NCBI GenBank assembly: GCA_018065085.1 | Contig: JAGHUA010000016.1 | Location: forward strand, 34,952-98,951 | Direction of reading: 5' to 3' | Source: Candidatus Liminaster caballi | GTDB taxonomy: Bacteria; Bacteroidota; Bacteroidia; Bacteroidales; UBA3663 | Length of the DNA stretch: 64,000 nt | Part shown: one piece after another, positions 1 to 64,000 of the stretch | Numbering within the stretch: position 1 is the stretch's first letter | Layout: every line of letters begins with the position of its first letter | Program-made: the position numbers and the translations under genes | The notes under the pieces: generated by a model | Database searches by the model: none | The model's input: the letters and a program-made list of their open reading frames with translations, nothing else | Told to the model about the DNA's origin: nothing

Positions 1-1
1 C

Positions 2-1120
2 AACACACAGAGCCAGCAGTCTTGGCTTTACGACCATTCGTATGTGGTTTCTCCTGGACGATATACCACAGCCGACACCCTGTTCTATGACGGACTTGCA
101 GGCTATGGCGACGGTTGGGGACACTTCCTTGCCTATGATACCATTCAGCACATGAGCGTGTTGGGCGATTATGCCCATTACACTGACCTGCCTCAGACTA
201 TCACGGTCACCGGACATGCCCTGGCAAAGGAGTTTTCGTCATCAGATACCCTTTATCTGCATGCCGATACATTGCGCACGTACAGCATCTTCGATGAAAA
301 GGTGATGCAGGTGCCTGCCGATACGCTCGTCAGTTATGACACGATAAAGGTATGGCAGACAGAAATGCTTAGGGATTCGCTTCTGACAGATAGTGTCCGC
401 ATTGACTCTATCCTGGTCGATTCGATTGTTGTGCATCTGACACCGCAGGTACGTGACAGTGCCTATACCGATACCATTCACTATCTGACCTGCCATTTCA
501 ACGTTCGATACTATCGTTCGGATATGCAAGGAGTGTGTGATTCGCTCAACTACAATCATCATGACTCTATTGCCACATTCATAGGCAATCCTGTAATGTG
601 GAACCAGAACTACCAGATTACAGGCGATACGATCTTCACGGTCATGGCGCCTTCTGGAGGCATCGAGCGCGCTCTTGTCCACGATCAGGCATTCCTTATT
701 CTGCAACATGACTCATTGCATTACGACCAGATTTCGGGCAAGGATCTTGTGTGCTATTTCGACTCATCGCGCATTCAGCGAATGGATATGTCGGGCAATG
801 TCCAGATTATTTTCTATCCAGAGGACGGTAAAGACGAAGAGAAGAGCCTTATTGGTCTCAACCAGGTTATTGGCAATTATCTGAGCATCTGGTTCATCAA
901 CCAGAAGATGGAACATCTGCGCGTATGGCCGCAGCCTGTCGGTTCGCTGACTCCGTTGCATCTTGTCACAGAGGATATCCTCTATCTTGAAGGTTTCAGG
1001 TGGATGGACTATCTGCGTCCTACAGATCCGATGGATGTGTTCCGTGATGTGAGAATGAAGAGCGAGGACAAGGTGGAGTCAATTCGCCTGTTCAATGACG
1101 ATGAACTGAACGGCTGGTAG
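2..1120 (+). CDS. OstA-like / LptD-N-terminal-like exported protein, 5' end outside window
   Basis: The reading frame stays open to the left window edge, with no stop upstream of the listed GTG at 44. The product is beta-rich and repetitive ('DTL..Y.HADTLR'). The family name is from memory of Bacteroidota OstA-like proteins only. Confidence 0.4.
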   Translation, partial: NTQSQQSWLYDHSYVVSPGRYTTADTLFYDGLAGYGDGWGHFLAYDTIQHMSVLGDYAHYTDLPQTITVTGHALAKEFSSSDTLYLHADTLRTYSIFDEKVMQVPADTLVSYDTIKVWQTEMLRDSLLTDSVRIDSILVDSIVVHLTPQVRDSAYTDTIHYLTCHFNVRYYRSDMQGVCDSLNYNHHDSIATFIGNPVMWNQNYQITGDTIFTVMAPSGGIERALVHDQAFLILQHDSLHYDQISGKDLVCYFDSSRIQRMDMSGNVQIIFYPEDGKDEEKSLIGLNQVIGNYLSIWFINQKMEHLRVWPQPVGSLTPLHLVTEDILYLEGFRWMDYLRPTDPMDVFRDVRMKSEDKVESIRLFNDDELNGW

Positions 1121-1201
1121 CATAGCCTGTCTGTCGGGCCGGTTGCAGTCAACCAAACTTAGTCAAAAAGGTTTAGCAATAGTTTAGCCAAAAGTGTAAA
1201 G

Positions 1202-1519
1202 ATGAGCATATTTACTGTCGAGAAACCACGTAGGTTCCAGCGTGAGAACCGCTTCAGCAACGAGCGTAAGGAATATCTTGAAGCCCGTCGCCGTATCATA
1301 CTCCATGAAGAGGGAATACTTCCTACCGAGGAACTTAAGGCTGAAGAGATTATCAGAGGCAAGTTCATAGAGGGAACCACTCATCTGCGTCGCCGCAAGG
1401 AACGTGAGGAAGAGGAAGGTACACGCGACAAGAGCAAGCGATGGGTAAAGATGGGTGTGTGGCTCATCGTCATGGTGGTGCTATTCGTCTGGCTTTTCCG
1501 TTCTATTTATAATATTTGA
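1202..1519 (+). CDS. small hypothetical protein, charged N-terminal part with a C-terminal transmembrane helix
   Basis: The 105-aa ORF sits between two same-strand genes. Its C-terminus VWLIVMVVLFVWLF is hydrophobic. No family was recognised. Confidence 0.35.
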   Translation: MSIFTVEKPRRFQRENRFSNERKEYLEARRRIILHEEGILPTEELKAEEIIRGKFIEGTTHLRRRKEREEEEGTRDKSKRWVKMGVWLIVMVVLFVWLFRSIYNI

Positions 1520-1534
1520 GAAAGGATATATACC

Positions 1535-3493
1535 GTGGATCTGATTCACCTGCTTCCTGATAGTGTCGCCAACCAGATTGCCGCCGGTGAGGTGGTTCAA
1601 CGTCCTGCGTCTGTCATCAAAGAGTTGCTTGAGAACTCTGTCGATGCCAAGGCAACCGACATTCAGGTTTTCATACGAGAGGCCGGACGCGAACTTATTC
1701 AGGTCATTGACAATGGCATGGGCATGTCGCATACAGATGCGCGTATGGCATTCGAACGACATGCCACAAGCAAGATCAAGCAGGCTGCCGATCTCTTCTC
1801 GCTTCATACCATGGGCTTCCGTGGAGAGGCGTTGCCATCGATTGTGGCTGTTTCCGAACTTGAGATGCGTACACGTCGCGCCGAAGATGAGACTGGTGTT
1901 CATCTTTCCTTTTCGGGTAGTGTCTTACAGCGTCAGGAGGCCGTGGTGTGCCAAAAGGGTACAAACATCGAGGTGCGTAACCTGTTCTTCAATGTGCCGG
2001 CGCGTCGTAAGTTCCTCAAAAGTAACCAGACCGAGCTGTCGAACATCATAACCGAGTTGCAGCATGTGGCGCTTGCCAATCCGCAGGTCGCTTTTTCCAT
2101 TACACACAATGACACTCTGCTTTTCAAGCTCGATGCCGGTTCGCTCAAGCAGCGTATCGTCCAGGTATTCTCCAAACAGGTCGGTCAGCAGCTAATCCCG
2201 GTCAATGTCGAAAATGACTTGATCAGCATCAACGGATTTGTATGCCAGCCGGAATCCGCACGCAAGAAGGGCGCTTTGCAGTATTTCTTTGTCAATGACC
2301 GATACATGCGTCATCCTTACTTCCACAAGGCTGTGATGGAATGCTATAAAGACCTCATCGCCGATGGAGAACAGCCAAACTATTTCATCTACATGAAGGT
2401 CGATCCCGCTTCGATAGATGTGAATATCCATCCGACAAAGACCGAGATCAAGTTTGAGAATGAGGCTGCACGCTGGCATATCCTTATGGCTACGATACGT
2501 GAGGCCATGGGTAAGTACAATGCTGTACCTGCCATCGACTTCGACCAGGCTGATGCCCCAGACATTGCAGCTTTCGACCCTTCTGCACCGATGCCACACG
2601 AACCGAAAGTCTCGTTCAATAACGACTACAATCCGTTCAAGAAGAGTCCGGTGATGTCCAACTGGACGAGTCTGTATGAAGATTTCTCCAACTCGCGCGA
2701 TGGCTCTGTCGGTCATCTTCCCGAAAGCCAGAACGCAATGCCTTCTGTTCATGTGGAGACTATTCCGAGCCGCATGGATATGGGCAATGGTACAGCAGGC
2801 AACGATGACACAGAACCGTTGCCAAGTCGTATGTCCACCATTCTTGACGATGTGCCTGATTATGTGCCTCCAACCACTCAGTTGGTCGATCCGTTGCATC
2901 AGGCACCGTCTGTCGAACCTCACAAATCGGTCTATCGCAAGTACCTTCAGGTATCCTCTCGCTACATTGTGGCCTCAACGCGTCAGGGGATGGTTCTGAT
3001 CGATCAGCACCGAGCACACATGACAGTGCTCTTCGACCGTTATTATCAGCAGATACGTCAGCGTCAGGGCATCTCGCAGCAGGAACTCTTCCCTGAGGTT
3101 ATTGAGGTGTCGAAGGCTGATGTGCCTGTCATGGAGAGTATCCTTGACGACCTGCGCTATCTCGGTTTCGAACTTGACAGTCTTGGCGGTGGCAGCTATG
3201 CGCTCAATGGCAAACCTGCATCGCTCGACAAGAGTATCGACTTCAATGTGCTTCTTCAGCAGATGCTCGATGAGGCACGTGATGAGGTTCATGGCGTCGG
3301 TGACGAACTTGGCCGTAAGCTCGCGCTTCGTTTAAGTGCCACACAGGCATTGCCATACGGTAAGACACTGTCCGAAGAGGAGATGTCGCAGCTCATCGAT
3401 TCACTCTATGCCTTGCCGGATCATACCTATGCGCCTGACGGACATCTGATTGCCGTGCATCTGTCTGTTGATGAACTTGATGCCCGATTCTGA
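1535..3493 (+). CDS. mutL: DNA mismatch repair protein MutL
   Basis: The N-terminus LPDSVANQIAAGEVVQRPASVIKELLENSVDA is the GHKL ATPase signature of MutL. The length is 652 aa and the start codon is GTG. Confidence 0.95.
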   Translation: MDLIHLLPDSVANQIAAGEVVQRPASVIKELLENSVDAKATDIQVFIREAGRELIQVIDNGMGMSHTDARMAFERHATSKIKQAADLFSLHTMGFRGEALPSIVAVSELEMRTRRAEDETGVHLSFSGSVLQRQEAVVCQKGTNIEVRNLFFNVPARRKFLKSNQTELSNIITELQHVALANPQVAFSITHNDTLLFKLDAGSLKQRIVQVFSKQVGQQLIPVNVENDLISINGFVCQPESARKKGALQYFFVNDRYMRHPYFHKAVMECYKDLIADGEQPNYFIYMKVDPASIDVNIHPTKTEIKFENEAARWHILMATIREAMGKYNAVPAIDFDQADAPDIAAFDPSAPMPHEPKVSFNNDYNPFKKSPVMSNWTSLYEDFSNSRDGSVGHLPESQNAMPSVHVETIPSRMDMGNGTAGNDDTEPLPSRMSTILDDVPDYVPPTTQLVDPLHQAPSVEPHKSVYRKYLQVSSRYIVASTRQGMVLIDQHRAHMTVLFDRYYQQIRQRQGISQQELFPEVIEVSKADVPVMESILDDLRYLGFELDSLGGGSYALNGKPASLDKSIDFNVLLQQMLDEARDEVHGVGDELGRKLALRLSATQALPYGKTLSEEEMSQLIDSLYALPDHTYAPDGHLIAVHLSVDELDARF

Positions 3494-3534
3494 CATCTCA
3501 CTAATATTTAATCGATAATATTTATCACTCGCAC

Positions 3535-4359
3535 ATGATTTACGCTATTTGTCTTCAGCCTTATATTCCAATGAGAGCCACCGCAGCCGAGTCGTCTGAG
3601 ATGACCAATCAGCTGCTCTTTGGCGATACATTCCGCATCGTGGAGGAGATTCCTCGCTGGTATCGCATCGTACGCGATTGCGATGATTATGAGGGTTGGA
3701 TTGACTGGAAGACTGCCACGTTGATTGAGAAACATGATTATGACGATTATCTGCGCAAGGCAGATGAAGCCCTGCTCCTGCGTCAGCCATATAATGTAGT
3801 GCAGCAGATAGCTCCATCCGGACAGACTGCCAGTCTTCATCTTTCGTGGGGAAGTCGTATCTTCAATATGGATGATATGGGCATCTCATTCCGTATGCAG
3901 GGTAAGCGTTTCGATGTGCCTAACATGACGTATGTCAATCCTGTAAAGACCGCCAGCATGTCGCGCAATGCCTGTGCGAAATATCTGCTTCAGCAGGCAC
4001 AGATGTTGCTCAATGTGCCATATCTCTGGGGTGGCTGTTCGGCATTCGGCATCGACTGCTCGGGCTTCACACAGACGCTGTTCCGTTTCGTTGGCGTTCG
4101 TCTGCCTCGCAATGCATCTCAGCAGGCGCTTATAGGCGAAGAAGTGGCCTATAAAGACCGTCTTGTGGGTGATCTTGCGTTCTTCAATCATGGCGAGGGT
4201 AATGGTAAGATAACACACGTGGGTGTATGTGATGACCAGGGACGTGTGCTCCATTGTTCGGCATCGCTTCATTACGACGAACTGCGTGAGGATGGCATCT
4301 GGAGCATCGAGCAGCAGAAACTCACACATAATCTCGTTTCTATCCGTCGCGTATTCTAA
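3535..4359 (+). CDS. NlpC/P60 (C40) family cell-wall peptidase with an SH3-like N-terminal domain
   Basis: GIDCSGFTQTLFRFVGVRLPRNASQQ contains the catalytic Cys context, and a downstream HVGV His motif is present. Confidence 0.8.
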   Translation: MIYAICLQPYIPMRATAAESSEMTNQLLFGDTFRIVEEIPRWYRIVRDCDDYEGWIDWKTATLIEKHDYDDYLRKADEALLLRQPYNVVQQIAPSGQTASLHLSWGSRIFNMDDMGISFRMQGKRFDVPNMTYVNPVKTASMSRNACAKYLLQQAQMLLNVPYLWGGCSAFGIDCSGFTQTLFRFVGVRLPRNASQQALIGEEVAYKDRLVGDLAFFNHGEGNGKITHVGVCDDQGRVLHCSASLHYDELREDGIWSIEQQKLTHNLVSIRRVF

Positions 4360-4365
4360 TTATTT

Positions 4366-5832
4366 ATGACTATGGATCTGATTAAGTTACTCTATCTCAT
4401 ATATCAGCAGCATCCGGTTGTCACCACAGACAGCCGTCAGTGTCCAGCCGGATCTTTGTTCTTTGCTCTCAAGGGCGAGCGTTTCGACGGTAATCAGTAT
4501 GCCGCCGAGGTGTTACAGAAGGGCTGTGTACTGGCTGTGGTCGATGATGCAACCGTTATTCCCGACTCTGACCGTCAGCAGGGGGATGCTGGCGTTGCTC
4601 CTGATTCGCTTGTCCTTCCTTTCGGTCGTTATGGACGTTATTTCTATGTCGCTGATGTTCTTGATACACTTCAGCGTCTCGCTGCATGTCATCGTGAGGC
4701 ATTGCGTACATGGCAGCGGCCCGTTCCCGTCATCGGCATCACTGGCACCAATGGCAAGACAACCACAAAGGAACTGACATATAGCGTTCTTTCGCAGAAA
4801 TACAACGTACTTGCCACTCAGGGCAATCTTAATAATCAGATCGGTGTGCCTCTGACTTTGCTCAGGATCCGTCCTGAACACGAACTGGCAATTGTCGAGA
4901 TGGGTGCAAACCATCCGATGGACATTGCCGATCTCTGTGCAATAGCCCGACCAGACTTCGGACTTATTACCAATGTCGGCAAGGCTCATCTGCTCGGCTT
5001 TGGCAGTTTCGAGGGTGTCATTGCTGCAAAGACTAAGCTTTATGAGTCATTGCGCAAGACTGTCGGAACTGTGTTCATCGACAAGGGTAATCCATATCTC
5101 ACAGATAAGACCGAAGGATTGAAACAGGTAGGATACGCTGATTCAGACAAAGTTTCTGCTGGCACTGATGAGTCGTTGTCTGTACGTGGCGCTATGCTTT
5201 CGTGCAACCCTTATCTGACGCTTTCGCTGTTCATCGGCGATGGTCCGTCGCTTGTTGTCAATACCAATCTTATCGGCAGCTATAACCTCATCAATGTCAT
5301 TGCTGCCGCTACGGTGGGCAATTATTTCTCAGTGCCTGCATCTGCCATAAAGGCTGCTATCGAGGGTTATGAACCACAGAACATGCGTTCGCAGCTCGTT
5401 GACCTCGGCCATGACAATAATATCATCCTCGATGCCTACAATGCCAATCCTACAAGCATGGAGGCTGCCTTGCGCAGTTTCTCGGTCAATGCTGCTGTGC
5501 ATAAGAATCTTGTGCTTGGCGATATGCGCGAACTTGGCGATGATTCTCAGACTGAACACCTGCGTGTGCTCCGTCTTTTGGCTTCGGATGAGATAATGAT
5601 CGACAATGTACTCCTTGTTGGATCCGAGTTCACTTCGGCATTCCGTTCGTTGTCCGATGATGAGGTTTCGAATATGGCCAAGTATAATGTGCGCTGCTAT
5701 GCCGATGTTTCGACTTTGCTGACCGATCGCCAGATGCTTGCCAGTATTGCAGGAACCACTCTGGTCAAGGGTTCGCGTGGCATCCAGCTTGAGAAGGTTG
5801 CCGAACTAATGAAGGAGTTGTTTGTCATCTGA
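4366..5832 (+). CDS. murF: UDP-N-acetylmuramoyl-tripeptide--D-alanyl-D-alanine ligase
   Basis: The Mur ligase P-loop GITGTNGKTTTKE is present, along with DAYNANPTSM. The length of 488 aa and domain order fit MurF. Confidence 0.85.
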   Translation: MTMDLIKLLYLIYQQHPVVTTDSRQCPAGSLFFALKGERFDGNQYAAEVLQKGCVLAVVDDATVIPDSDRQQGDAGVAPDSLVLPFGRYGRYFYVADVLDTLQRLAACHREALRTWQRPVPVIGITGTNGKTTTKELTYSVLSQKYNVLATQGNLNNQIGVPLTLLRIRPEHELAIVEMGANHPMDIADLCAIARPDFGLITNVGKAHLLGFGSFEGVIAAKTKLYESLRKTVGTVFIDKGNPYLTDKTEGLKQVGYADSDKVSAGTDESLSVRGAMLSCNPYLTLSLFIGDGPSLVVNTNLIGSYNLINVIAAATVGNYFSVPASAIKAAIEGYEPQNMRSQLVDLGHDNNIILDAYNANPTSMEAALRSFSVNAAVHKNLVLGDMRELGDDSQTEHLRVLRLLASDEIMIDNVLLVGSEFTSAFRSLSDDEVSNMAKYNVRCYADVSTLLTDRQMLASIAGTTLVKGSRGIQLEKVAELMKELFVI

Positions 5833-5843
5833 TTGTTCACGTT

Positions 5844-6509
5844 ATGAGACTTTATCTGTTGCGACATGGCGAGACCGACTGGAATCGCTCTCACCGTTTC
5901 CAGGGACGTATCGACATTCCGCTCAATCAGGCTGGACGAGACCTTGCCATCGAGACACGACGGAACATGCCTGTTATTCAGTTCGACAAGGTTTACTGCA
6001 GTCCGCTCATCCGTGCTGTCGAGACTTCGCATATCCTGCTTGAAGGCCGTTTCCCGATTGATGATATCATCATTGATGAACGAATCAGTGAAGTGTGTTT
6101 TGGCGAATGGGAAGGATGCGACATCGATGCAGTAAGTGAGGATCCATCGCATCCGCTTTATGAATGCCTTTGGCATCCCGATCTTTATTATCCCGAGAAG
6201 TTCAATTCCGACACCAAGGCAGAGTCATTGCATCGTCTGGCCGAAAGGGCAGGGGCGTTCCTGCGTGATGAGATCATGCCGCTTGAGGGAAAGTGTGACA
6301 ATGTGCTGATTGTGGCCCACGGAGCGCTCAATCGTGCCATTGTTGTTGCTGCAGGCTATAAGACTGTGGCTGATTTTTGGGCCATCAAATATCCTAATTG
6401 CTGTCTGACCACACTCGATATCACTGAAGGAAAGGCTACTCTTGTCCGCGAGTCTGAGATATTTTACCAGCCTGACGGATCGTTTACAGGGTGGAAGAAT
6501 GAGAAATAA
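5844..6509 (+). CDS. histidine phosphatase (phosphoglycerate mutase-like) family protein
   Basis: The N-terminal RHGETDWN motif (LLRHGETDWN) is present and HGA occurs later. Confidence 0.8.
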   Translation: MRLYLLRHGETDWNRSHRFQGRIDIPLNQAGRDLAIETRRNMPVIQFDKVYCSPLIRAVETSHILLEGRFPIDDIIIDERISEVCFGEWEGCDIDAVSEDPSHPLYECLWHPDLYYPEKFNSDTKAESLHRLAERAGAFLRDEIMPLEGKCDNVLIVAHGALNRAIVVAAGYKTVADFWAIKYPNCCLTTLDITEGKATLVRESEIFYQPDGSFTGWKNEK

Positions 6510-6525
6510 TAAACTTTAAGATTAT

Positions 6526-6978
6526 ATGCGCGTAGTTATACAGCGAGTAACGCATGCTTCTGTCACCATCGATGGCAATCTGAAGTCTTCTATTGGCAAT
6601 GGACTCCTTATCCTTGTCGGATTTGAGGCCCTTGATAATGCCGAGGATGTCAATTGGATGACACGCAAGGTGTTGGGTCTCCGTATCTTTAATGATGAGG
6701 CGGGTGTGATGAACCGTTCTGTACTTGATATCGGTGGCGATATTCTCATTGTCAGTCAGTTTACTCTTCACGCTCTTACGGCTAAAGGCAATCGCCCGAG
6801 CTACATCCGTGCTGCAGGTCATGACATTGCAGTTCCTCTCTACGAAATGTTTCTCAAAACTGTCAGTGCTGGTCTCGGTCACGAAGTTGGCAGCGGCACT
6901 TTTGGTGCTGATATGAAGGTTGATCTTCTCAACGATGGACCAGTCACCATCTGCATAGATTCAAAGAATAAGGAGTGA
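6526..6978 (+). CDS. dtd: D-aminoacyl-tRNA deacylase
   Basis: MRVVIQRV..ASV, SQFTL and the C-terminus NDGPVTI are characteristic of Dtd. The length is 150 aa. Confidence 0.9.
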   Translation: MRVVIQRVTHASVTIDGNLKSSIGNGLLILVGFEALDNAEDVNWMTRKVLGLRIFNDEAGVMNRSVLDIGGDILIVSQFTLHALTAKGNRPSYIRAAGHDIAVPLYEMFLKTVSAGLGHEVGSGTFGADMKVDLLNDGPVTICIDSKNKE

Positions 6979-7005
6979 CGCCATTTGGCACCACTCCTTT
7001 TTATT
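6971..7005 (+). terminator. candidate intrinsic terminator of dtd
   Basis: A 7-bp stem pairs aggagtg (6971-6977) with cactcct (6992-6998) and is followed by tttttatt. The hairpin overlaps the dtd stop codon. Confidence 0.4.
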
Positions 7006-7013
7006 GTCTTATG

Positions 7014-7097
7014 TCTTTTAACCTTTTAACCTTTTAACCTTTTAACCTTTTAACCTTATAACCTCATAACCTTATAACCTCATAACCTTATAACCTC
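7014..7097. repeat. short tandem 'word' repeat: cttttaac x about 4.5, then cttataacc/tcataacc x about 5
   Basis: Read directly from the sequence. It fills the whole spacer between convergent dtd and dnaA. The + strand has no G from 7014 to 7106. Confidence 0.9.
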
Positions 7098-8489
7098 TTA
7101 CTTACTGGCCGCAATTTTTTGCTCGGCAGTCTCGAACTTTTCCTTAAATTCAGCGTCGGTGTCAAGAAGGTCCTCGACATTCTTCAGGGCGTGGAGAACT
7201 GTGGCATGATCACGGTTGCCCACAACCTGACCGATGCGACTTACCGATTGGGTCGTATATTTCTTGCAGAGCGACATTGCAGCCTGACGGGCAAGCACGA
7301 TCTCACGCTTGCGGCTCTTGCTGTTGATTGACTTCATGTCGATGCCGAACGTGCTGACAACGGCCTGAAGGATTGCTTCGCATGTGATGACTTTCTGTTC
7401 GATCTTCACAATCATGCGCATGACGCGACTTGCCAATTCCTGGTCAATAGGACGGTTGAAGGCAATGGAATGGGCGAGGAGAGAGTTGATGATACCCTCA
7501 AGGTCGCGCACATTATCCGTGGCGTTATGGGCAATATAGTCGATGACATCAGCATCGATCTGGAGACCTTCTTTCTCGCATTTGCCAAGGAGAATGTTCT
7601 TGCGAAGGTCATAGTCAGGATGTTCAATCTCTCCGATAAATCCCCACTTGAATCGGGTCAGCAGACGAGGGATGAGATCTTCAGCAAGTTCAACTGGCGG
7701 ACGGTCACAGGTCATGATCAACTGCTTGCCTGCGGTGTGCAGGTAGTTGAAGATGTGGAAGAATGTATTCTGAGTGGCAACAAGGTTCTTGCCTGCAAAT
7801 TCCTGAATATCATCGACGATAAGAACATCTATCGAGCGGTAGAAGTTGATAAAGTCGTTATGCTGGTTGTTGCGCACGGCATCGGTGTACTGAATCTTGA
7901 AAAGATGTGCAGGTACGTAGAGGACACGTTTCTCCGGCTGATGTTCCTGCACGTACAGGCCGATAGCCTGGGCCAGATGAGTCTTGCCCACGCCTGATGC
8001 GCCGAAGATAAAGAATGGGTTGAACGCATTGTTGCCGGGCTTCTGTGCAACAGTGAGGGCAGCACTCAGAGCAAGTTCATTGCTCTTGCCCTGACAGAAA
8101 GTCTGGAATCGGCAATATGGATTGAGATGTGAATCAAAATCCGCTTCCTTTTTCGTTTCATTTCGCTCTTGAGCCTCGGCCTTTACGCTGTCGTTCTGTG
8201 CAACTTCAATCTGATATCCTAAGGTAATAGGTCCGTACACGCGCTGCAATGTCTTCTTGAGCAGGTCGAAGTACTCTGACTCTAATCGTTCGTAAACAAA
8301 ATGGGACGGAATCTGCATCACCAACTTGCCATTGGTGAAACTGAGAACCTTGTTATGCGCAAAGTAAGCATTGTATGCCTCCTCATTGCCTACAAGGTTG
8401 TCCCGAATGATGTCGAGACATTGTTCCCATTGTGTTTCGTATTGTTGTTTCATATCGTAATCTGGTTCGATCAAAATTTCCGAGTGCAA
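7098..8489 (-). CDS. dnaA: chromosomal replication initiator protein DnaA
   Basis: The AAA+ P-loop GASGVGKTHL, LIVDDIQ, and the C-terminal DNA-binding helix RDHATVLHA are present. The length is 463 aa. Confidence 0.95.
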   Translation of the reverse strand: MHSEILIEPDYDMKQQYETQWEQCLDIIRDNLVGNEEAYNAYFAHNKVLSFTNGKLVMQIPSHFVYERLESEYFDLLKKTLQRVYGPITLGYQIEVAQNDSVKAEAQERNETKKEADFDSHLNPYCRFQTFCQGKSNELALSAALTVAQKPGNNAFNPFFIFGASGVGKTHLAQAIGLYVQEHQPEKRVLYVPAHLFKIQYTDAVRNNQHNDFINFYRSIDVLIVDDIQEFAGKNLVATQNTFFHIFNYLHTAGKQLIMTCDRPPVELAEDLIPRLLTRFKWGFIGEIEHPDYDLRKNILLGKCEKEGLQIDADVIDYIAHNATDNVRDLEGIINSLLAHSIAFNRPIDQELASRVMRMIVKIEQKVITCEAILQAVVSTFGIDMKSINSKSRKREIVLARQAAMSLCKKYTTQSVSRIGQVVGNRDHATVLHALKNVEDLLDTDAEFKEKFETAEQKIAASK

Positions 8490-8878
8490 AGATGATAAAA
8501 AAAAATTAATTATCCAAATGAAAAAAAGTCCTTAAAAAATTTGGATATATGTAACTTGTTGATTTTTAGGCAGCAATTATGCTAGCCTTTATGTATAGGC
8601 TTTGTTTGATGTTTGAGACCTAAAATATGACTGAAAAACAATAATTTACGAAAAACGGATATTGCCGGAACCAAAAAGTTATCAACAAACAGTTTATCGG
8701 ATATTTTATAATTGTTATTGCTTGAAAAACCGTTATTTAGAGTGTTGACAACTTGCGACGAAATGTTTGTAGATATTTAAATTGTTTATTTTTTGCTTAT
8801 TAAAATGATTTCGCACCATCTAAGTGTCAAAACGCTTAAAAATGGTGCGAAAAAGTGTTGATAACTCATGTTTCCGAA
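8490..8878. other. probable oriC (AT-rich dnaA-upstream gap with DnaA-box-like 9-mers)
   Basis: Box-like 9-mers, all one to two mismatches from TTATCCACA: ttatccaaa 8510-8518; tttggatat 8540-8548 (rc atatccaaa); ttatcaaca 8679-8687; tgttgacaa 8743-8751; tgttgataa 8857-8865 (rc ttatcaaca). Long A/T runs are present and no ORF. Confidence 0.5.
8809..8852 (-). terminator. 11-bp-stem hairpin downstream of cdd (terminator, or an oriC structural element)
   Basis: tttcgcaccat (8809-8819) pairs perfectly with atggtgcgaaa (8842-8852) around a 22-nt loop. The minus strand continues with tcatttta. Confidence 0.3.
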
Positions 8879-9364
8879 CTATTGTCCCATGAGATTGTCA
8901 TAGTTAAAACCGAATGGCAAGAGTGCGTTGATTCCATTGATGACATAGGTTTCTTCTTTCGAGCAAAGCATGATTTCTATTGGGGCTCCGGCTCGGTATT
9001 CCGATTCACAAATCACCTGTCGGCATGCACCGCACGGGGCGCAGATATCTTTTGTGATTTCTCCGTTGGTACGTGCAGCCACTGCCAACTTCAAGATTTT
9101 TGCCTCCGGATATTTCGCGTGCGCGTAAAATATAGTTGTACGTTCCGCGCAAAGGCCCGACGGATATGCCGCGTTCTCCTGATTGCTTCCGCTGATGATT
9201 TCTCCGTTGTCGAGGAGTACTGCAGCGCCCACTTGGAAGTGTGAATAAGGCGAATATGAGGTTAAAGTAGCCTTTTTTGCTGCCTCAACTACATTTTTTT
9301 GCTCTAAAGTGAGTTCTGTTTGGCTACAAATTTGTATCTTTGCACCGATTTCTAAGGTTTTCAT
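8879..9364 (-). CDS. cdd: cytidine deaminase
   Basis: The zinc motifs CAERTTIF and PCGACRQVI are present. I moved the start to the internal ATG at 9364 (MKTLEIG), giving about 161 aa. The listed 194-aa form has an implausible N-terminal extension. Confidence 0.85.
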   Translation of the reverse strand: MKTLEIGAKIQICSQTELTLEQKNVVEAAKKATLTSYSPYSHFQVGAAVLLDNGEIISGSNQENAAYPSGLCAERTTIFYAHAKYPEAKILKLAVAARTNGEITKDICAPCGACRQVICESEYRAGAPIEIMLCSKEETYVINGINALLPFGFNYDNLMGQ

Positions 9365-9386
9365 GATAAAAATTTTTTGCAAAGAT

Positions 9387-10346
9387 ATGACAAATCGTTC
9401 AATCTGCCAAGAAAATAGGCCAATAATCGGTACATTTATTCGTTTTGTGGTGCTAATTGCCATTCAGCTTTGCGTTTTTCTGCATTTGAATGCGCGAAAC
9501 AACTGTCCGCCGCAGGGCCCGCGACTGTCAGCCGAGCAATACTGCAAGCTTTATGCCGAAGAGGCACAGCGGCAGATGCAGAAGTATGGCATTCCTGCCA
9601 GCATCACACTTGCGCAGGGAATGTATGAGTCGGGCTATGGATCGAGCTATCTGGCTGTCGTTGCCAACAATCATTTCGGCATCAAGGCCTACAGAAATTG
9701 GAACGGACCCGTTGTGCGATGTGATGATGATGCCCGAAGCGAACCTTTTTGCAAGTTCAAGACCGTGTTGGACGGTTACGAACATCATTCTCGCTTTCTT
9801 GTCGATAACCAGCGTTACGCTCCGCTCTTCAAACTCAATCCGCTCGACTATAAAGCATGGGCAAAAGGTCTGAGCAAATGCGGTTATGCCACCAATCCGC
9901 AGTATGCGGCTCAGATCATAGATGTCATCGAGCGCTATCATCTCGATCTTTATGACACCAAGAAGAAGGGCGGCAAGTCATCATCGACCGTGGCTGCTGG
10001 CAGTCATCAGGTCTATCTGTCGGCCGAGAAGAGAGGTCTTCGCTATGTGCGTGTAGCTGCTGGCGATGACCTGTCGAAGCTTGCCGACGAGTTCCACACC
10101 ACCAAGGGCACGTTGCGCAAGTGGAATGACCTGCCGAAGAACTATCAGCTGACCGTTGGTGAGGTCATCTATCTTGAGGCAAAGCACAAGAAGGCAAACA
10201 AGGAACATGCCGTTCATGTAGTGCGTCCTGGCGAGTCGTTGCACAAGATTTCGCAGCTCTATGGCGTGACTGTCAAATCGATAGTGAAACGCAATCACCT
10301 GCAATCAGGCAGCGTTTCAGTGGGTCAAGAATTAAAACTTCGTTAA
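9387..10346 (+). CDS. glucosaminidase-domain peptidoglycan hydrolase with two C-terminal LysM repeats
   Basis: GIPASITLAQGMYESGYGSS...NNHFGIK is the FlgJ/mannosyl-glycoprotein endo-beta-N-acetylglucosaminidase type. Two LysM-like segments are present (YVRVAAGDDLSKLA; HVVRPGESLHKISQLYG). The start was chosen at the ATG at 9387, ahead of the signal/TM segment. Confidence 0.75.
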   Translation: MTNRSICQENRPIIGTFIRFVVLIAIQLCVFLHLNARNNCPPQGPRLSAEQYCKLYAEEAQRQMQKYGIPASITLAQGMYESGYGSSYLAVVANNHFGIKAYRNWNGPVVRCDDDARSEPFCKFKTVLDGYEHHSRFLVDNQRYAPLFKLNPLDYKAWAKGLSKCGYATNPQYAAQIIDVIERYHLDLYDTKKKGGKSSSTVAAGSHQVYLSAEKRGLRYVRVAAGDDLSKLADEFHTTKGTLRKWNDLPKNYQLTVGEVIYLEAKHKKANKEHAVHVVRPGESLHKISQLYGVTVKSIVKRNHLQSGSVSVGQELKLR

Positions 10347-10395
10347 ATTAAGAAAAAATAAAGGCAAAATATTTGCATAATTCAAAATATTTGCG

Positions 10396-10403
10396 TATCT
10401 TTG
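10396..10403 (+). promoter_or_regulatory. Bacteroidota -7 box TATCTTTG
   Basis: The box matches the TAnnTTTG consensus and lies 69 nt upstream of the ROK kinase ATG. A 7-bp hairpin (ttgcaca..tgtgcaa) lies in the putative 5' UTR. Confidence 0.45.
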
Positions 10404-10471
10404 CCGCGCAATTGCACAGATAGATTGTGCAAGCAGAATATTAACAAAACCAACATTAGAATCTAAATATT

Positions 10472-11434
10472 ATGACACACTGCAAACCATACGTTATCGG
10501 AGTGGATATGGGCGGCACCAACACAGTAGTAGGTGTTGTTGACACACGAGGAAAGATTGTTGCAACTACGGCATTCAAGACACGCGACTGTGAGGAATTC
10601 AGCGACTTTGTCGAGTCAATAGCCAAGGCTTGTCGCCGTGTCATGGGCGAGATAGGCGGTCCTCAGATGATAGCCGGCATCGGTGTCGGTGCTCCGAATG
10701 CAAATTATTATAGTGGAAATATCGAAAATCCTGCCAACCTGCCTTGGAAGGGAATCCTGCCGCTGGCCGAGATGCTCTATAATACGCTCGATATTCCTGT
10801 GGCAGTGACCAACGATGCCAATGCTGCTGCCATCGGCGAGATGACCTATGGTGCGGCCCGTGGCATGCGTGATTTCATCATGATCACACTCGGTACAGGT
10901 GTTGGTTCGGGCATCGTGGTCAATGGCGAACTTGTCTATGGCAATGACGGATTTGCCGGCGAGCTCGGACACGTCAAGGTTCGCCGTGGCGGACGTCAGT
11001 GCGGTTGCGGACAGCGTGGATGTCTTGAGGCCTACTGTTCGGCAACGGGTGTGGCACGTACTGCACTCGAGTTCCTCGATACACACACAGAGGATAGCCT
11101 TCTGCGCAAGCTCACACCGTCACAGATTACATCCAAGGACGTCTATGATGCAGCCATTCAGGGCGATGCCATGGCAAAAGAGATATTCGAATATACAGGC
11201 AAGATAATGGGCGAGGCGTTTGCTGACTTTGTCTGCTTCTCGGCCCCAGAGGCAATCGTTCTGTTCGGTGGCCTTGCTCAGGCGGGCGACCTGCTTATAG
11301 TGCCTATCCGCAAGTCAATGGAAGAGAACCTTATCCAGAACTGGAAGGGCAAGATCAAGCTCATTCCGTCGGCATTGCCGTCGAGCGAGGCTGCCATTCT
11401 CGGTGCAGCAGCCCTTGGCTGGAAGGCTCAATAA
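10472..11434 (+). CDS. ROK family sugar kinase (glucokinase-like)
   Basis: An N-terminal GVDMGGTN ATP-binding motif is present, together with the ROK Cys cluster GHVKV....CGCGQRGCLEAY. Confidence 0.8.
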   Translation: MTHCKPYVIGVDMGGTNTVVGVVDTRGKIVATTAFKTRDCEEFSDFVESIAKACRRVMGEIGGPQMIAGIGVGAPNANYYSGNIENPANLPWKGILPLAEMLYNTLDIPVAVTNDANAAAIGEMTYGAARGMRDFIMITLGTGVGSGIVVNGELVYGNDGFAGELGHVKVRRGGRQCGCGQRGCLEAYCSATGVARTALEFLDTHTEDSLLRKLTPSQITSKDVYDAAIQGDAMAKEIFEYTGKIMGEAFADFVCFSAPEAIVLFGGLAQAGDLLIVPIRKSMEENLIQNWKGKIKLIPSALPSSEAAILGAAALGWKAQ

Positions 11435-11452
11435 AAAAATAACGCTCAAAAA

Positions 11453-14281
11453 GTGATTGAAGTACAAGGCGCACGCGTCCACAATCTGAAAAATATAGAT
11501 GTAACTATTCCAAGTTACAGTCTGACAGTCGTTACCGGATTGTCAGGATCGGGTAAATCATCGCTGGCTTTCGACACCATCTATGCCGAAGGCCAGCGTC
11601 GCTACATTGAGACATTTTCGAGCTATGCGCGCAATTTCCTTGGCAACCTCGAACGTCCTGATGTCGATAAGATCGAGGGTCTGAGTCCTGTCATCAGCAT
11701 CGAACAGAAGACCGTGAACCGCAACCCGCGTTCCACCGTGGGCACCACCACTGAGATCTACGACTTCCTGCGTCTGCTCTATGCCCGAGTAGGCGAGGCG
11801 TTCAGCTATCTGAGTGGCGAAAAGATGGTTCGTTTCACCGAGGATCAGATCATCGAACTCCTGCTCAACGAGTATGAAGGCAAGCGTGTGTTCCTCCTAG
11901 CTCCGCTGGTGCGCAATAGGAAGGGCCACTATCGCGAGCTGTTCGAACAGCTGCGCAAGAAAGGCTATCTCAACGTCCGCATCGATGGCGAGATGCGCGA
12001 GATCCTGCACGGCTTGCAGCTCGACCGTTACAAGAACCATACCATCGAGCTTGTGGTCGATAAGATGCAGGTGTCGGGCATTGACGAACACCGACTGCGT
12101 GATTCCGTGCGTCTGGCCATGAAGATGGGCGAGGGCATGATGGCAGTGTTGCAGCATGGCACCGACAATGTGCGCTATTACAGTCGTATGCTCATGGATC
12201 CGGCTACGGGTCTGGCCTATAAGGATCCTGCTCCACACGACTTTTCGTTCAATTCGCCAATGGGAGCCTGTCCGCATTGCCATGGCCTGGGTCGTGTCAC
12301 GCAGGTGGATCGCGACAAGATCATTCCCAACCCCAAGCAGAGCATAGCCGATGGAGGTATCGCACCTCTCGGAAAGCGCAAGAATAGCATGATCTTCTGG
12401 CAGATAGAGGCTTTGCTTGGCACATATCAGTGTACGCTCGATACGCCTATCTGCGACATACCCGAAGAGGCTGTCAACGGTGTTCTCTATGGCACAGGCG
12501 AGGTCTATAAGACTGGCGACGAACATACGGGCTACAGCATGATGACCATGCCGTATGAAGGACTTGTCAAGTTCATTCAGGATTCAATCAGCGACGACGC
12601 CTCGGCCAAGGAGAAGCGCTGGGCGGAGTCTTTCAGTTCGGAGATGGAGTGTCCCGTCTGTCACGGACAGCGACTAAGGCAGGAGGCATTGCATTTCCTG
12701 CTCGACGGAAAGAACATATCCGAGGTGAGCAACCTCACGCTCTCCGATTTGCATGAATGGATCAAGAACCTTCCGTCGGCATTGAGCGAACGGCAGATGA
12801 ACGTGGCGCAGGAAATCCTCAAGGAGATACAGACCCGATTGCAGTTCCTCCTGGACGTCGGTTTGGGCTATCTTTCGCTCAACCGACCCACCATGACCCT
12901 GTCGGGCGGTGAGAGCCAGCGCATCCGTCTTGCCACACAGATTGGCAGTCAGTTGGTCAACGTGCTCTATATCCTCGACGAGCCGAGCATCGGCCTTCAT
13001 CAGCGCGACAACGAACTGCTTATCTCATCGCTCAAGAAACTGCGCGACATCGGCAATACCGTTATCGTCGTCGAGCATGACCGCGACATGATGCTCGCTG
13101 CCGACTATGTGGTGGACATTGGTCCGATGGCTGGTCGCAAAGGCGGCAATGTGGTGTTTCAGGGCACGGTGGGCGATATGTTGCAGACCGATACGCTCAC
13201 GGCTCAGTATCTGACCGATCAGCGTCGCATCGAGATACCCAAGTCGCGCCGTAAGGGTAACGGCCTCTGTCTCACGGTGCATGGCGCCACAGGCCATAAC
13301 CTCAAATCGGTTGACGTTACGTTCCCGCTCGGCTGTCTGATAGGCATCACGGGTGTGTCTGGTTCCGGCAAGTCCAGCCTTATCAACGGAACGCTTCAGC
13401 CTATCCTCAGCCAGCATTTCTACAGGTCGCTGCAGGCTCCGCTGCCATACGCCTCGATTGACGGAATTGAGAATATCGACAAAGTGATCTCGGTCGATCA
13501 GTCGCCGTTGGGTCGCACACCGCGCAGCAATCCAGCCACCTATACCGGCGTGTTTGCCGACATCCGCAACCTGTTTGTGGCGTTGCCAGAGGCTCAGATG
13601 AGAGGTTATAAGGCAGGCCGATTCTCGTTCAACGTAGGTGGCGGACGATGCGAGACATGTTCGGGCAATGGCTATAAGACCATCGAGATGAACTTCCTGC
13701 CCGATGTGATGGTTCCGTGCGAGACGTGCCACGGCAAGCGCTATAACCGCGAGACGCTCGAAGTGCGATTCAAGGGCAAGTCCATCGCCGACGTCCTCGA
13801 CATGACCATCAATCAGGCGTGCGAGTTCTTTGAGAATGTGCCTACGATATTGAACAAGATACGTGTGCTGCAGGAGGTCGGTCTCGGCTATATCAAGCTC
13901 GGACAGCCAAGCACGACGCTCTCGGGCGGAGAGTCCCAGCGAGTGAAGCTTGCCACCGAATTGGCAAAGAAACAGACCGGACGAACGCTCTATATCCTCG
14001 ACGAACCTACCACGGGTCTGCATTTCGAAGATATCCGCGTGCTGATGTCCGTGCTCAACCAGTTGGTCGATCGCGGCAACACGATCATCATCATCGAGCA
14101 TAATATGGACGTCATCAAGTGCTGCGACCATATCATCGACATGGGACCAGACGGAGGTGCGGCTGGCGGACAGCTTGTGGCTTGCGGCACACCTGAGGAG
14201 ATTTGCGGCCTGACTTCCGATATGAGCCGCATGGCAGATACGCCTACGGCACGTTTCCTCAAGGCCGAGCTCCTTCGATAA
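11453..14281 (+). CDS. uvrA: excinuclease ABC subunit A
   Basis: Two ABC modules are present (GLSGSGKSSLAFDT; GVSGSGKSSL; LSGGESQR twice), plus zinc-finger Cys pairs. The length is 942 aa and the start codon is GTG. Confidence 0.95.
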   Translation: MIEVQGARVHNLKNIDVTIPSYSLTVVTGLSGSGKSSLAFDTIYAEGQRRYIETFSSYARNFLGNLERPDVDKIEGLSPVISIEQKTVNRNPRSTVGTTTEIYDFLRLLYARVGEAFSYLSGEKMVRFTEDQIIELLLNEYEGKRVFLLAPLVRNRKGHYRELFEQLRKKGYLNVRIDGEMREILHGLQLDRYKNHTIELVVDKMQVSGIDEHRLRDSVRLAMKMGEGMMAVLQHGTDNVRYYSRMLMDPATGLAYKDPAPHDFSFNSPMGACPHCHGLGRVTQVDRDKIIPNPKQSIADGGIAPLGKRKNSMIFWQIEALLGTYQCTLDTPICDIPEEAVNGVLYGTGEVYKTGDEHTGYSMMTMPYEGLVKFIQDSISDDASAKEKRWAESFSSEMECPVCHGQRLRQEALHFLLDGKNISEVSNLTLSDLHEWIKNLPSALSERQMNVAQEILKEIQTRLQFLLDVGLGYLSLNRPTMTLSGGESQRIRLATQIGSQLVNVLYILDEPSIGLHQRDNELLISSLKKLRDIGNTVIVVEHDRDMMLAADYVVDIGPMAGRKGGNVVFQGTVGDMLQTDTLTAQYLTDQRRIEIPKSRRKGNGLCLTVHGATGHNLKSVDVTFPLGCLIGITGVSGSGKSSLINGTLQPILSQHFYRSLQAPLPYASIDGIENIDKVISVDQSPLGRTPRSNPATYTGVFADIRNLFVALPEAQMRGYKAGRFSFNVGGGRCETCSGNGYKTIEMNFLPDVMVPCETCHGKRYNRETLEVRFKGKSIADVLDMTINQACEFFENVPTILNKIRVLQEVGLGYIKLGQPSTTLSGGESQRVKLATELAKKQTGRTLYILDEPTTGLHFEDIRVLMSVLNQLVDRGNTIIIIEHNMDVIKCCDHIIDMGPDGGAAGGQLVACGTPEEICGLTSDMSRMADTPTARFLKAELLR

Positions 14282-14282
14282 T

Positions 14283-14392
14283 AAAAATGACAGCTTCCCA
14301 ATTCAGGAGGCTGTCAATATTTATTTACCCTAATTAATGTCAATTCAAACTTACTCTGAGTGACTGAGACTCATGATGACTTTGTCGTTTTG
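14283..14392 (-). ncRNA. candidate about 110-nt small RNA (orphan promoter to terminator)
   Basis: A minus-strand TATCTTTGCAGCG box at 14399-14406 points at the terminator hairpin at 14289-14315. No plausible ORF lies in between. Confidence 0.2.
14289..14315. terminator. bidirectional intrinsic terminator hairpin after uvrA
   Basis: A 10-bp stem pairs gacagcttcc with ggaggctgtc (one T.G position) around a 7-nt loop. It is flanked by ataaaaat on the left and aatatttattt on the right. The T-run is better on the minus strand. Confidence 0.55.
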
Positions 14393-14398
14393 ACGCTG

Positions 14399-14406
14399 CA
14401 AAGATA
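14399..14406 (-). promoter_or_regulatory. orphan -7 box (reverse complement TATCTTTG) with no downstream gene
   Basis: The + strand reads caaagata, and the extended match is ctatctttgcagcg on the minus strand. Confidence 0.25.
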
Positions 14407-14502
14407 GGGTATCTTACAGATTTGACCAAATTTTTTCGACGAACGTCAGTTTTTTTTCGACGAAAGGAATCGTTAATAAAATTCAATCACATTGATAAAG
14501 CT

Positions 14503-17502
14503 ATGAGTAACCGTCTTTTGCATCTTATTGTACTGCTTTTGATAACAACGGGTTCGATAGTAAATGCGCAGCGCCATCGCTATAATTTCAATCTCGACTG
14601 GAACATGCTCGTAGCCGACTGGGACAGCACTCAGTTCTTCTCCTCACAGGATGCTGTCCGTGCGAAATCCGTTCCCGTTACGCTTCCGCATGCCTGGAAC
14701 GAGGATGACGCCTATCGTGTTGGCATCCATAGTCATCGCGATTCAATAAGCTGGTATTACAAGACGTTCAGTCTGCCTGCCGATGCTCAAGGGAAGCATG
14801 TATTCATCGAGTTTGAGGGTGCTCGCCAGTGTGCCGACGTCTGGCTCAACGGTCATAAGGTTGGATGCAGCGAGAATGGCGTCATGGCTTTCGGCTTTGA
14901 CCTTACTCCTTATCTCTGTGAGGGAGAGAATCAACTTGCCGTGCGTTGCGACAACGATTGGGATTATCGCGAGCGCGGCTCCAATGTGAAATATCAGTGG
15001 AATAACCGCAATTTCAATATGAACATGGGCGGTCTGCCCAAGAATGTGTGGCTTCACGTCACGGGTGATGTCTATCAGACTCTTCCGCTTTATAGTAACC
15101 TTGGCACCACAGGAACCTACATCTACGGCACCGATTATGACATCAAGGGTCACAGGGTGACCGTGAATGCCGAGTCGCAGGTCATCAACACCACCGGCAA
15201 ATCTGTCAAGGTTTCGCTCCGAGTGCAGATTCTGGATGCTGATGGCACGCAGGTGGCTCAATATAATGGTGCAAGCACACAGATTGCAGCCGGCGACACC
15301 GCAATGCTGTCTGCCTCCAAACGTCTGTCGGGCATGCATTTCTGGTCTTGGGGCTATGGCTATCTTTATACCGTCAGGACCGACGTGATGATTGGCGGTA
15401 AGAGCGTCGATCAGGTACAGACTCGTACGGGTTTCCGCAAGACTGACTTCGGTGAAGGCAAAATCTGGCTCAATGACCGTTGCATGATGGTGCATGGCTA
15501 TGCCCAGCGCACCTCCAACGAATGGCCTTCCGTCGGCATCGATCTCCCTGCCTGGCTTTCTGATTACTCGAATGATCTGGTTGTGCAGTCAGGCGGAAAC
15601 GTGATGCGCTGGATGCACGTCACACCAATCAGGCAGGATGTCGAGAGCTGTGACCGTGTCGGTCTGATGCAAGCCATGCCTGCCGGTGATGCCGAGAAGG
15701 ATTGCAGTGGCCGCCAGTGGAGTCAGCGTAAGGAGCTGATGCGCGATGCAATAATCTATAACCGCAACAATCCGTCTGTCATCTTCTATGAGTGCGGCAA
15801 CGAGTCCATCAGCCGTGAACACATGGTCGAGATGAAGGCAATTCGCGACGCTTTTGATCCTCATGGCGGACGTGCCATCGGCAGCCGTGAGATGCTCGAC
15901 ATAGATGAGGCCGAATATGGCGGCGAGATGCTCTATCTCAACAAATCCGGCAAGCATCCAATGTGGGCCATGGAGTACTGCCGAGATGAGGGTTACCGCC
16001 TGTATTGGGACAATTATTCATATCCATGGCATCAGGCAGGGGCCGGTCCATACTATCGCAATGCACCTGCCAATGACTACAACCGCAATCAGGACGATCT
16101 GGCCATCGAGCATATCAGGCGCTGGCATGACTACTACGTGCTACGTCCTGGAATGGGCCGCCGCGTGAGCAGTGGAGGCGTAAAGATTATCTTCAGCGAT
16201 ACCAATACGCACAATCGCAGCGAATTCAACTATCGCACCTCGGGTGTCACTGACGCCATGCGAATACCGAAGGATTCCTACTTTGTACATCAGGTGATGT
16301 GGGACAGCTGGGTTGACGTGCAGCACAGTCGCAGTCATATCCTCGGTCACTGGAACTATCCTGCCGGTGTCAGGAAGGATGTCTATGTGGTCAGCACTTC
16401 GCCGATCGTTGAACTCTTCGTCAACGGTAGGAGTGTGGGCCGTAGTGAGAAACCTGAATATACTTTCCTCCATACCATCAGGGATGTGGATTATCAGCCT
16501 GGTGTAATCAAGGCGGTGAGCTATGCGTCAGATGGTGTGACTGTGGAGAGCGAGGCCATGCATGAGACCGCTGGACGTCCTGATCATCTGCAGCTTACTT
16601 TGATGCAGAACCCCAACGGCATGAAGGCTGACGGCAGCGATCTGGCGCTCATTCAGGTGGAAGTGATGGACAGGGATGGCCGTCGCTGCCCCGTTGATAA
16701 CCGACTGATACATTGGCATCTGAATGGCGACGGTGAATGGCGCGGTGGTATTGCCAAGAGCCCGGATCTTGATAATTACATTCTTTCGACGGATGTTCCT
16801 GTGGAGTGCGGTGTGGGTCGTGTGCTGGTTCGCAGCAAGCGTCTGACCGATGGCAACGGACACATCGAACTCGTAGCCTCTGCCTCTGGTTTGGAGGATG
16901 TCGCCATCTCATGGTCAACAACGGCTATCGATGATGAGAATGGTCTTTCGACCTATCAGGCTGGATGGGAACAGCCCTTGCGCCTTGGACGCGGTGAAAC
17001 TCCGCTAACTTCGTCGTTTACAGAGAAAAAAGTAACCTGCACTATTGCCAGCGTCGAGGCTGGAGCTAACGGCGAGACTGCGGGCAACAGTTTCGATGAT
17101 AATGAACTCTCAGAGTGGCGCAATGACGGACGTCTTTCGACGGCTTGGATCTCTTATACACTCACCGAGCCTGCTGCCATCGATGAGATCAGCCTGAAAC
17201 TGACGGGTTGGCGCCAGCGCAGCTATCCTGTCGAGGTCTATGCCGACGGAAACCTTGTCTGGAGAGGCAATACGCCTAAGAGTCTTGGATATGTCTCTCT
17301 GGTGATAGAAAATCCTATTGTAGCGAAGACTTATACCATCCGTCAGATTGGCAGCGCATCGGATAAGGACGAATTTGGTCAGATTACGGAATTGGCAGGC
17401 GGCTCTGCTACGGAATTGGATCTCTACAAATCAGCTGGTGGCGACAAAGTGAAGGGCGAACTCCGCATCGTGGAGATTGATTTTCTCCAAGATGTAAAAT
17501 AA
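14503..17502 (+). CDS. glycoside hydrolase family 2 protein with a C-terminal discoidin/F5-8 type C-like domain
   Basis: The GH2 sugar-binding region is present (VTLPHAWNEDDAY; WYYKTF...FEGARQCADVWLNGHKVG). The C-terminus NSFDDNELSEWRNDG is typical of F5/8-C modules. The start was moved to the ATG at 14503, ahead of the signal peptide MSNRLLHLIVLLLITTGSIVNAQ. Confidence 0.75.
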   Translation: MSNRLLHLIVLLLITTGSIVNAQRHRYNFNLDWNMLVADWDSTQFFSSQDAVRAKSVPVTLPHAWNEDDAYRVGIHSHRDSISWYYKTFSLPADAQGKHVFIEFEGARQCADVWLNGHKVGCSENGVMAFGFDLTPYLCEGENQLAVRCDNDWDYRERGSNVKYQWNNRNFNMNMGGLPKNVWLHVTGDVYQTLPLYSNLGTTGTYIYGTDYDIKGHRVTVNAESQVINTTGKSVKVSLRVQILDADGTQVAQYNGASTQIAAGDTAMLSASKRLSGMHFWSWGYGYLYTVRTDVMIGGKSVDQVQTRTGFRKTDFGEGKIWLNDRCMMVHGYAQRTSNEWPSVGIDLPAWLSDYSNDLVVQSGGNVMRWMHVTPIRQDVESCDRVGLMQAMPAGDAEKDCSGRQWSQRKELMRDAIIYNRNNPSVIFYECGNESISREHMVEMKAIRDAFDPHGGRAIGSREMLDIDEAEYGGEMLYLNKSGKHPMWAMEYCRDEGYRLYWDNYSYPWHQAGAGPYYRNAPANDYNRNQDDLAIEHIRRWHDYYVLRPGMGRRVSSGGVKIIFSDTNTHNRSEFNYRTSGVTDAMRIPKDSYFVHQVMWDSWVDVQHSRSHILGHWNYPAGVRKDVYVVSTSPIVELFVNGRSVGRSEKPEYTFLHTIRDVDYQPGVIKAVSYASDGVTVESEAMHETAGRPDHLQLTLMQNPNGMKADGSDLALIQVEVMDRDGRRCPVDNRLIHWHLNGDGEWRGGIAKSPDLDNYILSTDVPVECGVGRVLVRSKRLTDGNGHIELVASASGLEDVAISWSTTAIDDENGLSTYQAGWEQPLRLGRGETPLTSSFTEKKVTCTIASVEAGANGETAGNSFDDNELSEWRNDGRLSTAWISYTLTEPAAIDEISLKLTGWRQRSYPVEVYADGNLVWRGNTPKSLGYVSLVIENPIVAKTYTIRQIGSASDKDEFGQITELAGGSATELDLYKSAGGDKVKGELRIVEIDFLQDVK

Positions 17503-17504
17503 TT

Positions 17505-17556
17505 ATGGTAAAATCATGGCAAATTCATGGTAAATTTATGTTGCGCCGCAGGCAAT
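17505..17556. repeat. 11-bp phased repeats atggtaaaatc/atggcaaattc/atggtaaattt followed by ttgcgccgcaggcaat
   Basis: Read directly. A 25-nt exact copy of 17532-17556 recurs at 55844-55868. Confidence 0.8.
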
Positions 17557-17734
17557 TTAAAAATACGCGACTAACACAAATCGAAACTTCTGTTAATGTT
17601 AGGGTGACAAGTCGTACCCCCCTAGTGAAAAGGACTTGACCCTGATTCCCGTTGTATGGAAAAGGACCTGAAACCGAGACCGGAAAAGATGACAAAGAAC
17701 GTTGGCGTTGTGGCAGATGCAGGGAGAGACGTCA

Positions 17735-18580
17735 TCAGTCGTAAAGCTCAAAGAGCTCCGACATCGAGAGTCTGGCGTCGTTTGCGACAACGTTGCGAGT
17801 GAGGCGTTTGGTGTGAGAGTAGATGATGTGCTGGAACCGCTTGCGCATGTCGAAATGCTCGATCTGATATGCATTGACCATGCGGTAGAAGAGATTGCTC
17901 TTGATACGGAAGAATCCCGAACCTTCGGCTGCATCGAGATGACCGGAATAACGGCATACGAAAAGCGGTGGACATCGATCGATGGAGATCGCGCCATGTG
18001 CCTCAAGATAGTTGTTGCGGCGGATGACGGTTCGTCCGGAATATCCAGAGAGTGCAGACAGAGCATTGACAGAAAGTGACCGATTGGCATGAGGGGTTGT
18101 TTCACTCTGTTTCTTTGAGTGCTTCGTTTTTAACTCGTCCTTTCGGTTCTGGCTGTTAATGAACATGAGATGCAGCATCTCCTTCAGTTCCTGTTCGATG
18201 TCATCGAGCCGTATGTTATCCTTCTCCATGCAGCGTATCTTAGCCACGTTCATAGCCAGTGAAGCCTTATGCTTGCCGCACTGTATGGTGTGGGCATAGT
18301 CATGGCGGTAGCAACGCGCTGTGATGCGCAATGTGCCGTCTTTGGACTGTTCCACACGGAAGAGGGATGAATGGTGTATGGCATGCATGAGCTTGTCGGC
18401 TCTCTGCTTGCCCATGTTGAAGTCCTTGCGCATCTGCTTGCACGAGCGACACAGATACACGCTGGACGGAGACAGGCTTTTGATGGCTACACTCAGTGAC
18501 AGCAAGCTGCGTTGCAAGCTGTCCTGCGGCATTGTCTGCAGCAGTTTTGTGGGTACGTTTATGTATTTTGAGTGAGCCAT
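17735..18580 (-). CDS. hypothetical DNA-binding protein with two winged-helix/HTH-like modules (possibly replication-initiator-like)
   Basis: The 281-aa ORF has its own TATCTTTG promoter. The N-terminal module is LSVAIKSL...RADKLMHAIHHSSLFRV, and the second module is LSVNALSALSGYSGRTVIRRNNYLEAHGAISIDR. The functional call is an inference from this layout and the flanking iteron-like repeats. Confidence 0.5.
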   Translation of the reverse strand: MAHSKYINVPTKLLQTMPQDSLQRSLLSLSVAIKSLSPSSVYLCRSCKQMRKDFNMGKQRADKLMHAIHHSSLFRVEQSKDGTLRITARCYRHDYAHTIQCGKHKASLAMNVAKIRCMEKDNIRLDDIEQELKEMLHLMFINSQNRKDELKTKHSKKQSETTPHANRSLSVNALSALSGYSGRTVIRRNNYLEAHGAISIDRCPPLFVCRYSGHLDAAEGSGFFRIKSNLFYRMVNAYQIEHFDMRKRFQHIIYSHTKRLTRNVVANDARLSMSELFELYD

Positions 18581-18603
18581 TTTGCGATGTCTTTTTTACG
18601 CTG

Positions 18604-18611
18604 CAAAGATA
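18604..18611 (-). promoter_or_regulatory. -7 box (reverse complement TATCTTTG) for the Rep-like gene
   Basis: The minus strand reads cgtatctttgcagcg, 24 nt upstream of the ATG at 18580. Confidence 0.5.
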
Positions 18612-18789
18612 CGAAAAAAAACGCTAAAAAGCAAGTTTTTGTTCATATTTTTTCAAAAAAATCGACCTGTACGATCGATATTATGTATGCGAACTTGAAT
18701 GAGAGAGAGTCTCTGCGAGAGTTTTTCTTCTTTACGTAAATTTCCGAAAATTGCCCGTGAATTACGCCGTAAATTGTTTTTCTTCTTTA

Positions 18790-18815
18790 CATGAATTTGC
18801 CATAAATTTCCCATG
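18790..18815. repeat. inverted copy of the 11-bp repeat cluster (reverse complement catgggaaatttatggcaaattcatg)
   Basis: It contains atggcaaattcatg in inverted orientation relative to 17516-17529. It lies in a block of other direct repeats: gtttttcttctttac at 18721 and 18776, and ttcgtgttcat at 18889 and 18909. Confidence 0.6.
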
Positions 18816-18928
18816 CTCCGAGCTTGCTCGCGCGACCCGAAGGTAGCAATATAAGCTCATAAATAATTTTTGAAAAATTCGTGGTTAATTCGTGTTCATA
18901 AAAAATCCTTCGTGTTCATTTGTGGTTC

Positions 18929-19597
18929 AAAAATCGGTTCCGGGCATTTCCTAAGACTTGGGAAGTCGCCAGAACATTGTTCCCGGCATTTGCTAAGAGT
19001 TGGGAAGTCGTCAGAACATTGTTCCGAGCATTTCCAGAAACCTGGAAGTCGTCAGAACATTGTTCCGGGCATTTCCAGAAACCTAGAAGTCGTCAGAACA
19101 ATGTTCCCAGCATTTCCTAAGAGTTGTGAAGTCGCCAGAACATTGTTCCCAGCATTTCTAGAAACCTGGAAGTCGCCAGAACATTGTTCCCAGCATTTCC
19201 TAAGAGTTGGGAAGTCGTCAGAACATTGTTCCGAGCATTTCCAGAAACCTGGAAGTCGTCAGAACATTGTTCCGAGCATTTGCTAAGAGTTGGGAAGTCG
19301 CCAGAACATTGTTCCCAGCATTTCCAGAAACCTGGAAGTCGCCAGAACATTGTTCCGAGCATTTCCAGAAACCTGAAAGTCGTCAGAACATTGTTCCCAG
19401 CATTTCCAGAAACCTGGAAATCCAAATGAAACTTTCTCCAGCGCTTCCTAAGAGTTGGGAAGTCCAAATGAAACTTTCTCCAGCATTTCCTAAGAGTCGG
19501 GAAGTCCAAATGAAACTTTCTCTCGCACTTTCGAAGAGTTGGGAAGTCCAAATGAAACTTTTGCCGGCATTTCCTAAGAGTCGGGAAGTCCAAACGA
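18929..19597. repeat. array 1: about 16 contiguous mosaic 41/42-bp units (11 type A, then 5 type B)
   Basis: Unit modules are gcatttcc | taagagtYg or agaaacct | ggaagtc | gYcagaacattgttccSa (type A) or caaatgaaactttctcca (type B). There are no unique spacers. ORFs on both strands in several frames arise only because stop codons are rare. Confidence 0.95.
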
Positions 19598-19745
19598 ATG
19601 CAAACTGAATGGATGCATTGGTGGTAAATGCATAGATGTCTTTTGCTTCAATTGCATTTTCCGCCTGTTCTGTTGGCGCATCAGATGTCTGAGCATACAC
19701 ACTGCTGAATAGCAGTAGTGATGCAGCAATTAAGATTTTTCTCAT
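19383..19745 (-). CDS. doubtful small exported protein whose C-terminal two thirds are read out of array 1
   Basis: It has a good signal peptide (MRKILIAASLLLFSSVYAQ) and a unique 30-aa segment. It then runs into 14-aa repeats (SFIWTSRLLGNAGE) encoded by type B units. It may be a gene truncated by the array. Confidence 0.25.
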   Translation of the reverse strand: MRKILIAASLLLFSSVYAQTSDAPTEQAENAIEAKDIYAFTTNASIQFAFVWTSRLLGNAGKSFIWTSQLFESARESFIWTSRLLGNAGESFIWTSQLLGSAGESFIWISRFLEMLGTMF

Positions 19746-20594
19746 ATAATACATATGAAACTCCTATAGCCATCCCTGATTCGGATATTAAACAAAAAAG
19801 ACGTAGGCGGCTGATCCTTGCTCGTCCTGCGTCTAGAGGCCTTCCACAGCCCGTACAGTCAGAAACGAGCAGTATGCAGAAGCCCACGTCAGACTATTGA
19901 TGAAAGACTTAATAGCTTAATAATCAGCATTTATCGAAAGACAATTTTGCGAATTGATACCATATTGTTCCCAAACAAAAATAAAGAGTTGTTGCATGGG
20001 AAAATAGAGGGAGACAAGAATTAAAATGAGGGTAAAACAAGAAAAATCCAATTAGGATTCGTTAACCATATATTTACATTTATTAACTAGCAATTTCGAT
20101 ATAATTTATATGGTCAAACATCCCCTAAGGTCAAATAAAAAGGATATGTAGTCCGCGCTATTGAATGCTTGCGAGAACTATAAAATAGCTATAAAATGCC
20201 GAATAAAAGCATGATTTGCACCTATCCTGTACCTTGTCCTTCTAACTGGCTGAAACTAAAGCTACATCACCGTTCATGTGGAATTGTAATGTTGCTTGAA
20301 ACACAGCGACTTATTCAAATCGGGTACAACGAAGATACAATTTTCAATAAGTAGTTATAAGCAGGGGAATCTACCCCGAAATAACTGTAGATGATAGGGA
20401 AATAAACAAAAGTGAAAAATTTTCATCTGGTACGAAATGGCAGATATAAGTGGCAAAATATTATAATTAACAAACTAATTGCGTGTAGAAATTATTGCTG
20501 TTAGAAGTAAGCTAAACCGGTTATTATTTTGAAAAAAATTATTAATTTTATATTTTTTTATTTCCTCCAATTTGCCTATACCATTATTATCTAT

Positions 20595-20602
20595 TATCTT
20601 TG
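20595..20602 (+). promoter_or_regulatory. -7 box TATCTTTG
   Basis: The sequence is ttatctttgccgac, 75 nt upstream of the ATG at 20677. Confidence 0.4.
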
Positions 20603-20676
20603 CCGACAAATTATGGTAACCATAATAATTATCTGGGATGAAATTTAACATTAAAACATAAAATGAGATATAACCA

Positions 20677-21501
20677 ATGATTCAGCAGGTATTAACCCTT
20701 AAAGACGCTCTCCGCAAGGAGTTAAATAGCACAATCGATCTCGTCAACGATACAAGAAGCAAGTGGGAATCATCAGAGGATTCTATACCAGAATCACTTT
20801 GGATTTCTCAATGCATTGTACAAATGATTTGGCTAAAAATTAACACTATCCTTATGTTGGCTGAAGGAACTATTGTGACAACAAATAATTCTAATTATCG
20901 AATCTTTGACTGTTCTTCTATTTTGCCAATAGTAAGAAGTGCTTATGAACTCTGCTTTGTTTACCACAATATTTTTATTACAGCTGAAACAAACATCGAA
21001 CAGGAAATTTTGCTTAATATTTGGAAGATACGAGGCTATAATAGCCGTCAAAATATGCTAACGCTTCCGGAGAGATACACTACAAGATGTGAATCTGATT
21101 TACAACGTATTTCTGATTTGAAAGCTAAGATATTAAGCCTCGTCTCAAAATTAGAAATTAGTGATGATGCAAAAAAAGATATTAAGTGTATCATTAACTA
21201 TAAAGGAGACAAAATTAAAGGATTTAAATTTATAAAAGAAAATGGCAAAATAACAAAAATTGAAGATATACATGTAAACCAAGGTGTTAAGGAAATGCCA
21301 CAATTCAAAGCAACTGAAGCCTTGTTTAATTGGACATCAATGCACACTCATGCATCTTATTTAAGTTTACGACAATTTGGACAATCTTATAAACCTGACG
21401 AGGCTTACTACAAGCAGCTTAAGTCTATATTGACAAGTGCTTATTTAATCATAACTACTGTACTAAATGACTTTAAGTCTCAAATTATTAAAACAGAATA
21501 G
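20677..21501 (+). CDS. hypothetical cytoplasmic, mostly helical protein (island gene 1)
   Basis: The 274-aa ORF lies in the AT-rich island and has no signal peptide. No motif was recognised. Confidence 0.6.
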   Translation: MIQQVLTLKDALRKELNSTIDLVNDTRSKWESSEDSIPESLWISQCIVQMIWLKINTILMLAEGTIVTTNNSNYRIFDCSSILPIVRSAYELCFVYHNIFITAETNIEQEILLNIWKIRGYNSRQNMLTLPERYTTRCESDLQRISDLKAKILSLVSKLEISDDAKKDIKCIINYKGDKIKGFKFIKENGKITKIEDIHVNQGVKEMPQFKATEALFNWTSMHTHASYLSLRQFGQSYKPDEAYYKQLKSILTSAYLIITTVLNDFKSQIIKTE

Positions 21502-21784
21502 AAACATAATTGATTATGGCGTTCTGTGGTAAATAAGTATGATTTGTACCTTTATTTGTTCCACAACCTCATAACGTGCTGAAACAAAGGATGGAGCAAC
21601 GTTCTCAACAGATTGTGTATTGTTTTTGACCAGTTACAAGAGGATATTTAGTAAGTATGGATGACAAATTAAGTATTTTGTTTCATTAAACTAAACTTTT
21701 ATTTATAAAAAATCAAAAGAAAATTATGACCTTCCAAAGTTATTTTTAACTTTGTATCGATTATTTTGATTTTATATTGATAAT

Positions 21785-22333
21785 ATGAAGAAAAAAATAG
21801 CAACAATACTGATTACTTTTTGTTCTGTGCTTTTGGGCATTGCAACAAAAGCACAGGATTTGTCGAATTATAATTATGATCTTTCCATTAGCTATGGATA
21901 CAAGACACATGAATCCGTTAGTATAGATGGAAAGGTGTCATGGCCAGGTGCTATTAATGTTCAGTACATGTATCCAATTACAGAGAAGTGGTCAATGGGA
22001 GCTTCGGCAGTATATGGAATGTCAACATACACTGTTGACTTTGGTTATGGATATAGTGATGAATTCCATGACTATTATTATTCATTTATGCCAGCATTTA
22101 GATACTACCACCTTAATAAGGAAAATATCGCTTTGTACTCCAAAGCTGCACTTGGCTTCAGTAATCAAATCAAAAATTCATCTAGCTATGACGATAAAAA
22201 CAATGGAATGTCTTTTGCATTTCAGGTTTCAGTGATAGGTATAGAATTTGGTATTCCTCTGGTTCGAGGTTTTATTGAAGGTGGTTACGGAAGTCAGGGA
22301 ATAGTCCAAGCGGGTCTTAAAGTTTGCTTATAA
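21785..22333 (+). CDS. exported protein, possibly a small outer-membrane beta-barrel (island gene 2)
   Basis: The signal peptide is MKKKIATILITFCSVLLGIATKAQ. An alternating aromatic/Gly-rich pattern (YGYGYSDEF, GFIEGGYGSQG) suggests beta strands. Confidence 0.5.
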   Translation: MKKKIATILITFCSVLLGIATKAQDLSNYNYDLSISYGYKTHESVSIDGKVSWPGAINVQYMYPITEKWSMGASAVYGMSTYTVDFGYGYSDEFHDYYYSFMPAFRYYHLNKENIALYSKAALGFSNQIKNSSSYDDKNNGMSFAFQVSVIGIEFGIPLVRGFIEGGYGSQGIVQAGLKVCL

Positions 22334-22350
22334 TTAAAATAATAACTAGA

Positions 22351-22872
22351 ATGAGAAAAACTTTTGTTTTTTTAGTATTACTGTTAGCTTGTGTCGTGGC
22401 TAATGCACAAGATGCGTTTACCCAGAAAACTGTTGTTAAGAGTTCTGTTGCCACAGCAGAATTATTTAATCGTGTCAAAAGCGCACTCATGCCCTCTATG
22501 ACAGTATCGAAGGAAAGAACATACTCTGAAGATTCCCTCGTATTTTCGGGTAAAGGCATTGTTGAGTTTAAAACCAATACTGTATATTCCAGCATTGTTG
22601 GCAGCATCGAATATGAGATTAGTGCAGTTGTAACACCTAACCAGGTCGAATTAATCATGACAAATTGTACACACAAACCTGCCAACAAAGCCGCATTTGA
22701 CAATAATATGGGGGTTTTGGTAGATCCACTACCCAAAGACCTATCTATTATAGGTGTCACCGGAGCTAACCGAAAAGCATGTTATAAATACTTCTATAAA
22801 AATGGTATTCCGTTGTGTGAAAAGACATTCCAGGAGCTATGCGACAAGCTTAATTATGGTATAGCTGACTAA
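22351..22872 (+). CDS. exported hypothetical protein, possibly DUF4468-like (island gene 3)
   Basis: The start was moved to the ATG at 22351, ahead of the signal peptide MRKTFVFLVLLLACVVANAQ. The family guess is from memory only. Confidence 0.5.
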   Translation: MRKTFVFLVLLLACVVANAQDAFTQKTVVKSSVATAELFNRVKSALMPSMTVSKERTYSEDSLVFSGKGIVEFKTNTVYSSIVGSIEYEISAVVTPNQVELIMTNCTHKPANKAAFDNNMGVLVDPLPKDLSIIGVTGANRKACYKYFYKNGIPLCEKTFQELCDKLNYGIAD

Positions 22873-22912
22873 TTCCTATTGTCTTCTGTATAACGTCTGA
22901 TACTTTAGAATG

Positions 22913-22940
22913 AAAAAGCCATCAAAAGATGGCTTTTCAT
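22913..22940 (+). terminator. intrinsic terminator
   Basis: agccatc-aaaa-gatggct forms the hairpin and is followed by tttt. Confidence 0.6.
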
Positions 22941-22989
22941 TTCTGTGTGTATGAATCTACTATTTGTAATTTGCAAATAATTTTTCAAT

Positions 22990-23751
22990 ATGAATTCTTA
23001 TCGTTACCTCTATTTTTCTGCTTTCTCATTTCTGGTATTGTTACTCATTTCTAGTTGTTCTAACAATAGTGCTCCTGTTGTTAAAGACAATAGTAACCTT
23101 CATGATCAAGACTGGACTAATAAAATGCAAGACAGTACGTTTTGTATGAATAGCTTAGAATCGAGATTAAAAAAAACAGAATTGCGTTTTTATTTCAAGA
23201 GTGAAAATGATTTAAAGATTAATATAGAATCTATACAGTTTCAAGATTCTCTTTCAGTCATAAACGGAAATTGTAACATTAATATTGCAAAGAAAGAAGA
23301 CAGATATGTGAATTTCGAATTTGTATATACGTTAAGAGACACATCTGCTTATACATTTGATTTAGACGTATATGACCTGACCAAAGACTGCTTTGGCAAG
23401 GATGCAAAATTTTTAATCAGCCGAACAAATAGAGGTAATTTTGAAAAAGTCTATCATCAAGTTGGTGAGAGAGTCAAAATAGAAGATAATTTGTATGTTG
23501 ACATTATTGAAGGTAACGAATTGTCCCAAGTATACTGCACTAAAAGAAAGTTGACACAGGAATACGTTATGCTTGTAGCAGAGGCATTCAGTATGCCTCC
23601 AGTCGTTTTTAAGGCATTTTGTACATACGACAACAAATCGGACTATTATGCGACTGTAGAGCACTACAAAAATAGTGACAATATCGTCTATACTAACATG
23701 AGAACAAACAGGTCAACTACTTATGATAAACATCTTAATGTGATATATTAA
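22990..23751 (+). CDS. hypothetical lipoprotein (island gene 4)
   Basis: The signal peptide carries a lipobox (LLLISSC). The length is 253 aa and no family was recognised. Confidence 0.55.
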   Translation: MNSYRYLYFSAFSFLVLLLISSCSNNSAPVVKDNSNLHDQDWTNKMQDSTFCMNSLESRLKKTELRFYFKSENDLKINIESIQFQDSLSVINGNCNINIAKKEDRYVNFEFVYTLRDTSAYTFDLDVYDLTKDCFGKDAKFLISRTNRGNFEKVYHQVGERVKIEDNLYVDIIEGNELSQVYCTKRKLTQEYVMLVAEAFSMPPVVFKAFCTYDNKSDYYATVEHYKNSDNIVYTNMRTNRSTTYDKHLNVIY

Positions 23752-23857
23752 AAATCGTTAGTCCTGTTTATATTTGATGAGTTTATCTCTTACTAAAGAG
23801 ATTGTGGTATTCAGATGATAATAATTAAAAACCATAAACTAATCTAAACAAACGAAG

Positions 23858-24274
23858 ATGATAATTAAAAAATATAATGAATTGCTTCAAAACGAAACCT
23901 CTGAGAAAGAAGCATATTGCTACTGTTTGAGAGATCTTATAATTATTGATCAAGAAAGAATAAAATGTAATGGGTTGTCAATTGATAGTGTGAGTTTATG
24001 GTTTAATGAAGACAAGCAACTTGTCTTTAATCTTTCTGTAACCTTTTTCCCATTAGATATAGAGAAATCAGATCTATCATATAGACGCGTTGGGTCGATT
24101 CATATAGCTTTTTATGACAACAGTAACATTATCATACAAGAAGAAGAGATTCATTATAATACAATAGATTTACCTTGTAATGGTACAACTTCTACAGATT
24201 ATGAATCACATCCATTTAAATTTGATCAGCCTCTCGACAATATAGAAAAGATAATGATTACTACGAATTTATGA
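23858..24274 (+). CDS. hypothetical small cytoplasmic protein (island gene 5)
   Basis: The 138-aa ORF is AT-rich and no motif was recognised. Confidence 0.45.
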   Translation: MIIKKYNELLQNETSEKEAYCYCLRDLIIIDQERIKCNGLSIDSVSLWFNEDKQLVFNLSVTFFPLDIEKSDLSYRRVGSIHIAFYDNSNIIIQEEEIHYNTIDLPCNGTTSTDYESHPFKFDQPLDNIEKIMITTNL

Positions 24275-24383
24275 CTTGGTATACATAAAGATCAAATATA
24301 ACGAATATTCGTCTTTTAACACGTGACTAGAGCCATTTTATAGTCATCGGAAATCACAGGAACTTGTATCACACTAGCGACTT

Positions 24384-25778
24384 ATGAAAAAAAAGCAAAC
24401 GCATCCTGCTAACTATTGGAACGATATAGAACGTTGTAGAGCCGTAGCAGAACGCTTTTCACGATTCTCTGATTTTGAACGATCAGAGCCTTCTGCATAT
24501 AGTGCTGCTCAAAGAAATGGATGGTTTGATGAAATTACTGCTCATATGTCTGGACGAAGAAAATATCCTCCACATTATTTTGACACATTTGAACATTGTT
24601 TCGAGGTAGCCCAAAAATACACAACATTAGAAGAACTTCGAATCAATGATAAAGGTTGTCATCAAGCATTATATTATAAACACCCAGAGTGGAGAGAAAA
24701 GTGTTTTGCTCATTTTGATATAAGAACAGAATTATCAGACATAGAATTACGTGATATCGTAGAAAAATACACCAACTATACAGAATTCAAGAAGAAAGAA
24801 CCAAGAGCATTTAGTGCAATAAAATATAGAGGATTGATTGACGATCTCTGCGGTCATATGAACAGAAAAGTAAATGTTCCTTATGACGCTTCGTTTACTT
24901 TTGAGGAATGTGCGAAAAGAGCAAAAAAATACAATCGCAGAACAGAATTCGATCATGGAGAAGATAAGCGTTATGCACAATGTGCGAGGAAAAGAGGTTG
25001 GTTTAAGGAAATAACCTCTCATATGGTACGAACTGGAAACCGAAAGAAAAGGTGTATTTATGTGGCTACCTTTAGTGATAATTATGCTTATGTAGGTCTT
25101 ACATATTTCGCAAAAAAAAGATGGAATGCTCACTTAAAAGATGAAGAATCTATAATTTATTCGCATGTAGAAGCAACCGGATTAACTCCAGAGTTTATCC
25201 AATTAACTGAATATATACCGCAAGAAGAAGCCTCTAAATTAGAAGGGACATATCTTTCACTATACGAAGATATGGGATATACTATGCTTAATCGTGCTCC
25301 GACTGGAGCACTGGGTTCTTCGGAAGGATATTCTAAAGAAGATGTAATAAATAAAGCCAAAGAAGCTGGTTCTCTTAAAAACTTCCGAGAAAAATACTCA
25401 GGGTACTATCAGCATGGCTATCGTAGTGATTATTGGGATGAAATCCTTGAAATACTGCCTAGAGAAGATGTTCCTAGAAGATTGTCTATCGAGGTTCTGA
25501 AAGAAATCGCTTCTCAATGTCACACAATGCAAGAATTCCGGAAAAAAGACCCTGCTGCTTTAGATAAGGCAAAAAAAATAGGAATACTTGATGAAATATG
25601 TTCTCATTTTGATAGATCAAATGAAAAGCATTTTAAAAGAATGCCTAGAAGCGAAAAAATCAAAATATTAGATTCTGGAATACCATATTCTGAACTATCG
25701 ACGAAGTACCCTGCTATATATTGTTGGTTACGTCGGAATAAAGACTATCTTAATAAATACTATCCAGAACATACTTAG
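24384..25778 (+). CDS. GIY-YIG-like nuclease domain protein flanked by six about 45-aa helical repeats (island gene 6)
   Basis: The central segment is RCIYVATFSDNYAYVGLTYFAKKRWNAHL...EGTYLSLYEDMGYTMLN (GIY..YVG..R..H..E..N spacing). Four N-terminal and two C-terminal repeats follow the pattern ..ECxxxAxKYxxxxEFxxxxxxAYxxAxRxGWxDEIxxHM. Confidence 0.6.
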   Translation: MKKKQTHPANYWNDIERCRAVAERFSRFSDFERSEPSAYSAAQRNGWFDEITAHMSGRRKYPPHYFDTFEHCFEVAQKYTTLEELRINDKGCHQALYYKHPEWREKCFAHFDIRTELSDIELRDIVEKYTNYTEFKKKEPRAFSAIKYRGLIDDLCGHMNRKVNVPYDASFTFEECAKRAKKYNRRTEFDHGEDKRYAQCARKRGWFKEITSHMVRTGNRKKRCIYVATFSDNYAYVGLTYFAKKRWNAHLKDEESIIYSHVEATGLTPEFIQLTEYIPQEEASKLEGTYLSLYEDMGYTMLNRAPTGALGSSEGYSKEDVINKAKEAGSLKNFREKYSGYYQHGYRSDYWDEILEILPREDVPRRLSIEVLKEIASQCHTMQEFRKKDPAALDKAKKIGILDEICSHFDRSNEKHFKRMPRSEKIKILDSGIPYSELSTKYPAIYCWLRRNKDYLNKYYPEHT

Positions 25779-25792
25779 AAAATGAATGTAGC

Positions 25793-26095
25793 ATGAGCAT
25801 CTTTGACAAAATATCCTCACTGATCACAGGATCAAAACCAGAGAAGAGGGAGCCTGAAAAGGTTTCCTCTTCCACTGATGAAACCCCTATTGTGGTGGTC
25901 GAGAATCCTACTCAGATCAAAGGGCCTAAACCAAAGATGGTTATCGTTGTGACTCCTGTCATCAACAAGCCGACAAAGCTGCACGGAGCTGCTCCTAAGA
26001 GTCGGGAAGTCCAAATGAAACTTTCTCCAGCACTTCCTAACTCTTGGGAAGTCCAAATGAAAGTTTCGTCAGCATTTCCAGGTTTTTGTAAATAA
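25793..26095 (+). CDS. doubtful ORF reading from unique sequence into array 2
   Basis: The 100-aa ORF has its last about 35 aa (PKSREVQMKLSPALP..) encoded by type B repeat units. The frame and strand differ from those of the 19383 ORF. Confidence 0.2.
   Translation: MSIFDKISSLITGSKPEKREPEKVSSSTDETPIVVVENPTQIKGPKPKMVIVVTPVINKPTKLHGAAPKSREVQMKLSPALPNSWEVQMKVSSAFPGFCK
25991..26081. repeat. array 2: about 2 type B units, same orientation as array 1
   Basis: The sequence is gctcctaagagtcgggaagtccaaatgaaactttctccagcacttcctaactcttgggaagtccaaatgaaagtttcgtcagcatttccagg. Confidence 0.85.
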
Positions 26096-26196
26096 AAAAT
26101 GCATGTCGAAAGGCTCAAATTGACGGTAAATATGTTAAATTTGCAGATAATTCTTTGATTTACTAATAAAAATAGCTGTACTTTGAAGAAAAACTA

Positions 26197-26204
26197 TATC
26201 TTTG
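26197..26204 (+). promoter_or_regulatory. -7 box TATCTTTG
   Basis: The sequence is ctatatctttgcagcg, about 210 nt upstream of the antitoxin-like ORF. Confidence 0.4.
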
Positions 26205-26410
26205 CAGCGAGAAGATTAGACAAAAACTCGCAAAATTGTTCGACGTGTACATTTGAACACGGATTGAACGGATCGAACTGATTAGAACAGATTTATAACG
26301 TCGCAGACATCCGTTAAATCCGTTAAATCTGCGTTCTTTGGGCCAGAGTGGATATCTAATCGTACAGGTCGAAATTGTTTAGTAACACCTTAAAAAATAG
26401 AATAGCAACT

Positions 26411-26668
26411 ATGTGCACATTGAATATGACATTCGAAATACCAGAGTCACGCGCCATAGATATTGAGGCTCTGAAGCAGAATATACAGGCCTACGTAAAT
26501 CTTGTTGTGGCCTACCCGACAATACTGAAAAAAGGGCAAACTGGGGCACAAGATCTAACAGTAGAGACAGTAGCAATGATTGAGCAATCTCGAAGAGAGT
26601 ACAAAGAGGGAAAAGTATTCTCATTTAACTCTTCGGCAGATGCCCAAAAGTGGCTTGAATCATTATGA
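26411..26668 (+). CDS. putative type II antitoxin (small, partner of the RelE-like remnant)
   Basis: The small ORF has its stop overlapping the next ATG (ATGATG at 26665). The C-terminal part MIEQSRREYKEGKVFSFNSSADAQKWLESL resembles antitoxin tails. The start is uncertain (26411 or 26426). Confidence 0.4.
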   Translation: MCTLNMTFEIPESRAIDIEALKQNIQAYVNLVVAYPTILKKGQTGAQDLTVETVAMIEQSRREYKEGKVFSFNSSADAQKWLESL

Positions 26669-26874
26669 TGTACAAAGTCGAATTTGCTGAGGGTTTAGAA
26701 AAGGTTTTGAAAAATTATATGAAGAAAGACCCACCCGAAGGTGAGCTTCTGCGAGTTTTCACGGTGCAAAATTATCATATTTTTACATTTCTTCCAAATT
26801 TTTTGTCTTTTTTTTGCTTTTTGTCAATAAAAAACGGCTGCATTTGCACAATGCAGCCGTTTTATATGCAATAA
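26665..26874 (+). pseudogene. truncated RelE/ParE-family toxin remnant
   Basis: The first about 23 aa (MYKVEFAEGLEKVLKNYMKKDP) look like a RelE/YoeB-type N-terminus. The rest is low-complexity read-through into the terminator. Confidence 0.35.
26835..26866. terminator. bidirectional intrinsic terminator
   Basis: cggctgca (26835-26842) pairs with tgcagccg (26852-26859). It is flanked by aaaaaa upstream and ttttat downstream. Confidence 0.6.
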
Positions 26875-26889
26875 TATGTATCTGTTTTA

Positions 26890-28140
26890 TCAGAGTTCGA
26901 GGTCGCCGTCGAACACCTCGTGCCAAGGCAGACCCTGCTTGTTGAGCTCGGCCATGAATGGATCTGGGTCGAACTCCTCGACATTGTGAACGCCTGGCTT
27001 GTTCCACTTGCCTGTGAGGAACATCATGGCACCGATCATGGCTGGAACGCCAGTGGTGTAGCTTACGCCCTGCATGCCTGTCTCAAGGTATGCGGCGTGG
27101 TGCGAACAGTTGTTATAGACGTAGTAGGTCTTCTCCTTGCCGTCCTTCAAGCCACGGATGCGGCAGCCGATAGAAGTCTCGCCCTCGTAGTTCTCGCCGA
27201 GTTCCTTAGGATTAGGCAATACGGCCTTGAGGAACTGCAGAGGTACGATCTTGACCTTCTCAACGCCGGAACCGTCAGCCTTTGGAGCCTCATATTCAAC
27301 TTCGTCGATGCGAGCCATGCCGATGTTCTGGATCACGTCGAGATAGTTGAGATACTGCTGGCCGAAGGTCATCCAGAAACGTGCGCGCTTGATGGTTGGG
27401 TAGTTGATGACAAGGCTCTCGATCTCCTCGTGGTGAAGCAGGTAAGACTCCTTAGGACCGATGTTCGGGTAGGTGAGAGGTTTGTGGATCTCCATTGGCT
27501 CTGTCTCGATGTACTTGCCGTTCTCATAGTACTGGCCCTTCTGGGTGATCTCGCGGATGTTGATCTCTGGGTTGAAGTTGGTGGCAAATGCCTTGTGATG
27601 GTTGCCTGCATTGCAATCGACGATATCGAGATACTGAATCTCGTCGAAATGGTGCTTGGCGGCGTATGCGGTGAATACGGATGTCACACCTGGGTCGAAG
27701 CCGCAGCCGAGGATGGCGCAGAGACCTGCCTTCTCGAAGCGCTCGCGATATGCCCACTGCCATGAGTACTCGAAGTGTGCTACGTCCTTTGGCTCGTAGT
27801 TGGCGGTGTCCATGTAGTTGACGTGTGCCTCAAGACATGCGTCCATGATGGTGAGGTCCTGATAAGGCAATGCAAGGTTGATGCAGAGCTCAGGCTTGAA
27901 CTCGTTCATGAGCTTGACCAATGCCTGTACGTCATCGGCATCGACGCTTGCTGTTGTGATGTTGGCACTGATGCCATTCTTGGTGTAGAGGCGCTTGCGG
28001 ATTGCCTCGGCGGTTGCGTCGCACTTTGCCTTGGTGCGCGATGCGATGCAGATGTCTGTGAAGATGTCGGCATTCTGTGCCAACTTGTGTGCTGCTACGG
28101 TGCCTACGCCGCCACAGCCGATAAGTAATACTCGTGCCAT
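26890..28140 (-). CDS. saccharopine dehydrogenase family protein, carboxynorspermidine dehydrogenase-like
   Basis: The Rossmann N-terminus is MARVLLIGCGGVGTVAAHKL and the length is about 416 aa. The start was moved to the ATG at 28140, because the listed 31-aa extension is translated from the inverted-repeat element. Confidence 0.75.
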   Translation of the reverse strand: MARVLLIGCGGVGTVAAHKLAQNADIFTDICIASRTKAKCDATAEAIRKRLYTKNGISANITTASVDADDVQALVKLMNEFKPELCINLALPYQDLTIMDACLEAHVNYMDTANYEPKDVAHFEYSWQWAYRERFEKAGLCAILGCGFDPGVTSVFTAYAAKHHFDEIQYLDIVDCNAGNHHKAFATNFNPEINIREITQKGQYYENGKYIETEPMEIHKPLTYPNIGPKESYLLHHEEIESLVINYPTIKRARFWMTFGQQYLNYLDVIQNIGMARIDEVEYEAPKADGSGVEKVKIVPLQFLKAVLPNPKELGENYEGETSIGCRIRGLKDGKEKTYYVYNNCSHHAAYLETGMQGVSYTTGVPAMIGAMMFLTGKWNKPGVHNVEEFDPDPFMAELNKQGLPWHEVFDGDLEL

Positions 28141-28143
28141 TTT

Positions 28144-28394
28144 AGACCCTCCCCCCAGCCCCTCCACAAGGGAGGGGAGTATATACAAAAGGCTGGTCGT
28201 GTGCGTGGCGGCATGATAGGTTTTGTGCTGCATTTAGCAGGTCATTTGCCTAATTGATCCGCTGCATTTCGAAGCCTGAATATACGTCCTAAGGTTGTAG
28301 GAGGTATTTTTATAAGTTAATATTTATTGATCAAGTTGATATATAACAATATTTTAATATGTATATATTTGTGGAGGGGCTGGGGGGAGGGTCT
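28144..28394. mobile_element. 251-bp element bounded by perfect 26-bp inverted repeats (MITE-like, or an invertible segment)
   Basis: agaccctccccccagcccctccacaa at 28144-28169 is the exact reverse complement of ttgtggaggggctggggggagggtct at 28369-28394. The AT-rich 199-bp interior has no ORF. Confidence 0.35.
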
Positions 28395-30293
28395 TTACTC
28401 CCTCTCCAAATACGTATATCCGTACAATCCGTTTCTGTAATTGGTAAGGAATTCTTTTCCCTCTTCGAGCGTGATAGTGCCCTTCTTGACGGCCTTGGTG
28501 ACCCATGCTTCGAGGGTGCGAACCATCTTCTTGGTGTCGTATTCCACCCATCGCAGGACATCCTGAACGGTTTCGCCATCGATGGTCTGGTCGATGCTGT
28601 AGCCCTGCTTATCGACAGAGATATGTACGGCATTGACATCGCCAAAGAGATTGTGGAGGTCGCCGAGAATCTCCTGATATGCGCCGATGAGGAACACGCC
28701 GAGATAGTATTTGTCGTCCTTCTTGAGCGAGTGGATCGGCATGGCATTGACAATCTGACCGTCGGCAATATAGCTGACCACCTTGCCGTCGGAGTCGCAG
28801 GTCATGTCCTGGAGTGTGGCATTGCGGTCGGGACGTTCGTCGAGGCGCTGGATTGGCATGATAGGGAAGATCTGATCGATGGACCACATGTCAGGGAGCG
28901 ACTGGAAGAGCGAGAAATTGCAGTAATACTTGTCGGCCAGCAGTTTGCCAATCTTATGCAACTCCTCAGGCACGCGCTTCATGCCCTTGACCAGAGCGTT
29001 GATCTCGCGGGTGACACTCCAATAGAGTTTCTCGATCTGGGCGCGTGTGCGGAGGTCGATCATGCCGTGGCTGAAAAGCTGCAGCACCTCGTCGCGAATC
29101 TGCTGGGCATCGTGCCAAGACTCAAGAGCAGAGCGCTGGGTAAGGTTATCCCAGATTTCATACAGTTCCTTAACAAGTTCGTGATCGTCAGGACCTACAA
29201 CCCATTCCTCAGGCATCTCAGGGAGTGTGGCAGTCTCAAGCACCTCCATGACGAGCACAGAGTGATGTGCCGAGAGCGAACGGCCTGATTCGGTGATGAC
29301 GTTAGGATGCGGCAGATCGTTCTTGTCGGCTGCCTCCATGAGCTGATAGAGGATGTCGTTGACATACTCCTGGATAGAGTAGTTGACGCTCGATTCGCTC
29401 GTGGCTGAACGTGTGCCGTCATAGTCAACGCCAAGTCCGCCGCCGGCATCGACAAACTGGACAGGGAATCCCATCTTATGGAGCTGGACATAGAACTGCG
29501 AAGCCTCACGGATGGCAGTCTTGACGTGTCGGATATTGGTGACCTGGCTGCCGATATGGAAGTGGATGAGCTTGAGACAATCCTGCAGGTCGTGGTTCTC
29601 AAGATATTCGAGGGCTTCGAGCAGTTCGGACGAGGTAAGACCGAACTTTGAGGCATCGCCGCCTGACTGTTCCCACTTGCCGCTGCCGCTCGACGCCAGC
29701 TTGATGCGGATGCCGATGTTCGGCTTGACATTCAGACGCTTGGCAATCTTCGAGATGATCTCCAGTTCGTTGAGTTTCTCGGCAACGATATAGATGCGCT
29801 TGCCCATCTTCTGGGCGAGGAGAGCCAGCTCGATGTAGGAATCGTCCTTATAACCGTTACAGATGATGATGCTGTCGTAATCGGTGCATACGGCAATCAC
29901 GGCATGGAGTTCTGGCTTTGAACCAGCCTCAAGACCGAGGTTGAACTTACGGCCGTGGCTGACCATCTCCTCAACGACAGGCTGCATCTGGTTGACCTTG
30001 ATAGGATAGACCGTATAGCAATCGCCTTTGAAGTCATATTCCTCGGCAGCCTTCTTGAAACACTGTGACATACGTTCAATGCGGTTGTCGAGGATGTCTG
30101 GAAAACGCAAAAGGACCGGCGCTGAGATGTCTCTCAATGCCAGTTCGTCCATTACATCACGCAGGTCAACTGCAACTCCGTCTTTCTTAGGTGTCACCAC
30201 TACGTGACCCTTCTCGTTGATGTCAAAATAAGAGACACCCCATCCATGAATATTGTAAAGCTCCGCAGAGTCTTCAATATGCCACTTCTTCAT
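28395..30293 (-). CDS. speA: biosynthetic arginine decarboxylase
   Basis: The length is 632 aa. The N-terminus MKKWHIEDSAELYNIHGWG..YF.IN..G and the PLP-fold motifs (YPIKVN; GGGLGVDYDG) are typical of SpeA. Confidence 0.9.
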   Translation of the reverse strand: MKKWHIEDSAELYNIHGWGVSYFDINEKGHVVVTPKKDGVAVDLRDVMDELALRDISAPVLLRFPDILDNRIERMSQCFKKAAEEYDFKGDCYTVYPIKVNQMQPVVEEMVSHGRKFNLGLEAGSKPELHAVIAVCTDYDSIIICNGYKDDSYIELALLAQKMGKRIYIVAEKLNELEIISKIAKRLNVKPNIGIRIKLASSGSGKWEQSGGDASKFGLTSSELLEALEYLENHDLQDCLKLIHFHIGSQVTNIRHVKTAIREASQFYVQLHKMGFPVQFVDAGGGLGVDYDGTRSATSESSVNYSIQEYVNDILYQLMEAADKNDLPHPNVITESGRSLSAHHSVLVMEVLETATLPEMPEEWVVGPDDHELVKELYEIWDNLTQRSALESWHDAQQIRDEVLQLFSHGMIDLRTRAQIEKLYWSVTREINALVKGMKRVPEELHKIGKLLADKYYCNFSLFQSLPDMWSIDQIFPIMPIQRLDERPDRNATLQDMTCDSDGKVVSYIADGQIVNAMPIHSLKKDDKYYLGVFLIGAYQEILGDLHNLFGDVNAVHISVDKQGYSIDQTIDGETVQDVLRWVEYDTKKMVRTLEAWVTKAVKKGTITLEEGKEFLTNYRNGLYGYTYLERE

Positions 30294-30524
30294 CTTTGTG
30301 ATTTACAATTTTACAATTTAATACCCGACAATTAACCCTGCAACCCTTAGCAGGGACAATGCAAATTAGATGAAATCAATTTTGCGGGTGCAAAAATACG
30401 CTTAATTATCGGACATTCCAAATTTTTGTGCTATAAATGTTGCAAAATGTGCGTTGAAATCATTTTTTGACAACATATATAACATTTTTTACGTTTTTTT
30501 TGACTGTTATATATATATAATATG

Positions 30525-30532
30525 TATTTTTG
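30525..30532 (+). promoter_or_regulatory. -7 box TATTTTTG
   Basis: It matches TAnnTTTG and lies 51 nt upstream of the ATG at 30583. Confidence 0.4.
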
Positions 30533-30582
30533 CGTGAAAAAATATTTAAAAATCGAAATTGAATAAACTCTTTTTTTAAGAT

Positions 30583-32562
30583 ATGAAAATCAAACTATCC
30601 GGCTCAGACCTTGTCCATAAGCTGACTTCGTGGTATTTCACACGAGGAGCGCTTCCTTACTGGTGCGTACTGCTTATGGACTGTTCGATCATCGTTTTTG
30701 CTGAGCTCGTTGCCTACTATCTCTCATTTGGCGGCAGCAGCACTGCCAGCCACTTCTGGTCAGTTTTAGGAACTACAATCTGCACCGTCCCGGCATTCCT
30801 GGTCGGCATGAGGCTGTTCAACACGTATTCGGGCATCTTCCGATACTCATCGTTCGTCGATCTGCTGCGTGTCACATGTGCACTGCTCGTCGGTGTGGCT
30901 GTGCTCGCTGCTGCACGCTTTGTACTGTATATCTGTCACGTTGATTTCTTTGTCGATCAGAGTCTCTTGACGGACGTCACCGCCCTGTTCTTTGCCATGA
31001 TGGGCATGTGGTCGGTGCGTATCCTTGTCAAGTATCTGTTTGACACCTGCTATAAGGACAAGTCGGCTCCGCATGTATTCATCTACGGTGTGCGCTACGG
31101 TGGCATCTCGCTGGCCAAGAGCATACGCAACGAACATCCGCTGCCTTATCTCGTCAAGGGCTTTGTGAGTGATGATCCTTCGCTCACAGGCCGATTCCTG
31201 CTCGGTACACGCGTCTATATGAACGACGAGACCCTCATTGAGCATATCAAGAAAAACAACATCAAGCTGCTGTTCGTCAGCCCGCTCCATAGTGAGGACT
31301 TCCGCAGCAATGATGCTATGCAGAAGATGCTTATCTCGGCCGGCGTGAAGATCATGATGGTGCCTTCGGCTCAGAAATGGGACGAGAAGCAGGGCTTGCG
31401 CCACGAACAGCTGCATGAGGTCGATATCGAGGATCTCCTGCCACGCGACAAGATTGAGGTGGATCTGGATGCCATCGGTGCATTGCTCAAGGGTAAGCGC
31501 ATCCTTATCACAGGTGCTGCCGGTTCGATCGGTTCGGAGATGGTGCGTCAGGTGGCAAAGTTCGAGCCTGAGAAACTCGTCCTGGTCGATCAGGCAGAGA
31601 CTCCGATGCACGATGTGCGCCTCTACATGCAGCGCAATCATCCCGATATCAATGCCTACACCATCGTGGGCAGCATCAGCAATCAGACCCACATGGAACA
31701 GATCTTCAGCGAGCATCGTCCGGACTATGTCTTCCATGCCGCTGCCTATAAGCATGTGCCAATGATGGAGGATAATCCTGCCATGGCTATCCAGAACAAT
31801 ACTTACGGCACGCGCGTCATTGCCGACCTCGCCGTTAAGTACGGCACAAAGAAGTTCGTAATGATCTCGACCGACAAGGCTGTCAACCCAACCAACGTCA
31901 TGGGCTGCTCTAAGCGTATCTGCGAGATCTACTGCCAGTCGCTCAACGCATCGATCGTGGCACAGAGTGCTGAGGGTGCTGAGGTTAAGCATGTCCAGTC
32001 TGACGGCACGCCTGCAGTCACTCAGTTCATCACCACACGCTTCGGCAATGTACTCGGCAGCAACGGTTCGGTTATTCCAATCTTCAAGGAACAGATCAAG
32101 AAGGGCGGACCTGTCACCGTCACTCACCCGGACATCATCCGTTTCTTCATGCTTATCCCTGAGGCTTGCCGTCTGGTGCTCGAAGCCGGTACGATGGGCA
32201 AGGGTGGCGAGATCTTTGTGTTCGATATGGGCAAACCGGTTCGTATCGCCGACCTGGCTCAGCGTATGATTGACCTCAGTGGTGCAAAGAACGTACAGAT
32301 CCAGTATTCCGGCCTGCGCGACGGCGAGAAACTCTATGAGGAGGTGCTCAATGACAAGGAGATAACCCTGCCTACGCCTCATCCTAAGATCAAGGTTGCC
32401 AAGGTGCGTGAATATCAATACGACGAGGCCTTGCGCGATGAGGAGGAACTCTATCGTCTTTCATTCACATACGACGATATGGCGATTGTCGGGAAGATGA
32501 AGCAGATCGTGCCTGAATATCGTTCGCAGCACTCTAAGTACGAGGTTTTGGACAAGAAATGA
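30583..32562 (+). CDS. polysaccharide biosynthesis protein, CapD/WbpM-like membrane-bound NDP-sugar 4,6-dehydratase/epimerase
   Basis: N-terminal TM helices are followed by the Rossmann motif ITGAAGSIGSE and YKHVPMME...MISTDKAVNPTNVMG.SKR. Confidence 0.8.
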   Translation: MKIKLSGSDLVHKLTSWYFTRGALPYWCVLLMDCSIIVFAELVAYYLSFGGSSTASHFWSVLGTTICTVPAFLVGMRLFNTYSGIFRYSSFVDLLRVTCALLVGVAVLAAARFVLYICHVDFFVDQSLLTDVTALFFAMMGMWSVRILVKYLFDTCYKDKSAPHVFIYGVRYGGISLAKSIRNEHPLPYLVKGFVSDDPSLTGRFLLGTRVYMNDETLIEHIKKNNIKLLFVSPLHSEDFRSNDAMQKMLISAGVKIMMVPSAQKWDEKQGLRHEQLHEVDIEDLLPRDKIEVDLDAIGALLKGKRILITGAAGSIGSEMVRQVAKFEPEKLVLVDQAETPMHDVRLYMQRNHPDINAYTIVGSISNQTHMEQIFSEHRPDYVFHAAAYKHVPMMEDNPAMAIQNNTYGTRVIADLAVKYGTKKFVMISTDKAVNPTNVMGCSKRICEIYCQSLNASIVAQSAEGAEVKHVQSDGTPAVTQFITTRFGNVLGSNGSVIPIFKEQIKKGGPVTVTHPDIIRFFMLIPEACRLVLEAGTMGKGGEIFVFDMGKPVRIADLAQRMIDLSGAKNVQIQYSGLRDGEKLYEEVLNDKEITLPTPHPKIKVAKVREYQYDEALRDEEELYRLSFTYDDMAIVGKMKQIVPEYRSQHSKYEVLDKK

Positions 32563-33725
32563 CAAGAAAACTGTTTACTCTACTCGGTGTTATTTGCATT
32601 TGCCTGGTGGCTAACTCTGTCACTATTAGTGCTGCAACCCTGCACGGACAACTGATGCTCAATGACACATTGCCGGCACAGTATGCCACTGTGTTTGTGC
32701 GTTCGCTTGGCTTTGGTGCAATCTCAGACGCATCGGGCAACTACACGCTTGAAGGACTGCCGATGGGTAACTTTCAGGTGGAATATTCTCACATCGGCTA
32801 TAAGCCCCAGCTGATTGATGTGAACATTGCAGAGGAATCAGCCACACTTGATGTTGCGTTCACCGAACAGCCGGTCATCCTATCAGACGTCTATATCACA
32901 CCTAACGGAGAGGATCCTGCCATATATATATTGAAGAATATAGCACGTGTGGCTGAGTCCAACAGTAAGAGTCTGGAATATAGTGCCGACGTACGGCAGT
33001 CTTTCTACGCTCAGGACCTCGACATCATTCCGGCTCTTCTGCCCAAGGCAATGCTTTGGATTGTGCGCATGGCAATGAAAACCGCAGGCTTTGCCGCTAC
33101 GTTCGACTATTGTACGGAGAATGAGACCGTAAGCCTTGAAGTCGCTTCTACACATCATCGTAAAGGAAAAAAGAGCAAGTATAGCGACCAGAGAATACTG
33201 AAGAGTAATCCGGCACCATCGGATAAAGTGCGCAAGCAGTTGCTGGAAGCCGCCGACTATGATCTGTTTGATGATATATACGAACCGTTTATCAAGGATG
33301 CAAAGAAAGGCTTCGCAAATACTCAATATGTGCTTAAGGGTGTCATTGAGGAGAACGGAAAGACCGTGGATGTGCTCGAACGATCGACCGATGCCATGTC
33401 TTTTACATTCACCGAGCGTCTGTATGTCGTTGAGGACGATTGGGGAATCCTACGCCATGAACTTAAATCAAACAGCAACTTCATGCGTATAGAATGCCGC
33501 GATATGGGTAATGGTGTGTATCTGCCTATCAGCAAAGTGAACGAACCGAAGCCTATGGACTTCAAGACAATGATCGAGCAGATTAAGAAAGAAGATGCCG
33601 ATGCCGCCGATGATTTTGATAAAGATTCAAAGATGGCAAAAAGAATAAATGCCATCATAAACGGTTCGCGAGAGTTTCGTCCGTTCATGATGACAGGATT
33701 TAATATCAGATATTCAGTGGAGTGA
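32559..33725 (+). CDS. exported protein with an N-terminal carboxypeptidase-regulatory-like (CarboxypepD_reg) domain
   Basis: A signal peptide is followed by SGNYTLEGLPMGNFQVEYSHIGYKPQLIDVNI. The ATGA start overlaps the stop of the CapD-like gene. Confidence 0.6.
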   Translation: MTRKLFTLLGVICICLVANSVTISAATLHGQLMLNDTLPAQYATVFVRSLGFGAISDASGNYTLEGLPMGNFQVEYSHIGYKPQLIDVNIAEESATLDVAFTEQPVILSDVYITPNGEDPAIYILKNIARVAESNSKSLEYSADVRQSFYAQDLDIIPALLPKAMLWIVRMAMKTAGFAATFDYCTENETVSLEVASTHHRKGKKSKYSDQRILKSNPAPSDKVRKQLLEAADYDLFDDIYEPFIKDAKKGFANTQYVLKGVIEENGKTVDVLERSTDAMSFTFTERLYVVEDDWGILRHELKSNSNFMRIECRDMGNGVYLPISKVNEPKPMDFKTMIEQIKKEDADAADDFDKDSKMAKRINAIINGSREFRPFMMTGFNIRYSVE

Positions 33726-33750
33726 TAGCACTCCGGGCAATTTGTTCAAG

Positions 33751-33836
33751 AATTGGCCTAATAAGTCCAATTGGCCTAATAAGTCCAATTAGCCTAATAA
33801 GCCCAATTAGCCTAATAAGCCCAATTGACCCAATTT
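33751..33836. repeat. 18-bp tandem repeat aattRgcctaataagYcc x about 4.7
   Basis: Read directly, in the spacer between convergent genes. Confidence 0.9.
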
Positions 33837-33845
33837 TTAGAATAA

Positions 33846-34157
33846 TCAGCCTTTGAGGACTTTCATTGTTGTTGAGAAAGAGAGAACCTTGGTGCCGAAC
33901 TCCTGAGACAGTTTGGCAATGAGTGCGTTGCCTGTTTCCAGACGCCATTTCTTGAGTTCAAGGACATCGCCGGGACATTCGGCCATGACTGCGTAGCCAT
34001 ACAGACCTTCACCGACATCGCCCAACAGATGCACCAGACGCGGATTCTGCATGTGTCCGCCACGGGTTACGGCTGGGTAATATTCGTCCTTTACGAAACA
34101 AAGGAATTTCTGCAGTTCGCTTTCCTCAACATGGAATGTCGTATTGTAGATAAGCAT
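33846..34157 (-). CDS. DUF4286-like small protein
   Basis: The 103-aa product starts MLIYNTTFHVEE. The family name is from memory. Confidence 0.6.
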   Translation of the reverse strand: MLIYNTTFHVEESELQKFLCFVKDEYYPAVTRGGHMQNPRLVHLLGDVGEGLYGYAVMAECPGDVLELKKWRLETGNALIAKLSQEFGTKVLSFSTTMKVLKG

Positions 34158-34158
34158 T

Positions 34159-34226
34159 GTGAATGATTTACGATTTACAATCTATGAATGATTTACGATT
34201 CCGGTTTACGGTTGATTTGCAATTCA
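34159..34226. repeat. short 'word' repeats (gaatgatttacgatt x2, tttacRRt variants)
   Basis: Read directly. It fills the spacer between the tsaE stop and the DUF4286 start. Related words (gatttacaattttacaat) occur in the speA leader at 30303-30325. Confidence 0.7.
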
Positions 34227-34230
34227 GTAA

Positions 34231-34641
34231 TTAGAAATCAATTGTTCGTGAACCGTCCTCATTCACCTTGATGCAGACATTGACCACATCGCCTGGCAAA
34301 AGGTCTTCTACGTTTTCCGGCCATTCGATAAGACACAGAGCACCGGAGTACATATAGTCCTCAAATCCGAAATCAACAGCTTCTTCAATTTCCTTGATGC
34401 GATAGCAGTCGAAATGATAGATAAGTTCGGCTGTGGCAGAACGGTATTCATTGACGATGGCAAATGTCGGAGAGTTCACTTCGTCCTCAACGCCAAGCAC
34501 ATCACACACAGCTTTGATGAACGTTGTCTTGCCTGCACCCATCTCGCCACGAAAAGCGAAGACGGTGTTGTCGTCCATTGCCGCAATAAACTGACGTGCA
34601 GCCTCTGGTAAGGCCTCAAGATTTGGAATATTTATTGTCAT
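34231..34641 (-). CDS. tsaE: tRNA t6A37 biosynthesis ATPase TsaE
   Basis: The P-loop [10 protein letters not shown] is present, the length is 136 aa, and SPTF occurs downstream. Confidence 0.8.
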
Positions 34642-34713
34642 ATATTATTTCTGACGTTAAATCGTTAGATCGAAAAAATTCAAAATTTCGATGATTCGAT
34701 TGTTCGATAAATA

Positions 34714-35394
34714 CTAATAGTTTCTTTCTCCAAAGATAGCGGTTCCCACACGCACCATGTTCGATCCTTCCTCGATGGCAACGGGATAATCCTCGCTCAT
34801 GCCGAAGGAAAGGACGGAGAACTGATCGCGAGTGATGCCATGTCTGGCAAGCGGACCATCAAGCAGACGATGATAGGTCGCCGTGATAATGCCAAACTCC
34901 TTTCGCCATTGCTCCTGGTCATCGACAAACGAAGCCATGCCCATCAAACCACGCATACGAACGTGAGGCCAACGTGCTGCAATGTCTGTGTTGTCGAGTA
35001 GGGCGAGGAGCTCATCGGGTAAGAAACCTGATTTGCTCTCCTCCTGTGCCACATGGAGCTGGAGCAGTACATCAATGGTTCGCGAACAACGTACAGCCTG
35101 TCGCTCAATCTCGTCGACCAGCCGGTCGGTATCGACACTGTGAATCAAACTGACGTACGGGGCAATGTATTTGACCTTATTGGTCTGGAGATGTCCGATA
35201 AAGTGCCATTCAATATCGGCAGGAAGCACTTCGACTTTCTGCCTGAGTTCCTGTTCGCGGCTCTCGCCAAAGACACGCTGACCGGCATCGTACGCCTCAC
35301 GGATCATCTCTGCCGGATGGTACTTTGACACTGCGACAAGCGTAACGCCCTCGGGCAATGTGGAACGGATCTTAAGAATGTTTTCGCGAACCAT
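34714..35394 (-). CDS. yggS: YggS family pyridoxal-phosphate homeostasis protein
   Basis: LVAVSKYHP contains the PLP lysine. HFIGHLQTNK and SMGMS-like FGMSEDY are also present. The length is 226 aa. Confidence 0.85.
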   Translation of the reverse strand: MVRENILKIRSTLPEGVTLVAVSKYHPAEMIREAYDAGQRVFGESREQELRQKVEVLPADIEWHFIGHLQTNKVKYIAPYVSLIHSVDTDRLVDEIERQAVRCSRTIDVLLQLHVAQEESKSGFLPDELLALLDNTDIAARWPHVRMRGLMGMASFVDDQEQWRKEFGIITATYHRLLDGPLARHGITRDQFSVLSFGMSEDYPVAIEEGSNMVRVGTAIFGERNY

Positions 35395-35408
35395 TGGTGT
35401 GTTGTGAT

Positions 35409-35867
35409 TTATTCCTGTGAAGGCTTTGTTTCCTTGACCTCAATGCCATAGACATCCATAAGCATGGTCTCAGAGACGGTATTGATCTCCCAGTCGCTCA
35501 TGGTGCCCTTCATACCCTCCTTCAGGTTGCTGATGGCAGTCTGGAAATCCTTTGCCTGGACGAGCATTGTGGCAGCAGACTTCTTCTCTGCACCGCTCTT
35601 TTCGTCGAGGGTGATGAACATCACCTTGGCGCGATACCACTTGTCGCCATCCGGGTCAGTGAAGAGCTCAGAGATACGAGCCTTCTTTACGGCTGTCACC
35701 TCAAACTCGCCTGAGATATATGGCTTCATTTCCTCGATGATGCGGTTCTCTGCCTCTGTGAAGCTCATTGCATCGACGAGATATGCTTCTGTTACCTTCT
35801 TCTGTGTGCCATTTTCGAGTGTCTTCTCAAACTTAATCTTGCACTCGTACCAATTATTCATTACCAT
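35409..35867 (-). CDS. DUF4494-like protein
   Basis: The 152-aa product contains WYECKIKFEKTLENG. The family name is from memory. Confidence 0.55.
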   Translation of the reverse strand: MVMNNWYECKIKFEKTLENGTQKKVTEAYLVDAMSFTEAENRIIEEMKPYISGEFEVTAVKKARISELFTDPDGDKWYRAKVMFITLDEKSGAEKKSAATMLVQAKDFQTAISNLKEGMKGTMSDWEINTVSETMLMDVYGIEVKETKPSQE

Positions 35868-35890
35868 AACTAATTATAAAAATTTGCTTG

Positions 35891-36505
35891 TTATTGTTGA
35901 TTGTTCTTTTTGTTTTCTGCCATCTGGGTGTTGATCTGGCTGATATATTCGAGTATTTCTTCTCTTCCTGTGCCTTTGGCTGCACTTGTGGCAAATATTG
36001 GTGGCAGTTCTTCCCAATCCTGTTCCAGACGGGCCTTATATGCCTTGAAATTGTTCTGCCACTCACGATTGGAAATCTTATCGAGCTTTGTGAATATGAT
36101 TGCGAACGGCACGCCATTCTCGCCGAGCATCTGCATGAAGTCGAGGTCGATTTGCTGAGGGGCATGACGGCTGTCGATAAGAAGCATCAGGCATGTGAGC
36201 TGCGGACGGTTGAGGATATAGCCGTTGATGAGACGCTGCAGTTTCTCAAGTCCGGTCTTGCCGATACGGGCATATCCGTAGCCTGGGAGATCGACGATAT
36301 ACCAGCTGTCATCGATCATGAAATGGTTGATGAGAAGAGTCTTGCCTGGTTTTGCCGATGTCTTGGCCAGTCCGTTGTGCTGGGTCAGCATATTGATCAA
36401 CGAACTTTTGCCTACATTCGATCGTCCGATGAAGGCATATTCCGGCAACTGAGTGTCAGGACACTTCCGCCAATCTGTATTGCTTATTACGTATTCTGAT
36501 TTCAT
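35891..36505 (-). CDS. engB: ribosome biogenesis GTP-binding protein YihA/YsxC
   Basis: The GTPase motifs are G1 [18 protein letters not shown] and TKLDK. Confidence 0.85.
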
Positions 36506-36571
36506 TGTTTGATAGTCTCTCGTTAATTCTTGGTTCTACGATGTCTATGGCATCGGGACTCACTGAGTTGT

Positions 36572-37714
36572 TTATGCTGGATATTGCATGGTGATGCAAT
36601 GGAGTGAACCATGCTGTCTGACAAGAACCTGACAGTCAATGCCTACAATCTCACGGTCAGGGAATGCGTCTTGCAATGCCTCCATCGCCTGTCTGTCCTT
36701 GGCTGGTTGTCCATAGGTCGGCATGAGCACCGCACCATTGACGATAAGGAAATTGGCGTATGTGGCTGGCAGTCGCTGTTCGCGTTCTTCCTCAACGAAA
36801 TAGGCAAAGTTTCCTTCGATGACAGGGTCGGGCAGAGGCACGGGAATCAAGCGGAATGGACGTCCGTCGATGGTGCGAAGCGCCATTAATTCGCGTTCCA
36901 TGGCCGATAGCGTCCCGAAATGCTCGTCTTCCGGATCTGTGCACTGCACATAGACAATGGTGTCATTCGGACAGAGACGTGCCACCGTGTCAATGTGTCC
37001 GTCAGTGTCATCTCCGTCGAGCCAGCTGTTGTCGAGCCATAGGATATGCTTGGCATTGAGCGTACGTCTGAGCATTTCCTCTGCCTCTGCCTTAGTCTCG
37101 TAATAGTTGCGGTTTGGAGCCATCAGGCAGCTGGTTGTGGTGAGTAATGTGCCGCATCCATCGCTCTCCACACTTCCGCCTTCGAGCACGATGCGACGGT
37201 TGTCGGCATAGCTTACCTCGCCTTTCAGATTCTGGCTAAGCCACTCGAATGTGTGTTCGTTGATACGGTTGTCAAAGTTCGATGCAAACTTCTGTCCCCA
37301 TCCGTTGAAGCAGAAATCTGAAAGGATTTTACCTCCTTTATCTCCCTTATCTCCCTTATCTTCTTTATCTCCCTTATCTCCCTTATCTTCTTTATCCTCT
37401 ATACCTTCCATTCCACTCTCTCCCACAAGGGTCAGGAACGCATGATCGCGCGCCCAAGTGTCGTTGGTTGGCACTTCAAGGATGTGGATGCGATCCATCA
37501 TAACGCCAGGAGTGTCATTAAGAATCTCACGGACCGATTCCGGTTCTGGTGTAACGATGATGAGATCCTCGCGCAAAGACACTTCACGAGCCACATTACG
37601 ATAACACTCCACTGCCGATTGGAGATATGGATTCCAGTCGGTGTCGGCATGAGGCCAGGCAATCTGAACGAAGCTCTGAGGCTCCCACTCGGCAGGCAGG
37701 CGTTTAGTGTACAT
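36572..37714 (-). CDS. aguA: agmatine deiminase family protein carrying an about 33-aa low-complexity insertion
   Basis: The N-terminus is LPAEWEPQSFVQIAWPH, with WARD, DGHIDT and the C-terminal GSLHCITMQ catalytic Cys context. The insertion reads ..GIEDKEDKGDKGDKEDKGDKGDKGGK.. Confidence 0.8.
   Translation of the reverse strand: MYTKRLPAEWEPQSFVQIAWPHADTDWNPYLQSAVECYRNVAREVSLREDLIIVTPEPESVREILNDTPGVMMDRIHILEVPTNDTWARDHAFLTLVGESGMEGIEDKEDKGDKGDKEDKGDKGDKGGKILSDFCFNGWGQKFASNFDNRINEHTFEWLSQNLKGEVSYADNRRIVLEGGSVESDGCGTLLTTTSCLMAPNRNYYETKAEAEEMLRRTLNAKHILWLDNSWLDGDDTDGHIDTVARLCPNDTIVYVQCTDPEDEHFGTLSAMERELMALRTIDGRPFRLIPVPLPDPVIEGNFAYFVEEEREQRLPATYANFLIVNGAVLMPTYGQPAKDRQAMEALQDAFPDREIVGIDCQVLVRQHGSLHCITMQYPA
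37337..37399. repeat. in-frame 9-bp x 7 (27-bp x 2.3) tandem repeat inside aguA
   Basis: The + strand reads tttatctcc cttatctcc cttatcttc and so on. The + strand has no G from 37326 to 37428. Confidence 0.9.
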
Positions 37715-39098
37715 TGATATTTTTGGTTATGAAGTTTTCGACGATAGATGAATCAAACTCAGATGACTTTGTGGCGTGGATATTGAGGTCTTCGAAGGTG
37801 AAGTTCGAGAGGTGATAAACCTCTTCCTGCTGCTTGACGTTGAAGAATGTCTCACATTCCACATCGCAGCGCCTCATCGTTATGTGGTCGCTATAGGACA
37901 TAGGGCTGTCTTTGCGTCCTTTGAGGTCGAAGAACTGTTTCCACGGAGCCACATAGATAAAGTTTCCAACCTTGCCCTTTATATCCTCAACGGTGATATA
38001 TTCGTAAAGTTGAGGTGTGTCTGGTCGCATCTTGAGCCAAAGCAGGTGATGGGTAGGTTCGGTGACATTGAGATTGCGCAGGATGATGTTGCTGCTATGA
38101 ACCGACTCGCTGCCAAGTGTCAGACAGCTGTGAGCCTCGCCATACGTACATCCGTCAATGAGGATTCTTGTGTTAGCTCCGTTTCCTTCGCTCTCGGCAG
38201 GAATGTCAACGCCGGGATACTTTTTCTCGAAGGCATCGGCATAAGGCCCCTTGCCACCCTTAATGGCAATCGCATCATCGTTGACCGACATATAACAGCC
38301 GCGCACCAGAATGTCATGTACGGCATCGAGGTCAATGGCATCGGTCGATGGACCTTTTGAGTCATTCGGATGCAGAAGACTGGTGATATGCACACCAGTG
38401 ATACGCACATGATGGCTATTGTAGATATGTGTGGTCCAGAAAGGAGAATTCTGGAGCGTCACGTCCTGAAGTGTCACGTTCTTGCAATCGGAAATATAGA
38501 CGAGACGCGGACGCTGTTCGTCCTTGTTGGTGCATTTGCGATTCCACTGACGACGCAACCAGAACTGCTGGTGATATTTCAAGCCATTGCCATCGATGAT
38601 ACCTTCGCCGGTGATGGTAAAACCGTCAAGACCATCGGCATTGATCAATGCTCCGAAGTATGTGCAGGTCTCGCCTTCGATACGGGTCTTGCCAAGAGGA
38701 TAGTCGCCAATGAAGTCACTACCCATCAGGACGGCACCTTTCATCAGATGAAGATGAGTGTTCTGACGGAAATGCAGACCGCCCGTCATAAAGATTCCGG
38801 GAGGAACAACGATTATGCCGCCGCCATTTGCCGCTGCTTTGTCAATCAGTTCCTGAATCTCTTTGGTATGGACACGACCGTCGGCATTGATGTGAAAGTC
38901 AGTCAACTTATATTGTTGCCCAAGATTAAGGACGTCAACCTTTGTGTTGTCGGCAAACCATGAGTCGATAGGAGTGCCGTCAGGCCACAGATCCTGTACA
39001 GGTTTCTGTGGCTTCTTTGCCGCAAAGGCAGGAACAGCCAGGAAGGCAGCGAATAAAATTGCCAGAATGCTGAGTTTATGTTTACGTGATCGTATCAT
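37704..39098 (-). CDS. glycoside hydrolase family 28-like right-handed beta-helix protein
   Basis: STDAIDL and NDDAIAIKGG correspond to the GH28 NTDGID / DDCIAIKSG motifs. The signal peptide is MIRSRKHKLSILAILFAAFLAVPAFA, so the start was moved to 39098. Confidence 0.7.
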   Translation of the reverse strand: MIRSRKHKLSILAILFAAFLAVPAFAAKKPQKPVQDLWPDGTPIDSWFADNTKVDVLNLGQQYKLTDFHINADGRVHTKEIQELIDKAAANGGGIIVVPPGIFMTGGLHFRQNTHLHLMKGAVLMGSDFIGDYPLGKTRIEGETCTYFGALINADGLDGFTITGEGIIDGNGLKYHQQFWLRRQWNRKCTNKDEQRPRLVYISDCKNVTLQDVTLQNSPFWTTHIYNSHHVRITGVHITSLLHPNDSKGPSTDAIDLDAVHDILVRGCYMSVNDDAIAIKGGKGPYADAFEKKYPGVDIPAESEGNGANTRILIDGCTYGEAHSCLTLGSESVHSSNIILRNLNVTEPTHHLLWLKMRPDTPQLYEYITVEDIKGKVGNFIYVAPWKQFFDLKGRKDSPMSYSDHITMRRCDVECETFFNVKQQEEVYHLSNFTFEDLNIHATKSSEFDSSIVENFITKNINVH

Positions 39099-39418
39099 TG
39101 CTTTTTGTTTTCCTCGCGCGTAATAATATATAATGTGTATAGTTCGAGAACCGTTGCCGTCAGGTAGGCCACAATCCAATAGTTGCCGGTTCTGAACATA
39201 AGGTATGAAGCACCGATGAAGATGAAACCGATGAGATAGCGAATGCGCATCAGTCGTTTCAATCGTACGTTCTTGCCTTCATATCGTTCGCTGAAATGTG
39301 TGATGGCAAGCCCGGCGCTTCCAAGTGCTCCGAGATAGCGGGCAATGTCAGGGTAGGAGAAGGCAAGCAGCACCGCTACCATCAGTATGCAGTATGCAAT
39401 CCGTTCGATATATTTCAT
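39095..39418 (-). CDS. hypothetical small membrane protein
   Basis: Three predicted TM segments are present. The start was moved to the ATG at 39418 (MKYIERIAYCILMVAVLL). The stop overlaps the GH28 start. Confidence 0.45.
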   Translation of the reverse strand: MKYIERIAYCILMVAVLLAFSYPDIARYLGALGSAGLAITHFSERYEGKNVRLKRLMRIRYLIGFIFIGASYLMFRTGNYWIVAYLTATVLELYTLYIITREENKKQ

Positions 39419-39440
39419 TGCTGTCGAATCTATTGTTTGA

Positions 39441-39746
39441 TCATTCGTCAATAAGATAAACGTCCTCGTTGGCACGCTTCATCATAAGTTTCTCTCGTGC
39501 GTAATGCTCCATATCCTCGCGATCGCCACTTACCTCATCGATCGACTCCTGAAAGTGCATTATTGAATCACGATAGCTTGTTATCTGATCCTGCATTATA
39601 GCCTTCTGACGGTTGAGCATGTGTATGGCAAGTATGGAGTGTTCGCTCACAAACATGAGCCATACGCACGCACTTATAATGATTGTGCCAAAGATGTGGT
39701 GTCGGGCATAGTTGAGCCCTTTGAAGAGCGATTCTTTGATTGCCAT
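39441..39746 (-). CDS. septum formation initiator (FtsB/DivIC-like) family protein
   Basis: The 101-aa product has a single N-terminal TM helix followed by a coiled coil, and ends YAREKLMMKRANEDVY. Confidence 0.6.
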   Translation of the reverse strand: MAIKESLFKGLNYARHHIFGTIIISACVWLMFVSEHSILAIHMLNRQKAIMQDQITSYRDSIMHFQESIDEVSGDREDMEHYAREKLMMKRANEDVYLIDE

Positions 39747-39868
39747 AGAATAATTATTTAGGGTGCAAATTTACCGATTTTTCTTGAAATGACCCAATTT
39801 TTATATAAAAATCCGTGTGTTTGGGTGATTTTTATGCTGCCGTTATCTATAATTCGGCATTTTTGTCT

Positions 39869-39876
39869 TATCTTTG
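39869..39876 (+). promoter_or_regulatory. -7 box TATCTTTG placed 4 nt before the ATG (possible leaderless mRNA)
   Basis: The sequence ttatctttgcagcATG was read directly. Confidence 0.5.
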
Positions 39877-39880
39877 CAGC

Positions 39881-40528
39881 ATGAATACGAGCGATATCAC
39901 ACCACTTCTGCAAGAAATGCTGACCGAAATGCAGTCAGTATTGAGCACCGACGACATCAAGGCAGGACTGCCTGAGAATGTCATGACCGATGGTGTTGAT
40001 GCCTCGACACTTTATGTCGAGTGGCAGGAACTCAAGCATAAGCTCGAAAAGCAGAAGCATCTTATCCGCGAACTTGACAATGACATTCTGGGCATGGAAC
40101 CCTGGGGAGATTTTCCGATGTCGCGCATTGATCAGCTTTCGAAACAGGGTCAGAGCCTCCGATTCTGGAAGGTTCGTGATTCTGAGTTCGATGGCAACCG
40201 TCAGCAATGGATTGACAACTATCAGGCCGAACTGGTCAGCAGCAACGGCGGCTATAGCTATTTTGTGACAGTCACACCGATTGAGACCGTCATCGTCCTG
40301 ACTGGAGCGGAGGAAATGAGTGTAACGCCGAGTCCTGTTTCCACATTGTTGTCGCTCCAGACACATGCCAAGGACTCGCTTCATCGCATTATTGTGCAGC
40401 AGGGCGACTTTGCCTTGTCTCATTATAGGGCAATAGAAGAGGCGCTTGGCCTGCATGATACATTGAAGATGCCAACCAAGCGCCATCGTTTCAAGCGAAT
40501 GCTTAAACGTATAATCCGGTCGAAATAG
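39881..40528 (+). CDS. hypothetical coiled-coil protein
   Basis: The start was moved to the ATG at 39881 (MNTSDITPLLQEML). There is a weak resemblance to the N-terminal cytoplasmic domains of V/A-ATPase subunit I, which was not verified. Confidence 0.5.
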   Translation: MNTSDITPLLQEMLTEMQSVLSTDDIKAGLPENVMTDGVDASTLYVEWQELKHKLEKQKHLIRELDNDILGMEPWGDFPMSRIDQLSKQGQSLRFWKVRDSEFDGNRQQWIDNYQAELVSSNGGYSYFVTVTPIETVIVLTGAEEMSVTPSPVSTLLSLQTHAKDSLHRIIVQQGDFALSHYRAIEEALGLHDTLKMPTKRHRFKRMLKRIIRSK

Positions 40529-40554
40529 ACTTACATCCAGATTATTTTCGTTTT

Positions 40555-41682
40555 TTACATCCAGATTATTTCCGATGAGTCACGTCCCAAGGTCATGTTT
40601 TTGCCTGGTTTGACGTCTTCAAGGAAGAGGGTGTTCGGAGCCTCATAGAACTTAATGAAATCGTCTTTTGTGCAAAGATCCGGAGCAGGACCGAAATGTT
40701 CGGCTGGATAGTTGCGCCAAGGTAGCATGTAGCTGATTGGGAAATCATCGCAGATCGGTTTCAGGACACGTGTCCACCATGTCGGATCCGGAGAATTCTG
40801 GATGCCGCACTCGGTCAGCGCGATAGGCTTGCCAGCTTTCTGGGCAAACTCATTGAGGAAAGTCAGATCCGAACGGAGACCATTGACAAAGTCTTCCTCC
40901 GTGCCCCACTGATATGCGTCACAGCCGATCAGGAATACGCGGTCATTGCCAGGATAGCGCTCAAGGAATTTCTCTTCTGTCCAGTTGCCCTGGAGGTTAG
41001 GAGAGAAGCTCCACACGATGTTGGTAGGCAGTTTCTCGTTCATGTAATCCTGGAAAAGATTCCACATTGCACGGTACTGTTCTGCCGTACAGAGTTTCTC
41101 GCCCCACCAGAACCATGAACCGTTATACTCATGGAACGGACGAAGGATAAACGGAATGCGACGGCCTTCCTTTGACTTGATTGTCTCAAGGAAAGTAGCA
41201 ACACGTTCCATCCAGAGTGCAAATTTCTCGGCCTGACTGCCGCCAGGAAGTATATTTTCAACAACGGTTGTGTCGCTCACGTCCCATGTGGTTCCGCCAG
41301 TGAGAGGGTTGCGAGGATGCCAGCTGAATGTGATAATGCCTCCTCGCAGGTAATGCTTGATGGCTTCCTCACGAATCAATGTGAAAGGAACGCTGTCAAG
41401 ATTCTTTTCGTCGCCCATCTCGATACCGCCGAGTTCGAAGCCCATGACGGCAGGATAGTCGCCGGTGACAAGTTTCGTGTCGCTTGAGTCCTTGCAGTAA
41501 GCCCATGTAGTGCCATAGAACGGATCGTCCTGATGTCCGAACATATAGCCATGATTGCGCAGTGTGTCGATGCGATGCTGGAGGCGTTCGGCAGGAGGTG
41601 TGGTGACGATGGCTTCACGATGGAAATTGCATGAGGTGATCAATACAGCCATTGATGCTGCCAGATATAGGATTTTTCTCAT
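40555..41682 (-). CDS. glycoside hydrolase family 26 (beta-mannanase-like)
   Basis: The GH26 motifs SWHPRNP and RPFHEYNGSWFWWG are present, with a signal peptide. Confidence 0.8.
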   Translation of the reverse strand: MRKILYLAASMAVLITSCNFHREAIVTTPPAERLQHRIDTLRNHGYMFGHQDDPFYGTTWAYCKDSSDTKLVTGDYPAVMGFELGGIEMGDEKNLDSVPFTLIREEAIKHYLRGGIITFSWHPRNPLTGGTTWDVSDTTVVENILPGGSQAEKFALWMERVATFLETIKSKEGRRIPFILRPFHEYNGSWFWWGEKLCTAEQYRAMWNLFQDYMNEKLPTNIVWSFSPNLQGNWTEEKFLERYPGNDRVFLIGCDAYQWGTEEDFVNGLRSDLTFLNEFAQKAGKPIALTECGIQNSPDPTWWTRVLKPICDDFPISYMLPWRNYPAEHFGPAPDLCTKDDFIKFYEAPNTLFLEDVKPGKNMTLGRDSSEIIWM

Positions 41683-41764
41683 ATTTATATTATATTGATA
41701 TTATATGGATTTTGGGGGATGACAGACTGTTTGCCGATGTGAATCAGCAAACAGTTCCCTATAA

Positions 41765-43543
41765 TCACTTAATCTCAGCATCGAGCCAGCTTACCATTGC
41801 GGCAAGGGCAGCATTCCAGTTGATGGCAATCTCGTTCGAAGCGTATGATGCCATGTGGTCGTTGTAGGACTCGTCTGGAACGTTCGAAGGATATTCAGGG
41901 CATGTGGCGCGATCCTGCTGACCAGGGTTAGGACCGCCAACGAGGAAACCAGGAAGTGGAGCCTCGACGCCATCGGCCTCAGAGATACGCTGGTGAGGGT
42001 GCATCGGGCTCTTGGTGCCGAAACCGGTCACGTAGCAATAACCTGTGGCATTGCGACCAAAGAGATAATCAGCACACTGGAGTGCGCCCTTGAGATATTT
42101 GTCCTCGCTTGTCAGACGGTATGCAAAGAGCATTGACAGAGCACGCGAACAGCACATTTCGCTAAGGCACCCCCAACCGAAATCTGATGGAGTATTGCCG
42201 TAAGGACTCTGGAAGCATGACGAAGGGACAGACTCAAGACATGCGTCACAGTAGTTGATGAGCTTATACTGCAGACGCTGAGCCAACAGATCTGTCTCAG
42301 GCGAGAAACCGTAAGTGCCCTCGATGAGCCAAGCCATGATAGCGAGACCATTCACATTGCCCCAAGATGGCAGGGTGTAGTCGCCCTTTGGAACGAAACC
42401 CTCGGCAAAGTTGAGATACTGACGCTTGCCGGTAGCGAAATAAAGTTCGCTTGAAGCCCAGAAGAATTCGTCACCGAACGACTCATCATCGTATGCGCCT
42501 GTTGTTACATCTGGATCGAACTTCTCGTTCATTTCATTCTGACGGTAGGCGATAGAAGGGTTCTTGCGAGCCCACAACCAAGCTTTCTTGGCAGCCTCAA
42601 GTGCTGTCTTTGAGAACTCAGCGTATTCCTCATACTGACCGTAGATGCGAGAAGCCTGAGCCATTGCGGCTGCAAAGTCGAGAGTTGCGGCAGTGGTCTT
42701 CTGTACGACGTAGCGCTGCTTGTGGCAGTCGGCTGGCATCTCAAAGCCTTCGAAGCTTGGAACAGTCAGCTTGTGATAGACGCCGCCGTCGTTAGGATCC
42801 TGCATGGTGAGCATCCACTTGAGGTTGAAATAGATCTCGTCGAGATAGTCAGGTGTGGCATTACCGCTCTCAGGGATATTGTAAGAGTATGAAGCGAAAT
42901 GTTCTGGACGCATCTGATAAGCCATGAGCATCAAGCCTGTCGAGAAACCAGAGTTTACGATATACTTGTTGAAGTCACCGGCATCATACCAGCCAAAAGG
43001 AGAACTGATAACGGTTCCTTCAGGACGCTGCTTCGATGCTGCACTTGGGTGGATCAATACCTCGGTGTCAAGGTGTGCTGCAGGACGTGCATATTCCTCG
43101 CCGGCATATTCGGCAAGGATCTCAACACCCGAACGGTTGAGGTAGAAAGCTTTCATCGCACCTACGGCAACCTTGCGCAATGGATGCTCGCTGATCTCCA
43201 CGTTCATGGCATAGTTGCCAGCCTTGAGAACGTACGAACCGGTCTCCTTGACAGATGAGAAATCGACAATCTGGCGAACTTTGCCGCTCATCTCGCTTGT
43301 GGTTTCGCGTACGGCACTTCCTGTCCAAACGGTTTCACCTGTCTGGGCATTGACAAGCGAATAGCTATCGGCAAAAGCATCTGCTTCGATGACAGCCACC
43401 TTTTCCTGTGAAGGGTAGTAACCCACTTGGTTCACTTTGATAACGTCAGCGCAGTTTGCGTCTGTCGTCACAATTTCTTTTTTGCCTGGTGTGCATGCTG
43501 TGAGCAATGCTGCAGCAAGGGCAATGGTCAGGTTTGATTTCAT
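41765..43543 (-). CDS. glycoside hydrolase family 9 endoglucanase with an N-terminal Ig-like domain
   Basis: GWYDAGDFNKY, GGVYHKL and the C-terminal SYASNEIAINWNAAL are present. A lipoprotein-type signal is present (LLTAC). Confidence 0.8.
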   Translation of the reverse strand: MKSNLTIALAAALLTACTPGKKEIVTTDANCADVIKVNQVGYYPSQEKVAVIEADAFADSYSLVNAQTGETVWTGSAVRETTSEMSGKVRQIVDFSSVKETGSYVLKAGNYAMNVEISEHPLRKVAVGAMKAFYLNRSGVEILAEYAGEEYARPAAHLDTEVLIHPSAASKQRPEGTVISSPFGWYDAGDFNKYIVNSGFSTGLMLMAYQMRPEHFASYSYNIPESGNATPDYLDEIYFNLKWMLTMQDPNDGGVYHKLTVPSFEGFEMPADCHKQRYVVQKTTAATLDFAAAMAQASRIYGQYEEYAEFSKTALEAAKKAWLWARKNPSIAYRQNEMNEKFDPDVTTGAYDDESFGDEFFWASSELYFATGKRQYLNFAEGFVPKGDYTLPSWGNVNGLAIMAWLIEGTYGFSPETDLLAQRLQYKLINYCDACLESVPSSCFQSPYGNTPSDFGWGCLSEMCCSRALSMLFAYRLTSEDKYLKGALQCADYLFGRNATGYCYVTGFGTKSPMHPHQRISEADGVEAPLPGFLVGGPNPGQQDRATCPEYPSNVPDESYNDHMASYASNEIAINWNAALAAMVSWLDAEIK

Positions 43544-43615
43544 GATGTTAAATATTATATTGTTTTTGAGGTATATTTTATTATTAGTAATCTCAAGTTT
43601 CCGATTTTTCGTCGG

Positions 43616-44689
43616 TTATTCAGTCATTGCGATACATTCCATCTCGACGAGCCATCCTGGACGGCACACGGGAGCCAGAACATAGACCTTTGGCAACGCA
43701 GGTAGGGCTGAGTCAATGACATTGCGCACCTTCATGTAGTCGGCAGCATTACGCAGATATACGATGCCGTGCATGAGGTCGCTCATCTGTGCGCCGCCTT
43801 CATTGACCAACACCTCAATATTTTCGAGCATACGCCGAGCCTGTTGTTGAGCGTCGTCAGGGTAGAGTATCTGTCCGTGGTTGTCGATGCTTGCCGTGCC
43901 GCTGATCAGAATCATGTTACGGTCATCAAACTGCACTTTTGTGGCGCGTTCGAAAGTCACACCATATTCGGCAGTCGGATTCAGATGGCTGCTACCTTTT
44001 AAATATGTTATGCGCGAAAGGTCGAGCCCGCTTACCGTGTATGTGTCCAGTTGCACTAGCGCCTCGCAGTCGGCAGGATTGCCATTGATACCCGTGCTGG
44101 CAACGTAATGAGTGTCGCGAGTCAGGCCGTTGTCGTCAAAATATTCCCTTCGCGCAACGACGAGGCCGTGATAGTTCTTGTCAATGTCCCGGACAAAGAA
44201 CCATGTGCGCAAGCAGTTGTCGGCAAGATTGAGCCCTTTATCCTTGAGATCGTTGTTGTATTTCACCAACAGTGCGCGACTCTGTGATTCGGAGTCGGAG
44301 AGAGGTGCGCCGTCGTCTGAGACAGTTGCTACATAGTTCGAGCCGAATATGTGACGGCAACCATTGTCTGCCTTGTCTTCAAGCCATAGCCAAAGCGCAG
44401 CGGCAGTACCGTCGAGAGGTGCCTGACCGATGCATGACAGATTTTCTGCCGCACAGCCGATGCCATCCTTCACCATCATTCGTCCGAACAGCACATTTGC
44501 TCCAAGCTGGTCGGTAAGCAGCGATTGGGCATCGAGCAGAGCCTTGACCTGATCTGTGTCTGAGCGTTCTGTGTTGGCATCAAGCGTGAGCATGGCATGC
44601 CACTCCGTACGACCTGCTGATGAACGGAATCTGCTCAACGAAACATTGACGTTAAGGTGCTTGTATGCTCTTGTCTCTTGTATTATCAT
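43616..44689 (-). CDS. two-domain RidA/YjgF-fold protein, FkbO/Hyg5 chorismatase-like
   Basis: The C-terminal domain (ILISGTASID..G......D...Q....L.NI..L) is RidA-like. The 357-aa two-domain size fits the chorismatase family. The call is tentative. Confidence 0.45.
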   Translation of the reverse strand: MIIQETRAYKHLNVNVSLSRFRSSAGRTEWHAMLTLDANTERSDTDQVKALLDAQSLLTDQLGANVLFGRMMVKDGIGCAAENLSCIGQAPLDGTAAALWLWLEDKADNGCRHIFGSNYVATVSDDGAPLSDSESQSRALLVKYNNDLKDKGLNLADNCLRTWFFVRDIDKNYHGLVVARREYFDDNGLTRDTHYVASTGINGNPADCEALVQLDTYTVSGLDLSRITYLKGSSHLNPTAEYGVTFERATKVQFDDRNMILISGTASIDNHGQILYPDDAQQQARRMLENIEVLVNEGGAQMSDLMHGIVYLRNAADYMKVRNVIDSALPALPKVYVLAPVCRPGWLVEMECIAMTE

Positions 44690-44707
44690 AGGTATTGTAA
44701 ATCGGTT

Positions 44708-47542
44708 TTATTCTGATTGTTCAATCTCGGCGTCCAATGCGTTTGCCCATTCAAAATAATCTTCGAACGTCTTGCCGCCGAGCAGGACGCGGAAGTTCGG
44801 CTCGCTGATGTCAATCTGTACTATGCCATCGGGCAGGGTCAGAGAGGTCGAGATATCCATTCTGTCGTGATAGTCGATCAGTTCGTCAAGGTTGGCGAAT
44901 CCGCTTATGACGAGCACCGAGATGCCGCCGCCTGTGTCAATGATTTCGAGGTCGAAGTCCTTGATCAGATAGTTCTCGAAGTTGAACTTGGCAATCTCAA
45001 ACAGCAGATCGTTCTGGCTGAGGCTGTCGGTCTTATATGCCAGCAGGAGCAGGTGTGGAGCCAGATCGTCGTCGATAAACGTCTGCGTGCTGTCGATGGC
45101 AGTGCTGTCGTTTGCCTGACGCAAAGTGGCTGCCCACATCATACCTCTGGTCAATCCGCCTGACTGCACCTGACGTCCTTCGTGAATACCCTTGATCATA
45201 AGGCTCGACAAAGGCGAGACGTCGCTCTGTGGGTAGGTGGCGGTAAGCTGTTCAAGGGCCGAACGGAAGTCGTCGATCTTGCCTTCCTGCACGTAGCTGA
45301 GAGCGTGGAGGAAGAGGAACTTTGGCATCAGTTTGCTCAATGGCCACTTGTCATGCACATAGAAATAAGTATCATGCACGTCCTCGGCATTGCCTTCCAG
45401 ATAGGCGTCATAGGTCTTGATGTAGAGCGAATCCTGGCCTTCGTCCATCGCACGAAGATTGTCGATGTAGTTAGGATCTGCCACGGCAATACCGTAAGCC
45501 GACTCAGGGAATGCCTGGATAAGTTTCTGTCTGTAAGCCTCGGCATTGGCTGCGTCGCCCATACGCAAATACATAAGATAGATAGCGTAGTATGACTCCA
45601 GACGGTATGCCGATTCAGGATAGCGCTTCTCCATATTCTCGAACGTCTTGATGGCCAATGGCAGGTTCTCAAGTTTCTCGTTGATGATCTTGCCCTCATT
45701 ATACAGACCTTCCTCGATGAGCTGGTTGGCGTTTGCCACTTCCTCGTCGGTGCGAGGAATCTGTGCCAGGTAGTATGCACGCTTATGCGGATCGGAAACC
45801 TCGTCCTGATTGAATGCCGGAGCAGCCACCGAATCCGCAGGCAATTCCTCGCCGTCGGTTTCCTCCGTTTCGCTATCGTCATTTTCGTCCGAATCAGTTT
45901 CCTCGCTGCTGTCCTCGAATGTCACGGTTTCCGTCTTGTTCTTTCGGCGCCAGTTGTCCTCAGGTTTACGCGCACCCCATTTGCGTTGGAATTCGCTCTT
46001 ACCTGCGCTGATCGATGATGGATTGTAGAAATACCACGACTTATCCTGCTGACCCACTGTCGGCTGTGTGTTGGTCGGTTGAGCCAGAGGGTCAACATTC
46101 TCGCTCTTGCGCTGTTCGTATGCAGCCAGAGCCTCTGCCTCGGCTTCTTCCTTCTCCTTTTTTATGAGTTCGTCGATGAGCTTGTCGATTACCTTGTTCA
46201 GTTCGTCCTCGCTCAACGAGGCAAGGTGCAGCAGCGAATCCTGCAACTGCACGGTTTCGGCGTGTGTCTGCAGTTCGTCGAGGGTGGCCGACAGTTTCTG
46301 TATCTCCTCATAGCCTTTGTATTCCTTGTTGATGATGCCCATAACCACCGAGTAGGCTTTCTGTGCACGTACATAATCGGCGCGATCGAACGTCAGACGT
46401 CCCAGTTTGAGGGCAGCCATTGCCTTGTCCATGCCGTTGCGCTTGCTCTTTTCGAGAGCCGTTTCGTAGCGTTCGATGGCCAGCATCGTATCCTTGCGCA
46501 TCAGCGAGACATCGGCCATGGCGGCATAGATCTGATCGAGATAATCCTCGTTTCGTGCCTGACGGCGCAGACGGTTCAGTTCTCGCTCCATGCGATCGGC
46601 TTGTTTGTTCGATGCGTGTGACAGCGTACGGATTCTTGCAATTCGTGCGTTGAACTGTGTCTTGTAATCTTTTGCTTCGCCGATAATGCGGCTATAGCTC
46701 TTATATGCATCGTCGAAACGTCCGTTCTCCTCATTGATCTGGGCGGCAAAGAAATCCGTACGCACACGCTGTGTCTTTGTCTGGAATCCGCGCTTGGCTT
46801 TCTGCAGGTAGGGCAGAGCCTCGGTTTTCCTGTCTGACTGTATGAGCAGTATTTCTGCCTGAGCCAAACTGAACAGACGCTGCAGGCGCAGAGGCATCTG
46901 CTGATAGTATTCCACCTTGCTGAGTTCTTCCTGCGAGTTGTATTTCTTGGCTTCGATAACAAGGGCAAGCTCCGTCTCTGCCTCAAACTGTTCGCCACGG
47001 ATGGCATGGATGCGTGCTGTCCAGATGTGGCTCTCGTCCTGAGCGAGTTTCTTCCACCAGAAGTGGCGTGCCACGTATCCGAATGTAGCCTGGGCAGCAT
47101 CAAAGTCGCCGTTGTAGAACTGGGCGCGACCAGACAGCAGCCATGCGTTGTGCATGTATGGATTATATTCGCCTCGGGTCAGCCACAGCTTGTATTCAGG
47201 CGTATTCTTAGCCTTGCGTCTTGGTTTTTTGCTGATGCTCTTCGTCTGGACGCACTTCTTACACTTGTCGATGGCGCCGTCGAACTTAGTCTCGGTTTTA
47301 TGCTGTTCGTAGAGTGTGTAGATGGGGTGTAGATTGAGTTGCTGAGAATAGTCATCGTTGCCGGTGTCCTCCTCCATGTTTTTCAGAGCCACGCGATAAG
47401 CCTCATTGCCATTGAAGTGGATGTTATACTTCGTGGTAAGTCCTGCCATGCCGCGCGTCAGCTTCGTGTTCGACTTGCACGCCACCAGCAGCACTGCCAT
47501 CAGCAGCGCCACGCAAATCCGGTATGCAAGTCTCTTTTTCAT
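44708..47542 (-). CDS. TPR-repeat lipoprotein, PorW/SprE-like type IX secretion component
   Basis: The lipobox is LLVAC. Just after it comes TTKYNIHFNGNEAY, matching the SprE/PorW pattern (..YN.LYNGN.A). Long TPR regions and an acidic linker follow. Confidence 0.55.
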   Translation of the reverse strand: MKKRLAYRICVALLMAVLLVACKSNTKLTRGMAGLTTKYNIHFNGNEAYRVALKNMEEDTGNDDYSQQLNLHPIYTLYEQHKTETKFDGAIDKCKKCVQTKSISKKPRRKAKNTPEYKLWLTRGEYNPYMHNAWLLSGRAQFYNGDFDAAQATFGYVARHFWWKKLAQDESHIWTARIHAIRGEQFEAETELALVIEAKKYNSQEELSKVEYYQQMPLRLQRLFSLAQAEILLIQSDRKTEALPYLQKAKRGFQTKTQRVRTDFFAAQINEENGRFDDAYKSYSRIIGEAKDYKTQFNARIARIRTLSHASNKQADRMERELNRLRRQARNEDYLDQIYAAMADVSLMRKDTMLAIERYETALEKSKRNGMDKAMAALKLGRLTFDRADYVRAQKAYSVVMGIINKEYKGYEEIQKLSATLDELQTHAETVQLQDSLLHLASLSEDELNKVIDKLIDELIKKEKEEAEAEALAAYEQRKSENVDPLAQPTNTQPTVGQQDKSWYFYNPSSISAGKSEFQRKWGARKPEDNWRRKNKTETVTFEDSSEETDSDENDDSETEETDGEELPADSVAAPAFNQDEVSDPHKRAYYLAQIPRTDEEVANANQLIEEGLYNEGKIINEKLENLPLAIKTFENMEKRYPESAYRLESYYAIYLMYLRMGDAANAEAYRQKLIQAFPESAYGIAVADPNYIDNLRAMDEGQDSLYIKTYDAYLEGNAEDVHDTYFYVHDKWPLSKLMPKFLFLHALSYVQEGKIDDFRSALEQLTATYPQSDVSPLSSLMIKGIHEGRQVQSGGLTRGMMWAATLRQANDSTAIDSTQTFIDDDLAPHLLLLAYKTDSLSQNDLLFEIAKFNFENYLIKDFDLEIIDTGGGISVLVISGFANLDELIDYHDRMDISTSLTLPDGIVQIDISEPNFRVLLGGKTFEDYFEWANALDAEIEQSE

Positions 47543-47670
47543 TTCTTTACTTTCTTTAGCCTTTTAACCTTTTAACCTTTTAACCTTTTAACCCTTTAAC
47601 CTTTTAACCCTTTAACCTCTTCACTCTCTTTACTCTCTTTACTCTTTACTCCTTACCCTCTCATTACTAT
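47543..47670. repeat. short 'word' repeats (cttttaac / cctttaac x about 7, then ctctttact variants)
   Basis: Read directly. A single G occurs on the + strand between 47531 and 47670. The last 10 codons of the upstream 165-aa ORF lie inside it. Confidence 0.9.
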
Positions 47671-48136
47671 GATCAGTTCCGTCCTTAGCCACGCTTTGGA
47701 AACGTCTTTCCCTGACCACCATCAGCACCTCGTCCTTCAGGTCATCAGGCAGTTCGATGCCTCGAAGTTGCAGCGAACGGCACCATCCAGCCACTTCCAC
47801 CTCCTTCAGCTCGTAGAAAATCTGGGCGAACTCCTCCGTCTGATCGGCAGTGTATTCGTCTGATGACACGCCCTTGAATTGGTCAAGTTCCTCATCGTCA
47901 TAGTAGATGATTTCCTTCGATACGGCAGCCAGCAGAGAGTCGCGTTCGCATGTGGCATGCTGTCCGCAACACTCGTCAGGCACTTCCTTGGTAATCTCGA
48001 ACGGCGAAGTCTCGTCTTCCTTTGCCGTACCTTCCTCCACACGTTTCTGGTAGCGTTTATGGCCGATGAGCGAAAGGCCGAAAGTCATCAGGGCAAGGCC
48101 GCCGATGAGCACGAGCAGGTATAAAACGATAATCAT
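47639..48136 (-). CDS. hypothetical membrane-anchored protein
   Basis: It has an N-terminal TM helix, an acidic middle and a CCGQHATCE motif. Its start overlaps the aroA stop by 4 nt. Confidence 0.5.
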   Translation of the reverse strand: MIIVLYLLVLIGGLALMTFGLSLIGHKRYQKRVEEGTAKEDETSPFEITKEVPDECCGQHATCERDSLLAAVSKEIIYYDDEELDQFKGVSSDEYTADQTEEFAQIFYELKEVEVAGWCRSLQLRGIELPDDLKDEVLMVVRERRFQSVAKDGTDHSNERVRSKE

Positions 48137-49575
48137 AATATCTTAAATATGAGCCAAAGGATTAGTACAGCCACTGCAATCAGCAGGGTGTTGAGCACCC
48201 ATTTCGAATGAGTGTGGATGCGTTGCTGGCGACGCATGGCGTTTTCGAACTTCTCAGCGAGTTCCGTGCGGCTGAGCGTCTGCGGTTCTACGTCGATGCC
48301 AGCCGACTGTAGGTCGTTCCAGAACGAAGGATAGGATTTGCTTACCACCTCGGGGTCGCAGATATAAGTGTCGCCCGACGTGATGGCGAGAGGTGCGAAA
48401 GCCATGGCCATGCGGTGGTCGTGGTAGGTATCGACAAACGGTGGCAGGTCATCGGTCGTCAGTTCGTCGCCGTCCCACGTCATCAGGTCATCGCCCACAG
48501 CCTTCACGTCGAACCCGAATTTTGCGAGTTCGTTCTGCAATGCGGCGATACGGTCGGTTTCCTTGATGCGCAGGGTGTGAAGTCCGTTGATGGCGAAGTG
48601 TACGCCAAGGCCGCAGCATGTCGAGATCATTGTCTGTGCCAGATCCGGCTGATTGCACATGTTCCATTCCACCTTTACAGGCATAGTGAAATCGTCTGCC
48701 GGTTTGATGACTGCGCCTTCGGCTGTGAATTCCGTCACCACGCCCAACTCATTGAAATAGTCAGCCGCATGGCTGTCGCCCTGGAGGCTGTGCTGCTTCA
48801 AACCCATGAGCAGGAACTCCGTCTTGATGCCCGCCGATTTGGCCAACGCGCAGATTTGATACCAGTAGCTCGACGCACTCCAGTCACTCTCCACGGCATA
48901 GGTCATCGATGTGTAGCGCTGCGGTTTGACGCTGACGGTGCTGTCCGATGTCCATTCTGACTCCACGCCGAACTCGCGCATCATCTCAAGGGTCATCTCG
49001 ATATACGGACGGCTCGTCACCTGGTTGGTCAGTGTCAGTTCAAGGCCGTTGGCAAGCGTCGGCGCTATCATCAGAAGTGCTGAGATATACTGGCTCGACG
49101 TACTGCCGTCGATGCTCAGTTTGCCGCCGCTGAGTTTCCTGCCGCGAATGTTGAGCGGAGGAAATCCCTCTTTTTCGGCATAATCGATGTCGGCGCCAAG
49201 TTCGCGCAGGGCATCGACCAGCAGGGCGATAGGACGGTCTTTCATTCTTGCCGAACCGGTCATCTGCACACAGATTCCTTCGTTCGCAGCAAAGAATGCC
49301 GTCAGAAAGCGCATCGATGTGCCGGCTGCTCCGATGTCGATTGTCAGGAACTGCGGGCTCTCATTGGCCGATGTGCAGGTAGGAGCGAGGCGCACGGTGT
49401 CGAATGCCTGAAGCATCACTTTCGTGTCGTCGCAGTCGCTCAGATGCGAAAGCTGACAGTCGCCCTCGCACAGGGCTTTCATGATTAGCGCCCTGTTTGA
49501 GAGAGATTTCGATGCAGGCAGGTCGATGACTGTACGATCCCTGCGGATGTTGTCAGCTGATATTCTGTTGATCAT
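48133..49575 (-). CDS. aroA: 3-phosphoshikimate 1-carboxyvinyltransferase with a C-terminal TM extension
   Basis: LPASKSLSNRALI, the GTSMRFL-type motif AAGTSMRFL, and DHRMAMAFA are present. An extra about 60 aa ends in the hydrophobic helix VLNTLLIAVAVLILWLIF. Confidence 0.85.
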   Translation of the reverse strand: MINRISADNIRRDRTVIDLPASKSLSNRALIMKALCEGDCQLSHLSDCDDTKVMLQAFDTVRLAPTCTSANESPQFLTIDIGAAGTSMRFLTAFFAANEGICVQMTGSARMKDRPIALLVDALRELGADIDYAEKEGFPPLNIRGRKLSGGKLSIDGSTSSQYISALLMIAPTLANGLELTLTNQVTSRPYIEMTLEMMREFGVESEWTSDSTVSVKPQRYTSMTYAVESDWSASSYWYQICALAKSAGIKTEFLLMGLKQHSLQGDSHAADYFNELGVVTEFTAEGAVIKPADDFTMPVKVEWNMCNQPDLAQTMISTCCGLGVHFAINGLHTLRIKETDRIAALQNELAKFGFDVKAVGDDLMTWDGDELTTDDLPPFVDTYHDHRMAMAFAPLAITSGDTYICDPEVVSKSYPSFWNDLQSAGIDVEPQTLSRTELAEKFENAMRRQQRIHTHSKWVLNTLLIAVAVLILWLIFKIL

Positions 49576-49585
49576 CGTTCACAAA

Positions 49586-50827
49586 TCAGCAGTTGGCAGC
49601 GAGCTGGCAGATCTTCACTATGGTCATCATGGCCTTCTCCATGCTCTGGATTGGCACATACTCAAATCGTCCGTGCATGTTCATGCCGCCGGCGAAGATG
49701 TTCGGACATGGCAGGCCCTTGAATGAGAGCTGTGCGCCGTCTGTGCCGCCACGGATAGGCTGAACCTTGACCGGACATCCTGCTTCGAGGATAGCCTGCT
49801 TTGCCAGGTCGATGATGCCTGGCAGACCCTTCTTCTGGTTCTCGGCATCGGCTTCCTGAACCTTCTCCAGCATGTTGTAGTACTGATCCTTCAGCACCAC
49901 CTCGCATCTGCCTGGATACTGCTTGTTGATATTCTCTGCCACGTTGAGGATGTTCTGCTTGCGAGCCTCAAACAGTTCGCGGTTATGGTCGCGGATGATG
50001 TACGAGAGCTGAGCTTCCTCCACGGTGCCGTTCATGCCTATCAGGTGATAGAATCCCTCATAGCCCTCGGTGTGTTCAGGACGTTCCTCCTCTGGCAGCT
50101 GCTCGGCAAACTCCATTGCCAGGAGTGCGGCATTGACCATCTTGTCCTTTGCTGTGCCTGGGTGTACGTTGGTGCCGTGGAATGTGATCTTGGCGCTGGC
50201 AGCGTTGAAGTTCTCAAATTCAAGTTCGCCAACCTCGCCGCCGTCCATTGTGTAAGCCCAGTCGCAGCCGAACAGCTCCACGTTGAAATGGTGTGCGCCC
50301 ATGCCAATCTCCTCGTCAGGGTTGAATGCGATGCGGATCTTGCCGTGTTCGATCTCTGGATGTTCGCGCAGGTAGAGCATTGCCGAGATAATCTCAGCGA
50401 TGCCGGCCTTGTCGTCGGCGCCGAGCAGGGTAGTGCCGTCGGTCACGATCAGGTCTTCACCCACGTGGTTGAGCAGCTCAGGGAAGTAGCTTGTCTGCAT
50501 CACGGTGTCGGCGTTGAGCTGGATGTCCTTGCCGTCGTAGTTCTCCACGATGCGAGGGTTTACGTTCTTGCCCGATGCGTCGGGAGCGGTGTCCATGTGT
50601 GCGATGAATCCGATCACAGGCACCTGCTTGTCAGTGTTGGCAGGCAGAGTGGCATAGAGGTATCCGAGTTCGTCGAGCACAACGTCCTCAAAGTTCAGGT
50701 CCTTGAGTTCCTGTTCGAGCATCTTGGCAAAAGCCATCTGGGTTGGTGTACTTGGAGTCACGCCAGTCTCTTCGTTGCTGGTGGTCTCAACCTTCACATA
50801 GCGGAGGAAGCGTTCGGTAAGTGTCAT
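49586..50827 (-). CDS. pepT: peptidase T (tripeptide aminopeptidase)
   Basis: The N-terminus is [24 protein letters not shown] and the M20 motifs are present. The length is 413 aa. Confidence 0.9.
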
Positions 50828-51031
50828 AGCTGTTTGTATGAATATCAGGTGTTGTTAATAACGGTGGTTAATCAATCTCGCAATTGAATGATCACATAAA
50901 ATTGCGCGCAAATATACATATAAATATTAATATAGACAAATCTTTGTCCGAAAAACGGCCGATAACGCCCAATATTGCTCAAAAAAACACATTTTTTCAA
51001 TCATTGTCTTCTGTATTTCGATATTTTTTCA

Positions 51032-51039
51032 TATCTTTG
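51032..51039 (+). promoter_or_regulatory. -7 box TATCTTTG
   Basis: The sequence is catatctttgcggc, 39 nt upstream of the ATG at 51078. Confidence 0.5.
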
Positions 51040-51042
51040 CGG

Positions 51043-51077
51043 CACTATTAATCCATTCATCCCATTCCATTCATCCC
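51043..51077. repeat. G-free 'word' leader (ccattcatcc x about 2.5)
   Basis: cactattaatccattcatcccattccattcatccc lies directly before the ATG and contains no G. Confidence 0.6.
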
Positions 51078-52763
51078 ATGTACACAAACGAATCATTATA
51101 CATAGCCCATTCGGCTAATGGTCCTATCTCGCTGGTAGGCAAGATGTGCAATCGTCACGGTCTTATCGCAGGTGCCACCGGCACGGGCAAGACAGTCACT
51201 CTCCAGGTCATTGCCGAGACGTTCAGTCAGGCAGGCGTGCCTTGTTTCATGGCCGATATGAAGGGCGATCTCTCGGGCATCTCGCAGGTCGGCAAGACCT
51301 CATCGTTCATCGAGAAGCGATGCAGGGAATTTGGCATTGAGAATCCCGAGTATCAGGCTTGTCCGGTGCGTTTCTTCGATGTCTATGGCGAACAGGGTCA
51401 CAGCCTTCGCACCACGGTTTCTGCCATGGGTCCGCAACTCCTGTCGCGTCTTATGGGACTCAATGAAACTCAGGCGGGTGTGTTGAATATTGTGTTCCGC
51501 ATTGCCGACGATGTCGAACTCCTGCTCATCGACCTCAAGGACCTTCGTTCGATGCTCGATTTCGTGGGTTCCAACGCCTCGAAGTTCACCACCAAATACG
51601 GTAATATCTCTGCTGCCAGCGTCGGTGCCATTCAGCGTTCCATCCTTGCCATCGAGAGCGAGGGCGGCGACAAGTTCTTTGGCGAACCGGCTTTCGATGT
51701 TGAGGATCTTCTTGACACCGAGAACGGTCGAGGCATCATGAACGTCCTTGCTGCCGATCGCCTTATGCTCAATCCTAAGCTCTACAGCACGTTCCTCCTT
51801 TGGCTCATGACCGAGCTTTATGCGCGTCTGCCGGAGGTCGGTGACCTTCCGTTGCCAAAGCTCATCTTCTTCTTCGATGAGGCACACATGCTCTTTGACG
51901 GCACATCGAAGGCTCTTGTCGATAAGCTCGAACAGGTCATCCGTCTTATCCGTTCAAAGGGCGTCGGCATCTATTTCATCACACAGTCGCCAACCGATAT
52001 TCCTGAGAATATCCTCGGTCAGCTCGGCAATCGCGTGCAGCATGCACTTCGTGCCTATACTCCTAAGGATCAGAAGGCTGTGCGTACCGCAGCTCAGACG
52101 TTCCGTGCTAATCCTGAGTTCAAGACAGAGGACGCTATCATGGAACTTGAAACGGGCGAAGCTCTTGTCTCGGTGCTCGACGCAAAGGGTGCGCCAACCG
52201 TTGTCGAACGTGCTCGCATTCTCTTCCCGTTGAGTCAGATCGGAGCCATCACCGAGGGGCAGCGTCTTGACATCCGCAATGCTGCGCCTGCCAGGATCAA
52301 GGCTTACGATTCGTTCTTCGACCGCGAATCTGCCTACGAGGTTCTTTCTGCCACCAAGGCCGAAGCCGATGCAGAAGCTGCACGTGTCGAGGAGGAAAAG
52401 GAACTTGCCCGTCAGGCAAAAGAGGAAGAGAAGGCTCGTCGTGAAGCCGAACGTGAAGCTGCGCGTCAGGCAAAAGAGGAAGAACGCGAACGCAAGGCTC
52501 AGGAGAAGGAGTCCAAGAAGTCTTCATCATTCGCCCGCACCATCTTTGGCACGCTTGCCGCTGCCGTTGCCACAAGTGTTGCCCGCAGCGTCGGCAATGA
52601 GGTAGCCAAGAAGATTACCGGCAGTTCCTCTTCGTCATCATCTTCATCCAAGAAATCCACAAAGAGCACTTCCGGCAAGATCATCGAATCTGCCACCAAG
52701 TCAGCTACCACCACGGCTACACGTACTCTCACCAAGGAAATCCTGAAGAGCATCTTCAAATAA
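51078..52763 (+). CDS. HerA-like / DUF853 (YjgR-type) P-loop ATPase with a low-complexity C-terminal tail
   Basis: The Walker A motif is GATGTGKTVTLQ and the Walker B motif is LIFFFDEAH. The tail is rich in E/K/R and then S/T. Confidence 0.8.
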   Translation: MYTNESLYIAHSANGPISLVGKMCNRHGLIAGATGTGKTVTLQVIAETFSQAGVPCFMADMKGDLSGISQVGKTSSFIEKRCREFGIENPEYQACPVRFFDVYGEQGHSLRTTVSAMGPQLLSRLMGLNETQAGVLNIVFRIADDVELLLIDLKDLRSMLDFVGSNASKFTTKYGNISAASVGAIQRSILAIESEGGDKFFGEPAFDVEDLLDTENGRGIMNVLAADRLMLNPKLYSTFLLWLMTELYARLPEVGDLPLPKLIFFFDEAHMLFDGTSKALVDKLEQVIRLIRSKGVGIYFITQSPTDIPENILGQLGNRVQHALRAYTPKDQKAVRTAAQTFRANPEFKTEDAIMELETGEALVSVLDAKGAPTVVERARILFPLSQIGAITEGQRLDIRNAAPARIKAYDSFFDRESAYEVLSATKAEADAEAARVEEEKELARQAKEEEKARREAEREAARQAKEEERERKAQEKESKKSSSFARTIFGTLAAAVATSVARSVGNEVAKKITGSSSSSSSSSKKSTKSTSGKIIESATKSATTTATRTLTKEILKSIFK

Positions 52764-52766
52764 TGT

Positions 52767-53302
52767 CCCAACTCTTAGGAAGTGCCGCCGAAAGTTTCAT
52801 TTGGATTTCCCAACTCTTAGGAAGTGCCGCCGAAACTTTCATTTGGAGTTCCCAACTCTTAGGAAATGCTGCCGAAACTTTCATTTGGACTTCCCAACTC
52901 TTAGGAAATGCTGCCGAAAGTTTCATTTGGGCTTCCCAACTCTTAGGAAATGCCGCCGAAAGTTTGTTTTGGATTTCCAGCTTTCTGGAAATGCTTAGAA
53001 CAAAGTTCTGGCGACTTCCCAAGTCTTGGCAAATGCTCGGAACAATGTGCTGGCGATTTCCCAAGTCTTGGCAAATCCTCGGAACAATGTTCTGGCGACT
53101 TCTAGCTTTCTGGAAATGCTGAGAACAATGTTCTGGCGACTTCCCAAGTCTTGGCAAATCCTCGGAACAATGTGCTGAGGACTTCCAGCTTTCTGGAAAT
53201 GCTGAGAACAATGTTCTAGCGATTTCCTAACTCTTGGGAAATGCTGAGAACAATGTTCTGGCGACTTCCCAACTCTTGGGAAATGCTTAGAACCGATTTT
53301 TT
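52767..53302. repeat. array 3: inverted counterpart of array 1 (5 reverse-complement type B units, then about 7.5 reverse-complement type A units)
   Basis: It starts 4 nt after the DUF853 stop. It ends in gaaccgatttttt, the reverse complement of the aaaaatcggttc that opens array 1. Confidence 0.95.
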
Positions 53303-53771
53303 ATCTTCTGAAGTTTTGGAAAGAGGTTTTGCTTGTTATTTAATTTGACTCAATCAAATTTTATACCTTTGAATAGCAAACTAATGTTTAACTCATCGAT
53401 ATTAATAGAGGTTGACATTTATTTTTCTCTAAATAGTTGCAATTATCAAAATAATTGATTAAGTTTGCCCCGAAAATCCGATGTTCGTGTACATGCCAAC
53501 AAATACACGTTCGATGATGATAAGATTGAGAAATAGATTGCAATAACACGAATCACTAACAATAAAACACTAATAATTAAGAAACAGAAATGAAATAATT
53601 GAACGGTGAGTTGGGCGAATAGAGTAACCCACCACACTTCCCTTACGAAGAGTAGAACGTCTCGCTCTGCCACCTCTTGCAATGTGTGGCGAAAGAGACA
53701 AAACATTAACTCAGAAGGAAGTGACCACCCATTCGATACTACATATATATAACTGAGCTTTCGCTCTTGTT

Positions 53772-53945
53772 CTCTTATCCGAAAACGGCCAATTTGAAGA
53801 TGCACGAGAATAAGTCAGCGATAGGTTCACGTTCCGTTTGGGGGCGTGGCCTTTCGATTCGTACTTATTTGTGCTTAAGGTGCTTGGCCGTACCTCGGAT
53901 AAGAATAAGTAATCGGACGAAGGTCATGTCCCTTCTCTTATTCTT
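53772..53945 (+). promoter_or_regulatory. structured leader with mutually exclusive helices upstream of a secreted-protein gene
   Basis: Helix A pairs 53774-53782 with 53895-53903 (9 bp) and 53786-53792 with 53884-53890 (7 bp). Helix B pairs aagaataag at 53901-53909 with cttattctt at 53937-53945. The two helices share 53901-53903. Confidence 0.35.
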
Positions 53946-53955
53946 AGATAATAAA

Positions 53956-54702
53956 ATGAAAAAGTTTTTCAGCCTATTGACGGCAATTAGTTTCTTTGCA
54001 ATCTGTTCTGAGGCACAGGTTGTAGATAACAATCCAATGCGAAAGAATCGTGGTGAATTTTGTTTTCAGCAAGTTCCTGCAGAATTTACGACAGACGGGC
54101 AATTACAGGTGTGGATGGTAAACTTGTTCGAAGAAAACAGAAATTCTTCATATCCAGACAGAGGAGTAGCATCTTTAATTGATGAGGATTTAAACGAAAA
54201 GAAACAGGTTGAAATTAATGGATATCCGTTGACATTTAAGGATCTCAATCAACCTTATGCCTCTGATTTCGGATTCTATCTTAGTCAGACTTTGTTTAAT
54301 TCGGATAGCAAGTATGAAATTATTGAAGGGGTAATGACGACTAAATCAGATGATTACTTAGAAGGTTACTTATTCTTAACAGGTTTCAAGATTGTTTCTG
54401 AGGGTACAGTTCTGCAAACAGTCAATTTTCCCAATGGTATTGAAAGCGACGGATATGGATTCTATCCAACTATTATCAAAATCGGTAGCAAGTTGTATCT
54501 TTACATTGACGGTCTAACAGACAATAATGGTAATTATTACGAACTGGTTTACAAAATCAATTCAGCTGCAAGCAACGTATCTTTGGTGCGTCAGGACTAT
54601 GTGGGTAAGACAAGAAAAATTTACAACAATGGTAGATTCCTCATTGAGAACGCAGAAGGCAAACTTTATAGAACCGATGGCGTAGAAGCCGTTAGTGAGT
54701 AA
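53956..54702 (+). CDS. hypothetical exported protein
   Basis: The start was moved to the ATG at 53956, ahead of the signal peptide MKKFFSLLTAISFFAICSEAQ. The length is 248 aa and no family was recognised. Confidence 0.6.
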   Translation: MKKFFSLLTAISFFAICSEAQVVDNNPMRKNRGEFCFQQVPAEFTTDGQLQVWMVNLFEENRNSSYPDRGVASLIDEDLNEKKQVEINGYPLTFKDLNQPYASDFGFYLSQTLFNSDSKYEIIEGVMTTKSDDYLEGYLFLTGFKIVSEGTVLQTVNFPNGIESDGYGFYPTIIKIGSKLYLYIDGLTDNNGNYYELVYKINSAASNVSLVRQDYVGKTRKIYNNGRFLIENAEGKLYRTDGVEAVSE

Positions 54703-54722
54703 TCTCGCATGATTAAAATAAA

Positions 54723-54758
54723 CTCCCACAATCCTTGTCGATTGTGGGAGTTTTTTTT
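54723..54758 (+). terminator. strong intrinsic terminator
   Basis: A 10-bp perfect stem (ctcccacaat/attgtgggag) with an 8-nt loop is followed by T8. The A-rich left flank makes it potentially bidirectional for higA. Confidence 0.75.
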
Positions 54759-54812
54759 ACGATCGATTATATCAGTTTCTTTCCTCGTTGAGATTGTGGA
54801 ATGTAAAATGTT

Positions 54813-55178
54813 TTACACGCCAAGCACGATACGTGCATCCACGTTCATCTTGCGGCTGATTTCTCTGGCGACCTGCAAAGTGGGTTCGCATCGACCCGTA
54901 AAGATGTCGCTTATGCGAGATGGGCTTACCCCAAGGAGTTCTGAGAGCTTGGCCTGGTTGAGTCCCATCTCATACATACGAAGTTTCATCACCTCGATGA
55001 GCGTTGGCTGTTCAATTGGATAATGTTCATCCTCGTATTCAGAAACCATATCGGTAAGAAGGTTAAGTTCGACGGCATTCTTATCGGTCGCTGGAGTGTC
55101 ATCTGTAACGAGAGGAAGTAGTTCCTCGATACGAGCCATAGTGGCGTCGTATGCTGCTTTGGTAGTTATCTTTGCCAT
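54813..55178 (-). CDS. higA: HigA-family antitoxin (XRE-type HTH)
   Basis: The C-terminal HTH is LNQAKLSELLGVSPSRISDIFTGR. It lies immediately downstream of higB. Confidence 0.75.
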   Translation of the reverse strand: MAKITTKAAYDATMARIEELLPLVTDDTPATDKNAVELNLLTDMVSEYEDEHYPIEQPTLIEVMKLRMYEMGLNQAKLSELLGVSPSRISDIFTGRCEPTLQVAREISRKMNVDARIVLGV

Positions 55179-55193
55179 AGTGTGTACTTTAAA

Positions 55194-55487
55194 TTATATA
55201 TTCTTGGCATCAATCTTGTCATACTCAGCATGTGTGCCGATAAAGCGGATCAGTACGGTGCTGATGGTGAATTTGATGACCACGATGAGTCTATAGTTGT
55301 TGCCTCGTATATTGAATACGTAGTGCTGATTTCCAATGGCATCAACGCTGTTGAATGTCTGTCGTATGTCATCAAAACAAGTCCATTGTGCATTCTTGGT
55401 TTTGGTGTACCATTCTTCCAGGGCTACTCGAGAATCTGCGTGTGCGGTATAATACTCAATAATTCTTGAACGGGCGATTATTCGCAT
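55194..55487 (-). CDS. higB: HigB-family type II toxin (mRNA interferase)
   Basis: The 97-aa product reads MRIIARSRIIEYY......ALEEWY......A.W....D......SVD..GN..YVFNI.GN.YRLI. The toxin-first gene order is typical of higBA. Confidence 0.8.
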   Translation of the reverse strand: MRIIARSRIIEYYTAHADSRVALEEWYTKTKNAQWTCFDDIRQTFNSVDAIGNQHYVFNIRGNNYRLIVVIKFTISTVLIRFIGTHAEYDKIDAKNI

Positions 55488-55509
55488 AGATGAGATGTAT
55501 TAGGAGATG

Positions 55510-55517
55510 CAAAGATA
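55510..55517 (-). promoter_or_regulatory. -7 box (reverse complement TATCTTTG) for higBA
   Basis: The minus strand reads ccctatctttgcatc, 23 nt upstream of the higB ATG. Confidence 0.5.
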
Positions 55518-55812
55518 GGGTTTATAATTTAAAAAACAAAATTTTCTTCTGAAAAATGGAATTATTATTGTCAAATTATAGGAGTTTGCTAAAATTCGTA
55601 CCAAAAAAGCGCGCAAACTTGACAAAAGTCGTACCAAAAAATAATTCGACCTGTAGGGATGAAGATGCCATCGGCAACAGATATTGGAAGCCAGCCATGA
55701 TGGTTGACTACCAGTATTTAATCCCTAACGGGATATAGCTGCCGCAATCAAAATTTTATCCGTATAGGCCGAAAAAACTCGAGTTGTACGGTTAAATTCG
55801 AAAAAGATATTT

Positions 55813-55868
55813 ATGATAAAATTTATGGTAAATTCATGAACTGAAATTTATGTTGCGCCGCAGGCAAT
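55813..55868. repeat. second copy of the atgRtaaaWtt phased repeats plus ttgcgccgcaggcaat
   Basis: 55844-55868 is identical to 17532-17556 (25 nt). 11-12-bp phased units precede it. Confidence 0.8.
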
Positions 55869-55918
55869 ATTTTTATTTCGCATAATTAGTTCTTTATGAT
55901 CATAAAAGATTGCACAGA

Positions 55919-57316
55919 TTAGAGATTTCGGATGCGCCATTCAGTCGGATATAGGCTGTTGGTGCGGTTGCCGAGGTTCTTGACAAAGCCGAGAGGCGTG
56001 GAACGGTAGGTGAGGAGCACATAGCCGCGCGGTGTGTCGGCAGGGAGAATGATGTTGTCGCGACGGAGATAGGTCAGAGCCGTGTCAAGGTCGAGATCAA
56101 ACGTCGGGAATGTGTCTGGACGCAAGGCTGTGCTAAGCGCAAGCGCATGGGCAGGGATCAGATCCTTGCCCTTTTGTGTGCCAAGTTCGATGCCTGCATG
56201 AAGCAGGAAGAGACGCTGGTCGATGAGTGCCTGATAGAGTGGCAGAAGTGTGTCGGGAATGGCACGGATGGTTCCGTCGGCAGCAACCTGGATGCTGGCA
56301 GGGACATCGATCCATGAAAGAAGATGCTGGAGTTCCTTTGGTGTACGCGACGGTTTCTGTCGCAGGGGAGTGGACGATGAAGAAGAACCGTTCTTGCGCA
56401 AGGCTGCCATAAATAGACCCTCGCCCTTGGTGAAATGAGGCATAAAACGACATGCTGACTCAGGACGGACACCTGGCGCAAAGTCGCCGCATAGGGCAGG
56501 ATGGATGTGCCAATCGGGCTGCGTCGGGATTGGAAGAATAGAGGCGCCGAGTTCGTCGCAAATGAACTGGAGCTGTTCCTCGTCCTCGTGAACATTGAAC
56601 GTGCATGTGCTGTAAATGAGTAATCCGCCAGGCTTGAGGCATGGCCAGATGTCGCGCAAAATCTGACGCTGAAGGGCTGCGCATTCGTGTACTTTGGCAG
56701 GATTCCATTCAGCGATCGAGCCTTCATCCTTTCTGAACATTCCTTCGCCAGAACATGGCACATCGGCAATAACGACGTCGAACACTTCGCGCAACTTGCT
56801 GAAATGCGCTGGAGCATTGCCCGTGACACAGACATTCGGATTGCCCCATTTCTGGATGTTCTCGGCAAGGATGCGCGAGCGTTTGCGGTCAATCTCGTTG
56901 CTCACAAGGATGCTTCCTTCGGGCAGGACGGAAAGTGCAGCCGTGCTCTTGCCTCCGGGAGCAGCACATAGGTCAATGGCTGTGACGGGAGTATCGACGA
57001 ACGTGCGCAGCACATGGGTGATGAACATGCTCGAAGCCTCCTGAACGTAGTATGCACCTGCATGGAGAAGCGGATCGAGCGTGAACTGCGGACGCTGTGA
57101 GATATAATGACCTGATGAAGTCCATGGCACAGGCGAAAACTGTGCGCCGGGAGCCGGAATGACAGACTCGACAGGAGTGCCGGACGGAAATTTGGCGGCG
57201 TTGAGACGGATGCTGACCGAAGGGTCGGTGTTGGTCAGAGAATCGACAAAGGAATCATGTTCGGCAGCTGGCAGAACGGACTTGATATCGTTGAGAAAGG
57301 CTTCAGGAAGGGTCAT
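55919..57316 (-). CDS. NOL1/NOP2/Sun family rRNA (cytosine-C5) methyltransferase, RsmF-like
   Basis: The SAM motif DLCAAPGGKS and the catalytic DVPCSGEGMFRK and YSTCT are present. The length is 465 aa. Confidence 0.8.
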   Translation of the reverse strand: MTLPEAFLNDIKSVLPAAEHDSFVDSLTNTDPSVSIRLNAAKFPSGTPVESVIPAPGAQFSPVPWTSSGHYISQRPQFTLDPLLHAGAYYVQEASSMFITHVLRTFVDTPVTAIDLCAAPGGKSTAALSVLPEGSILVSNEIDRKRSRILAENIQKWGNPNVCVTGNAPAHFSKLREVFDVVIADVPCSGEGMFRKDEGSIAEWNPAKVHECAALQRQILRDIWPCLKPGGLLIYSTCTFNVHEDEEQLQFICDELGASILPIPTQPDWHIHPALCGDFAPGVRPESACRFMPHFTKGEGLFMAALRKNGSSSSSTPLRQKPSRTPKELQHLLSWIDVPASIQVAADGTIRAIPDTLLPLYQALIDQRLFLLHAGIELGTQKGKDLIPAHALALSTALRPDTFPTFDLDLDTALTYLRRDNIILPADTPRGYVLLTYRSTPLGFVKNLGNRTNSLYPTEWRIRNL

Positions 57317-57406
57317 GTTGGTGCAAAAATGTGGTTGAAACGCCTTGAAATGCTAAAATTTTTTGCAAAAGTACGTGATTTTTTTCGTTCTTCCAAATTT
57401 TTTGTG

Positions 57407-57414
57407 TATTTTTG
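57407..57414 (+). promoter_or_regulatory. -7 box TATTTTTG
   Basis: It matches TAnnTTTG and lies 22 nt upstream of the ATG at 57436. Confidence 0.4.
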
Positions 57415-57435
57415 CGCAAAATTATGCTATAAACT

Positions 57436-58176
57436 ATGCTCGAACCTGCCGTTTATCTTATTCCCGTGACGCTTGGCGATACACCAATCAGCCAGGTGCT
57501 GCCGTCCTATAATCACGATGTGATAGTGGAGATCAGGCATTTCATTGTGGAGAACGTGCGCAGTGCGCGACGCTTTCTGAAGAAGGTGGAGCCAACGATC
57601 GACATTGACCAGCTGACCTTCTACGAACTAAACACCCATACCGACCGCACGCGCATCGATGCATATCTTAATCCTTTGACGCGCGACCGTCTGCCTGTGG
57701 GCATCATCAGCGAGGCTGGATGTCCGGCTGTGGCTGACCCGGGTGCTGATGTCGTTGCCATTGCCCAGAGAAAAGGGCTGAAGGTGGTGCCGCTGGTCGG
57801 TCCGTCGAGCATGATCATGAGCGTGATGGCATCGGGCATGAACGGACAGAGTTTTGCATTCTGCGGCTACCTTCCCATTGACGATTCTTCGCGTACAGCC
57901 CGCATCAAACATCTTGAGGCACGTGCATTGAGCGAGGATCAGACCCAGCTTTTCATCGAAACACCCTATCGCAACGGCAAGATGATGCAGACGCTGTTGC
58001 AGACACTCCGCCAACAGACGCGCATCGGCCTGGCAAGCAACATCACATGTCCGGACGAGTCGATACATACGCGCACCGTTGCCGAATGGCGCAAACTTAT
58101 TCCTGTCAATGCGTCGGAAGAACAGTTGGCGCGCCATGTGCCTAAAGTACCGTCGATATTCCTGATTGGCAAATAA
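57436..58176 (+). CDS. tetrapyrrole-methylase-fold SAM-dependent methyltransferase, RsmI-like
   Basis: SEAGCPAVADPG and VPLVGPSS are present, and the length is 246 aa. The motifs resemble those of the RsmI/TP-methylase superfamily. Confidence 0.55.
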   Translation: MLEPAVYLIPVTLGDTPISQVLPSYNHDVIVEIRHFIVENVRSARRFLKKVEPTIDIDQLTFYELNTHTDRTRIDAYLNPLTRDRLPVGIISEAGCPAVADPGADVVAIAQRKGLKVVPLVGPSSMIMSVMASGMNGQSFAFCGYLPIDDSSRTARIKHLEARALSEDQTQLFIETPYRNGKMMQTLLQTLRQQTRIGLASNITCPDESIHTRTVAEWRKLIPVNASEEQLARHVPKVPSIFLIGK

Positions 58177-58201
58177 CAAACCATAGATAATCATCACAAA
58201 C

Positions 58202-59065
58202 GTGCTTCGTTTTATGTGTCTTGGCAGTGGCAGCAGTGGCAATTGCTACTACCTCGGAACCGAAAAATATGCCATACTGATAGATGCGGGCATCGCAGGT
58301 CGCAGCATCCGTCAGACGCTGAAGAACAACGGTCTCTTCGGCGTGCCGGTTCGCGCACTGCTCATCACACACGATCACACCGACCATATCAGAGGTGCGT
58401 CGATGGTGTCGAGCATCATGGGATGTCCTGTCTATACGACCGAGGAGGTGCATCGGGGCATGGATCATAACTACGGACTGCAGAACAAGATCCCGACTGC
58501 CAGCAGGAGAAATCTGGTGCGCGACGAGGCGTTTGAGATTCCGACTACGGGATTCGTCGTCACTCCGTTCAGCGTTCCTCACGACAGTCATGACAACGTG
58601 GGCTATCACATCGTGTGGCATGAAGGCGACAAGACGGAGCGTTTTTGTCTTGTTACCGACTGCGGTTACCTTACACCAGATGTGGTTAAATATGTGGGAA
58701 TGGCCGATCACCTCGTGGTGGAGTCAAACCATGACGTGAACATGTTGATGACCGGTTCGTATCCTTATTACCTGAAGGTGAGGGTGCGCGGTGAGGGCGG
58801 ACATCTGAGCAACGATGAGTGTGCCACACTGCTGCGCCAGACCTATCATCCGGAACTGAAGCACGTTTTCCTTTGCCACCTGTCGGCCGACAACAATAAA
58901 CCGGACATCGCATACAAAACAGCCTCAGACGCGCTGTCTGGGGCAGGTGCAATAGTGGGATATGGTGGAATAACGCTGGCAGCATTGGCCAGAACTGAGG
59001 CATCGCAGATCTACAGGTTCGACTCACAGTCGCCCGAATCGCTGCAACTGACCCTCGATTTTTGA
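58202..59065 (+). CDS. MBL-fold metallo-hydrolase
   Basis: The metallo-beta-lactamase His motif LITHDHTDHIRG is present. The start is either GTG at 58202 or ATG at 58214. Confidence 0.7.
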   Translation: MLRFMCLGSGSSGNCYYLGTEKYAILIDAGIAGRSIRQTLKNNGLFGVPVRALLITHDHTDHIRGASMVSSIMGCPVYTTEEVHRGMDHNYGLQNKIPTASRRNLVRDEAFEIPTTGFVVTPFSVPHDSHDNVGYHIVWHEGDKTERFCLVTDCGYLTPDVVKYVGMADHLVVESNHDVNMLMTGSYPYYLKVRVRGEGGHLSNDECATLLRQTYHPELKHVFLCHLSADNNKPDIAYKTASDALSGAGAIVGYGGITLAALARTEASQIYRFDSQSPESLQLTLDF

Positions 59066-59115
59066 AAAAATAAAGGTTCTGAGAGTTTCAAACATTGCTC
59101 TCAGAACCTTTTCTA

Positions 59116-59541
59116 TTAGAGTTCCTTCTTGATCTTCTCGATCATCTCCTGATACTCAGCGTCAGAGAGATAGACCTTGCCTGGATTCATCTGGAAAGTT
59201 CCGCCGTAGTCAGGACCATCGACATACTTTGGAGCAAGATGGAAGTGAAGGTGGCTGAGCTTGTCGCTGTATGCACCATAGTTGATCTTCTCAGGATTGA
59301 ATGCACGCTGCATTGCGCGTGTAGCCTGAGCTACGTCTGCCATGAAATCGTTGCGCTGCTGATCGTTGAGCTCGTTGAGGTCATTGACATGCTCGTCGTA
59401 GCTGACAAGGCAACGACCGCGATAGGTCTGCTCCTTGAAGAGGAAAAGACGTGACACACGAAGGTGGCAGATTTCAATCATGAGGTTGTGAAGAGTCTCG
59501 TTGTTTGTGCAATAAAGGCACTGTTTTGGATCGCTGTACAT
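59116..59541 (-). CDS. HIT family protein
   Basis: The histidine triad HLHFHLAPK is present and the length is 141 aa. Confidence 0.75.
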   Translation of the reverse strand: MYSDPKQCLYCTNNETLHNLMIEICHLRVSRLFLFKEQTYRGRCLVSYDEHVNDLNELNDQQRNDFMADVAQATRAMQRAFNPEKINYGAYSDKLSHLHFHLAPKYVDGPDYGGTFQMNPGKVYLSDAEYQEMIEKIKKEL

Positions 59542-59549
59542 AGTTGTGT

Positions 59550-59612
59550 AGTGTGTAAAGGGTAAGGGAGTAAAGAGTAATGGGTAAAGAGTAATGAGGG
59601 TGAAGAGTAATG
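59550..59612. repeat. C-free 'word' repeats (gtaaagRg / gtaatgRg variants)
   Basis: The + strand has no C from 59540 to 59618. It uses the same word family as the reverse complement of 47600-47670. Confidence 0.85.
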
Positions 59613-61118
59613 TTAATTGACCATCTTCACACCGTTACGGATGATGAGACCTCGGTGATTGCCGTCAACACGGCGGCCATAAAGGTCGAAGAAGCCATCA
59701 ACGTCGTGGGTGGAAGGTGTGCTAACCGACTCGATGGCGGTGGCAGGAACGATGGTAACGTTCTGATTGCGATCGACATTGATGAGATTAGAACGGGTTT
59801 CCTGACCGTTGCTGGCACGATAAACGGCCTGCACGCCGAGTGTCTCAAATCCGCTGATGCTGAGCAATACGTAGTTATATATGCCATCGCAGAAGATGTC
59901 CCACTGACGGCTGTCGCTATAGCCATAAGGAATGAAGGTCATCTCGTTCTCGGATATATAAGGGTAAATGCTACGCTTGAATGTGTAGAGTTCGTTGTTT
60001 ACATATATATAATAGCCGAGCTGGTCTGTGCTGAGATTTATACCTTCGTTGGAAGTGGCATTCTGATAGAAAATGATGCCGTACTGTCCGTATGATAGAT
60101 AATCAAAGCTTGCCTGGACTCCGTAAGGATCAGAAGGCACAAGCTGCAAGTTCTCGTCGTAAGGAGTGAGGACGAACTTATAGTTGTAGTCGGCCATCGA
60201 ACCGTTAAGGAGGTGTGTGACGGCGAACTGGTTGTCTGGATCGGTCTGCTGGATGATGCCGGTCTGATCGTCGATGGTCATGGTGAACGGAGTCATCGAA
60301 CCATGTCCATGCCAGTCGGTTGTGTAACCGCAGAAGAGCAGATAGAGCATGTCAAGACTCATTAGCTGATCGTTGGGGAACGTAATGCGATTGCCGACAC
60401 GCTGTCCCTTGATCCATGCGCCTTGATCAGGTGTGAGCATGTCGAAATAATAATTGTTGCCCTTGACTGCTACATGACCGACACTTCGTGTAGGGTTGCC
60501 CTGATAGTTGTTGTAGTCATAATTATAGGATGTAATGACGGCATCGGCTGGCAGGGGTTCAATCTCTGGTTTGCCGGGATATGGTCTGAAGTCAGGGCAG
60601 AAAATGTAGTCGAAAAGCTGAATGCCGTATTCGTCCTCGCCAAAGAGCGCTATCGGATGGTCGGGCGAATTAAAGTCATCGACGGCTTCAAAGTAACCAG
60701 GACTGACGATTTTCAGTTGTGCTGGCTTGATATAGGCAATCTCATCGTTCTCGTTGAAGACAGGTTCGCCTACTCTCAGCTCGTAGGTGTAGGATTGTCC
60801 ATAATCATCGAAAAACTCCTCGACGGCAACAACCTCGTCAGGATCGAAGACGATTATTGGACCGCTGACATAGCCTTGATCGATGACTCCGTGTATCCAG
60901 AGCTCACGGTACTGAGCCGGGAAGAGAGTACGGAAATAAATATCGTTTTCATCTTCGCCGTAGCAAACCTGATTGACAAGTCCAAAGACATACTCTGTGC
61001 CGCGCGAGGTTTGTAAATAACTGTTCATGACATACCACTCGGGAGTGGAGGTGCCAGCTGGCTGCGCGATGAGCGGCAATACACACAAAGCCAGAACGAA
61101 TGATAATAGTGTGCGCAT
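59613..61118 (-). CDS. hypothetical exported protein with a T9SS type A C-terminal sorting domain
   Basis: A signal peptide is present. The C-terminus FDLYGRRVDGNHRGLIIRNGVKMVN fits the Por-secretion-tail pattern (..L.G.RV.....G.YI.NG.K). Confidence 0.6.
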   Translation of the reverse strand: MRTLLSFVLALCVLPLIAQPAGTSTPEWYVMNSYLQTSRGTEYVFGLVNQVCYGEDENDIYFRTLFPAQYRELWIHGVIDQGYVSGPIIVFDPDEVVAVEEFFDDYGQSYTYELRVGEPVFNENDEIAYIKPAQLKIVSPGYFEAVDDFNSPDHPIALFGEDEYGIQLFDYIFCPDFRPYPGKPEIEPLPADAVITSYNYDYNNYQGNPTRSVGHVAVKGNNYYFDMLTPDQGAWIKGQRVGNRITFPNDQLMSLDMLYLLFCGYTTDWHGHGSMTPFTMTIDDQTGIIQQTDPDNQFAVTHLLNGSMADYNYKFVLTPYDENLQLVPSDPYGVQASFDYLSYGQYGIIFYQNATSNEGINLSTDQLGYYIYVNNELYTFKRSIYPYISENEMTFIPYGYSDSRQWDIFCDGIYNYVLLSISGFETLGVQAVYRASNGQETRSNLINVDRNQNVTIVPATAIESVSTPSTHDVDGFFDLYGRRVDGNHRGLIIRNGVKMVN

Positions 61119-61171
61119 ATAAAAATAAGATTTGGCCAGACTTATGTGATGCTGACGTTGATAGAGTATGT

Positions 61172-61549
61172 TTATACCTCGGCAACAACCTCAATCTCGA
61201 TGAGGCCATTCTTTGGAAGAGTCTTTACGGCAACAGCCGAACGAGCCGGGAACGGAGTAACGAAGTACTGTGAATAGAGTTCGTTGAGAGTGGCGAAGTC
61301 AGCCATGTCGGCCATAAAGACTGAGACCTTGACAACCTTTTCGAACGACGATCCGGCGGCAGCAAGGATTGCACCTACATTCTTAAGGCTCTGTTCGGCC
61401 TGGCTGCGGAAGTCCTCGCCTGCGAAATTGCCTGTTGTTGGATCAATGCCGAGCTGACCGCTTGCATAGAGCATACCGTTGATGACTACTGCCTGACTGT
61501 AAGCACCGATGGCAGCTGGTGCGTTTGGGGTAGAGATAATGGATTTCAT
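61172..61549 (-). CDS. ridA: RidA family reactive-intermediate deaminase
   Basis: The 125-aa product contains APAAIGAYSQAV..NGMLYASGQLG.DP.TG and ends with EIEVVA. Confidence 0.85.
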   Translation of the reverse strand: MKSIISTPNAPAAIGAYSQAVVINGMLYASGQLGIDPTTGNFAGEDFRSQAEQSLKNVGAILAAAGSSFEKVVKVSVFMADMADFATLNELYSQYFVTPFPARSAVAVKTLPKNGLIEIEVVAEV

Positions 61550-61643
61550 TGTTTTATTGTTTTATTGTTTTATTGTTTTATTGTTTTTTAATTTGTAAAT
61601 TTGTCCTTCGTTTTTCGTTCTTCGTATTTTCGTCTTTCGTCAT
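61550..61643. repeat. short 'word' repeats (tgttttat x 4.5, then ttcgtNttt variants)
   Basis: Read directly. It fills the whole spacer between the 176-aa ORF stop and the ridA start. The + strand is C-free from 61550 to 61604. Confidence 0.85.
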
Positions 61644-62174
61644 TCATTGTGCCTGCATGTTGTAGCCGAGATGCTTCAGCCCGAGAGCCGCACCGATGAG
61701 ATAGAGCGCGTGGATGGAGCAGACATAGACATGATAGGCCATAGGAGAGGAGGGCTCGATCTGTTCGTGACGAATCTGGTCGAGCGCCATCTGTGAACAA
61801 GAACGTACGATGTCCTCACAATCCCACTTCATAAGGTCGAAGCGAACGACCTCGTCAAGATAGTCGAAGCCACGTACATCGCGCAGATGCTCATAGAGAT
61901 TCGGGTGTTTGGAATAGACCTCCCATCCGTCATCCCAGTATTTTGCCAATGCCATGCCAGTGTAGAGTGCCCAACCGAGAGAGACAAGCGGATACTTGAC
62001 AATCTCTTTCATGGCATCGGCACAGTACGAGCCGACGATGGTGCTCCATCGGTCGGAAATATCGGGTGTCTGCGGCAACGGCCCTTTGTCGAGACGACCG
62101 ATTCCCTGCAGATACTGCACGATATTCTTGGTAAGATTCTTTTCGTATTGTTCGAGGAATTCTGATTGTTCCAT
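61644..62174 (-). CDS. hypothetical protein
   Basis: The 176-aa ORF lies downstream of the large partial ORF on the same strand. No motif was recognised. Confidence 0.5.
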   Translation of the reverse strand: MEQSEFLEQYEKNLTKNIVQYLQGIGRLDKGPLPQTPDISDRWSTIVGSYCADAMKEIVKYPLVSLGWALYTGMALAKYWDDGWEVYSKHPNLYEHLRDVRGFDYLDEVVRFDLMKWDCEDIVRSCSQMALDQIRHEQIEPSSPMAYHVYVCSIHALYLIGAALGLKHLGYNMQAQ

Positions 62175-62376
62175 TTTTTTTGAGTTTTAACAAAATAAAT
62201 CGGACTGTGTCGCGTTATAATAATGTAACGAAACAAAACATCCACTGCCTATGAAGCATCGCTTTACTCCTTTAATCTCAGCCGCACTGAAGAAATCTGT
62301 AGAGCCGTTGGGTCCAAGCCTTGAAACTATCTGCATGTTGCAGGTTCTGGCTAGAACATACGTTCCAGGCGTTTCA

Positions 62377-64000
62377 TCAGAACAGGGTTGGCTCGATAAA
62401 CATTCGCTGGCCTGAGAAACCATCAAGATCTGTGAGTCGCAGTCCCTGCAGTATGTGCAGCATCTCGATATGCGACACCTCGCCGGTCATTATATGCTCC
62501 ACCTCCTCATCGTCCGTCTGGGCAGGAGTGACAAGCATGTAGTGGCCGGTATTGCTGTTGTCCTTGAGAGCCAGCTGCAACTTGGTGTGATCCTTCAACA
62601 GCCCGATGAAGGCACCGAGTCCGCCACGGTCGGCATAAAGGGCACTCATGCGTTCGGTGATGGCCTGATTGAGCACAGGAGGAAGTGTTTCGGCTGCAAT
62701 GCGGTCAATGATATATTGGTTAATATCGTCACCGAAGTTGGTGTGGATGCGAGCAACGAGGTCTTCGCTGTCTGCCACAGGATTGTTGCCACAGAAGAAC
62801 TGGATGACCTGAAGATAACGGCTGACGTAGTGATCGGAGTCGTTGGCAAGCTCCTGGGCAGCAATTTCGACCTGCTGCTTGCTGAATCGTCCGAGTTCGA
62901 GCGATGGGTCTGATTCCTGCAACATACGGTCGCTCACACGGATTGCCTCGTCGAGAATCTTGCGGCTCTGTTCGACCTGATCAACCATGTCGAGGAGCGT
63001 AGGAATGAGCTCGTTGAGCAACTTGATGGCAAAAAGGACGCCGTGATAGAGAGTCTTCTGTGTGTAAAACTCCTGCATGGCGGCAGTGTATGATTCGAGC
63101 ACTGCATTGTCCTTCTTCATCATGCGCGAGAAGATGTTGAGGCCGTTCCATTTCTCTACTACGCTGCTGATAAGGCTTTCGGCAGCCTTTACAGCCGTTT
63201 CGGTGTCAGATTGGAGTTTCTGTAGTTCAAGCACCTTCTGCTGGAGGATATTGACGATGGAGCGGAGGATGGTCTTCTGAGCCTCGGGCGTGTATGGGTT
63301 GTTCTGGATCGTACGGTTGAACTCCTGGCTGATGATGCTTTTGAGTATTGAAACGTATGTGCTGGACTTCTTGCCCTGAAGCTGGAAGAAATATTCTACG
63401 CCTGTGTCGCGGAAACGGCTCTGATAGATCACTTCGAGGCGCTGGCGGATTTTGTTGAGCCATTCGTCATGAGGGATGTCGTTCATGCCCTGAGACTGAA
63501 CTTCGCAAGTATTCTTCCAGAACTGAGCTACCGGCTTCCAGTTGGTGTGGCCGCCTCCGTCGGTATTGAGGAACATCTCTTCCTGCAGACAGAGTCGGCT
63601 GTTCTGAATCGGAACGAACGACAATATGTGCTTGGCCTCTTCCGTGCATTGCTCAATGCTTGTCTGATTATATTCCGTCAGGCTGTAGCGGAGCAGGGTG
63701 CTGACATATTTGCGGTGGAGATACTCACGTACATTTGCCTCAGGATAGGTGATGCCCGTGGCATTGAACGTGGCAAATACCGGCGGCCACTCAGTCTTGT
63801 CGGTGCGCAGTCCTTCCGGTTCGTCGATGCTGATGCCGAAATGGATACGCTCGAAGAGGAAGTCTGCCAGAGACTGCTGTGACGCATCGTGATAGAGGAA
63901 TACACGGTCGAAGAGACGGAACTCGGTGTATTCGGTTATTGCGTTGTTGACGTCGGCAAGATTGTTCCATATGGTCTTGATCTGCTTCTCGTCGCTGGCG
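62377..64000 (-). CDS. large hypothetical, mostly helical protein, 5' end outside window
   Basis: The listed 415-aa ORF begins at a TTG only because of the ORF caller. I translated the same frame by hand from 63625 to 64000 and found no stop, so the gene continues past the window edge (at least 541 aa). Confidence 0.6.
   Translation of the reverse strand, partial: ASDEKQIKTIWNNLADVNNAITEYTEFRLFDRVFLYHDASQQSLADFLFERIHFGISIDEPEGLRTDKTEWPPVFATFNATGITYPEANVREYLHRKYVSTLLRYSLTEYNQTSIEQCTEEAKHILSFVPIQNSRLCLQEEMFLNTDGGGHTNWKPVAQFWKNTCEVQSQGMNDIPHDEWLNKIRQRLEVIYQSRFRDTGVEYFFQLQGKKSSTYVSILKSIISQEFNRTIQNNPYTPEAQKTILRSIVNILQQKVLELQKLQSDTETAVKAAESLISSVVEKWNGLNIFSRMMKKDNAVLESYTAAMQEFYTQKTLYHGVLFAIKLLNELIPTLLDMVDQVEQSRKILDEAIRVSDRMLQESDPSLELGRFSKQQVEIAAQELANDSDHYVSRYLQVIQFFCGNNPVADSEDLVARIHTNFGDDINQYIIDRIAAETLPPVLNQAITERMSALYADRGGLGAFIGLLKDHTKLQLALKDNSNTGHYMLVTPAQTDDEEVEHIMTGEVSHIEMLHILQGLRLTDLDGFSGQRMFIEPTLF

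Follow-up and report, generated by a model that had tools for sequence, protein, structure and literature searches.

A predicted two-winged-helix protein family accompanied by phased short repeats and 42-bp dyad-symmetric arrays in Bacteroidales chromosomes

Modules that pair a protein with a repeat array, such as iterons, incA, sopC and parC, are textbook features of plasmids and phages. The iteron initiators of the Rep_3 class include RepE of F, Pi of R6K and RepA of pPS10, and the replicons of P1 and F are laid out as incC/oriR-repA-incA and oriS-repE-incC, respectively. In R1 parC/ParR and pBtoxis tubC/TubR, phased iterons are bound cooperatively by a small protein that represses the promoter of its own operon, and the short repeats of R1 parC/ParR are arranged around a promoter. 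In sopC of F, a 43-bp direct repeat occurs 12 times, and every copy contains a 16-bp inverted repeat to which SopB binds (PMC3177203).

We analysed a 64-kb window (the whole stretch of DNA under study) from a Candidatus Liminaster caballi metagenome-assembled genome (MAG), in which a preliminary description had pointed to a 281-aa minus-strand ORF, here termed ORF281, with inverted clusters of phased 11-bp repeats on both sides. That description had read the locus either as the remnant or active form of a replication/partition-type module with a Rep_3/RepA-like initiator next to the chromosomal origin region or, equally, as a dedicated regulator that binds the arrays. All of the elements that it listed were found in place and above chance expectation. 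The features considered here are as follows.

17505-17540, plus strand: left cluster of 3.3 phased 11-bp units (ATGGTAAAATC ATGGCAAATTC ATGGTAAATTT ATG), from TRF and a repeat finder
17735-18580, minus strand: ORF281, predicted two-winged-helix DNA-binding protein of 281 aa
18597-18613, minus strand: ORF281 promoter with the Bacteroidetes -7 box TATCTTTG (box at 18611-18604)
18652-18679, minus strand: terminator-like hairpin and T-run (ATCGATCGTACAGGTCGAT TTTTTTG), with the repeat modules on one side and the ORF281 promoter on the other
18721-18775, minus strand: repeat module 2, 11/12-bp units ACGGCGTAATTC / ACGGGCAATTTTC / GGAAATTTACG, then the constant segment GTAAAGAAGAAAAAC
18776-18815, minus strand: repeat module 1, ATGGGAAATTT ATGGCAAATTC ATG, then the constant segment GTAAAGAAGAAAAAC
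18876-18930, no strand assigned: AATTCGTG / TTCGTGTTCAT repeats, 3-4 copies with spacings of 11 and 20 bp
18937-19419, no strand assigned: array 1, A-type units, about 11 of 41/42 bp
19416-19598, no strand assigned: array 1, B-type units, 4.4 of 42 bp
52766-53293, no strand assigned: array 2, a second copy of the array in inverted orientation (five B' units followed by seven A' units)

The ORF281 protein is identical to MBQ0056636.1 of the Candidatus Liminaster caballi MAG and is encoded once in its own genome. A search of 5.8 billion proteins returned only six homologs, with identities of 38-54% (54% for the closest) and no near-identical copies among them. The gene has the promoter of its own that had been claimed for it: its start is preceded by 'cgTATCTTTGcagcg', which matches the Bacteroidetes -7 motif TAnnTTTG at 18611-18604 on the minus strand, and within 17300-20100 there are only two matches to this motif, including the ORF281 promoter. 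The terminator-like hairpin at 18652-18679 on the minus strand would stop minus-strand read-through from the array side. A scan of the 64-kb window detected no ParA/ParB, integrase or relaxase, in agreement with the preliminary description.

The stop codon of a convergent GH2 gene precedes the start of the left cluster by 3 nt. This cluster is located 195 bp downstream of the ORF281 stop and is inverted with respect to the one upstream. In the output of TRF and the repeat finder, 11-bp units occupy 17501-17540, 18735-18775 and 18790-18814, the first interval holding the three phased units previously noticed downstream of the gene. Repeat module 1 is the inverted partner of the left cluster, and over 25 nt (17505-17529 and 18790-18814) the two are 88% complementary (22/25); 200 shuffles of 17400-18930 that preserved dinucleotides gave no 25-nt inverted match better than 19/25. 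The pair bears out the earlier observation of the same words in inverted form upstream. ATGGNAAATTY has five exact matches in the 64-kb window, and four of these fall inside the two clusters. The further direct repeats that had been described were also recovered, namely GTTTTTCTTCTTTAC at 18721 and 18776, which is the start of a 30-nt repeat with 83% identity, and TTCGTGTTCAT at 18889 and again at 18909; the short-repeat block adjoins the 41/42-bp array at 18937, into which it had been said to run. AATTCRTG / TTCGTG words occur upstream of the window gene and of its relatives in L001 (43% identity) and L046 (28% identity), and the 11-mers of the window contain phased AAAAT / AAATT / AAATTT tracts. 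Inverted 11-mer clusters on both sides of the gene are peculiar to the window, the short repeats of other loci being upstream of the gene. Further short tandem repeats between genes were seen at 7015, 33751, 47555, 59555 and 61544 in the window and at 16560-16782 in L009.

Each A-type unit of array 1 consists of a 33-bp imperfect palindrome (GGAAGT-5-GAACAtTGTTC-5-ATTTCC) and an 8/9-bp linker, and B-type units have the same outer arms with the centre GAAAnTTTC. The period of 41/42 bp is accompanied by a higher-order period of 83 bp, and because 83 is not divisible by 3, the array does not code for protein. Array 2, 33 kb from array 1, begins 3 bp past the stop codon of a HerA-like gene; on its other side come TAnnTTTG boxes at 53364 and 53460 and a low-GC island. 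We found neither a paralog of ORF281 nor an AraC-type gene beside array 2 or elsewhere in the window. A TAnnTTTG box at 19983 on the minus strand points into array 1, and a terminator-like hairpin follows the array (18679-18661, minus strand). The units of the window have weak single-strand folding energies. G-T wobble positions, which would point to an RNA hairpin if they favoured one strand, add pairs on both strands at different positions; the property common to the arrays is dyad symmetry, not single-strand hairpin stability. An Rfam search of the window and three further loci gave no credible match. Inspection by eye, clade by clade, revealed no clear motif in common between short repeats and 42-mers, the nearest being weak likenesses of TGGnAAAT to TGGAAATG in the window and of TGGACA to TGGTCA/TGGCCA in the RGIG clade. 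Neither array 2 nor the association between gene and repeats in other genomes had figured in the preliminary description.

An AlphaFold model of ORF281 built from a 101-sequence alignment (pLDDT 89.9, pTM 0.85) contains a first winged-helix domain, wH1, at about residues 21-88 (H21-36, E41-44, H47-54, H58-68, E74-78, E84-88), a long helix (125-154), a second winged-helix domain, wH2, at about 171-210 (H171-178, H182-194, E198-201, E205-210), and a beta-rich C-terminal part with the conserved residues Y238, I253, H256 and R259. This model confirms the two helix-turn-helix (HTH) or winged-helix modules previously recognized; an earlier run from six sequences had reached a pLDDT of 60.6, with a poor C-terminal half. 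Structure searches of the PDB with either model returned generic winged-helix matches only. In a PDB profile search, the second HTH (159-206) resembled MarR/Crp/GntR HTH profiles with E about 1e-4, and the N-terminal domain alone, used as a profile, found nothing among PDB sequences. Apart from generic HTH, Pfam, NCBIfam, PHROGs and PADLOC yielded nothing for ORF281 (no Pfam family at E ≤ 10). Across the family, HTH_Crp_2 was matched by 57 of the 101 members and HTH_36, weakly, by 40 of the 101 (best E 8e-5), and the NCBIfam and PHROGs searches with each member gave generic HTH or scattered weak matches only, the PHROG matches being both scattered and weak. No known catalytic domain type was detected in the fold by the model and structure search. 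We propose that ORF281 is a sequence-specific DNA-binding protein with two winged-helix domains.

The family, which is new to description, comprises at least 135 clusters at 50% identity, nearly all of 260-310 aa and unannotated. Its distant members are carried by large Bacteroidales phages, where they lie directly upstream of RNase H in L016 and L019 and are separated from it by one small ORF in L047, and the gene of one intermediate member (L046) comes immediately after that of a tyrosine integrase. The best full-length structural matches of ORF281 are phage proteins (BFVD, E 5.5e-10 to 9e-8). BFVD matches labelled 'Replication protein O' (3.6e-5), 'Replication initiator protein' (5.2e-4) and 'Replisome organizer' (6.4e-3) were also obtained; these labels are automatic annotations, and the TM-scores are 0.3-0.55 (0.3-0.4 for the replication protein O and initiator matches). 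The close subfamily is absent from IMG/VR. By tblastn, 72,556 plasmids contained no ORF281 homolog and the phage member P0139 had no match in plasmids or phage records.

The Rep_3/RepA affiliation that had been considered for ORF281 found no support from Pfam/NCBIfam, Foldseek or hhalign. True RepE homologs carry both Rep_3 (PF01051) and Rep3_C (PF21205); Rep_3 was not among the 25 commonest of the 105 Pfam families matched at all across the 101 members. An hhalign comparison of the 101-sequence profile with one of 15 RepE homologs gave a probability of 0.27% (E 0.22). RepE and Pi were absent from the best 50 of 1264 Foldseek PDB matches (none with E ≤ 0.001), and no WH1-WH2 fold match to the solved RepE, Pi or RepA structures was found in this way. 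What ORF281 has of the class is two tandem winged-helix domains within 281 aa and phased direct repeats over its promoter, to which binding is predicted. ORF281 is not a Rep_3 replication initiator. Of the two earlier readings, the dedicated array-binding protein fits better, with a replication- or partition-like role as a less likely possibility.

Gene and repeats occur together well beyond the window, in chromosomes of Bacteroidales from the gut and rumen, where they form a cassette of about 2-3 kb that consists of 10-11-bp phased repeat clusters at the promoter, the two-winged-helix gene, often a small AraC-type (HTH_18) gene, and an array of about 5-11 units of 41/42 bp. Whether repeats co-occur with homologs was a check proposed earlier, and with the close chromosomal relatives they do. 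Of the close-homolog loci, 36 had 300 bp or more of sequence upstream of the gene, and all 36 showed phased clusters of 10-12-bp repeats within 900 bp of the gene start; 19 had 1.3 kb or more downstream, and 18 of these showed a 41/42-bp dyad-symmetric array of 3-11 units, the sole exception (L002) having a degenerate array only. The clades differ in their repeats, with at least six unrelated sequences for the 42-mers and several unrelated motifs for the short repeats, and the periods are constant. Arrays are found with or without the AraC-type gene (window, L001, L004), and therefore the constant partner is the two-winged-helix gene. This association is as expected of cognate binding sites. 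RGIG-type modules contain 3-5 units of NNNNxGACA followed by GTGCCAAATTTCCTTTTCGTAACTTTGCAACG, with 19 nt from the last GACA to the -7 box, a geometry that would suit promoter control, and up to eight repeat/promoter modules occur in tandem, six of them in loci of the L010 and L020 type. Arrays begin 3-20 bp past the stop codon of a co-directional gene, which is HerA-like in the window and AraC-like in L010 and L020. In the window, the order of parts is permuted to array, short repeats, promoter and gene, with the additional inverted 11-mer cluster behind the gene. No iterons or arrays were found with the phage relatives.

Several genomes carry two copies. In four of them, homology between the paralogous copies starts with the first short-repeat cluster and ceases where the array ends, over about 2.8 kb at 80-91% identity. 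The dN/dS between paralogous genes is 0.12-0.19, and these genes are under purifying selection. In genomes other than that of the window, the two copies are located on different contigs. The left flanks of the cassette loci represent two conserved chromosomal sites, with mixed flanks in L031, and the DNA past the array is highly variable, being low in GC or coding for surface proteins (BspA LRR, dockerin/cohesin, DUF3843); variable or low-GC accessory DNA lies beyond the array in RGIG-type loci and beyond both window arrays. These sites and the low dN/dS contradict the earlier option of a remnant. In the window, dnaA is located at 7098-8489; no DnaA gene was found in the flanks of homologous loci (at most 10 kb on each side, less in many), none of which is syntenic with the window, and the nearness of dnaA appears incidental. 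BLAST with the L046 integrase revealed no integrase in other loci. PADLOC gave no support for a defence system, and its HerA models were matched only by the unrelated HerA-like neighbour. Many homolog-bearing contigs end a few hundred bases from the gene, consistent with repeats breaking metagenome assemblies. We found no relevant literature on iterons or 42-bp repeats in Bacteroidales; the dispersed 188-bp repeat PINSR of Prevotella intermedia is unrelated.

We put the chance that ORF281 is an autoregulated, array-binding architectural or regulatory protein at about one half. The analysis shows the gene, its fold, the repeats and how consistently they accompany it, the limits of the cassette, purifying selection and the lack of Rep_3 homology; binding of the protein to the repeats, the autoregulation and the role of the resulting complex are what we infer. 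ORF281 would bind the short phased repeats cooperatively, all on one face of the helix, and would thereby control its own promoter. It would also bind the dyad-symmetric 42-bp units, whose four-turn spacing would place the sites on one face, so that a large nucleoprotein complex could be formed. Several points count against this reading. Physical linkage alone would make protein and repeats co-diverge, tens of short repeats and about 10-15 large units far exceed ordinary operators, no clear motif is common to both repeat classes within a clade, the phage structural matches with initiator labels point toward replication, and phased A-tracts could act by curvature without any protein. Moreover, phased repeats near a promoter are not unique to ORF281, as other short tandem repeats are present in the same genomes.

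The main rivals assign the repeats to replication or partition, roles that we do not favour over that of an array-binding regulator. ORF281 could initiate replication of a phage- or plasmid-like element that is integrated or was formerly episomal; the short repeats, with the promoter embedded in them, would then be origin iterons and autoregulatory sites, and the 42-bp array would be a further locus for copy control (handcuffing), comparable to P1 incA or F incC. The two-winged-helix architecture of about 280 aa, the full-length fold matches to phage proteins, some of them labelled as replication initiators, the weak HTH_36 matches in 40 of 101 members, the three independent contexts in which phage members lie upstream of RNase H, and the intermediate member behind a tyrosine integrase all favour this view, as do an order of repeats with promoter, gene and second array that resembles the P1 and F replicons and the diversification of the repeats along protein clades, as is seen for incompatibility determinants; even the permuted order in the window could represent alternative linearisations of a circle. 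We nevertheless regard it as unlikely. There is no Rep_3 homology, the close subfamily is missing from the plasmid and phage record collections and IMG/VR, the window lacks an integrase, relaxase and partition gene, BLAST with the L046 integrase found none at other loci, the flanks are housekeeping genes at conserved sites, and the phage relatives are without iterons. In addition, a non-systematic inspection by eye noticed no DnaA boxes in the window cassette (17400-19000) and established no unwinding element, and two copies of the same repeat type per chromosome under purifying selection are hard to reconcile with active ectopic origins. A variant that we hold to be similarly improbable is that a phage-derived, initiator-like two-winged-helix protein was domesticated with its own iterons and a sopC-like array, the arrays serving as conditional secondary origins or as paired, handcuffed boundary elements and in both cases controlling the neighbouring hypervariable islands of accessory genes in their copy number, looping or expression; if true, a 33-kb domain bracketed by inverted arrays would lie 10 kb from dnaA. 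It is quite doubtful that the 42-bp arrays are sopC-like sites bound by ORF281 dimers and moved by a host ATPase or paired, in the window as a 33-kb chromosome loop between the inverted arrays, or serving chromosome organisation. Arrays of about 10 dyad repeats of 41-42 bp indeed bear a close likeness to F sopC, they lie just downstream of genes for DNA-binding proteins, they share dyad symmetry rather than hairpin stability, the 10-11-bp repeats around the promoter resemble R1 parC/ParR, and there are two arrays or cassettes per genome. However, no ParA, ParM, TubZ-type NTPase or ParB-family protein is adjacent in any examined locus. ORF281, its window neighbours and the ten neighbouring ORFs of L009, L010 and L013 contain no ParA/ParB domain, and no actin-like or tubulin-like gene was found among the neighbours in the window or these three loci. 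The element is also chromosomal rather than plasmid-borne, and where two copies occur elsewhere they are on separate contigs.

The repeats might also act without the protein, as curved DNA or leader/UP-like repeats in the case of the short units and as UTR/leader repeats or recombinogenic satellites in the case of the 42-bp arrays, with ORF281 an ordinary transcription factor linked to them by chance. Many unrelated 8-11-bp intergenic tandem repeats in the window and related loci, A-tracts whose phasing could mean intrinsic curvature, array starts 3-20 bp after the stop codon of a co-directional gene, and the TAnnTTTG box at 19983 (minus strand) directed toward array 1 with a terminator-like hairpin behind the array are compatible with such a view, but the association of unrelated repeats with one gene family across at least six lineages and different chromosomal sites, a duplicated unit that ends exactly at the repeats, and an array period kept at 41/42 bp with a higher-order 83-bp period that is not a multiple of 3 argue against it. 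The arrays have no Rfam match and their hairpin stability is not conserved, and we consider this explanation rather unlikely. That the locus is a small IS- or MITE-like element, the inverted 11-mer clusters being terminal inverted repeats and ORF281 a transposase, was suggested by arms (17505-17540 and 18790-18815) that enclose a 1.3-kb segment with a single ORF. This is effectively refuted, since ORF281 is single-copy here without near-identical copies among 5.8 billion proteins, it has no transposase domain, no domain of known catalytic type was detected in its two-winged-helix fold, and no other locus has flanking inverted clusters.

Overall, the cassette looks like an undescribed protein/repeat module in plasmid or phage style that is resident in chromosomes: the same design, built on an unannotated family, is stable and selected in chromosomes of uncultured Bacteroidales from the gut and rumen, at the margin of low-GC regions and of surface-protein regions that vary between strains. 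Should the protein bind the arrays, the family would be a new DNA-binding family with ready-made cognate sites, and the cassette would represent a new kind of chromosomal landmark in a phylum in which little is known of the proteins for regulation and chromosome organisation. Knowledge of the cassette would help to interpret MAG fragmentation and rearrangements.

As to MarR/Crp-type regulators, the HTH of ORF281 at 159-206 matches HTH profiles of this kind (E about 1e-4), and the remainder of the protein, the N-terminal winged helix and the C-terminal beta part, is without a match in PDB sequences. Its likeness to the P1 and F iteron replicons lies in two tandem winged-helix domains within about 250-330 aa, phased direct repeats over the promoter, a second array on the opposite side, and the presence of both direct and dyad-symmetric sites; unlike Rep_3 replicons, the cassette has short repeats of 10-11 bp and large ones of 41-42 bp instead of 17-22 bp, is chromosomal at conserved sites in one or two copies per genome with no plasmid backbone, and encodes a protein with no sequence, profile or PDB fold match to the class. 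Phage lambda O-like/HTH_36 initiators provide the best full-length fold matches (E 5.5e-10 to 5e-4), and distant family members reside near RNase H in phage DNA-metabolism regions, whereas ORF281 has no Phage_rep_O match and its phage relatives are without iterons or arrays. RctB, a multi-winged-helix protein that initiates chromosome 2 of Vibrio cholerae, differs as a 658-aa, four-domain protein to which homology of ORF281 is not evident, and the sites of ORF281 are not at a demonstrated origin; like RctB, with its 12-mers and 39-mers, ORF281 would use short phased repeats together with regulatory units of about 40 bp. As in R1 parC/ParR and pBtoxis tubC/TubR, about five repeats of 10-12 bp are phased at or over the promoter, and TubR is likewise a winged-helix protein, but there is no ParM/TubZ motor, the protein is larger with two winged helices, and up to eight modules occur in tandem. 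With F sopC, the arrays differ in a binder that is not ParB/SopB-like, the lack of a ParA/SopA ATPase, longer palindromes (33 bp in the window) and often two unit types, and they share about ten tandem units of 41-43 bp with a dyad core, located downstream of genes for DNA-binding proteins. The logic of the plasmid iteron, incA and sopC systems would thus be used here by a chromosomal regulatory or architectural device at the edge of variable accessory regions, and not by a Rep_3 replicon.

The 281-aa ORF281 was confirmed on the minus strand at 17735-18580, where it is preceded by cgTATCTTTGcagcg, which at 18611-18604 fits TAnnTTTG, the −7 promoter motif of Bacteroidetes, and is one of only two matches to that motif in 17300-20100. 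The gene with its own promoter named in the preliminary description is thus present. TRF and a repeat finder detected 11-bp units in three groups:

17505-17540, units ATGGTAAAATC, ATGGCAAATTC and ATGGTAAATTT
18735-18775, a further group of 11-bp units
18790-18815, two units, inverted

The constant segment GTTTTTCTTCTTTAC (plus strand) is common to both upstream groups and joined to each, and TTCGTGTTCAT is present twice, at 18889 and 18909. The two members of the inverted 11-mer pair agree at 22 of 25 nt, compared with at most 19 of 25 in 200 dinucleotide-preserving shuffles of 17400-18930, and four of the five exact occurrences of ATGGNAAATTY in the whole window fall in the two 11-mer clusters. 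The short-repeat block continues into array 1, a tandem array of 41/42-bp units at 18937-19598. All of the phased units, inverted copies and direct repeats previously reported were therefore recovered, as was their direct continuation into the array. A terminator-like hairpin lies at 18679-18661 between the 11-mer modules and the promoter, so that the order on the minus strand is array, TTCGTG repeats, two 11-mer modules, terminator-like hairpin, promoter, gene and inverted 11-mer cluster.

ORF281 alone matched nothing in Pfam, NCBIfam or PADLOC, and its two PHROG matches were weak and non-significant (E about 0.07). A word-indexed search of 5.8 billion proteins returned six matches, namely ORF281 itself and five homologs with 38-54% identity, and an exhaustive profile search yielded 135 clusters at 50% identity, nearly all of 260-310 aa; the family is genuine but unannotated. 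The AlphaFold model, based on a 101-sequence alignment, is confident (pLDDT 89.9, pTM 0.85) and contains the following parts:

residues 21-88, N-terminal winged helix
between this winged helix and the long helix, beta hairpin region
residues 125-154, 30-residue helix
residues 171-210, second winged helix
C-terminal part, small and beta-rich, holding the conserved Y238, I253, H256 and R259

Because this model agrees with profile matches of the second HTH to MarR/Crp/GntR HTHs (E about 1e-4, PDB profile search) and with Pfam matches of 57 of the 101 family members to HTH_Crp_2 and 40 of 101 to HTH_36, the two winged-helix modules of the preliminary description are correct, and ORF281 encodes a two-winged-helix DNA-binding protein. 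Its assignment to the RepA/Rep_3 class was rejected on profile, structural and profile-profile comparison. Rep_3 was not among the 25 Pfam families most often matched by the 101 members, out of 105 families matched; RepE, Pi and RepA structures were not among the best 50 of 1264 Foldseek PDB matches, which were generic winged-helix proteins, all with E ≥ 0.055; and a profile of the N-terminal domain found nothing among PDB sequences. A comparison by hhalign of the family profile with a profile of 15 aligned true RepE homologs, all carrying PF01051 and PF21205, gave a probability of 0.27% (E 0.22). The structural and profile check suggested earlier thus upheld the fold and gave no Rep_3/RepA match. 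The best structural matches were predicted phage proteins of equal length (E 5.5e-10, 3.9e-8 and 9e-8; TM 0.44-0.55). Weaker ones are labelled 'Replication protein O', 'Replication initiator protein' or 'Replisome organizer', which we treat as a lead only because these labels are automatic annotations.

Genome and metagenome scans provided 40 close-homolog loci, which were surveyed for repeats with TRF. Wherever 300 bp or more of upstream DNA was available (36 loci), tandem clusters with a period of 10-12 bp lie within 900 bp of the start codon. Of the 19 loci whose downstream DNA extends for 1.3 kb or more, 18 have an array of 3-11 units of 41 or 42 bp, beginning 0.4-1.25 kb 3′ of the gene; the exception, L002, has a degenerate array only. 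The periods of the repeats are constant across the loci, but repeat sequences are entirely different between clades, with short repeats of xGACA-type, TTTTGCCCCT, AGTCCTCAAT, CCTGACGATG or the window's ATGGnAAATTy, and at least six unrelated 42-mers. The association of gene, phased promoter repeats and array is tight and lineage-independent.

Upstream regions of RGIG-type loci contain three to eight tandem modules, each consisting of 3-5 10-mer units and then GTGCCAAATTTCCTTTTCGTAACTTTGCAACG, a consensus −7 promoter, with the final GACA 19 nt upstream of the −7 box. In L007-L013 and L026-L045 (for example, L010 9395-9960) the three to eight modules of 3-5 phased 10-mers, each with a consensus TAACTTTG promoter, are directed at a single gene, and strains differ in how many modules they have and in how many units make up a module. 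The winged-helix gene and the array are usually separated by a small AraC-type (HTH_18) gene; because the window, L001 and L004 have arrays but not this gene, the invariant partners are the short repeats, the winged-helix gene and the array. The cassette is present twice in each of four genomes. Homology between the paralogs of a genome starts at the first short-repeat cluster and stops with the last array unit, over about 2.8 kb at 80-91% identity, which defines the cassette unit. The winged-helix genes are under purifying selection (dN/dS 0.12-0.19). The order of parts in the window is permuted relative to other loci, where the array sits downstream of the gene and none has an inverted cluster 3′ of it. 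The flanking inverted clusters, real in the window, are a local variant rather than what defines the architecture. Between the winged-helix and AraC-type genes, L010 (10985-11100) and L020 (6070-6190) share a conserved inverted-repeat element of about 110 nt (CAAATTCTC..GGAAATAGTCGGG...CCCGA..GACTATTTCC..GAGAATTTG) in which the two clades differ in an apparently compensatory manner; it had no Rfam match, and the window lacks it.

Units of the window arrays consist of a 33-bp imperfect palindrome, GGAAGT-5-GAACAtTGTTC-5-ATTTCC, with GAAAnTTTC at the centre in B-type units, and an 8/9-bp linker. In each half, outer and inner arms are about one helical turn apart, and the unit period is four turns. 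Dyad symmetry extends to the units of most other clades, whose arms measure 8-11 bp with about 8-12 bp between them; the L003 unit has a short 5-bp dyad only. Because single-strand folding does not exceed that of shuffles in the window units, where it is weak (−2.9 and −0.7 kcal/mol), and is strong in some clades only, and because G-T wobble comparison favoured neither strand, double-stranded dyad symmetry is the property common to most clades' arrays. Such symmetry typifies the sites to which dimeric proteins bind on DNA, and the units are putative sites of this kind. No credible Rfam match was obtained for the window and three loci, and a coding array was ruled out by an 83-bp higher-order period. 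An ORF at 19383-19754 (minus strand) begins with a signal peptide (MRKILIAASLLLFSSVYAQ), continues straight into B-type units as 14-aa repeats and resembles the start of a gene that the array has cut short; its transcription, and that of the array, toward ORF281 would be driven by a TAnnTTTG box at 19983 (minus strand).

Array 2 (52766-53293), 33 kb away, is the reverse complement of array 1, with five B′ followed by seven A′ units. It starts 3 bp 3′ of the stop codon of a HerA-like gene, and no second ORF281 or AraC-type gene was found beside it. The two arrays have only about 12 bp of flank in common (GAACCGATTTTT), and the pair could mediate inversion of the 33 kb between them. This inter-array DNA contains a low-GC island in addition to ordinary genes for housekeeping functions and glycoside hydrolases. 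Directly right of each array lies low-GC DNA (31-40% GC; 19700-27000 and 53300-56000), transcribed away from the array, which encodes a DUF5677 protein, several small signal-peptide/lipoprotein-like ORFs, a 464-aa GIY-YIG protein and a 311-aa secreted protein, and no integrase is apparent in these islands. RGIG-type loci have two conserved chromosomal sites as upstream flanks and highly variable DNA past the array that encodes surface/accessory proteins (BspA-type LRR, dockerin/cohesin, DUF3843), and the cassette thus resides in chromosomes at the edge of variable regions. In L031, from a metagenome, the left flank belongs to one site and the right flank to the other, either by recombination between a genome's two paralogous cassettes or by chimeric assembly across repeats.

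The close subfamily was found only in chromosomes of gut and rumen Bacteroidales, the window deriving from a Candidatus Liminaster caballi MAG and the remaining loci from rumen MAGs and metagenomes; it was absent from IMG/VR, 50,697 phage records and 72,556 plasmids, the last of which leaves the suggested plasmid-borne homologs without an example. Distant members (21-28% identity) sit in phage-like contigs of 82-95 kb, including the IMG/VR genomes L018 and L019, L017 with resolvase, GIY-YIG, TnpB and SSB, and L047 with a 2783-aa protein. RNase H lies downstream in three independent contexts, adjacent in L016 and L019 and separated by one small ORF in L047. The intermediate member L046 is directly 3′ of a tyrosine integrase gene. 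In phage-like L016 (1-2102) the family member is flanked by a vWA/TROVE-like gene and the RNase H gene, and the 275-bp non-coding stretch 5′ of it carries ACGTATAAC direct and inverted repeats.

In the window, dnaA lies at 7098-8489 (minus strand), followed by a 38% GC intergenic stretch at 8490-8880. Because cumulative GC skew climbs throughout the window without a sign change, oriC cannot be placed from it, and a large distance between oriC and dnaA is common in Bacteroidetes (PMC4755523). Since, in addition, flanks of homologous loci (up to 10 kb per side where contigs extended that far, shorter in many loci) contained no dnaA and no synteny with the window, we give no weight to the proposed location next to the origin.

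Other short repeats are frequent. Intergenic tandem repeats of 8-15 bp occur at 7015-7100, 33751-33835, 47555-47650, 59555-59612 and 61544-61640. The repeats at 7015 and 47555 have a CCTTTTAA unit in common, and units of GTAAAGAG type are found at 47617 and 59555. In several cases the repeats immediately precede start codons as coding-strand A-rich leaders, such as five copies of CAATAAAA ahead of the ATG at 61548, and they may represent a genome-wide leader or promoter feature. A 9-bp repeat at 37329-37396 (TTATCTCCC, 7.6 copies) inside the PAD_porph (agmatine deiminase-like) ORF 36572-37714 (minus strand) is probably an in-frame low-complexity insertion. Inverted phased clusters recur in these genomes: L009 16560-16782 contains another pair, unrelated to the cassette, four copies of GTAGTAAAAGG and five of its complement TCCCTTTTTAC, bracketing about 120 bp with 33-bp repeats.

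We favour, at a probability of about 0.5, an array-binding regulatory or architectural role for the ORF281 protein. It would bind the short repeats cooperatively, controlling its own promoter, and would also bind the 42-bp units as a dimer; with two winged helices per subunit it could reach both sub-sites of each half-palindrome, and a large nucleoprotein complex would result. An iteron-type replicon would account for the phage-initiator-like fold and the P1/F-like layout but is unlikely given stable, duplicated chromosomal residence and no mobile-element or plasmid context. Slightly less likely again is that the repeats act independently of the protein, a reading suggested by how frequent short intergenic repeats are elsewhere in these genomes but one that leaves the specific, conserved linkage unexplained. 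An IS or MITE element is effectively excluded.

No description of the family or the cassette was found in the literature, and what is new is a protein family not previously described and the chromosomal location. The arrays share the design of F-plasmid sopC, in which SopB binds the 16-bp inverted repeat contained in each of 12 direct repeats of 43 bp (PMC3177203). A role in pairing or as a sopC-like centromere is improbable for a cassette without a motor protein. Compared with known systems, the cassette is best classed as a DNA-binding protein with its cognate repeat arrays, as in iteron or centromere-type modules.

Follow-up and report, generated by a model that had tools for sequence, protein, structure and literature searches.

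A probable MITE-like insertion between speA and a carboxynorspermidine dehydrogenase-like gene is related to dispersed palindromic repeats with DUF559-encoding versions

The 251-bp element that separates speA from the next polyamine gene in the window (the whole 64-kb stretch of DNA that was analysed) was found to carry the ends of a widespread family of short, nearly fully palindromic DNA elements. It is probably a non-autonomous, MITE-like copy of this family, which also has versions encoding a DUF559 endonuclease, and its presence is best accounted for as a selfish insertion. Effects on the operon would then be incidental to the insertion and are not regarded as those of a designed switch.

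The identities given to the two flanking genes in the preliminary description were upheld by NCBIfam matches. The upstream cistron, speA (28395-30293, minus strand), encodes a biosynthetic arginine decarboxylase of 632 aa (NF003763, E = 8e-267). The downstream cistron (26890-28140, minus strand) encodes a carboxynorspermidine dehydrogenase/synthase-like protein of 416 aa (CANSDH), which matched NF043000 (E = 2e-122) with a score under the NCBIfam cut-off and is therefore assigned to the family, not necessarily to the equivalog; its homologues have Sacchrp_dh_NADP/Sacchrp_dh_C domains. The element was said to lie exactly between these genes, and it does occupy the whole spacer. Its right arm ends at 28394 and is thus directly adjacent (0 nt) to the speA stop codon at 28395-28397 (TTA on the plus strand), and its left arm starts at 28144, separated from the CANSDH ATG (28138-28140) by the 3 nt TTT. 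The last codons and stop of speA (TTG GAG AGG GAG TAA; 28395-28410, minus strand), which abut the element, are G-rich and resemble the inner family repeat GGGAGGGGAGTA; the AGG among them is the sole AGG in the 26 arginine codons of the gene.

The claim of perfect 26-bp terminal inverted repeats was borne out, as the arms at 28144-28169 (AGACCCTCCCCCCAGCCCCTCCACAA) and 28369-28394 (TTGTGGAGGGGCTGGGGGGAGGGTCT) are complementary at 26/26 positions with a spacing of 199 nt. The CANSDH-proximal arm holds the reverse complement of the 19-nt family core and the speA-proximal arm the core itself. The 26-mer occurs at these two sites only in the 64-kb window, even with 3 mismatches allowed, and it was obtained in 0/100 shuffles. 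On the CANSDH side the true terminal repeat was found to span 43 nt (28144-28186), with an inner half at 28170-28186 (GGGAGGGGAGTATATAC) that completes the canonical family end, including the hairpin CCCCTCC/GGAGGGG. This local hairpin (28159-28165 with 28171-28177) folds as had been proposed. The 16-17-mer of the inner half recurred unchanged at the termini of no fewer than 19 family copies on other contigs. On the speA side, the outer 26 nt and an 8-nt remnant of the inner repeat (28361-28368, GTATATAT) match the family, and the inner 10-11 nt expected there (CTCCCCTCCC) are gone. The remnant was identified against the canonical right end (...GTATATACTCCCCTCCC-TTGT-GGAGGGG...) and is paired to 28179-28186 when the RNA is folded.

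The element-specific interior comprises 174 nt (28187-28360) and is unlike that of other family members. It had been described as AT-rich and devoid of an ORF; the second part essentially stood, but AT richness was limited to the speA-proximal 78 nt (28291-28368, GC 0.18), the rest of the interior having a GC content of 0.49. From an ATG at 28233, a frame shared with CANSDH stays open across the left arm and continues into that gene (MQHKT...LVEGLGGGSK-MARV). A blastn-short comparison of the interior with 1.5 Mb of fetched loci gave no match beyond the inner repeat, and no similarity was found either to DUF559, of which the interior might have been a degenerate copy, or to other family interiors. 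As a test for an ancestral spacer, the AT-rich part was compared with the spacers of relatives, and no significant alignment was obtained. Rfam 15 returned only one match, at chance level (a plant miRNA model, for which 24.8 bits were scored and the gathering score is 230), and scans for sigma-70-type promoters and terminators found none inside the element.

A search for further copies of the repeat, as had been proposed, revealed a large dispersed family. The 19-nt core GGAGGGGCTGGGGGGAGGG was present in at least 120 metagenome contigs, in most with the extended hairpin motif, and these contigs span GC contents from 0.35 to 0.70. From them, 49 distinct complete inverted pairs were assembled, mostly of ~110 nt, with conserved ends of 40-45 nt and variable interiors. 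Each end is a G/C-rich hairpin formed by a compound repeat of ~40 nt (AGACCCTCCCCCCAGCCCCTCCC-loop-GGGAGGGGAGTA); the opposite end is an inverted copy and thus its mirror image. The end consensus was deduced to be AGACCC-TCCCCC(C)-NN-CCCCTCC(C)-loop-GGGAGGGGAGTA, and the CANSDH-side end fits it over 43 nt. The two ends co-vary: of the 25 long-range pairs in the consensus structure of the family, 5 show compensatory changes. The perfect arms of the window copy were the best among 32 elements and the sole perfect pair, which could reflect selection for pairing or homogenisation. The window contained a single copy in its 64 kb, and the relatives had ~2 in 666 kb. Many intergenic members are placed exactly at gene ends or operon junctions, long AT-rich interiors (139-171 nt) were seen in other intergenic members, and solitary family ends occur elsewhere. 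No consistent target-site duplication was found over ~45 elements, for which TTT, TAAA and ATG were considered; a possible TAAA...TAAA flanks the window copy and is lacking at other copies.

The exact 26-mer had no match in the GTDB genome scan, and exact-protein look-ups with speA and with CANSDH (two alternative starts) returned no second contig of the locus. There was likewise no match in the plasmid collection by BLAST, whose low-complexity filter may hide the motif. Among viral contigs the core motif was found in one, and a DUF559 relative was not found by the pattern method. In the literature searched on DUF559, the motif, palindromic elements, MITEs and Vsr-like endonucleases, no published description of the element family was encountered. 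A seemingly near-identical match (P0001) proved to be an internally duplicated assembly product in an unrelated context and was discarded.

Longer versions of the family, of ~490 bp, were found to encode a 122-123-aa DUF559 (Vsr-like PD-(D/E)XK) endonuclease between the same repeats. The partner gene was assigned by Pfam to DUF559 / MTES_1575, a restriction-endonuclease-like family, and the internal ORFs of two such loci (L143 and L164) matched DUF559 with E = 5e-31 and 2e-34, respectively. Four loci carrying Prevotella-type DUF559 genes (L206, L216, L227 and L228) were picked by protein similarity alone, and all four genes proved to be flanked by the repeats, as were all Prevotella-type genes examined (6/6). 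DUF559 also adjoins the motif in four contigs whose terminal repeats are of different variants and whose GC contents are 0.54-0.65. Purifying selection on DUF559 was evident from dN values of 0.11-0.27, with dS saturated in 13/15 pairs, and the repeats were still conserved. Of the more than 1,100 homologue clusters, most are on contigs of very small size, as is usual for multi-copy repeats. Divergence among the DUF559 copies is ancient, and every exact protein was found in one genomic context; these features fit long residence as well as mobility. No coding partner other than DUF559 was found between family repeats, and no transposase lay between repeat pairs; distant pairs enclosed unrelated housekeeping genes only.

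Almost half of the elements (23/49) lie in stop-free frames inside genes. Short copies were found in frame within conserved genes, including those for Tex (a 59-aa net insert) and cellobiose phosphorylase (a 53-aa insert), and two intragenic inserts were verified against solved structures.

The comparison of the spacer in relatives that lack the element, suggested at the outset, showed an ordinary AT-rich sequence. In four contigs (L202-L205) with CANSDH proteins 92-93% identical to that of the window, speA is directly upstream across an AT-rich spacer of 33-63 nt without the G-rich repeat, and a fifth contig (L069) likewise has a plain AT-rich spacer. In L231, a 111-nt family member is present at the same speA-CANSDH junction, and its length and interior differ completely from those of the window element. 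The AGG codon near the end of speA is shared by L231 and absent from the empty-site relatives. Since L231 is farther by CANSDH protein identity (87% versus 92-93% for the empty-site contigs) and level by nucleotide identity to the window (~76-78% for all), one insertion, two insertions and the transfer of an allele are all compatible with these data. The GTDB protein scan was uninformative for the spacer, as 79 of its 80 relatives had no speA upstream. Judged by the empty site in the closest relatives, the insertion at the speA-CANSDH junction is derived.

These data bear on the suggestion that the element is a MITE. The dispersed family and the empty spacer in the closest relatives favor it, as do the size and structure of the element (251 bp, terminal inverted repeats, no ORF of its own). 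It is not a MITE of the classical kind: no target-site duplication was found, the sole coding partner found is DUF559 and not a transposase, and no transposase-encoding autonomous IS with matching ends was found. The element would have arrived either through insertion or with an allele that already carried it. The DUF559 endonuclease may act in trans on the terminal repeats and so propagate or maintain the element, by a mechanism that leaves no target-site duplication and would thus not be DDE-type cut-and-paste. On the speA-CANSDH transcript the arms are predicted to form a stem of 26 bp (+8), which would displace the usual A/U-rich leader and stand 3 nt upstream of the CANSDH AUG. Such a stem could be a barrier to exonucleases or a target for RNase III, or it could make translation initiation less efficient.

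Whether this stem was itself selected was considered, since it had been suggested that it uncouples the expression of the two genes. A domesticated cis-regulatory RNA would uncouple speA from CANSDH as an RNase III site, as a REP-like 3' stabilizer of the speA message or as an occluder of the CANSDH start. The structure is real, with a minimum free energy of -104.9 kcal/mol (z = -8), and is very stable, its 26+8-bp stem ending 3 nt before the CANSDH AUG. A selected role would also agree with the unique perfection of the arms, with the filling of the same junction in a second genome and with the position of many intergenic members at gene ends and operon junctions. Against a selected function, every family member, intragenic ones included, acquires such a stem simply by having terminal repeats of this kind. 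In addition, the closest relatives do with a plain spacer, and the window and L231 elements share neither interior nor length. The stem is probably a side effect of having terminal repeats, and a domesticated regulator was deemed unlikely. The truncation of the speA-side end together with the unmatched interior raises another alternative, as the element could be two end fragments around older DNA. In this composite, a canonical CANSDH-side end and a solitary, truncated 26-nt speA-side end would enclose the ancestral AT-rich spacer together with other DNA, after a partial deletion, a nested insertion or the duplication of one end in inverted orientation. It would explain the missing inner half, the resemblance of the adjacent 78 nt (GC 0.18) to the spacers of relatives, the unique interior and a length far above the family mode of ~110 nt, and solitary ends are known elsewhere. 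Against it, the AT-rich part does not align significantly with the spacer of any relative, AT-rich interiors are also found in other intergenic members, and the arms are perfectly complementary. An origin of this kind was considered improbable.

The remaining alternatives were an inverton and an artefact. An inverton, as also proposed in the preliminary description, would be a phase-variable segment whose flipping places a promoter before CANSDH. The geometry is right, with perfect inverted repeats 199 nt apart, and a Bacteroidetes -7-like box (TATATTTG; 28364-28371, plus strand) astride the interior/arm junction, which now reads antisense into speA, would face CANSDH once inverted. Furthermore, a published survey reported that DUF559 genes are enriched among predicted programmed-inversion targets (PMC9881135). 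The box is the sole TAnnTTTG on either strand of 28100-28440, but it has no TTTG -33 element upstream and falls within chance expectation (~0.25 in this stretch, from a background of 0.37 per kb per strand). Among the ORFs within ~10 kb of the element, none was found to encode a tyrosine or serine recombinase domain. All 16 re-samplings of 7 family members from independent assemblies were collinear, with no flipped interior. Moreover, the same repeats flank DUF559 genes and in-frame coding insertions, and inversion inside coding sequences would be destructive. The inverton was thus not upheld and is very improbable. That the repeat arose by chance or by misassembly is scarcely credible: the window appears to derive from an uncultured Prevotellaceae-type genome of rumen or gut, and assemblies can mis-join at repeats, but the shuffles did not reproduce the 26-mer, hundreds of contigs obtained independently in different projects share these end sequences, and speA and CANSDH are intact and syntenic with relatives.

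The selfish, MITE-like insertion therefore remains the preferred explanation, whereby a striking repeat is accounted for as selfish DNA and not as a purpose-built switch. It predicts a strong RNA structure in place of the normal leader of a spermidine-pathway gene. It also ties DUF559 (PF04480), a domain that is widespread and has no assigned function, to one particular DNA sequence that is conserved. The family consists of palindromic elements that enter, in frame, the housekeeping genes of Prevotellaceae that are abundant in rumen and gut. In gene calls the elements yield spurious N-terminal extensions and Pro/Gly-rich segments; they fragment assemblies, may inflate predictions of "programmed inversions" and offer a testable system for non-transposase DNA mobility. 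More tentatively, we hypothesized that the small free-standing DUF559 proteins, which make up a large family, may be the mobility or maintenance endonucleases of an undescribed prokaryotic selfish element, a possibility to which we give somewhat less than an even chance. Such an element would end in G-rich hairpins able to form quadruplexes, would have neither a transposase nor a target-site duplication, and would occur in contigs of very different base composition and at operon junctions. It would sometimes provide the downstream start codon, its miniatures would be tolerated as translated in-frame inserts in essential genes, and the speA-CANSDH element would be one derivative.

Among known systems, MITEs such as the Correia/NEMIS elements of Neisseria resemble the family in being short, non-coding and bounded by terminal inverted repeats, with many dispersed copies and rarer, longer gene-bearing versions. 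They too are often intercistronic, so that a long hairpin forms in the transcript, and Correia elements are RNase III substrates. The family here differs in the lack of target-site duplication, in its 122-aa DUF559 partner in place of a DDE transposase, in its compound hairpin ends of 40-45 nt and in interiors that are not conserved between copies. The REP/REPIN-RAYT system shares G/C-rich imperfect palindromes arranged as inverted doublets, no target-site duplication and, between the repeats, one small, conserved gene that is unlike a transposase gene. Intercistronic REP copies can stabilize upstream mRNA, as in E. coli malE-malF. The partner here is of the PD-(D/E)XK fold (DUF559) and not of the Y1/HUH (IS200/IS605-like) type, however, and whereas REPs are extragenic and species-specific, these repeats are frequently intragenic, in frame, and common to contigs with GC contents of 0.35-0.70.

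Rickettsia palindromic elements are similar in that palindromes of ~100-150 nt lie in frame in conserved protein genes and are evidently translated. Their sequence and hosts are unrelated, the window copy is intergenic, and no coding partner is known for the Rickettsia elements. Vsr/DUF559 proteins form a branch of the PD-(D/E)XK superfamily (PMC3424549), and the Vsr-like homing endonucleases of the I-Bth0305I family (PMC3239194, PMC2677866) likewise place a small endonuclease of this branch on a selfish insertion, co-directional within operons or genes. Those enzymes reside in group I introns, in inteins or between split genes, and unlike the present family lack terminal inverted repeats. Homing also needs a homologous empty allele, so that dispersal to many unrelated sites is not explained by it. 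Finally, Bacteroidales invertons have in common with the window element the inverted repeats around a ~200-bp segment upstream of a gene, but no complete promoter, nearby invertase or flipped copy was found here, and the repeats belong to a dispersed family that also occurs in coding regions.

The 251-bp element between speA and CANSDH is likely to be a member of a family of short G-rich palindromic elements, inserted at a derived, otherwise empty junction. Its two arms, at 28144-28169 (+ strand, AGACCCTCCCCCCAGCCCCTCCACAA) and 28369-28394, are exact reverse complements lying 199 nt apart. The right arm directly abuts the stop codon of speA (biosynthetic arginine decarboxylase, 632 aa, 28395-30293, − strand, E = 8e-267), and a 3-base gap separates the left arm from the ATG of CANSDH (carboxynorspermidine synthase/dehydrogenase-type enzyme, 416 aa, 26890-28140, − strand, E = 2e-122). 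The preliminary description of perfect 26-bp inverted repeats filling this spacer was thus accurate in both arms and both gene boundaries. Its account of the interior as AT-rich applies to the speA-proximal 78 nt (GC 0.18) and not to the remainder (GC 0.49), and the statement that no ORF is present needs refinement, as a reading frame beginning with an ATG at 28233 crosses the left arm and continues into CANSDH. No further copy of the 26-mer was found in the window with up to 3 mismatches allowed, and none of 100 shuffles contained a match.

The assignment to the family was based on the following data. A contig scan matched the common 19-nt core (GGAGGGGCTGGGGGGAGGG) in at least 120 metagenome contigs. 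Among the matches listed, the core is mostly preceded by ACTCCCCTCCC and a 4-6-nt loop, giving the compound motif ACTCCCCTCCC-loop-GGGAGGGGCTGGGGGGAGGGTCT; contig GC is between 0.35 and 0.70, and many of the contigs look like those of Prevotellaceae from rumen or gut. Pairing cores with inverted partners among these listed matches gives 49 distinct complete elements; most measure 99-160 nt, and lengths near 110 nt are the commonest. The family ends are conserved over 40-45 nt and the interiors are variable. When the ends of 32 elements were folded to a consensus, left and right ends joined through 25 base pairs, and compensatory changes were seen at 5 of these (for example, GGGCGGGG/CCCCGCCC in place of GGGAGGGG/CCCCTCCC in contigs L139, L038, and L120). 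It was therefore deduced that the feature being maintained is the symmetry of the two ends. Among these 32, only the window has perfectly matching arms (26/26), the others matching at 19-25 positions. Next to CANSDH, the 43 nt at 28144-28186 form a canonical end of the family, and at least 19 copies from other places share its inner 17 nt (GGGAGGGGAGTATATAC) without a change. Next to speA, the outer 26 nt are present together with a remnant, GTATATAT, and the inner CTCCCCTCCC is missing. The remaining 174-nt interior had no match elsewhere in the 1.5 Mb of fetched sequence. No consistent target-site duplication was found across the family elements. Irregular arrangements were also seen, namely three motif copies at 83-97-nt spacing (L129, 713-911), one duplicated end (L172, 2703-2888), and TCTGTTGGGGGAGGG three times in succession after an element end (L149, about 1040-1100).

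The insertion history was deduced from relatives. The closest CANSDH proteins are 92-93% identical, with speA directly upstream on their contigs, and the spacers between the two genes are AT-rich, 33 nt (L202) or 62-63 nt (L203-L205) long, and carry no G-rich repeat. A distant relative (L069) has a similar spacer. These plain spacers are empty sites. In L231, where CANSDH is 87% identical, a 111-nt family member (region 226-345) fills the same junction, beginning 1 nt past the speA stop and touching the CANSDH ATG; the gene caller read this CANSDH through the whole element (P0017, N terminus MTHPVPPYKGRE...PTPSLVGRVGESP). The final speA codons TTG GAR AGG GAR TAA are common to the window and L231, the two speA genes agreeing at 27 of their last 30 nt, while the same arginine is CGT or CGA in the empty-site relatives. 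In the window, AGG is 1 of 26 Arg codons in speA and is absent from CANSDH. The shared ending could go back to an old insertion common to both, to target preference, or to transfer of the filled allele with its flanks (flank co-conversion); for target preference, the last speA codons adjoining the element (GAG AGG GAG TAA, 28398-28410) resemble the inner repeat GGGAGGGGAGTA. Two further CANSDH proteins from the database, P0001 (L201, 4640-6295) and P0015, are internally duplicated over about 135 and 100 residues, respectively. Misassembly is the most likely cause, and because the duplications inflate bit scores, these proteins could be mistaken for the closest relatives.

Insertion of the family within genes was also observed. 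About 23 of the 49 elements among the matches listed lie in a stop-free frame extending at least 60 codons on each side, and true in-frame insertion was confirmed for two by alignment to solved structures: a Tex homologue has 64 residues where Pseudomonas Tex (2oce) has 5, and a cellobiose phosphorylase has a 53-residue insert between residues 275 and 278 of 3qde. The inserted peptides follow the pattern RPSPQPLPxGRGV...SPPxREGxGGGS. In-frame elements occur in L157 (6430-6549), L136 (2022-2131), L191, L147 (two copies), L148, L160 (two copies), L103, L121, and L091, and contribute Pro/Gly-rich peptides of about 35-60 aa (RPSPQPLP...REGLGGGS) to host genes encoding Tex, cellobiose phosphorylase, ABC-F ATPase, TonB-dependent receptor, and NRPS-like proteins. 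Where the interior is long and AT-rich (139-245 nt), as in the window's copy, the element is always intergenic. A gene's stop codon directly adjoins the element end (TAA followed at once by AGACCC) in about 6 of the 13 intergenic cases, as it does for speA in the window, and the "exact" placement at this locus is therefore a family habit, which could reflect either target preference or survivorship of harmless insertions.

The repeats had also been read as a 26-bp RNA stem, and this stem is real as a predicted structure. In the computed fold of the speA-CANSDH transcript, the arms form 26 bp with an extension of 8 bp (−104.9 kcal/mol, z = −8), and the A/U-rich leader of relatives is replaced by this stem. 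Long stems of this kind are cut by RNase III and hold up exonucleases, and in Bacteroidota, where there is little reliance on Shine-Dalgarno pairing, initiation is reduced by structure beside the start codon. Effects on RNase III cleavage, exonuclease blocking, and CANSDH initiation would be plausible here, but the stem is probably incidental.

Members of the family carrying a gene suggest how it might be maintained. The long members in L143 (498 nt) and L164 (487 nt) contain an ORF of 122-126 aa matching DUF559/PF04480 (E = 5e-31 and 2e-34), a member of the Vsr branch of PD-(D/E)XK nucleases (PMC3424549). A homology search gave more than 1,100 DUF559 clusters at E below 1e-20, many annotated Prevotella and most on very short contigs. 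The same compound repeats flank 4/4 DUF559 genes selected on protein similarity alone (L206, L216, L227, and L228), and DUF559 genes adjoin the motif in four contigs with different repeat variants (GC 0.54-0.65). The four genes so selected on similarity lie inside operons, co-directional and 0-10 nt from the upstream gene's stop. In L227 (1862-1960) and L228 (1888-2000) the downstream ABC-transporter gene reads from an in-element ATG through the terminal repeat in frame (...TPLPHREGLGGGS...), and in L206 and L216 (2862-2960) the downstream operon gene is likewise read in frame from an in-element ATG through the terminal repeat. Since no alternative ATG is visible past the repeat in L227, the element may supply the downstream start codon. 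The dN of the DUF559 genes (0.11-0.27) with dS saturated in 13 of 15 pairs indicates old genes whose proteins are under purifying selection. The terminal repeats are far better conserved than the synonymous sites of these genes, an argument for a functional partnership between repeats and protein. A search between paired family ends turned up no transposase. DUF559 is tentatively proposed as the enzyme moving or maintaining the element, less securely than the family assignment and with at most about an even chance.

The reading as an invertible promoter was unsupported. The only TAnnTTTG box (28364-28371, + strand) now points into speA, antisense, has no −33 element, and is within chance expectation in frequency. 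Recombinase genes are absent to a distance of about 10 kb, and no flipped copies were seen when 7 family elements were re-sampled 16 times in independent assemblies, all being collinear. A survey of predicted programmed-inversion targets found "DUF559 domain-containing protein" enriched 14-fold and "endonuclease domain-containing protein" 10-fold (PMC9881135). We suggest, beyond that paper's results, that this signal might be explained by long inverted repeats flanking DUF559 genes and inside neighboring genes.

Other features of the window were recorded. An agmatine deiminase-type gene (PAD_porph, 36572-37714, − strand, E = 9e-111) is found at a distance of 6 kb from the speA-CANSDH pair (26890-30293), so that several polyamine-pathway genes are clustered; in L202 an Orn/DAP/Arg decarboxylase-like gene is immediately upstream of speA. 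On the strand opposite to CANSDH and 1.1 kb downstream of it is an ORF of 464 aa (24384-25778, + strand), in which the sole recognized domain is a central GIY-YIG nuclease domain (E = 7.5e-06). A doubly palindromic unit of 41-42 nt (GAACATTGTTC and TTCCAGAAACCTGGAA) is repeated in tandem at 18937-19598 (about 16 copies) and at 52766-53293 (about 12 copies), and both arrays overlap probably spurious ORFs. Separated by about 33 kb, the arrays are inverted relative to each other on either side of the speA region, and they might delimit a large segment that is mobile or invertible. Tandem octamers occur at 7015-7100 (CTTTTAAC x10.8), 47555-47618 (TTTAACCT x8), and 61544-61587 (TTTTATTG x5.5).

Searches of open-access papers found no account of G-rich repeats flanking DUF559 or of these in-frame insertions. 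The earlier MITE reading stands in substance, given a dispersed family and empty sites in relatives, and the element resembles MITEs and REPINs in its lack of a gene, its inverted ends, and the existence of less common relatives that carry one. It differs from a MITE in having neither target-site duplication nor transposase, from REP sequences in that its family has no Y1 RAYT and its habit is not extragenic, and from an inverton in that no complete promoter, no invertase gene within about 10 kb, and no flipped copies among the re-sampled family elements were seen. In the behavior of its intragenic relatives, the likeness is to the Rickettsia palindromic elements.

Follow-up and report, generated by a model that had tools for sequence, protein, structure and literature searches.

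What is the long tandem array that directly follows the gene for a HerA-like ATPase in the horse-gut Bacteroidales MAG Candidatus Liminaster caballi, and is it the dedicated partner of the inverted array found 33 kb away? We addressed these questions in a 64,000-nt stretch of DNA (the window) carrying both arrays. The HerA_C (DUF853) gene (51078-52763, + strand) encodes a protein with the native C-terminus ...SIFK*, its stop codon occupies 52761-52763, and the first unit base of the array, hereafter array 3, lies at 52766, only 2 nt after the stop. Array 3 (52766-53302) consists of five 42-bp B units, 7.8 A units of 41/42 bp and a terminal GAACCGATTTTTT. The B block (52766-52970, + strand) is built of GGACTTCCCAACTCTTAGGAAATGCYGCCGAAASTTTCATTT units, the first of which lacks its first 5 nt. 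The A block (52971-53293, + strand) runs in the order A2 A1 A1 A2 A1 A2 A1 and ends in a 32-nt partial A1; A2 units are 41 bp long and contain TTCCAGCTTTCTGGAA, A1 units are 42 bp long and contain TTCCCAAGTCTTGGCAA, and (A/G)GAACAATGTTCT occurs in both. TRF reported 52766-52978 (period 42, 5.1 copies, 92% matches) together with an overlapping call at 52989-53293 (period 42, 7.3 copies).

The counterpart, array 1, was called by TRF at 18937-19598 and has the same layout on the opposite strand. Its terminal motif (AAAAATCGGTTC on the + strand) and A block, with A2 units containing TTCCAGGTTTCTGGAA and A1 units containing TTCCCAACTCTTAGGAA, span 18929-19423 (- strand), and its four 42-bp B units (19424-19598, - strand) fall inside the annotated ORF KBT20_03170 (19383-19754, - strand). 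When reverse-complemented, array 1 (18929-19598) reads as four B units followed by 12 A units, is collinear with array 3 and aligns to it in MAFFT with 81% column identity, the longest exact match being 30 nt. Both arrays share the end GGAAC CGATTTTT, and the homology ceases exactly at that point, which in array 3 is the terminal motif at 53290-53302 (+ strand). The initial annotation had described array 3, from the sequence alone, as the inverted counterpart of array 1, about four fifths identical, with five B units, about 7.5 A units and a shared end motif; this description agrees closely with the alignment and the unit split. A 35-nt unit pattern found 38 matches in the window, all 38 of them within arrays 1 and 3, against 0.04 predicted from shuffles. 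Within one array every unit is a direct repeat in a single orientation, and the units abut, without the unique spacers between repeats that define a CRISPR.

Arrays 1 and 3 are not the only copies, as the repeat family occupies at least five loci in the MAG, three in the window and two on other contigs. The third copy in the window, array 2 (25990-26085, - strand), comprises ~2.3 B-type units in the orientation of array 1. It lies where a low-GC island ends on the right and supplies the 3' end of an ORF (25793-26095). The two remaining arrays are known from translated proteins: A-type units, one after another, make up KBT20_01110 (P0129; 138-kb contig), and B-type units do the same in KBT20_10825 (P0130; 25-kb contig). 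The array underlying KBT20_01110 is arranged otherwise than the long arrays of the window, with a B-like unit at each end. These two proteins were the only matches among 1.84 billion representative proteins, and a protein-word search of 5.8 billion proteins found no array outside the Candidatus Liminaster caballi MAG. Likewise, BLAST against plasmids and phages gave no match to the arrays, one metagenome scan and one viral-contig scan yielded no true array match, relatives carry no array 3' of the HerA gene, and single, non-arrayed units are absent from the 64-kb window. The pattern GAACANTGTTC-N28-33-GAACANTGTTC, used to scan a genome collection, proved too unspecific as an array probe. Two metagenome matches (L101 and L102) are chance hits inside an RTX-like coding repeat (GNAGNNVL), and the 41-nt array that the nearest relative carries (L099) shows no relation to the arrays described here, either in sequence or in the layout of its dyads.

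The initial annotation saw in arrays 1 and 3 an inverted pair bracketing 33 kb of core genes. The geometry holds, but the pair is not unique, belonging as it does to a family of at least five loci, and the content is not all core, since the left 6.5 kb of the segment is the low-GC island. With at least five loci in the genome, an inverted pair is expected by chance, and the pair thus looks like part of an intergenic mosaic repeat rather than a dedicated bracket of the 33-kb segment. The island itself (19800-26800; GC 0.30-0.39) codes for a DUF5677 protein, a GIY-YIG protein and ORFans; array 1 lies on one side of it and array 2 on the other, in direct orientation to each other. A second low-GC patch (53300-55900; GC 0.36-0.43) adjoins the A end of array 3.

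We also considered how array 3 came to lie where it does. ATCTTC occurs at 52752 and again at 53303, and ATCTTC-TGA would recreate a stop codon, as if array 3 had generated a target-site duplication. This reading was rejected, because all 120 of 120 HerA homologues end in ...(I/L/M/V)(F/L)(K/G), nearly all of them with a terminal K, and the AAA TAA before array 3 is therefore native. Nor are the genes downstream of the two long arrays paralogues: the ORF at 17735-18580 shows no relationship to that at 53767-54702, and no homology extends into the flanking DNA. A 561-aa gene in L110 proved not to be HerA.

In every unit there are two dyads, centred on columns 13 and 34, with 21 bp from centre to centre. 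As this distance is about two helical turns, all dyads lie on one face of the duplex. The three unit kinds (B, A1 and A2) differ through symmetric changes in which both arms are altered: the first dyad is GAAA-S-TTTC in B units and GAACA-W-TGTTC in A units, and the second is TTCCAG-N4-CTGGAA in A2 units and TTCCCAAS-T-CTTRGSAA in A1 units. The initial annotation proposed that the dyads themselves are conserved, an idea that can be judged by comparing arms with spacers. In the alignment, the mean pairwise difference between arrays is 4.6% for the GAACA/TGTTC and GAAA/TTTC arms and 9.4% for the second-dyad arms, compared with 22% for the centre base of the first dyad, 17% for the centre or loop of the second and 24.7% for the spacers. 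The arms thus diverge three to five times less between copies than the spacers, and the idea passes its own test. Column permutation against the spacers gave p = 0.0002 for the first-dyad arms and p = 0.003 for the second-dyad arms, values that are optimistic because columns were pooled across three related unit classes. Two details of the earlier description need correction. The TTCCAG/CTGGAA arms, said to be perfect, are so in just six of the ten A2 units, and the centre of GAAAnTTTC flips between c and g in array 3 (G, C, C, G, G) and in array 2, but is identical in all four B units of array 1. Selection need not be invoked for the conserved arms, as self-correction of palindromes could yield the same pattern. 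The dyads do not match the Bacteroidetes LexA-like operators GGA-N5-TCC and CTAA-N5-TTAG (PMC8565304).

Several arrays run into ORFs, and one may ask whether they are, or were, protein-coding, as 14-residue repeats of secreted proteins partly decayed by frameshifts. B units are 42 bp long and open in three of six frames, KBT20_03170 opens with a signal-peptide-like MRKILIAASLLLFSSVYAQ, the ORF at 25793-26095 finishes with B units, the HerA stop codon shares bases with an ATG (TAATG), and palindromic coding repeats have a precedent in PARCELs (PMC2996958). Nevertheless, the A2 units are 41 bp long, which makes the A block unreadable in one frame, and stops occur in every frame of that block. 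The frames and strands used differ among loci, and the variable B columns fall on codon positions 1/2/3 as 4/6/5, with neither a third-position excess nor periodicity. ORFs through both arrays have no Pfam match, DUF285 included, and matches among the 5.8 billion and 1.84 billion proteins come solely from this one MAG. We therefore consider a coding origin very unlikely. PARCELs and the arrays are both dyad-symmetric tandem repeats, open on both strands, in ORFs with membrane-targeting signals, but a PARCEL is a truly coding 25-residue (75-nt) motif recognised by the DUF285 and TIGR02167 models, whereas the arrays have a frame-breaking period of 41/42 nt; this period and the lack of a DUF285 match exclude membership. 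The arrays could instead act at the RNA level, as structured 3' UTRs that stabilise or terminate the transcripts of upstream genes, as proposed for REP elements. Array 3 begins 2 nt past the HerA stop with no intervening terminator, both long arrays sit co-oriented between the 3' end of one gene and the gene that follows, the A2 hairpin could plausibly form an RNA stem (-7.2 kcal/mol), and whole arrays fold far better than shuffles. However, the folding is as strong on one strand as on the other (z -7.2 and -8.4), neither single B units nor array-1-type A1 dyads surpass shuffles in folding, and the best-conserved dyads have 1-nt centres, which leave no space for a hairpin loop. In addition, array 2 lies on the strand opposite to the ORF whose end it forms, and Rfam gave no match, permissive thresholds returning just hairpin-like matches far below threshold. 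Such a role is accordingly improbable. The phased palindromes also invite comparison with centromeres: the arrays might be sopC/parS-like or architectural sites near dnaA (7098-8489, within the window), on which a dimeric partition or condensation protein loads, the inverted pair delimiting a domain. Their anatomy is like that of sopC of plasmid F, with 12 direct 43-bp repeats that each carry a 16-bp inverted repeat (PMC3177203); in the arrays, too, ~43-bp tandem direct repeats each hold a palindromic site, successive dyads keep a 21-bp phase and the arms show conservation. Canonical parS does occur in tandem on chromosomes: arrays with a 39-43-bp period turned up in MAGs of Bacilli and Mycoplasmatota, where they lie between gyrA and tadA-dnaX. 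On the other side, canonical parS with up to three mismatches is no more frequent in the window than by chance, the 16-bp palindrome TGTTNCACGTGAAACA having one match (three mismatches), outside the arrays, where 2.15 are expected. Among the tested window ORFs there is no ParA or ParB gene, and the ORFs flanking the arrays, which lack any parA/parB (sopA/sopB) operon, encode a GH2 enzyme, a 281-aa winged-helix-like protein, HerA_C and a secreted protein of unknown function. Further copies border the low-GC island and occur on two additional contigs, and the repeat family is missing from relatives. A centromere-like role is thus unlikely. As the GC skew keeps its sign at dnaA, proximity to the origin is unproven. 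DnaA-box-like sites, each with one mismatch, number just four in 8510-9248. The 281-aa protein, the only nearby DNA-binding candidate, is not supported as the array binder, since it has short upstream repeats of its own and the ACACGAAT motifs are shared with homologues without such arrays upstream. The tandem parS arrays that emerged as by-catch (L032, L027 and L040) have units containing TGTTCCACGTGAAACA, which is canonical parS. They resemble the window arrays in their 39-43-bp period, in the strong palindrome within the unit and in lying directly 3' of a gene (gyrA in the three by-catch arrays), but their one strong palindrome per unit is parS, which the window arrays lack. With sopC of plasmid F (PMC3177203, PMC2910045) the arrays have in common tandem direct repeats of ~42-43 bp in ~12 copies, each with an internal palindrome. 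Yet sopC has one 16-bp palindrome per unit, is plasmid-borne and lies beside sopAB, whereas the arrays have two alternating palindromes per unit and three unit kinds, and are chromosomal, at several loci and without par genes nearby.

The last alternative makes arrays 1 and 3 a functional switch, with a programmed or frequent inversion of the 33-kb segment altering gene context or replication orientation. As in invertible segments, inverted repeats flank the DNA, and several features of the segment are those that a flip might leave. When gene orientation is regressed out, the replication-associated GC skew falls from +0.081±0.014 in the flanks to +0.002±0.013 in the segment (island excluded), and that at third codon positions from 0.106±0.027 to 0.034±0.024. 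Core genes lie on the - strand in 15 of 20 cases in the segment but in 6 of 14 in the flanks, a reversal of the gene-strand bias, and a flip of the segment would bring the two low-GC patches (19.8-26.8 kb and 53.3-55.9 kb) together. Against this, the skew is erased in the segment rather than reversed, and, given that both low-GC patches touch arrays, the chance that they are the pair joined by a flip is 1 in 3. The arrays are just 81% identical, with a longest exact match of 30 nt, a length that we judge marginal for homologous recombination by the standard of E. coli. Each array also carries fixed private variants along its full length, which argues against recent exchange. No recombinase family is found among the neighbouring ORFs, and the genes of the segment are housekeeping genes with no obvious phase-variable output. 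We thus regard a functional switch as extremely unlikely. The species is represented by one MAG, with the locus also contained in source reads such as SRR10505694, and relatives with 77-82% HerA identity share no synteny around the HerA gene. The skew loss, strand bias and low-GC patches remain circumstantial hints of a flip, and the 33-kb segment may have been inverted in the past.

Taken together, array 3 is probably one copy of a dispersed, non-coding composite tandem repeat family, species-specific within the data searched and comparable to BIME, BOX and NIME. Each element consists of 41/42-bp units, of types B, A1 and A2, set head to tail. One build, B block to A block to GAACCGATTTTT, is common to arrays 1 and 3 and points to array copies having been made, at least sometimes, by duplication of whole arrays, although the array in KBT20_01110 departs from it. 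The palindromes may be kept through recognition on double-stranded DNA by a dimeric DNA-binding or recombination protein, self-correction being the non-selective alternative to protein binding. Like BIME, BOX or NIME elements, the arrays would tend to pile up at gene 3' ends and beside acquired DNA. Arrays 1 and 3 would then be two copies that merely happen to be inverted, and as diverged inverted homology they could permit a rare RecA-type flip of the 33-kb segment. Neither a transposase nor a protein partner for the arrays was found among the tested window ORFs (no Y1/RAYT transposase, ParB or recombinase), and a Pfam scan of ~48 window ORFs gave no Y1_Tnp match. A further, unlikely possibility is that the arrays represent a new mobile or duplicating element that moves as whole tandem arrays, an idea suggested by the B block, A block and fixed GAACCGATTTTT end common to arrays 1 and 3, or that they are dispersed sopC-like loading platforms. 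In either case a predicted dimeric protein would recognise the palindromes at their 21-bp phase and through them organise the chromosome or recombine it, the 33-kb flip included.

The repeat has practical consequences. At least four hypothetical proteins (KBT20_03170, KBT20_01110, KBT20_10825 and the product of the ORF at 25793-26095) are probably whole or partial read-throughs of a non-coding repeat. The arrays also break short-read assemblies, as illustrated by a Logan contig (L107) that breaks off within the final unit of array 1. Should a binding protein exist, the phased sites of the family would be a ready array for study. dnaA lies in the same region as the inverted pair, a candidate substrate, as yet unproven, for a 33-kb inversion.

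Among known systems, the REP/BIME elements of Enterobacteria and Pseudomonas (PMC2817692, PMC3333891, PMC3733652, PMC1525189) resemble the arrays in being species-specific and extragenic, often right after stop codons. They too are mosaics, in which imperfect palindromes of ~35-40 bp, belonging to several unit types, cluster with linkers that vary, and foreign DNA is known to insert into them. In a BIME, however, the REPs alternate in orientation, whereas the arrays are direct repeats with two dyads each. The GTAG/CGTC foot tetranucleotide of REP/BIME (PMC3733652) has no conserved counterpart in the arrays: CGTC occurs in six of the 11 full A units of array 1 (GTCGTCAG) and in one of seven in array 3, and depends on column 42, the most variable one. 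A genome contains more than 100 REPs, some of them single, whereas five loci are documented for the arrays, with no singletons in 64 kb, and an associated RAYT gene, typical of REP/BIME, is not seen in the window. BOX of Streptococcus pneumoniae and NIME/dRS3 of Neisseria are likewise intergenic, species-specific, dispersed and dyad-rich. They are built of modules, a ~45-bp one forming a tandem run flanked by different end modules, and NIMEs are integration targets for mobile DNA. The arrays are unrelated to BOX and NIME in sequence, have a far higher repeat number (12-16 units) and show dyads strictly phased at 21 bp. The family would give a Bacteroidales example of interspersed mosaic repeats, otherwise known from Proteobacteria and Firmicutes, in which the alternating palindromes are unusually regular, with one every two helical turns.

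Array 3 (window positions 52766-53302, + strand) proved to be an inverted counterpart of array 1 (18929-19598, - strand), as the initial annotation had described. Aligned with the reverse complement of array 1, it shows 81% column identity, and the two are collinear, with a block of B units preceding a block of A units. Tandem Repeats Finder reported array 3 as two calls of period 42, at 52766-52978 (5.1 copies, 92% matches) and 52989-53293 (7.3 copies), and array 1 as a call at 18937-19598. Three kinds of units were distinguished: B (42 bp; GGACTTCCCAACTCTTAGGAAATGCYGSMGAAASTTTCATTT), A1 (42 bp; CGACTTCCCAACTCTTAGGAAATGCTGGGAACAATGTTCTGG) and A2 (41 bp; CGACTTCCAGSTTTCTGGAAATGCTSGGAACAATGTTCTGR). 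Array 3 comprises five B units, the first without 5 nt, followed by A2, A1, A1, A2, A1, A2, A1 and a 32-nt partial A1 unit; the reverse complement of array 1 comprises four B units and then 12 A units. The closing motif is GGAAC-CGATTTTT in both, and homology ceases precisely there, as it does on the B side at the array edge. The first unit base of array 3 (52766) closely follows the stop codon (52761-52763) of the HerA_C/DUF853 gene (51078-52763, +). A 35-nt degenerate unit pattern gave 38 matches, all within arrays 1 and 3, versus 0.04 expected. Units are 88-93% identical within an array versus 85-86% between the two arrays, which share a longest exact match of 30 nt.

Every unit carries two dyads, centred on unit columns 13 and 34. 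Dyad a reads GAACA-W-TGTTC in A units and GAAA-S-TTTC in B units, and is longer in several units of array 3 (AGAACAATGTTCT). For dyad b, B and A1 units share TTCCCAAS-T-CTTRGSAA, and A2 units have TTCCAG-N4-CTGGAA. Successive dyad centres are 21 bp apart, or 20.5 bp in A2 units, a distance of two helical turns, so that all dyads face one side of the duplex. From one unit kind to another, both arms change symmetrically, for example GAAA/TTTC versus GAACA/TGTTC, or TTCCAG/CTGGAA versus TTCCCAAS/CTTRGSAA; the symmetry itself is the feature kept across unit kinds. Mean pairwise differences between arrays amount to 4.6% in the arms of dyad a and 21.7% at its centre, 9.4% in the arms of dyad b and 16.7% at its centre or loop, and 24.7% in the spacers. 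In column permutations the arms differed less than the spacers for both dyad a (p = 0.0002) and dyad b (p = 0.003), with the caveats that three related unit classes were combined in the columns and that the copies are of common ancestry; the arms also ranked below the spacers within arrays. The conservation of the dyads, anticipated from a comparison by eye, is thus supported. The accompanying details fared variously: the TTCCAG/CTGGAA arms, noted as perfect, are so in 6 of the 10 A2 units; the loop does differ, each of the seven A2 units of array 1 having AAAC and each of the three in array 3 having AAAG; and the centre of GAAAnTTTC, which does not flip in array 1, flips from unit to unit in arrays 2 and 3.

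Arrays 1 and 3 are not the sole members of their family. A unit profile (nhmmer) located array 2 at ~25990-26085, oriented like array 1 and consisting of ~2.3 B units, which make up the 3' end of an ORF (25793-26095); its single full unit has a flipped dyad b core, with CCCAAGAGTTAGG in place of CCCAACTCTTAGG. When the + strand ORF of array 1 was compared by phmmer with 1.84 billion representative proteins, two matches were real, P0129 (KBT20_01110) and P0130 (KBT20_10825), the other 12 being unrelated repeat proteins. P0129 is the translation of consecutive A-type units and also contains the AAAG-loop and GCACA-arm variants of array 3, and P0130 translates five or more B-type units (MKVSAAFPKTWEVQ...), its V/L alternation (MKVS versus MKLS) reflecting the G/C centre flip of GAAAnTTTC. 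They lie on a 138-kb and a 25-kb contig, respectively, of the same Candidatus Liminaster caballi MAG, which originates from horse faeces (PMC8957277); NCBI also lists the HerA protein and the ORF of array 1 under this MAG, on a 172,645-bp contig. Together with arrays 1 and 3, these bring the genome to at least five loci. Outside this MAG, nothing real was found by searching protein words of the array 3 ORF, by a viral scan for the repeat or by BLAST against plasmids and phages; a metagenome DNA scan returned three chance single matches only, inside an RTX-like gene. Relatives whose HerA is 77-82% identical lack an array 3' of the gene and share no synteny. We therefore regard arrays 1 and 3 as two copies of a mosaic repeat that is species-specific and dispersed within the genome; the inverted pair stands as geometry, but not as a unique bracket. 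The array 1 flank recurs at 1-45 of L107, a contig of the Logan assembly of SRR10505694 that ends within the last repeat unit, indicating that this run contains the organism and that the arrays break unitig assemblies.

A protein-coding role for the arrays is unlikely. Three of the six frames of B units are open, and gene callers read through them, as in KBT20_03170, the array 1 ORF, whose N-terminus is signal-peptide-like. The 41-bp A2 units, however, shift the frame, so that stop codons occur in every frame of the A block. The frames and strands used differ from locus to locus, variable B columns fall on codon positions 1, 2 and 3 in 4, 6 and 5 cases, and no Pfam family matched the arrays. 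Nor did we find support for an RNA role: folding is equally good on both strands (z -7.2 and -8.4), the best-conserved dyads have a 1-nt centre, single B units, like array-1-type A1 dyads, show no folding advantage over shuffles, and only A2 units form a convincing hairpin (-7.2 kcal/mol). Rfam gave no match at gathering thresholds, the hairpin-like ones lying far below. These properties fit palindromes in double-stranded form, as is usual for the targets of dimeric DNA-binding proteins, and the dyads are putative sites of this kind.

The genes named in the initial annotation do lie in the 33-kb segment between arrays 1 and 3: speA (28395-30293), aguA (36572-37714), a 944-aa TPR protein (44708-47542), aroA (48133-49575), an M20 peptidase (49586-50827) and GH28, GH26 and GH9 genes. 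A low-GC island (19800-26800; GC 0.30-0.39) takes up the left 6.5 kb of the segment, flanked by the directly oriented arrays 1 and 2 and containing ORFans, a DUF5677 protein (20677-21501) and a GIY-YIG/phrog_20046 protein (24384-25778); no integrase was found in it, and PADLOC matches were zero. A second low-GC patch (53300-55900) adjoins the outer side of array 3. Both adjoin arrays, which associates the arrays with acquired DNA; insertion sequences are documented to target REP elements (PMC1525189). In the second patch, the ORF at 53767-54702 apparently starts internally, at a MKKFFSLLTAISFFAICSEAQ signal peptide, and matches no family.

A past inversion of the segment between the two arrays is possible but unproven, the hints being circumstantial. 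Once the effect of gene orientation is removed by regression, the flanks show a replication-type GC skew of +0.081±0.014 and the segment without the low-GC island one of +0.002±0.013, and third-codon-position skew is 0.106±0.027 versus 0.034±0.024; skew within the segment is thus erased, not reversed. Core genes on the - strand number 15 of 20 in the segment versus 6 of 14 in the flanks, and the flipped state would make the two low-GC patches contiguous, a coincidence with a chance of 1 in 3 given that both touch arrays. Three points stand against a recent or programmed flip: no recombinase was found nearby, the arrays are 81% identical with exact tracts of at most 30 nt, and fixed private variants occur along the whole length of each. 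An origin beside dnaA (7098-8489) is not established because GC skew keeps its sign there; four DnaA-box-like sites with one mismatch occur upstream of the gene (8510-9248, within the intergenic region 8490-9308).

Beside array 1, a 281-aa ORF (17735-18580, -) is part of a tiny family, with 5 homologues of 38-54% identity. The N-terminal domain of its product is confidently predicted and winged-helix-like in appearance, the best Foldseek matches being SarA, MarR and BlaI (E 0.07-0.5), and the region upstream of the ORF (18581-18936) contains direct repeats and ACACGAAT motifs common to the homologue in L108. Other short tandem repeats in the window are two (TTTTAACC)n arrays of an 8-nt unit, just 3' of dnaA (7015-7100, 10.8 copies) and between two - strand genes (47555-47618, 8 copies); a different 8-mer, TTTTATTG (5.5 copies, 61544-61587); an intergenic 18-nt unit (4.3 copies, 33751-33827); a 9-nt unit within the agmatine deiminase (PAD_porph) ORF (7.6 copies, 37329-37396); and 14-16-nt units (3.9 copies, 59555-59612).

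Other genomes, too, contain palindromic arrays whose period is close to 40 bp. In a genome scan, canonical parS (TGTTCCACGTGAAACA) was found repeated in tandem (period 39-43 bp, 3-7 or more copies) at L032 5928-6199, L027 1-193 and L040 1695-1825, between gyrA and tadA-dnaX at contig ends in MAGs of Bacilli (rabbit gut) and Mycoplasmatota. The scan also gave a Methylobacter array (L072 660-1186; 11-12 units of 42 bp, each with the same GAACAATGTTC core), an Aquisalimonas array (L008 6289-6589; eight units of 39 bp, with GGAACAGTGTTCC) and an Oscillospiraceae MAG array (L057 405-540; 3.5 units of 39 bp); these three surfaced only because its pattern required this palindrome at this spacing. The Aquisalimonas array lies directly upstream of a TraI_2 relaxase gene and may be related to an oriT. 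Since arrays of such a period that have a palindrome in every unit occur in quite different functional settings, anatomy alone does not fix function. The closest relative by HerA (82% identity) has an unrelated intergenic array (L099 7034-7309; 6.7 units of 41 bp) with many GTCAC/GTGAC dyads, upstream of an AraC-type gene.

Among known systems, PARCELs are coding repeats of 75 nt (PMC2996958), and this identity was rejected on coding nature, length and lack of any match. The arrays resemble in anatomy sopC, with its 12 repeats of 43 bp and one palindrome each (PMC3177203). Unlike sopC, they lack par genes and parS and stand at several loci. BOX and NIME elements are interspersed mosaic palindromic repeats. 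Together with REP/BIME (PMC2817692, PMC3333891), they are the kinds closest to our arrays. The arrays differ from them in the direct, not alternating, orientation of their units, two phased dyads per unit, few documented copies, and the lack of a GTAG or CGTC tag, with no RAYT gene seen in the window; they agree with them in being extragenic, at gene 3' ends, in having several unit types, and in being species-specific and associated with inserted DNA.
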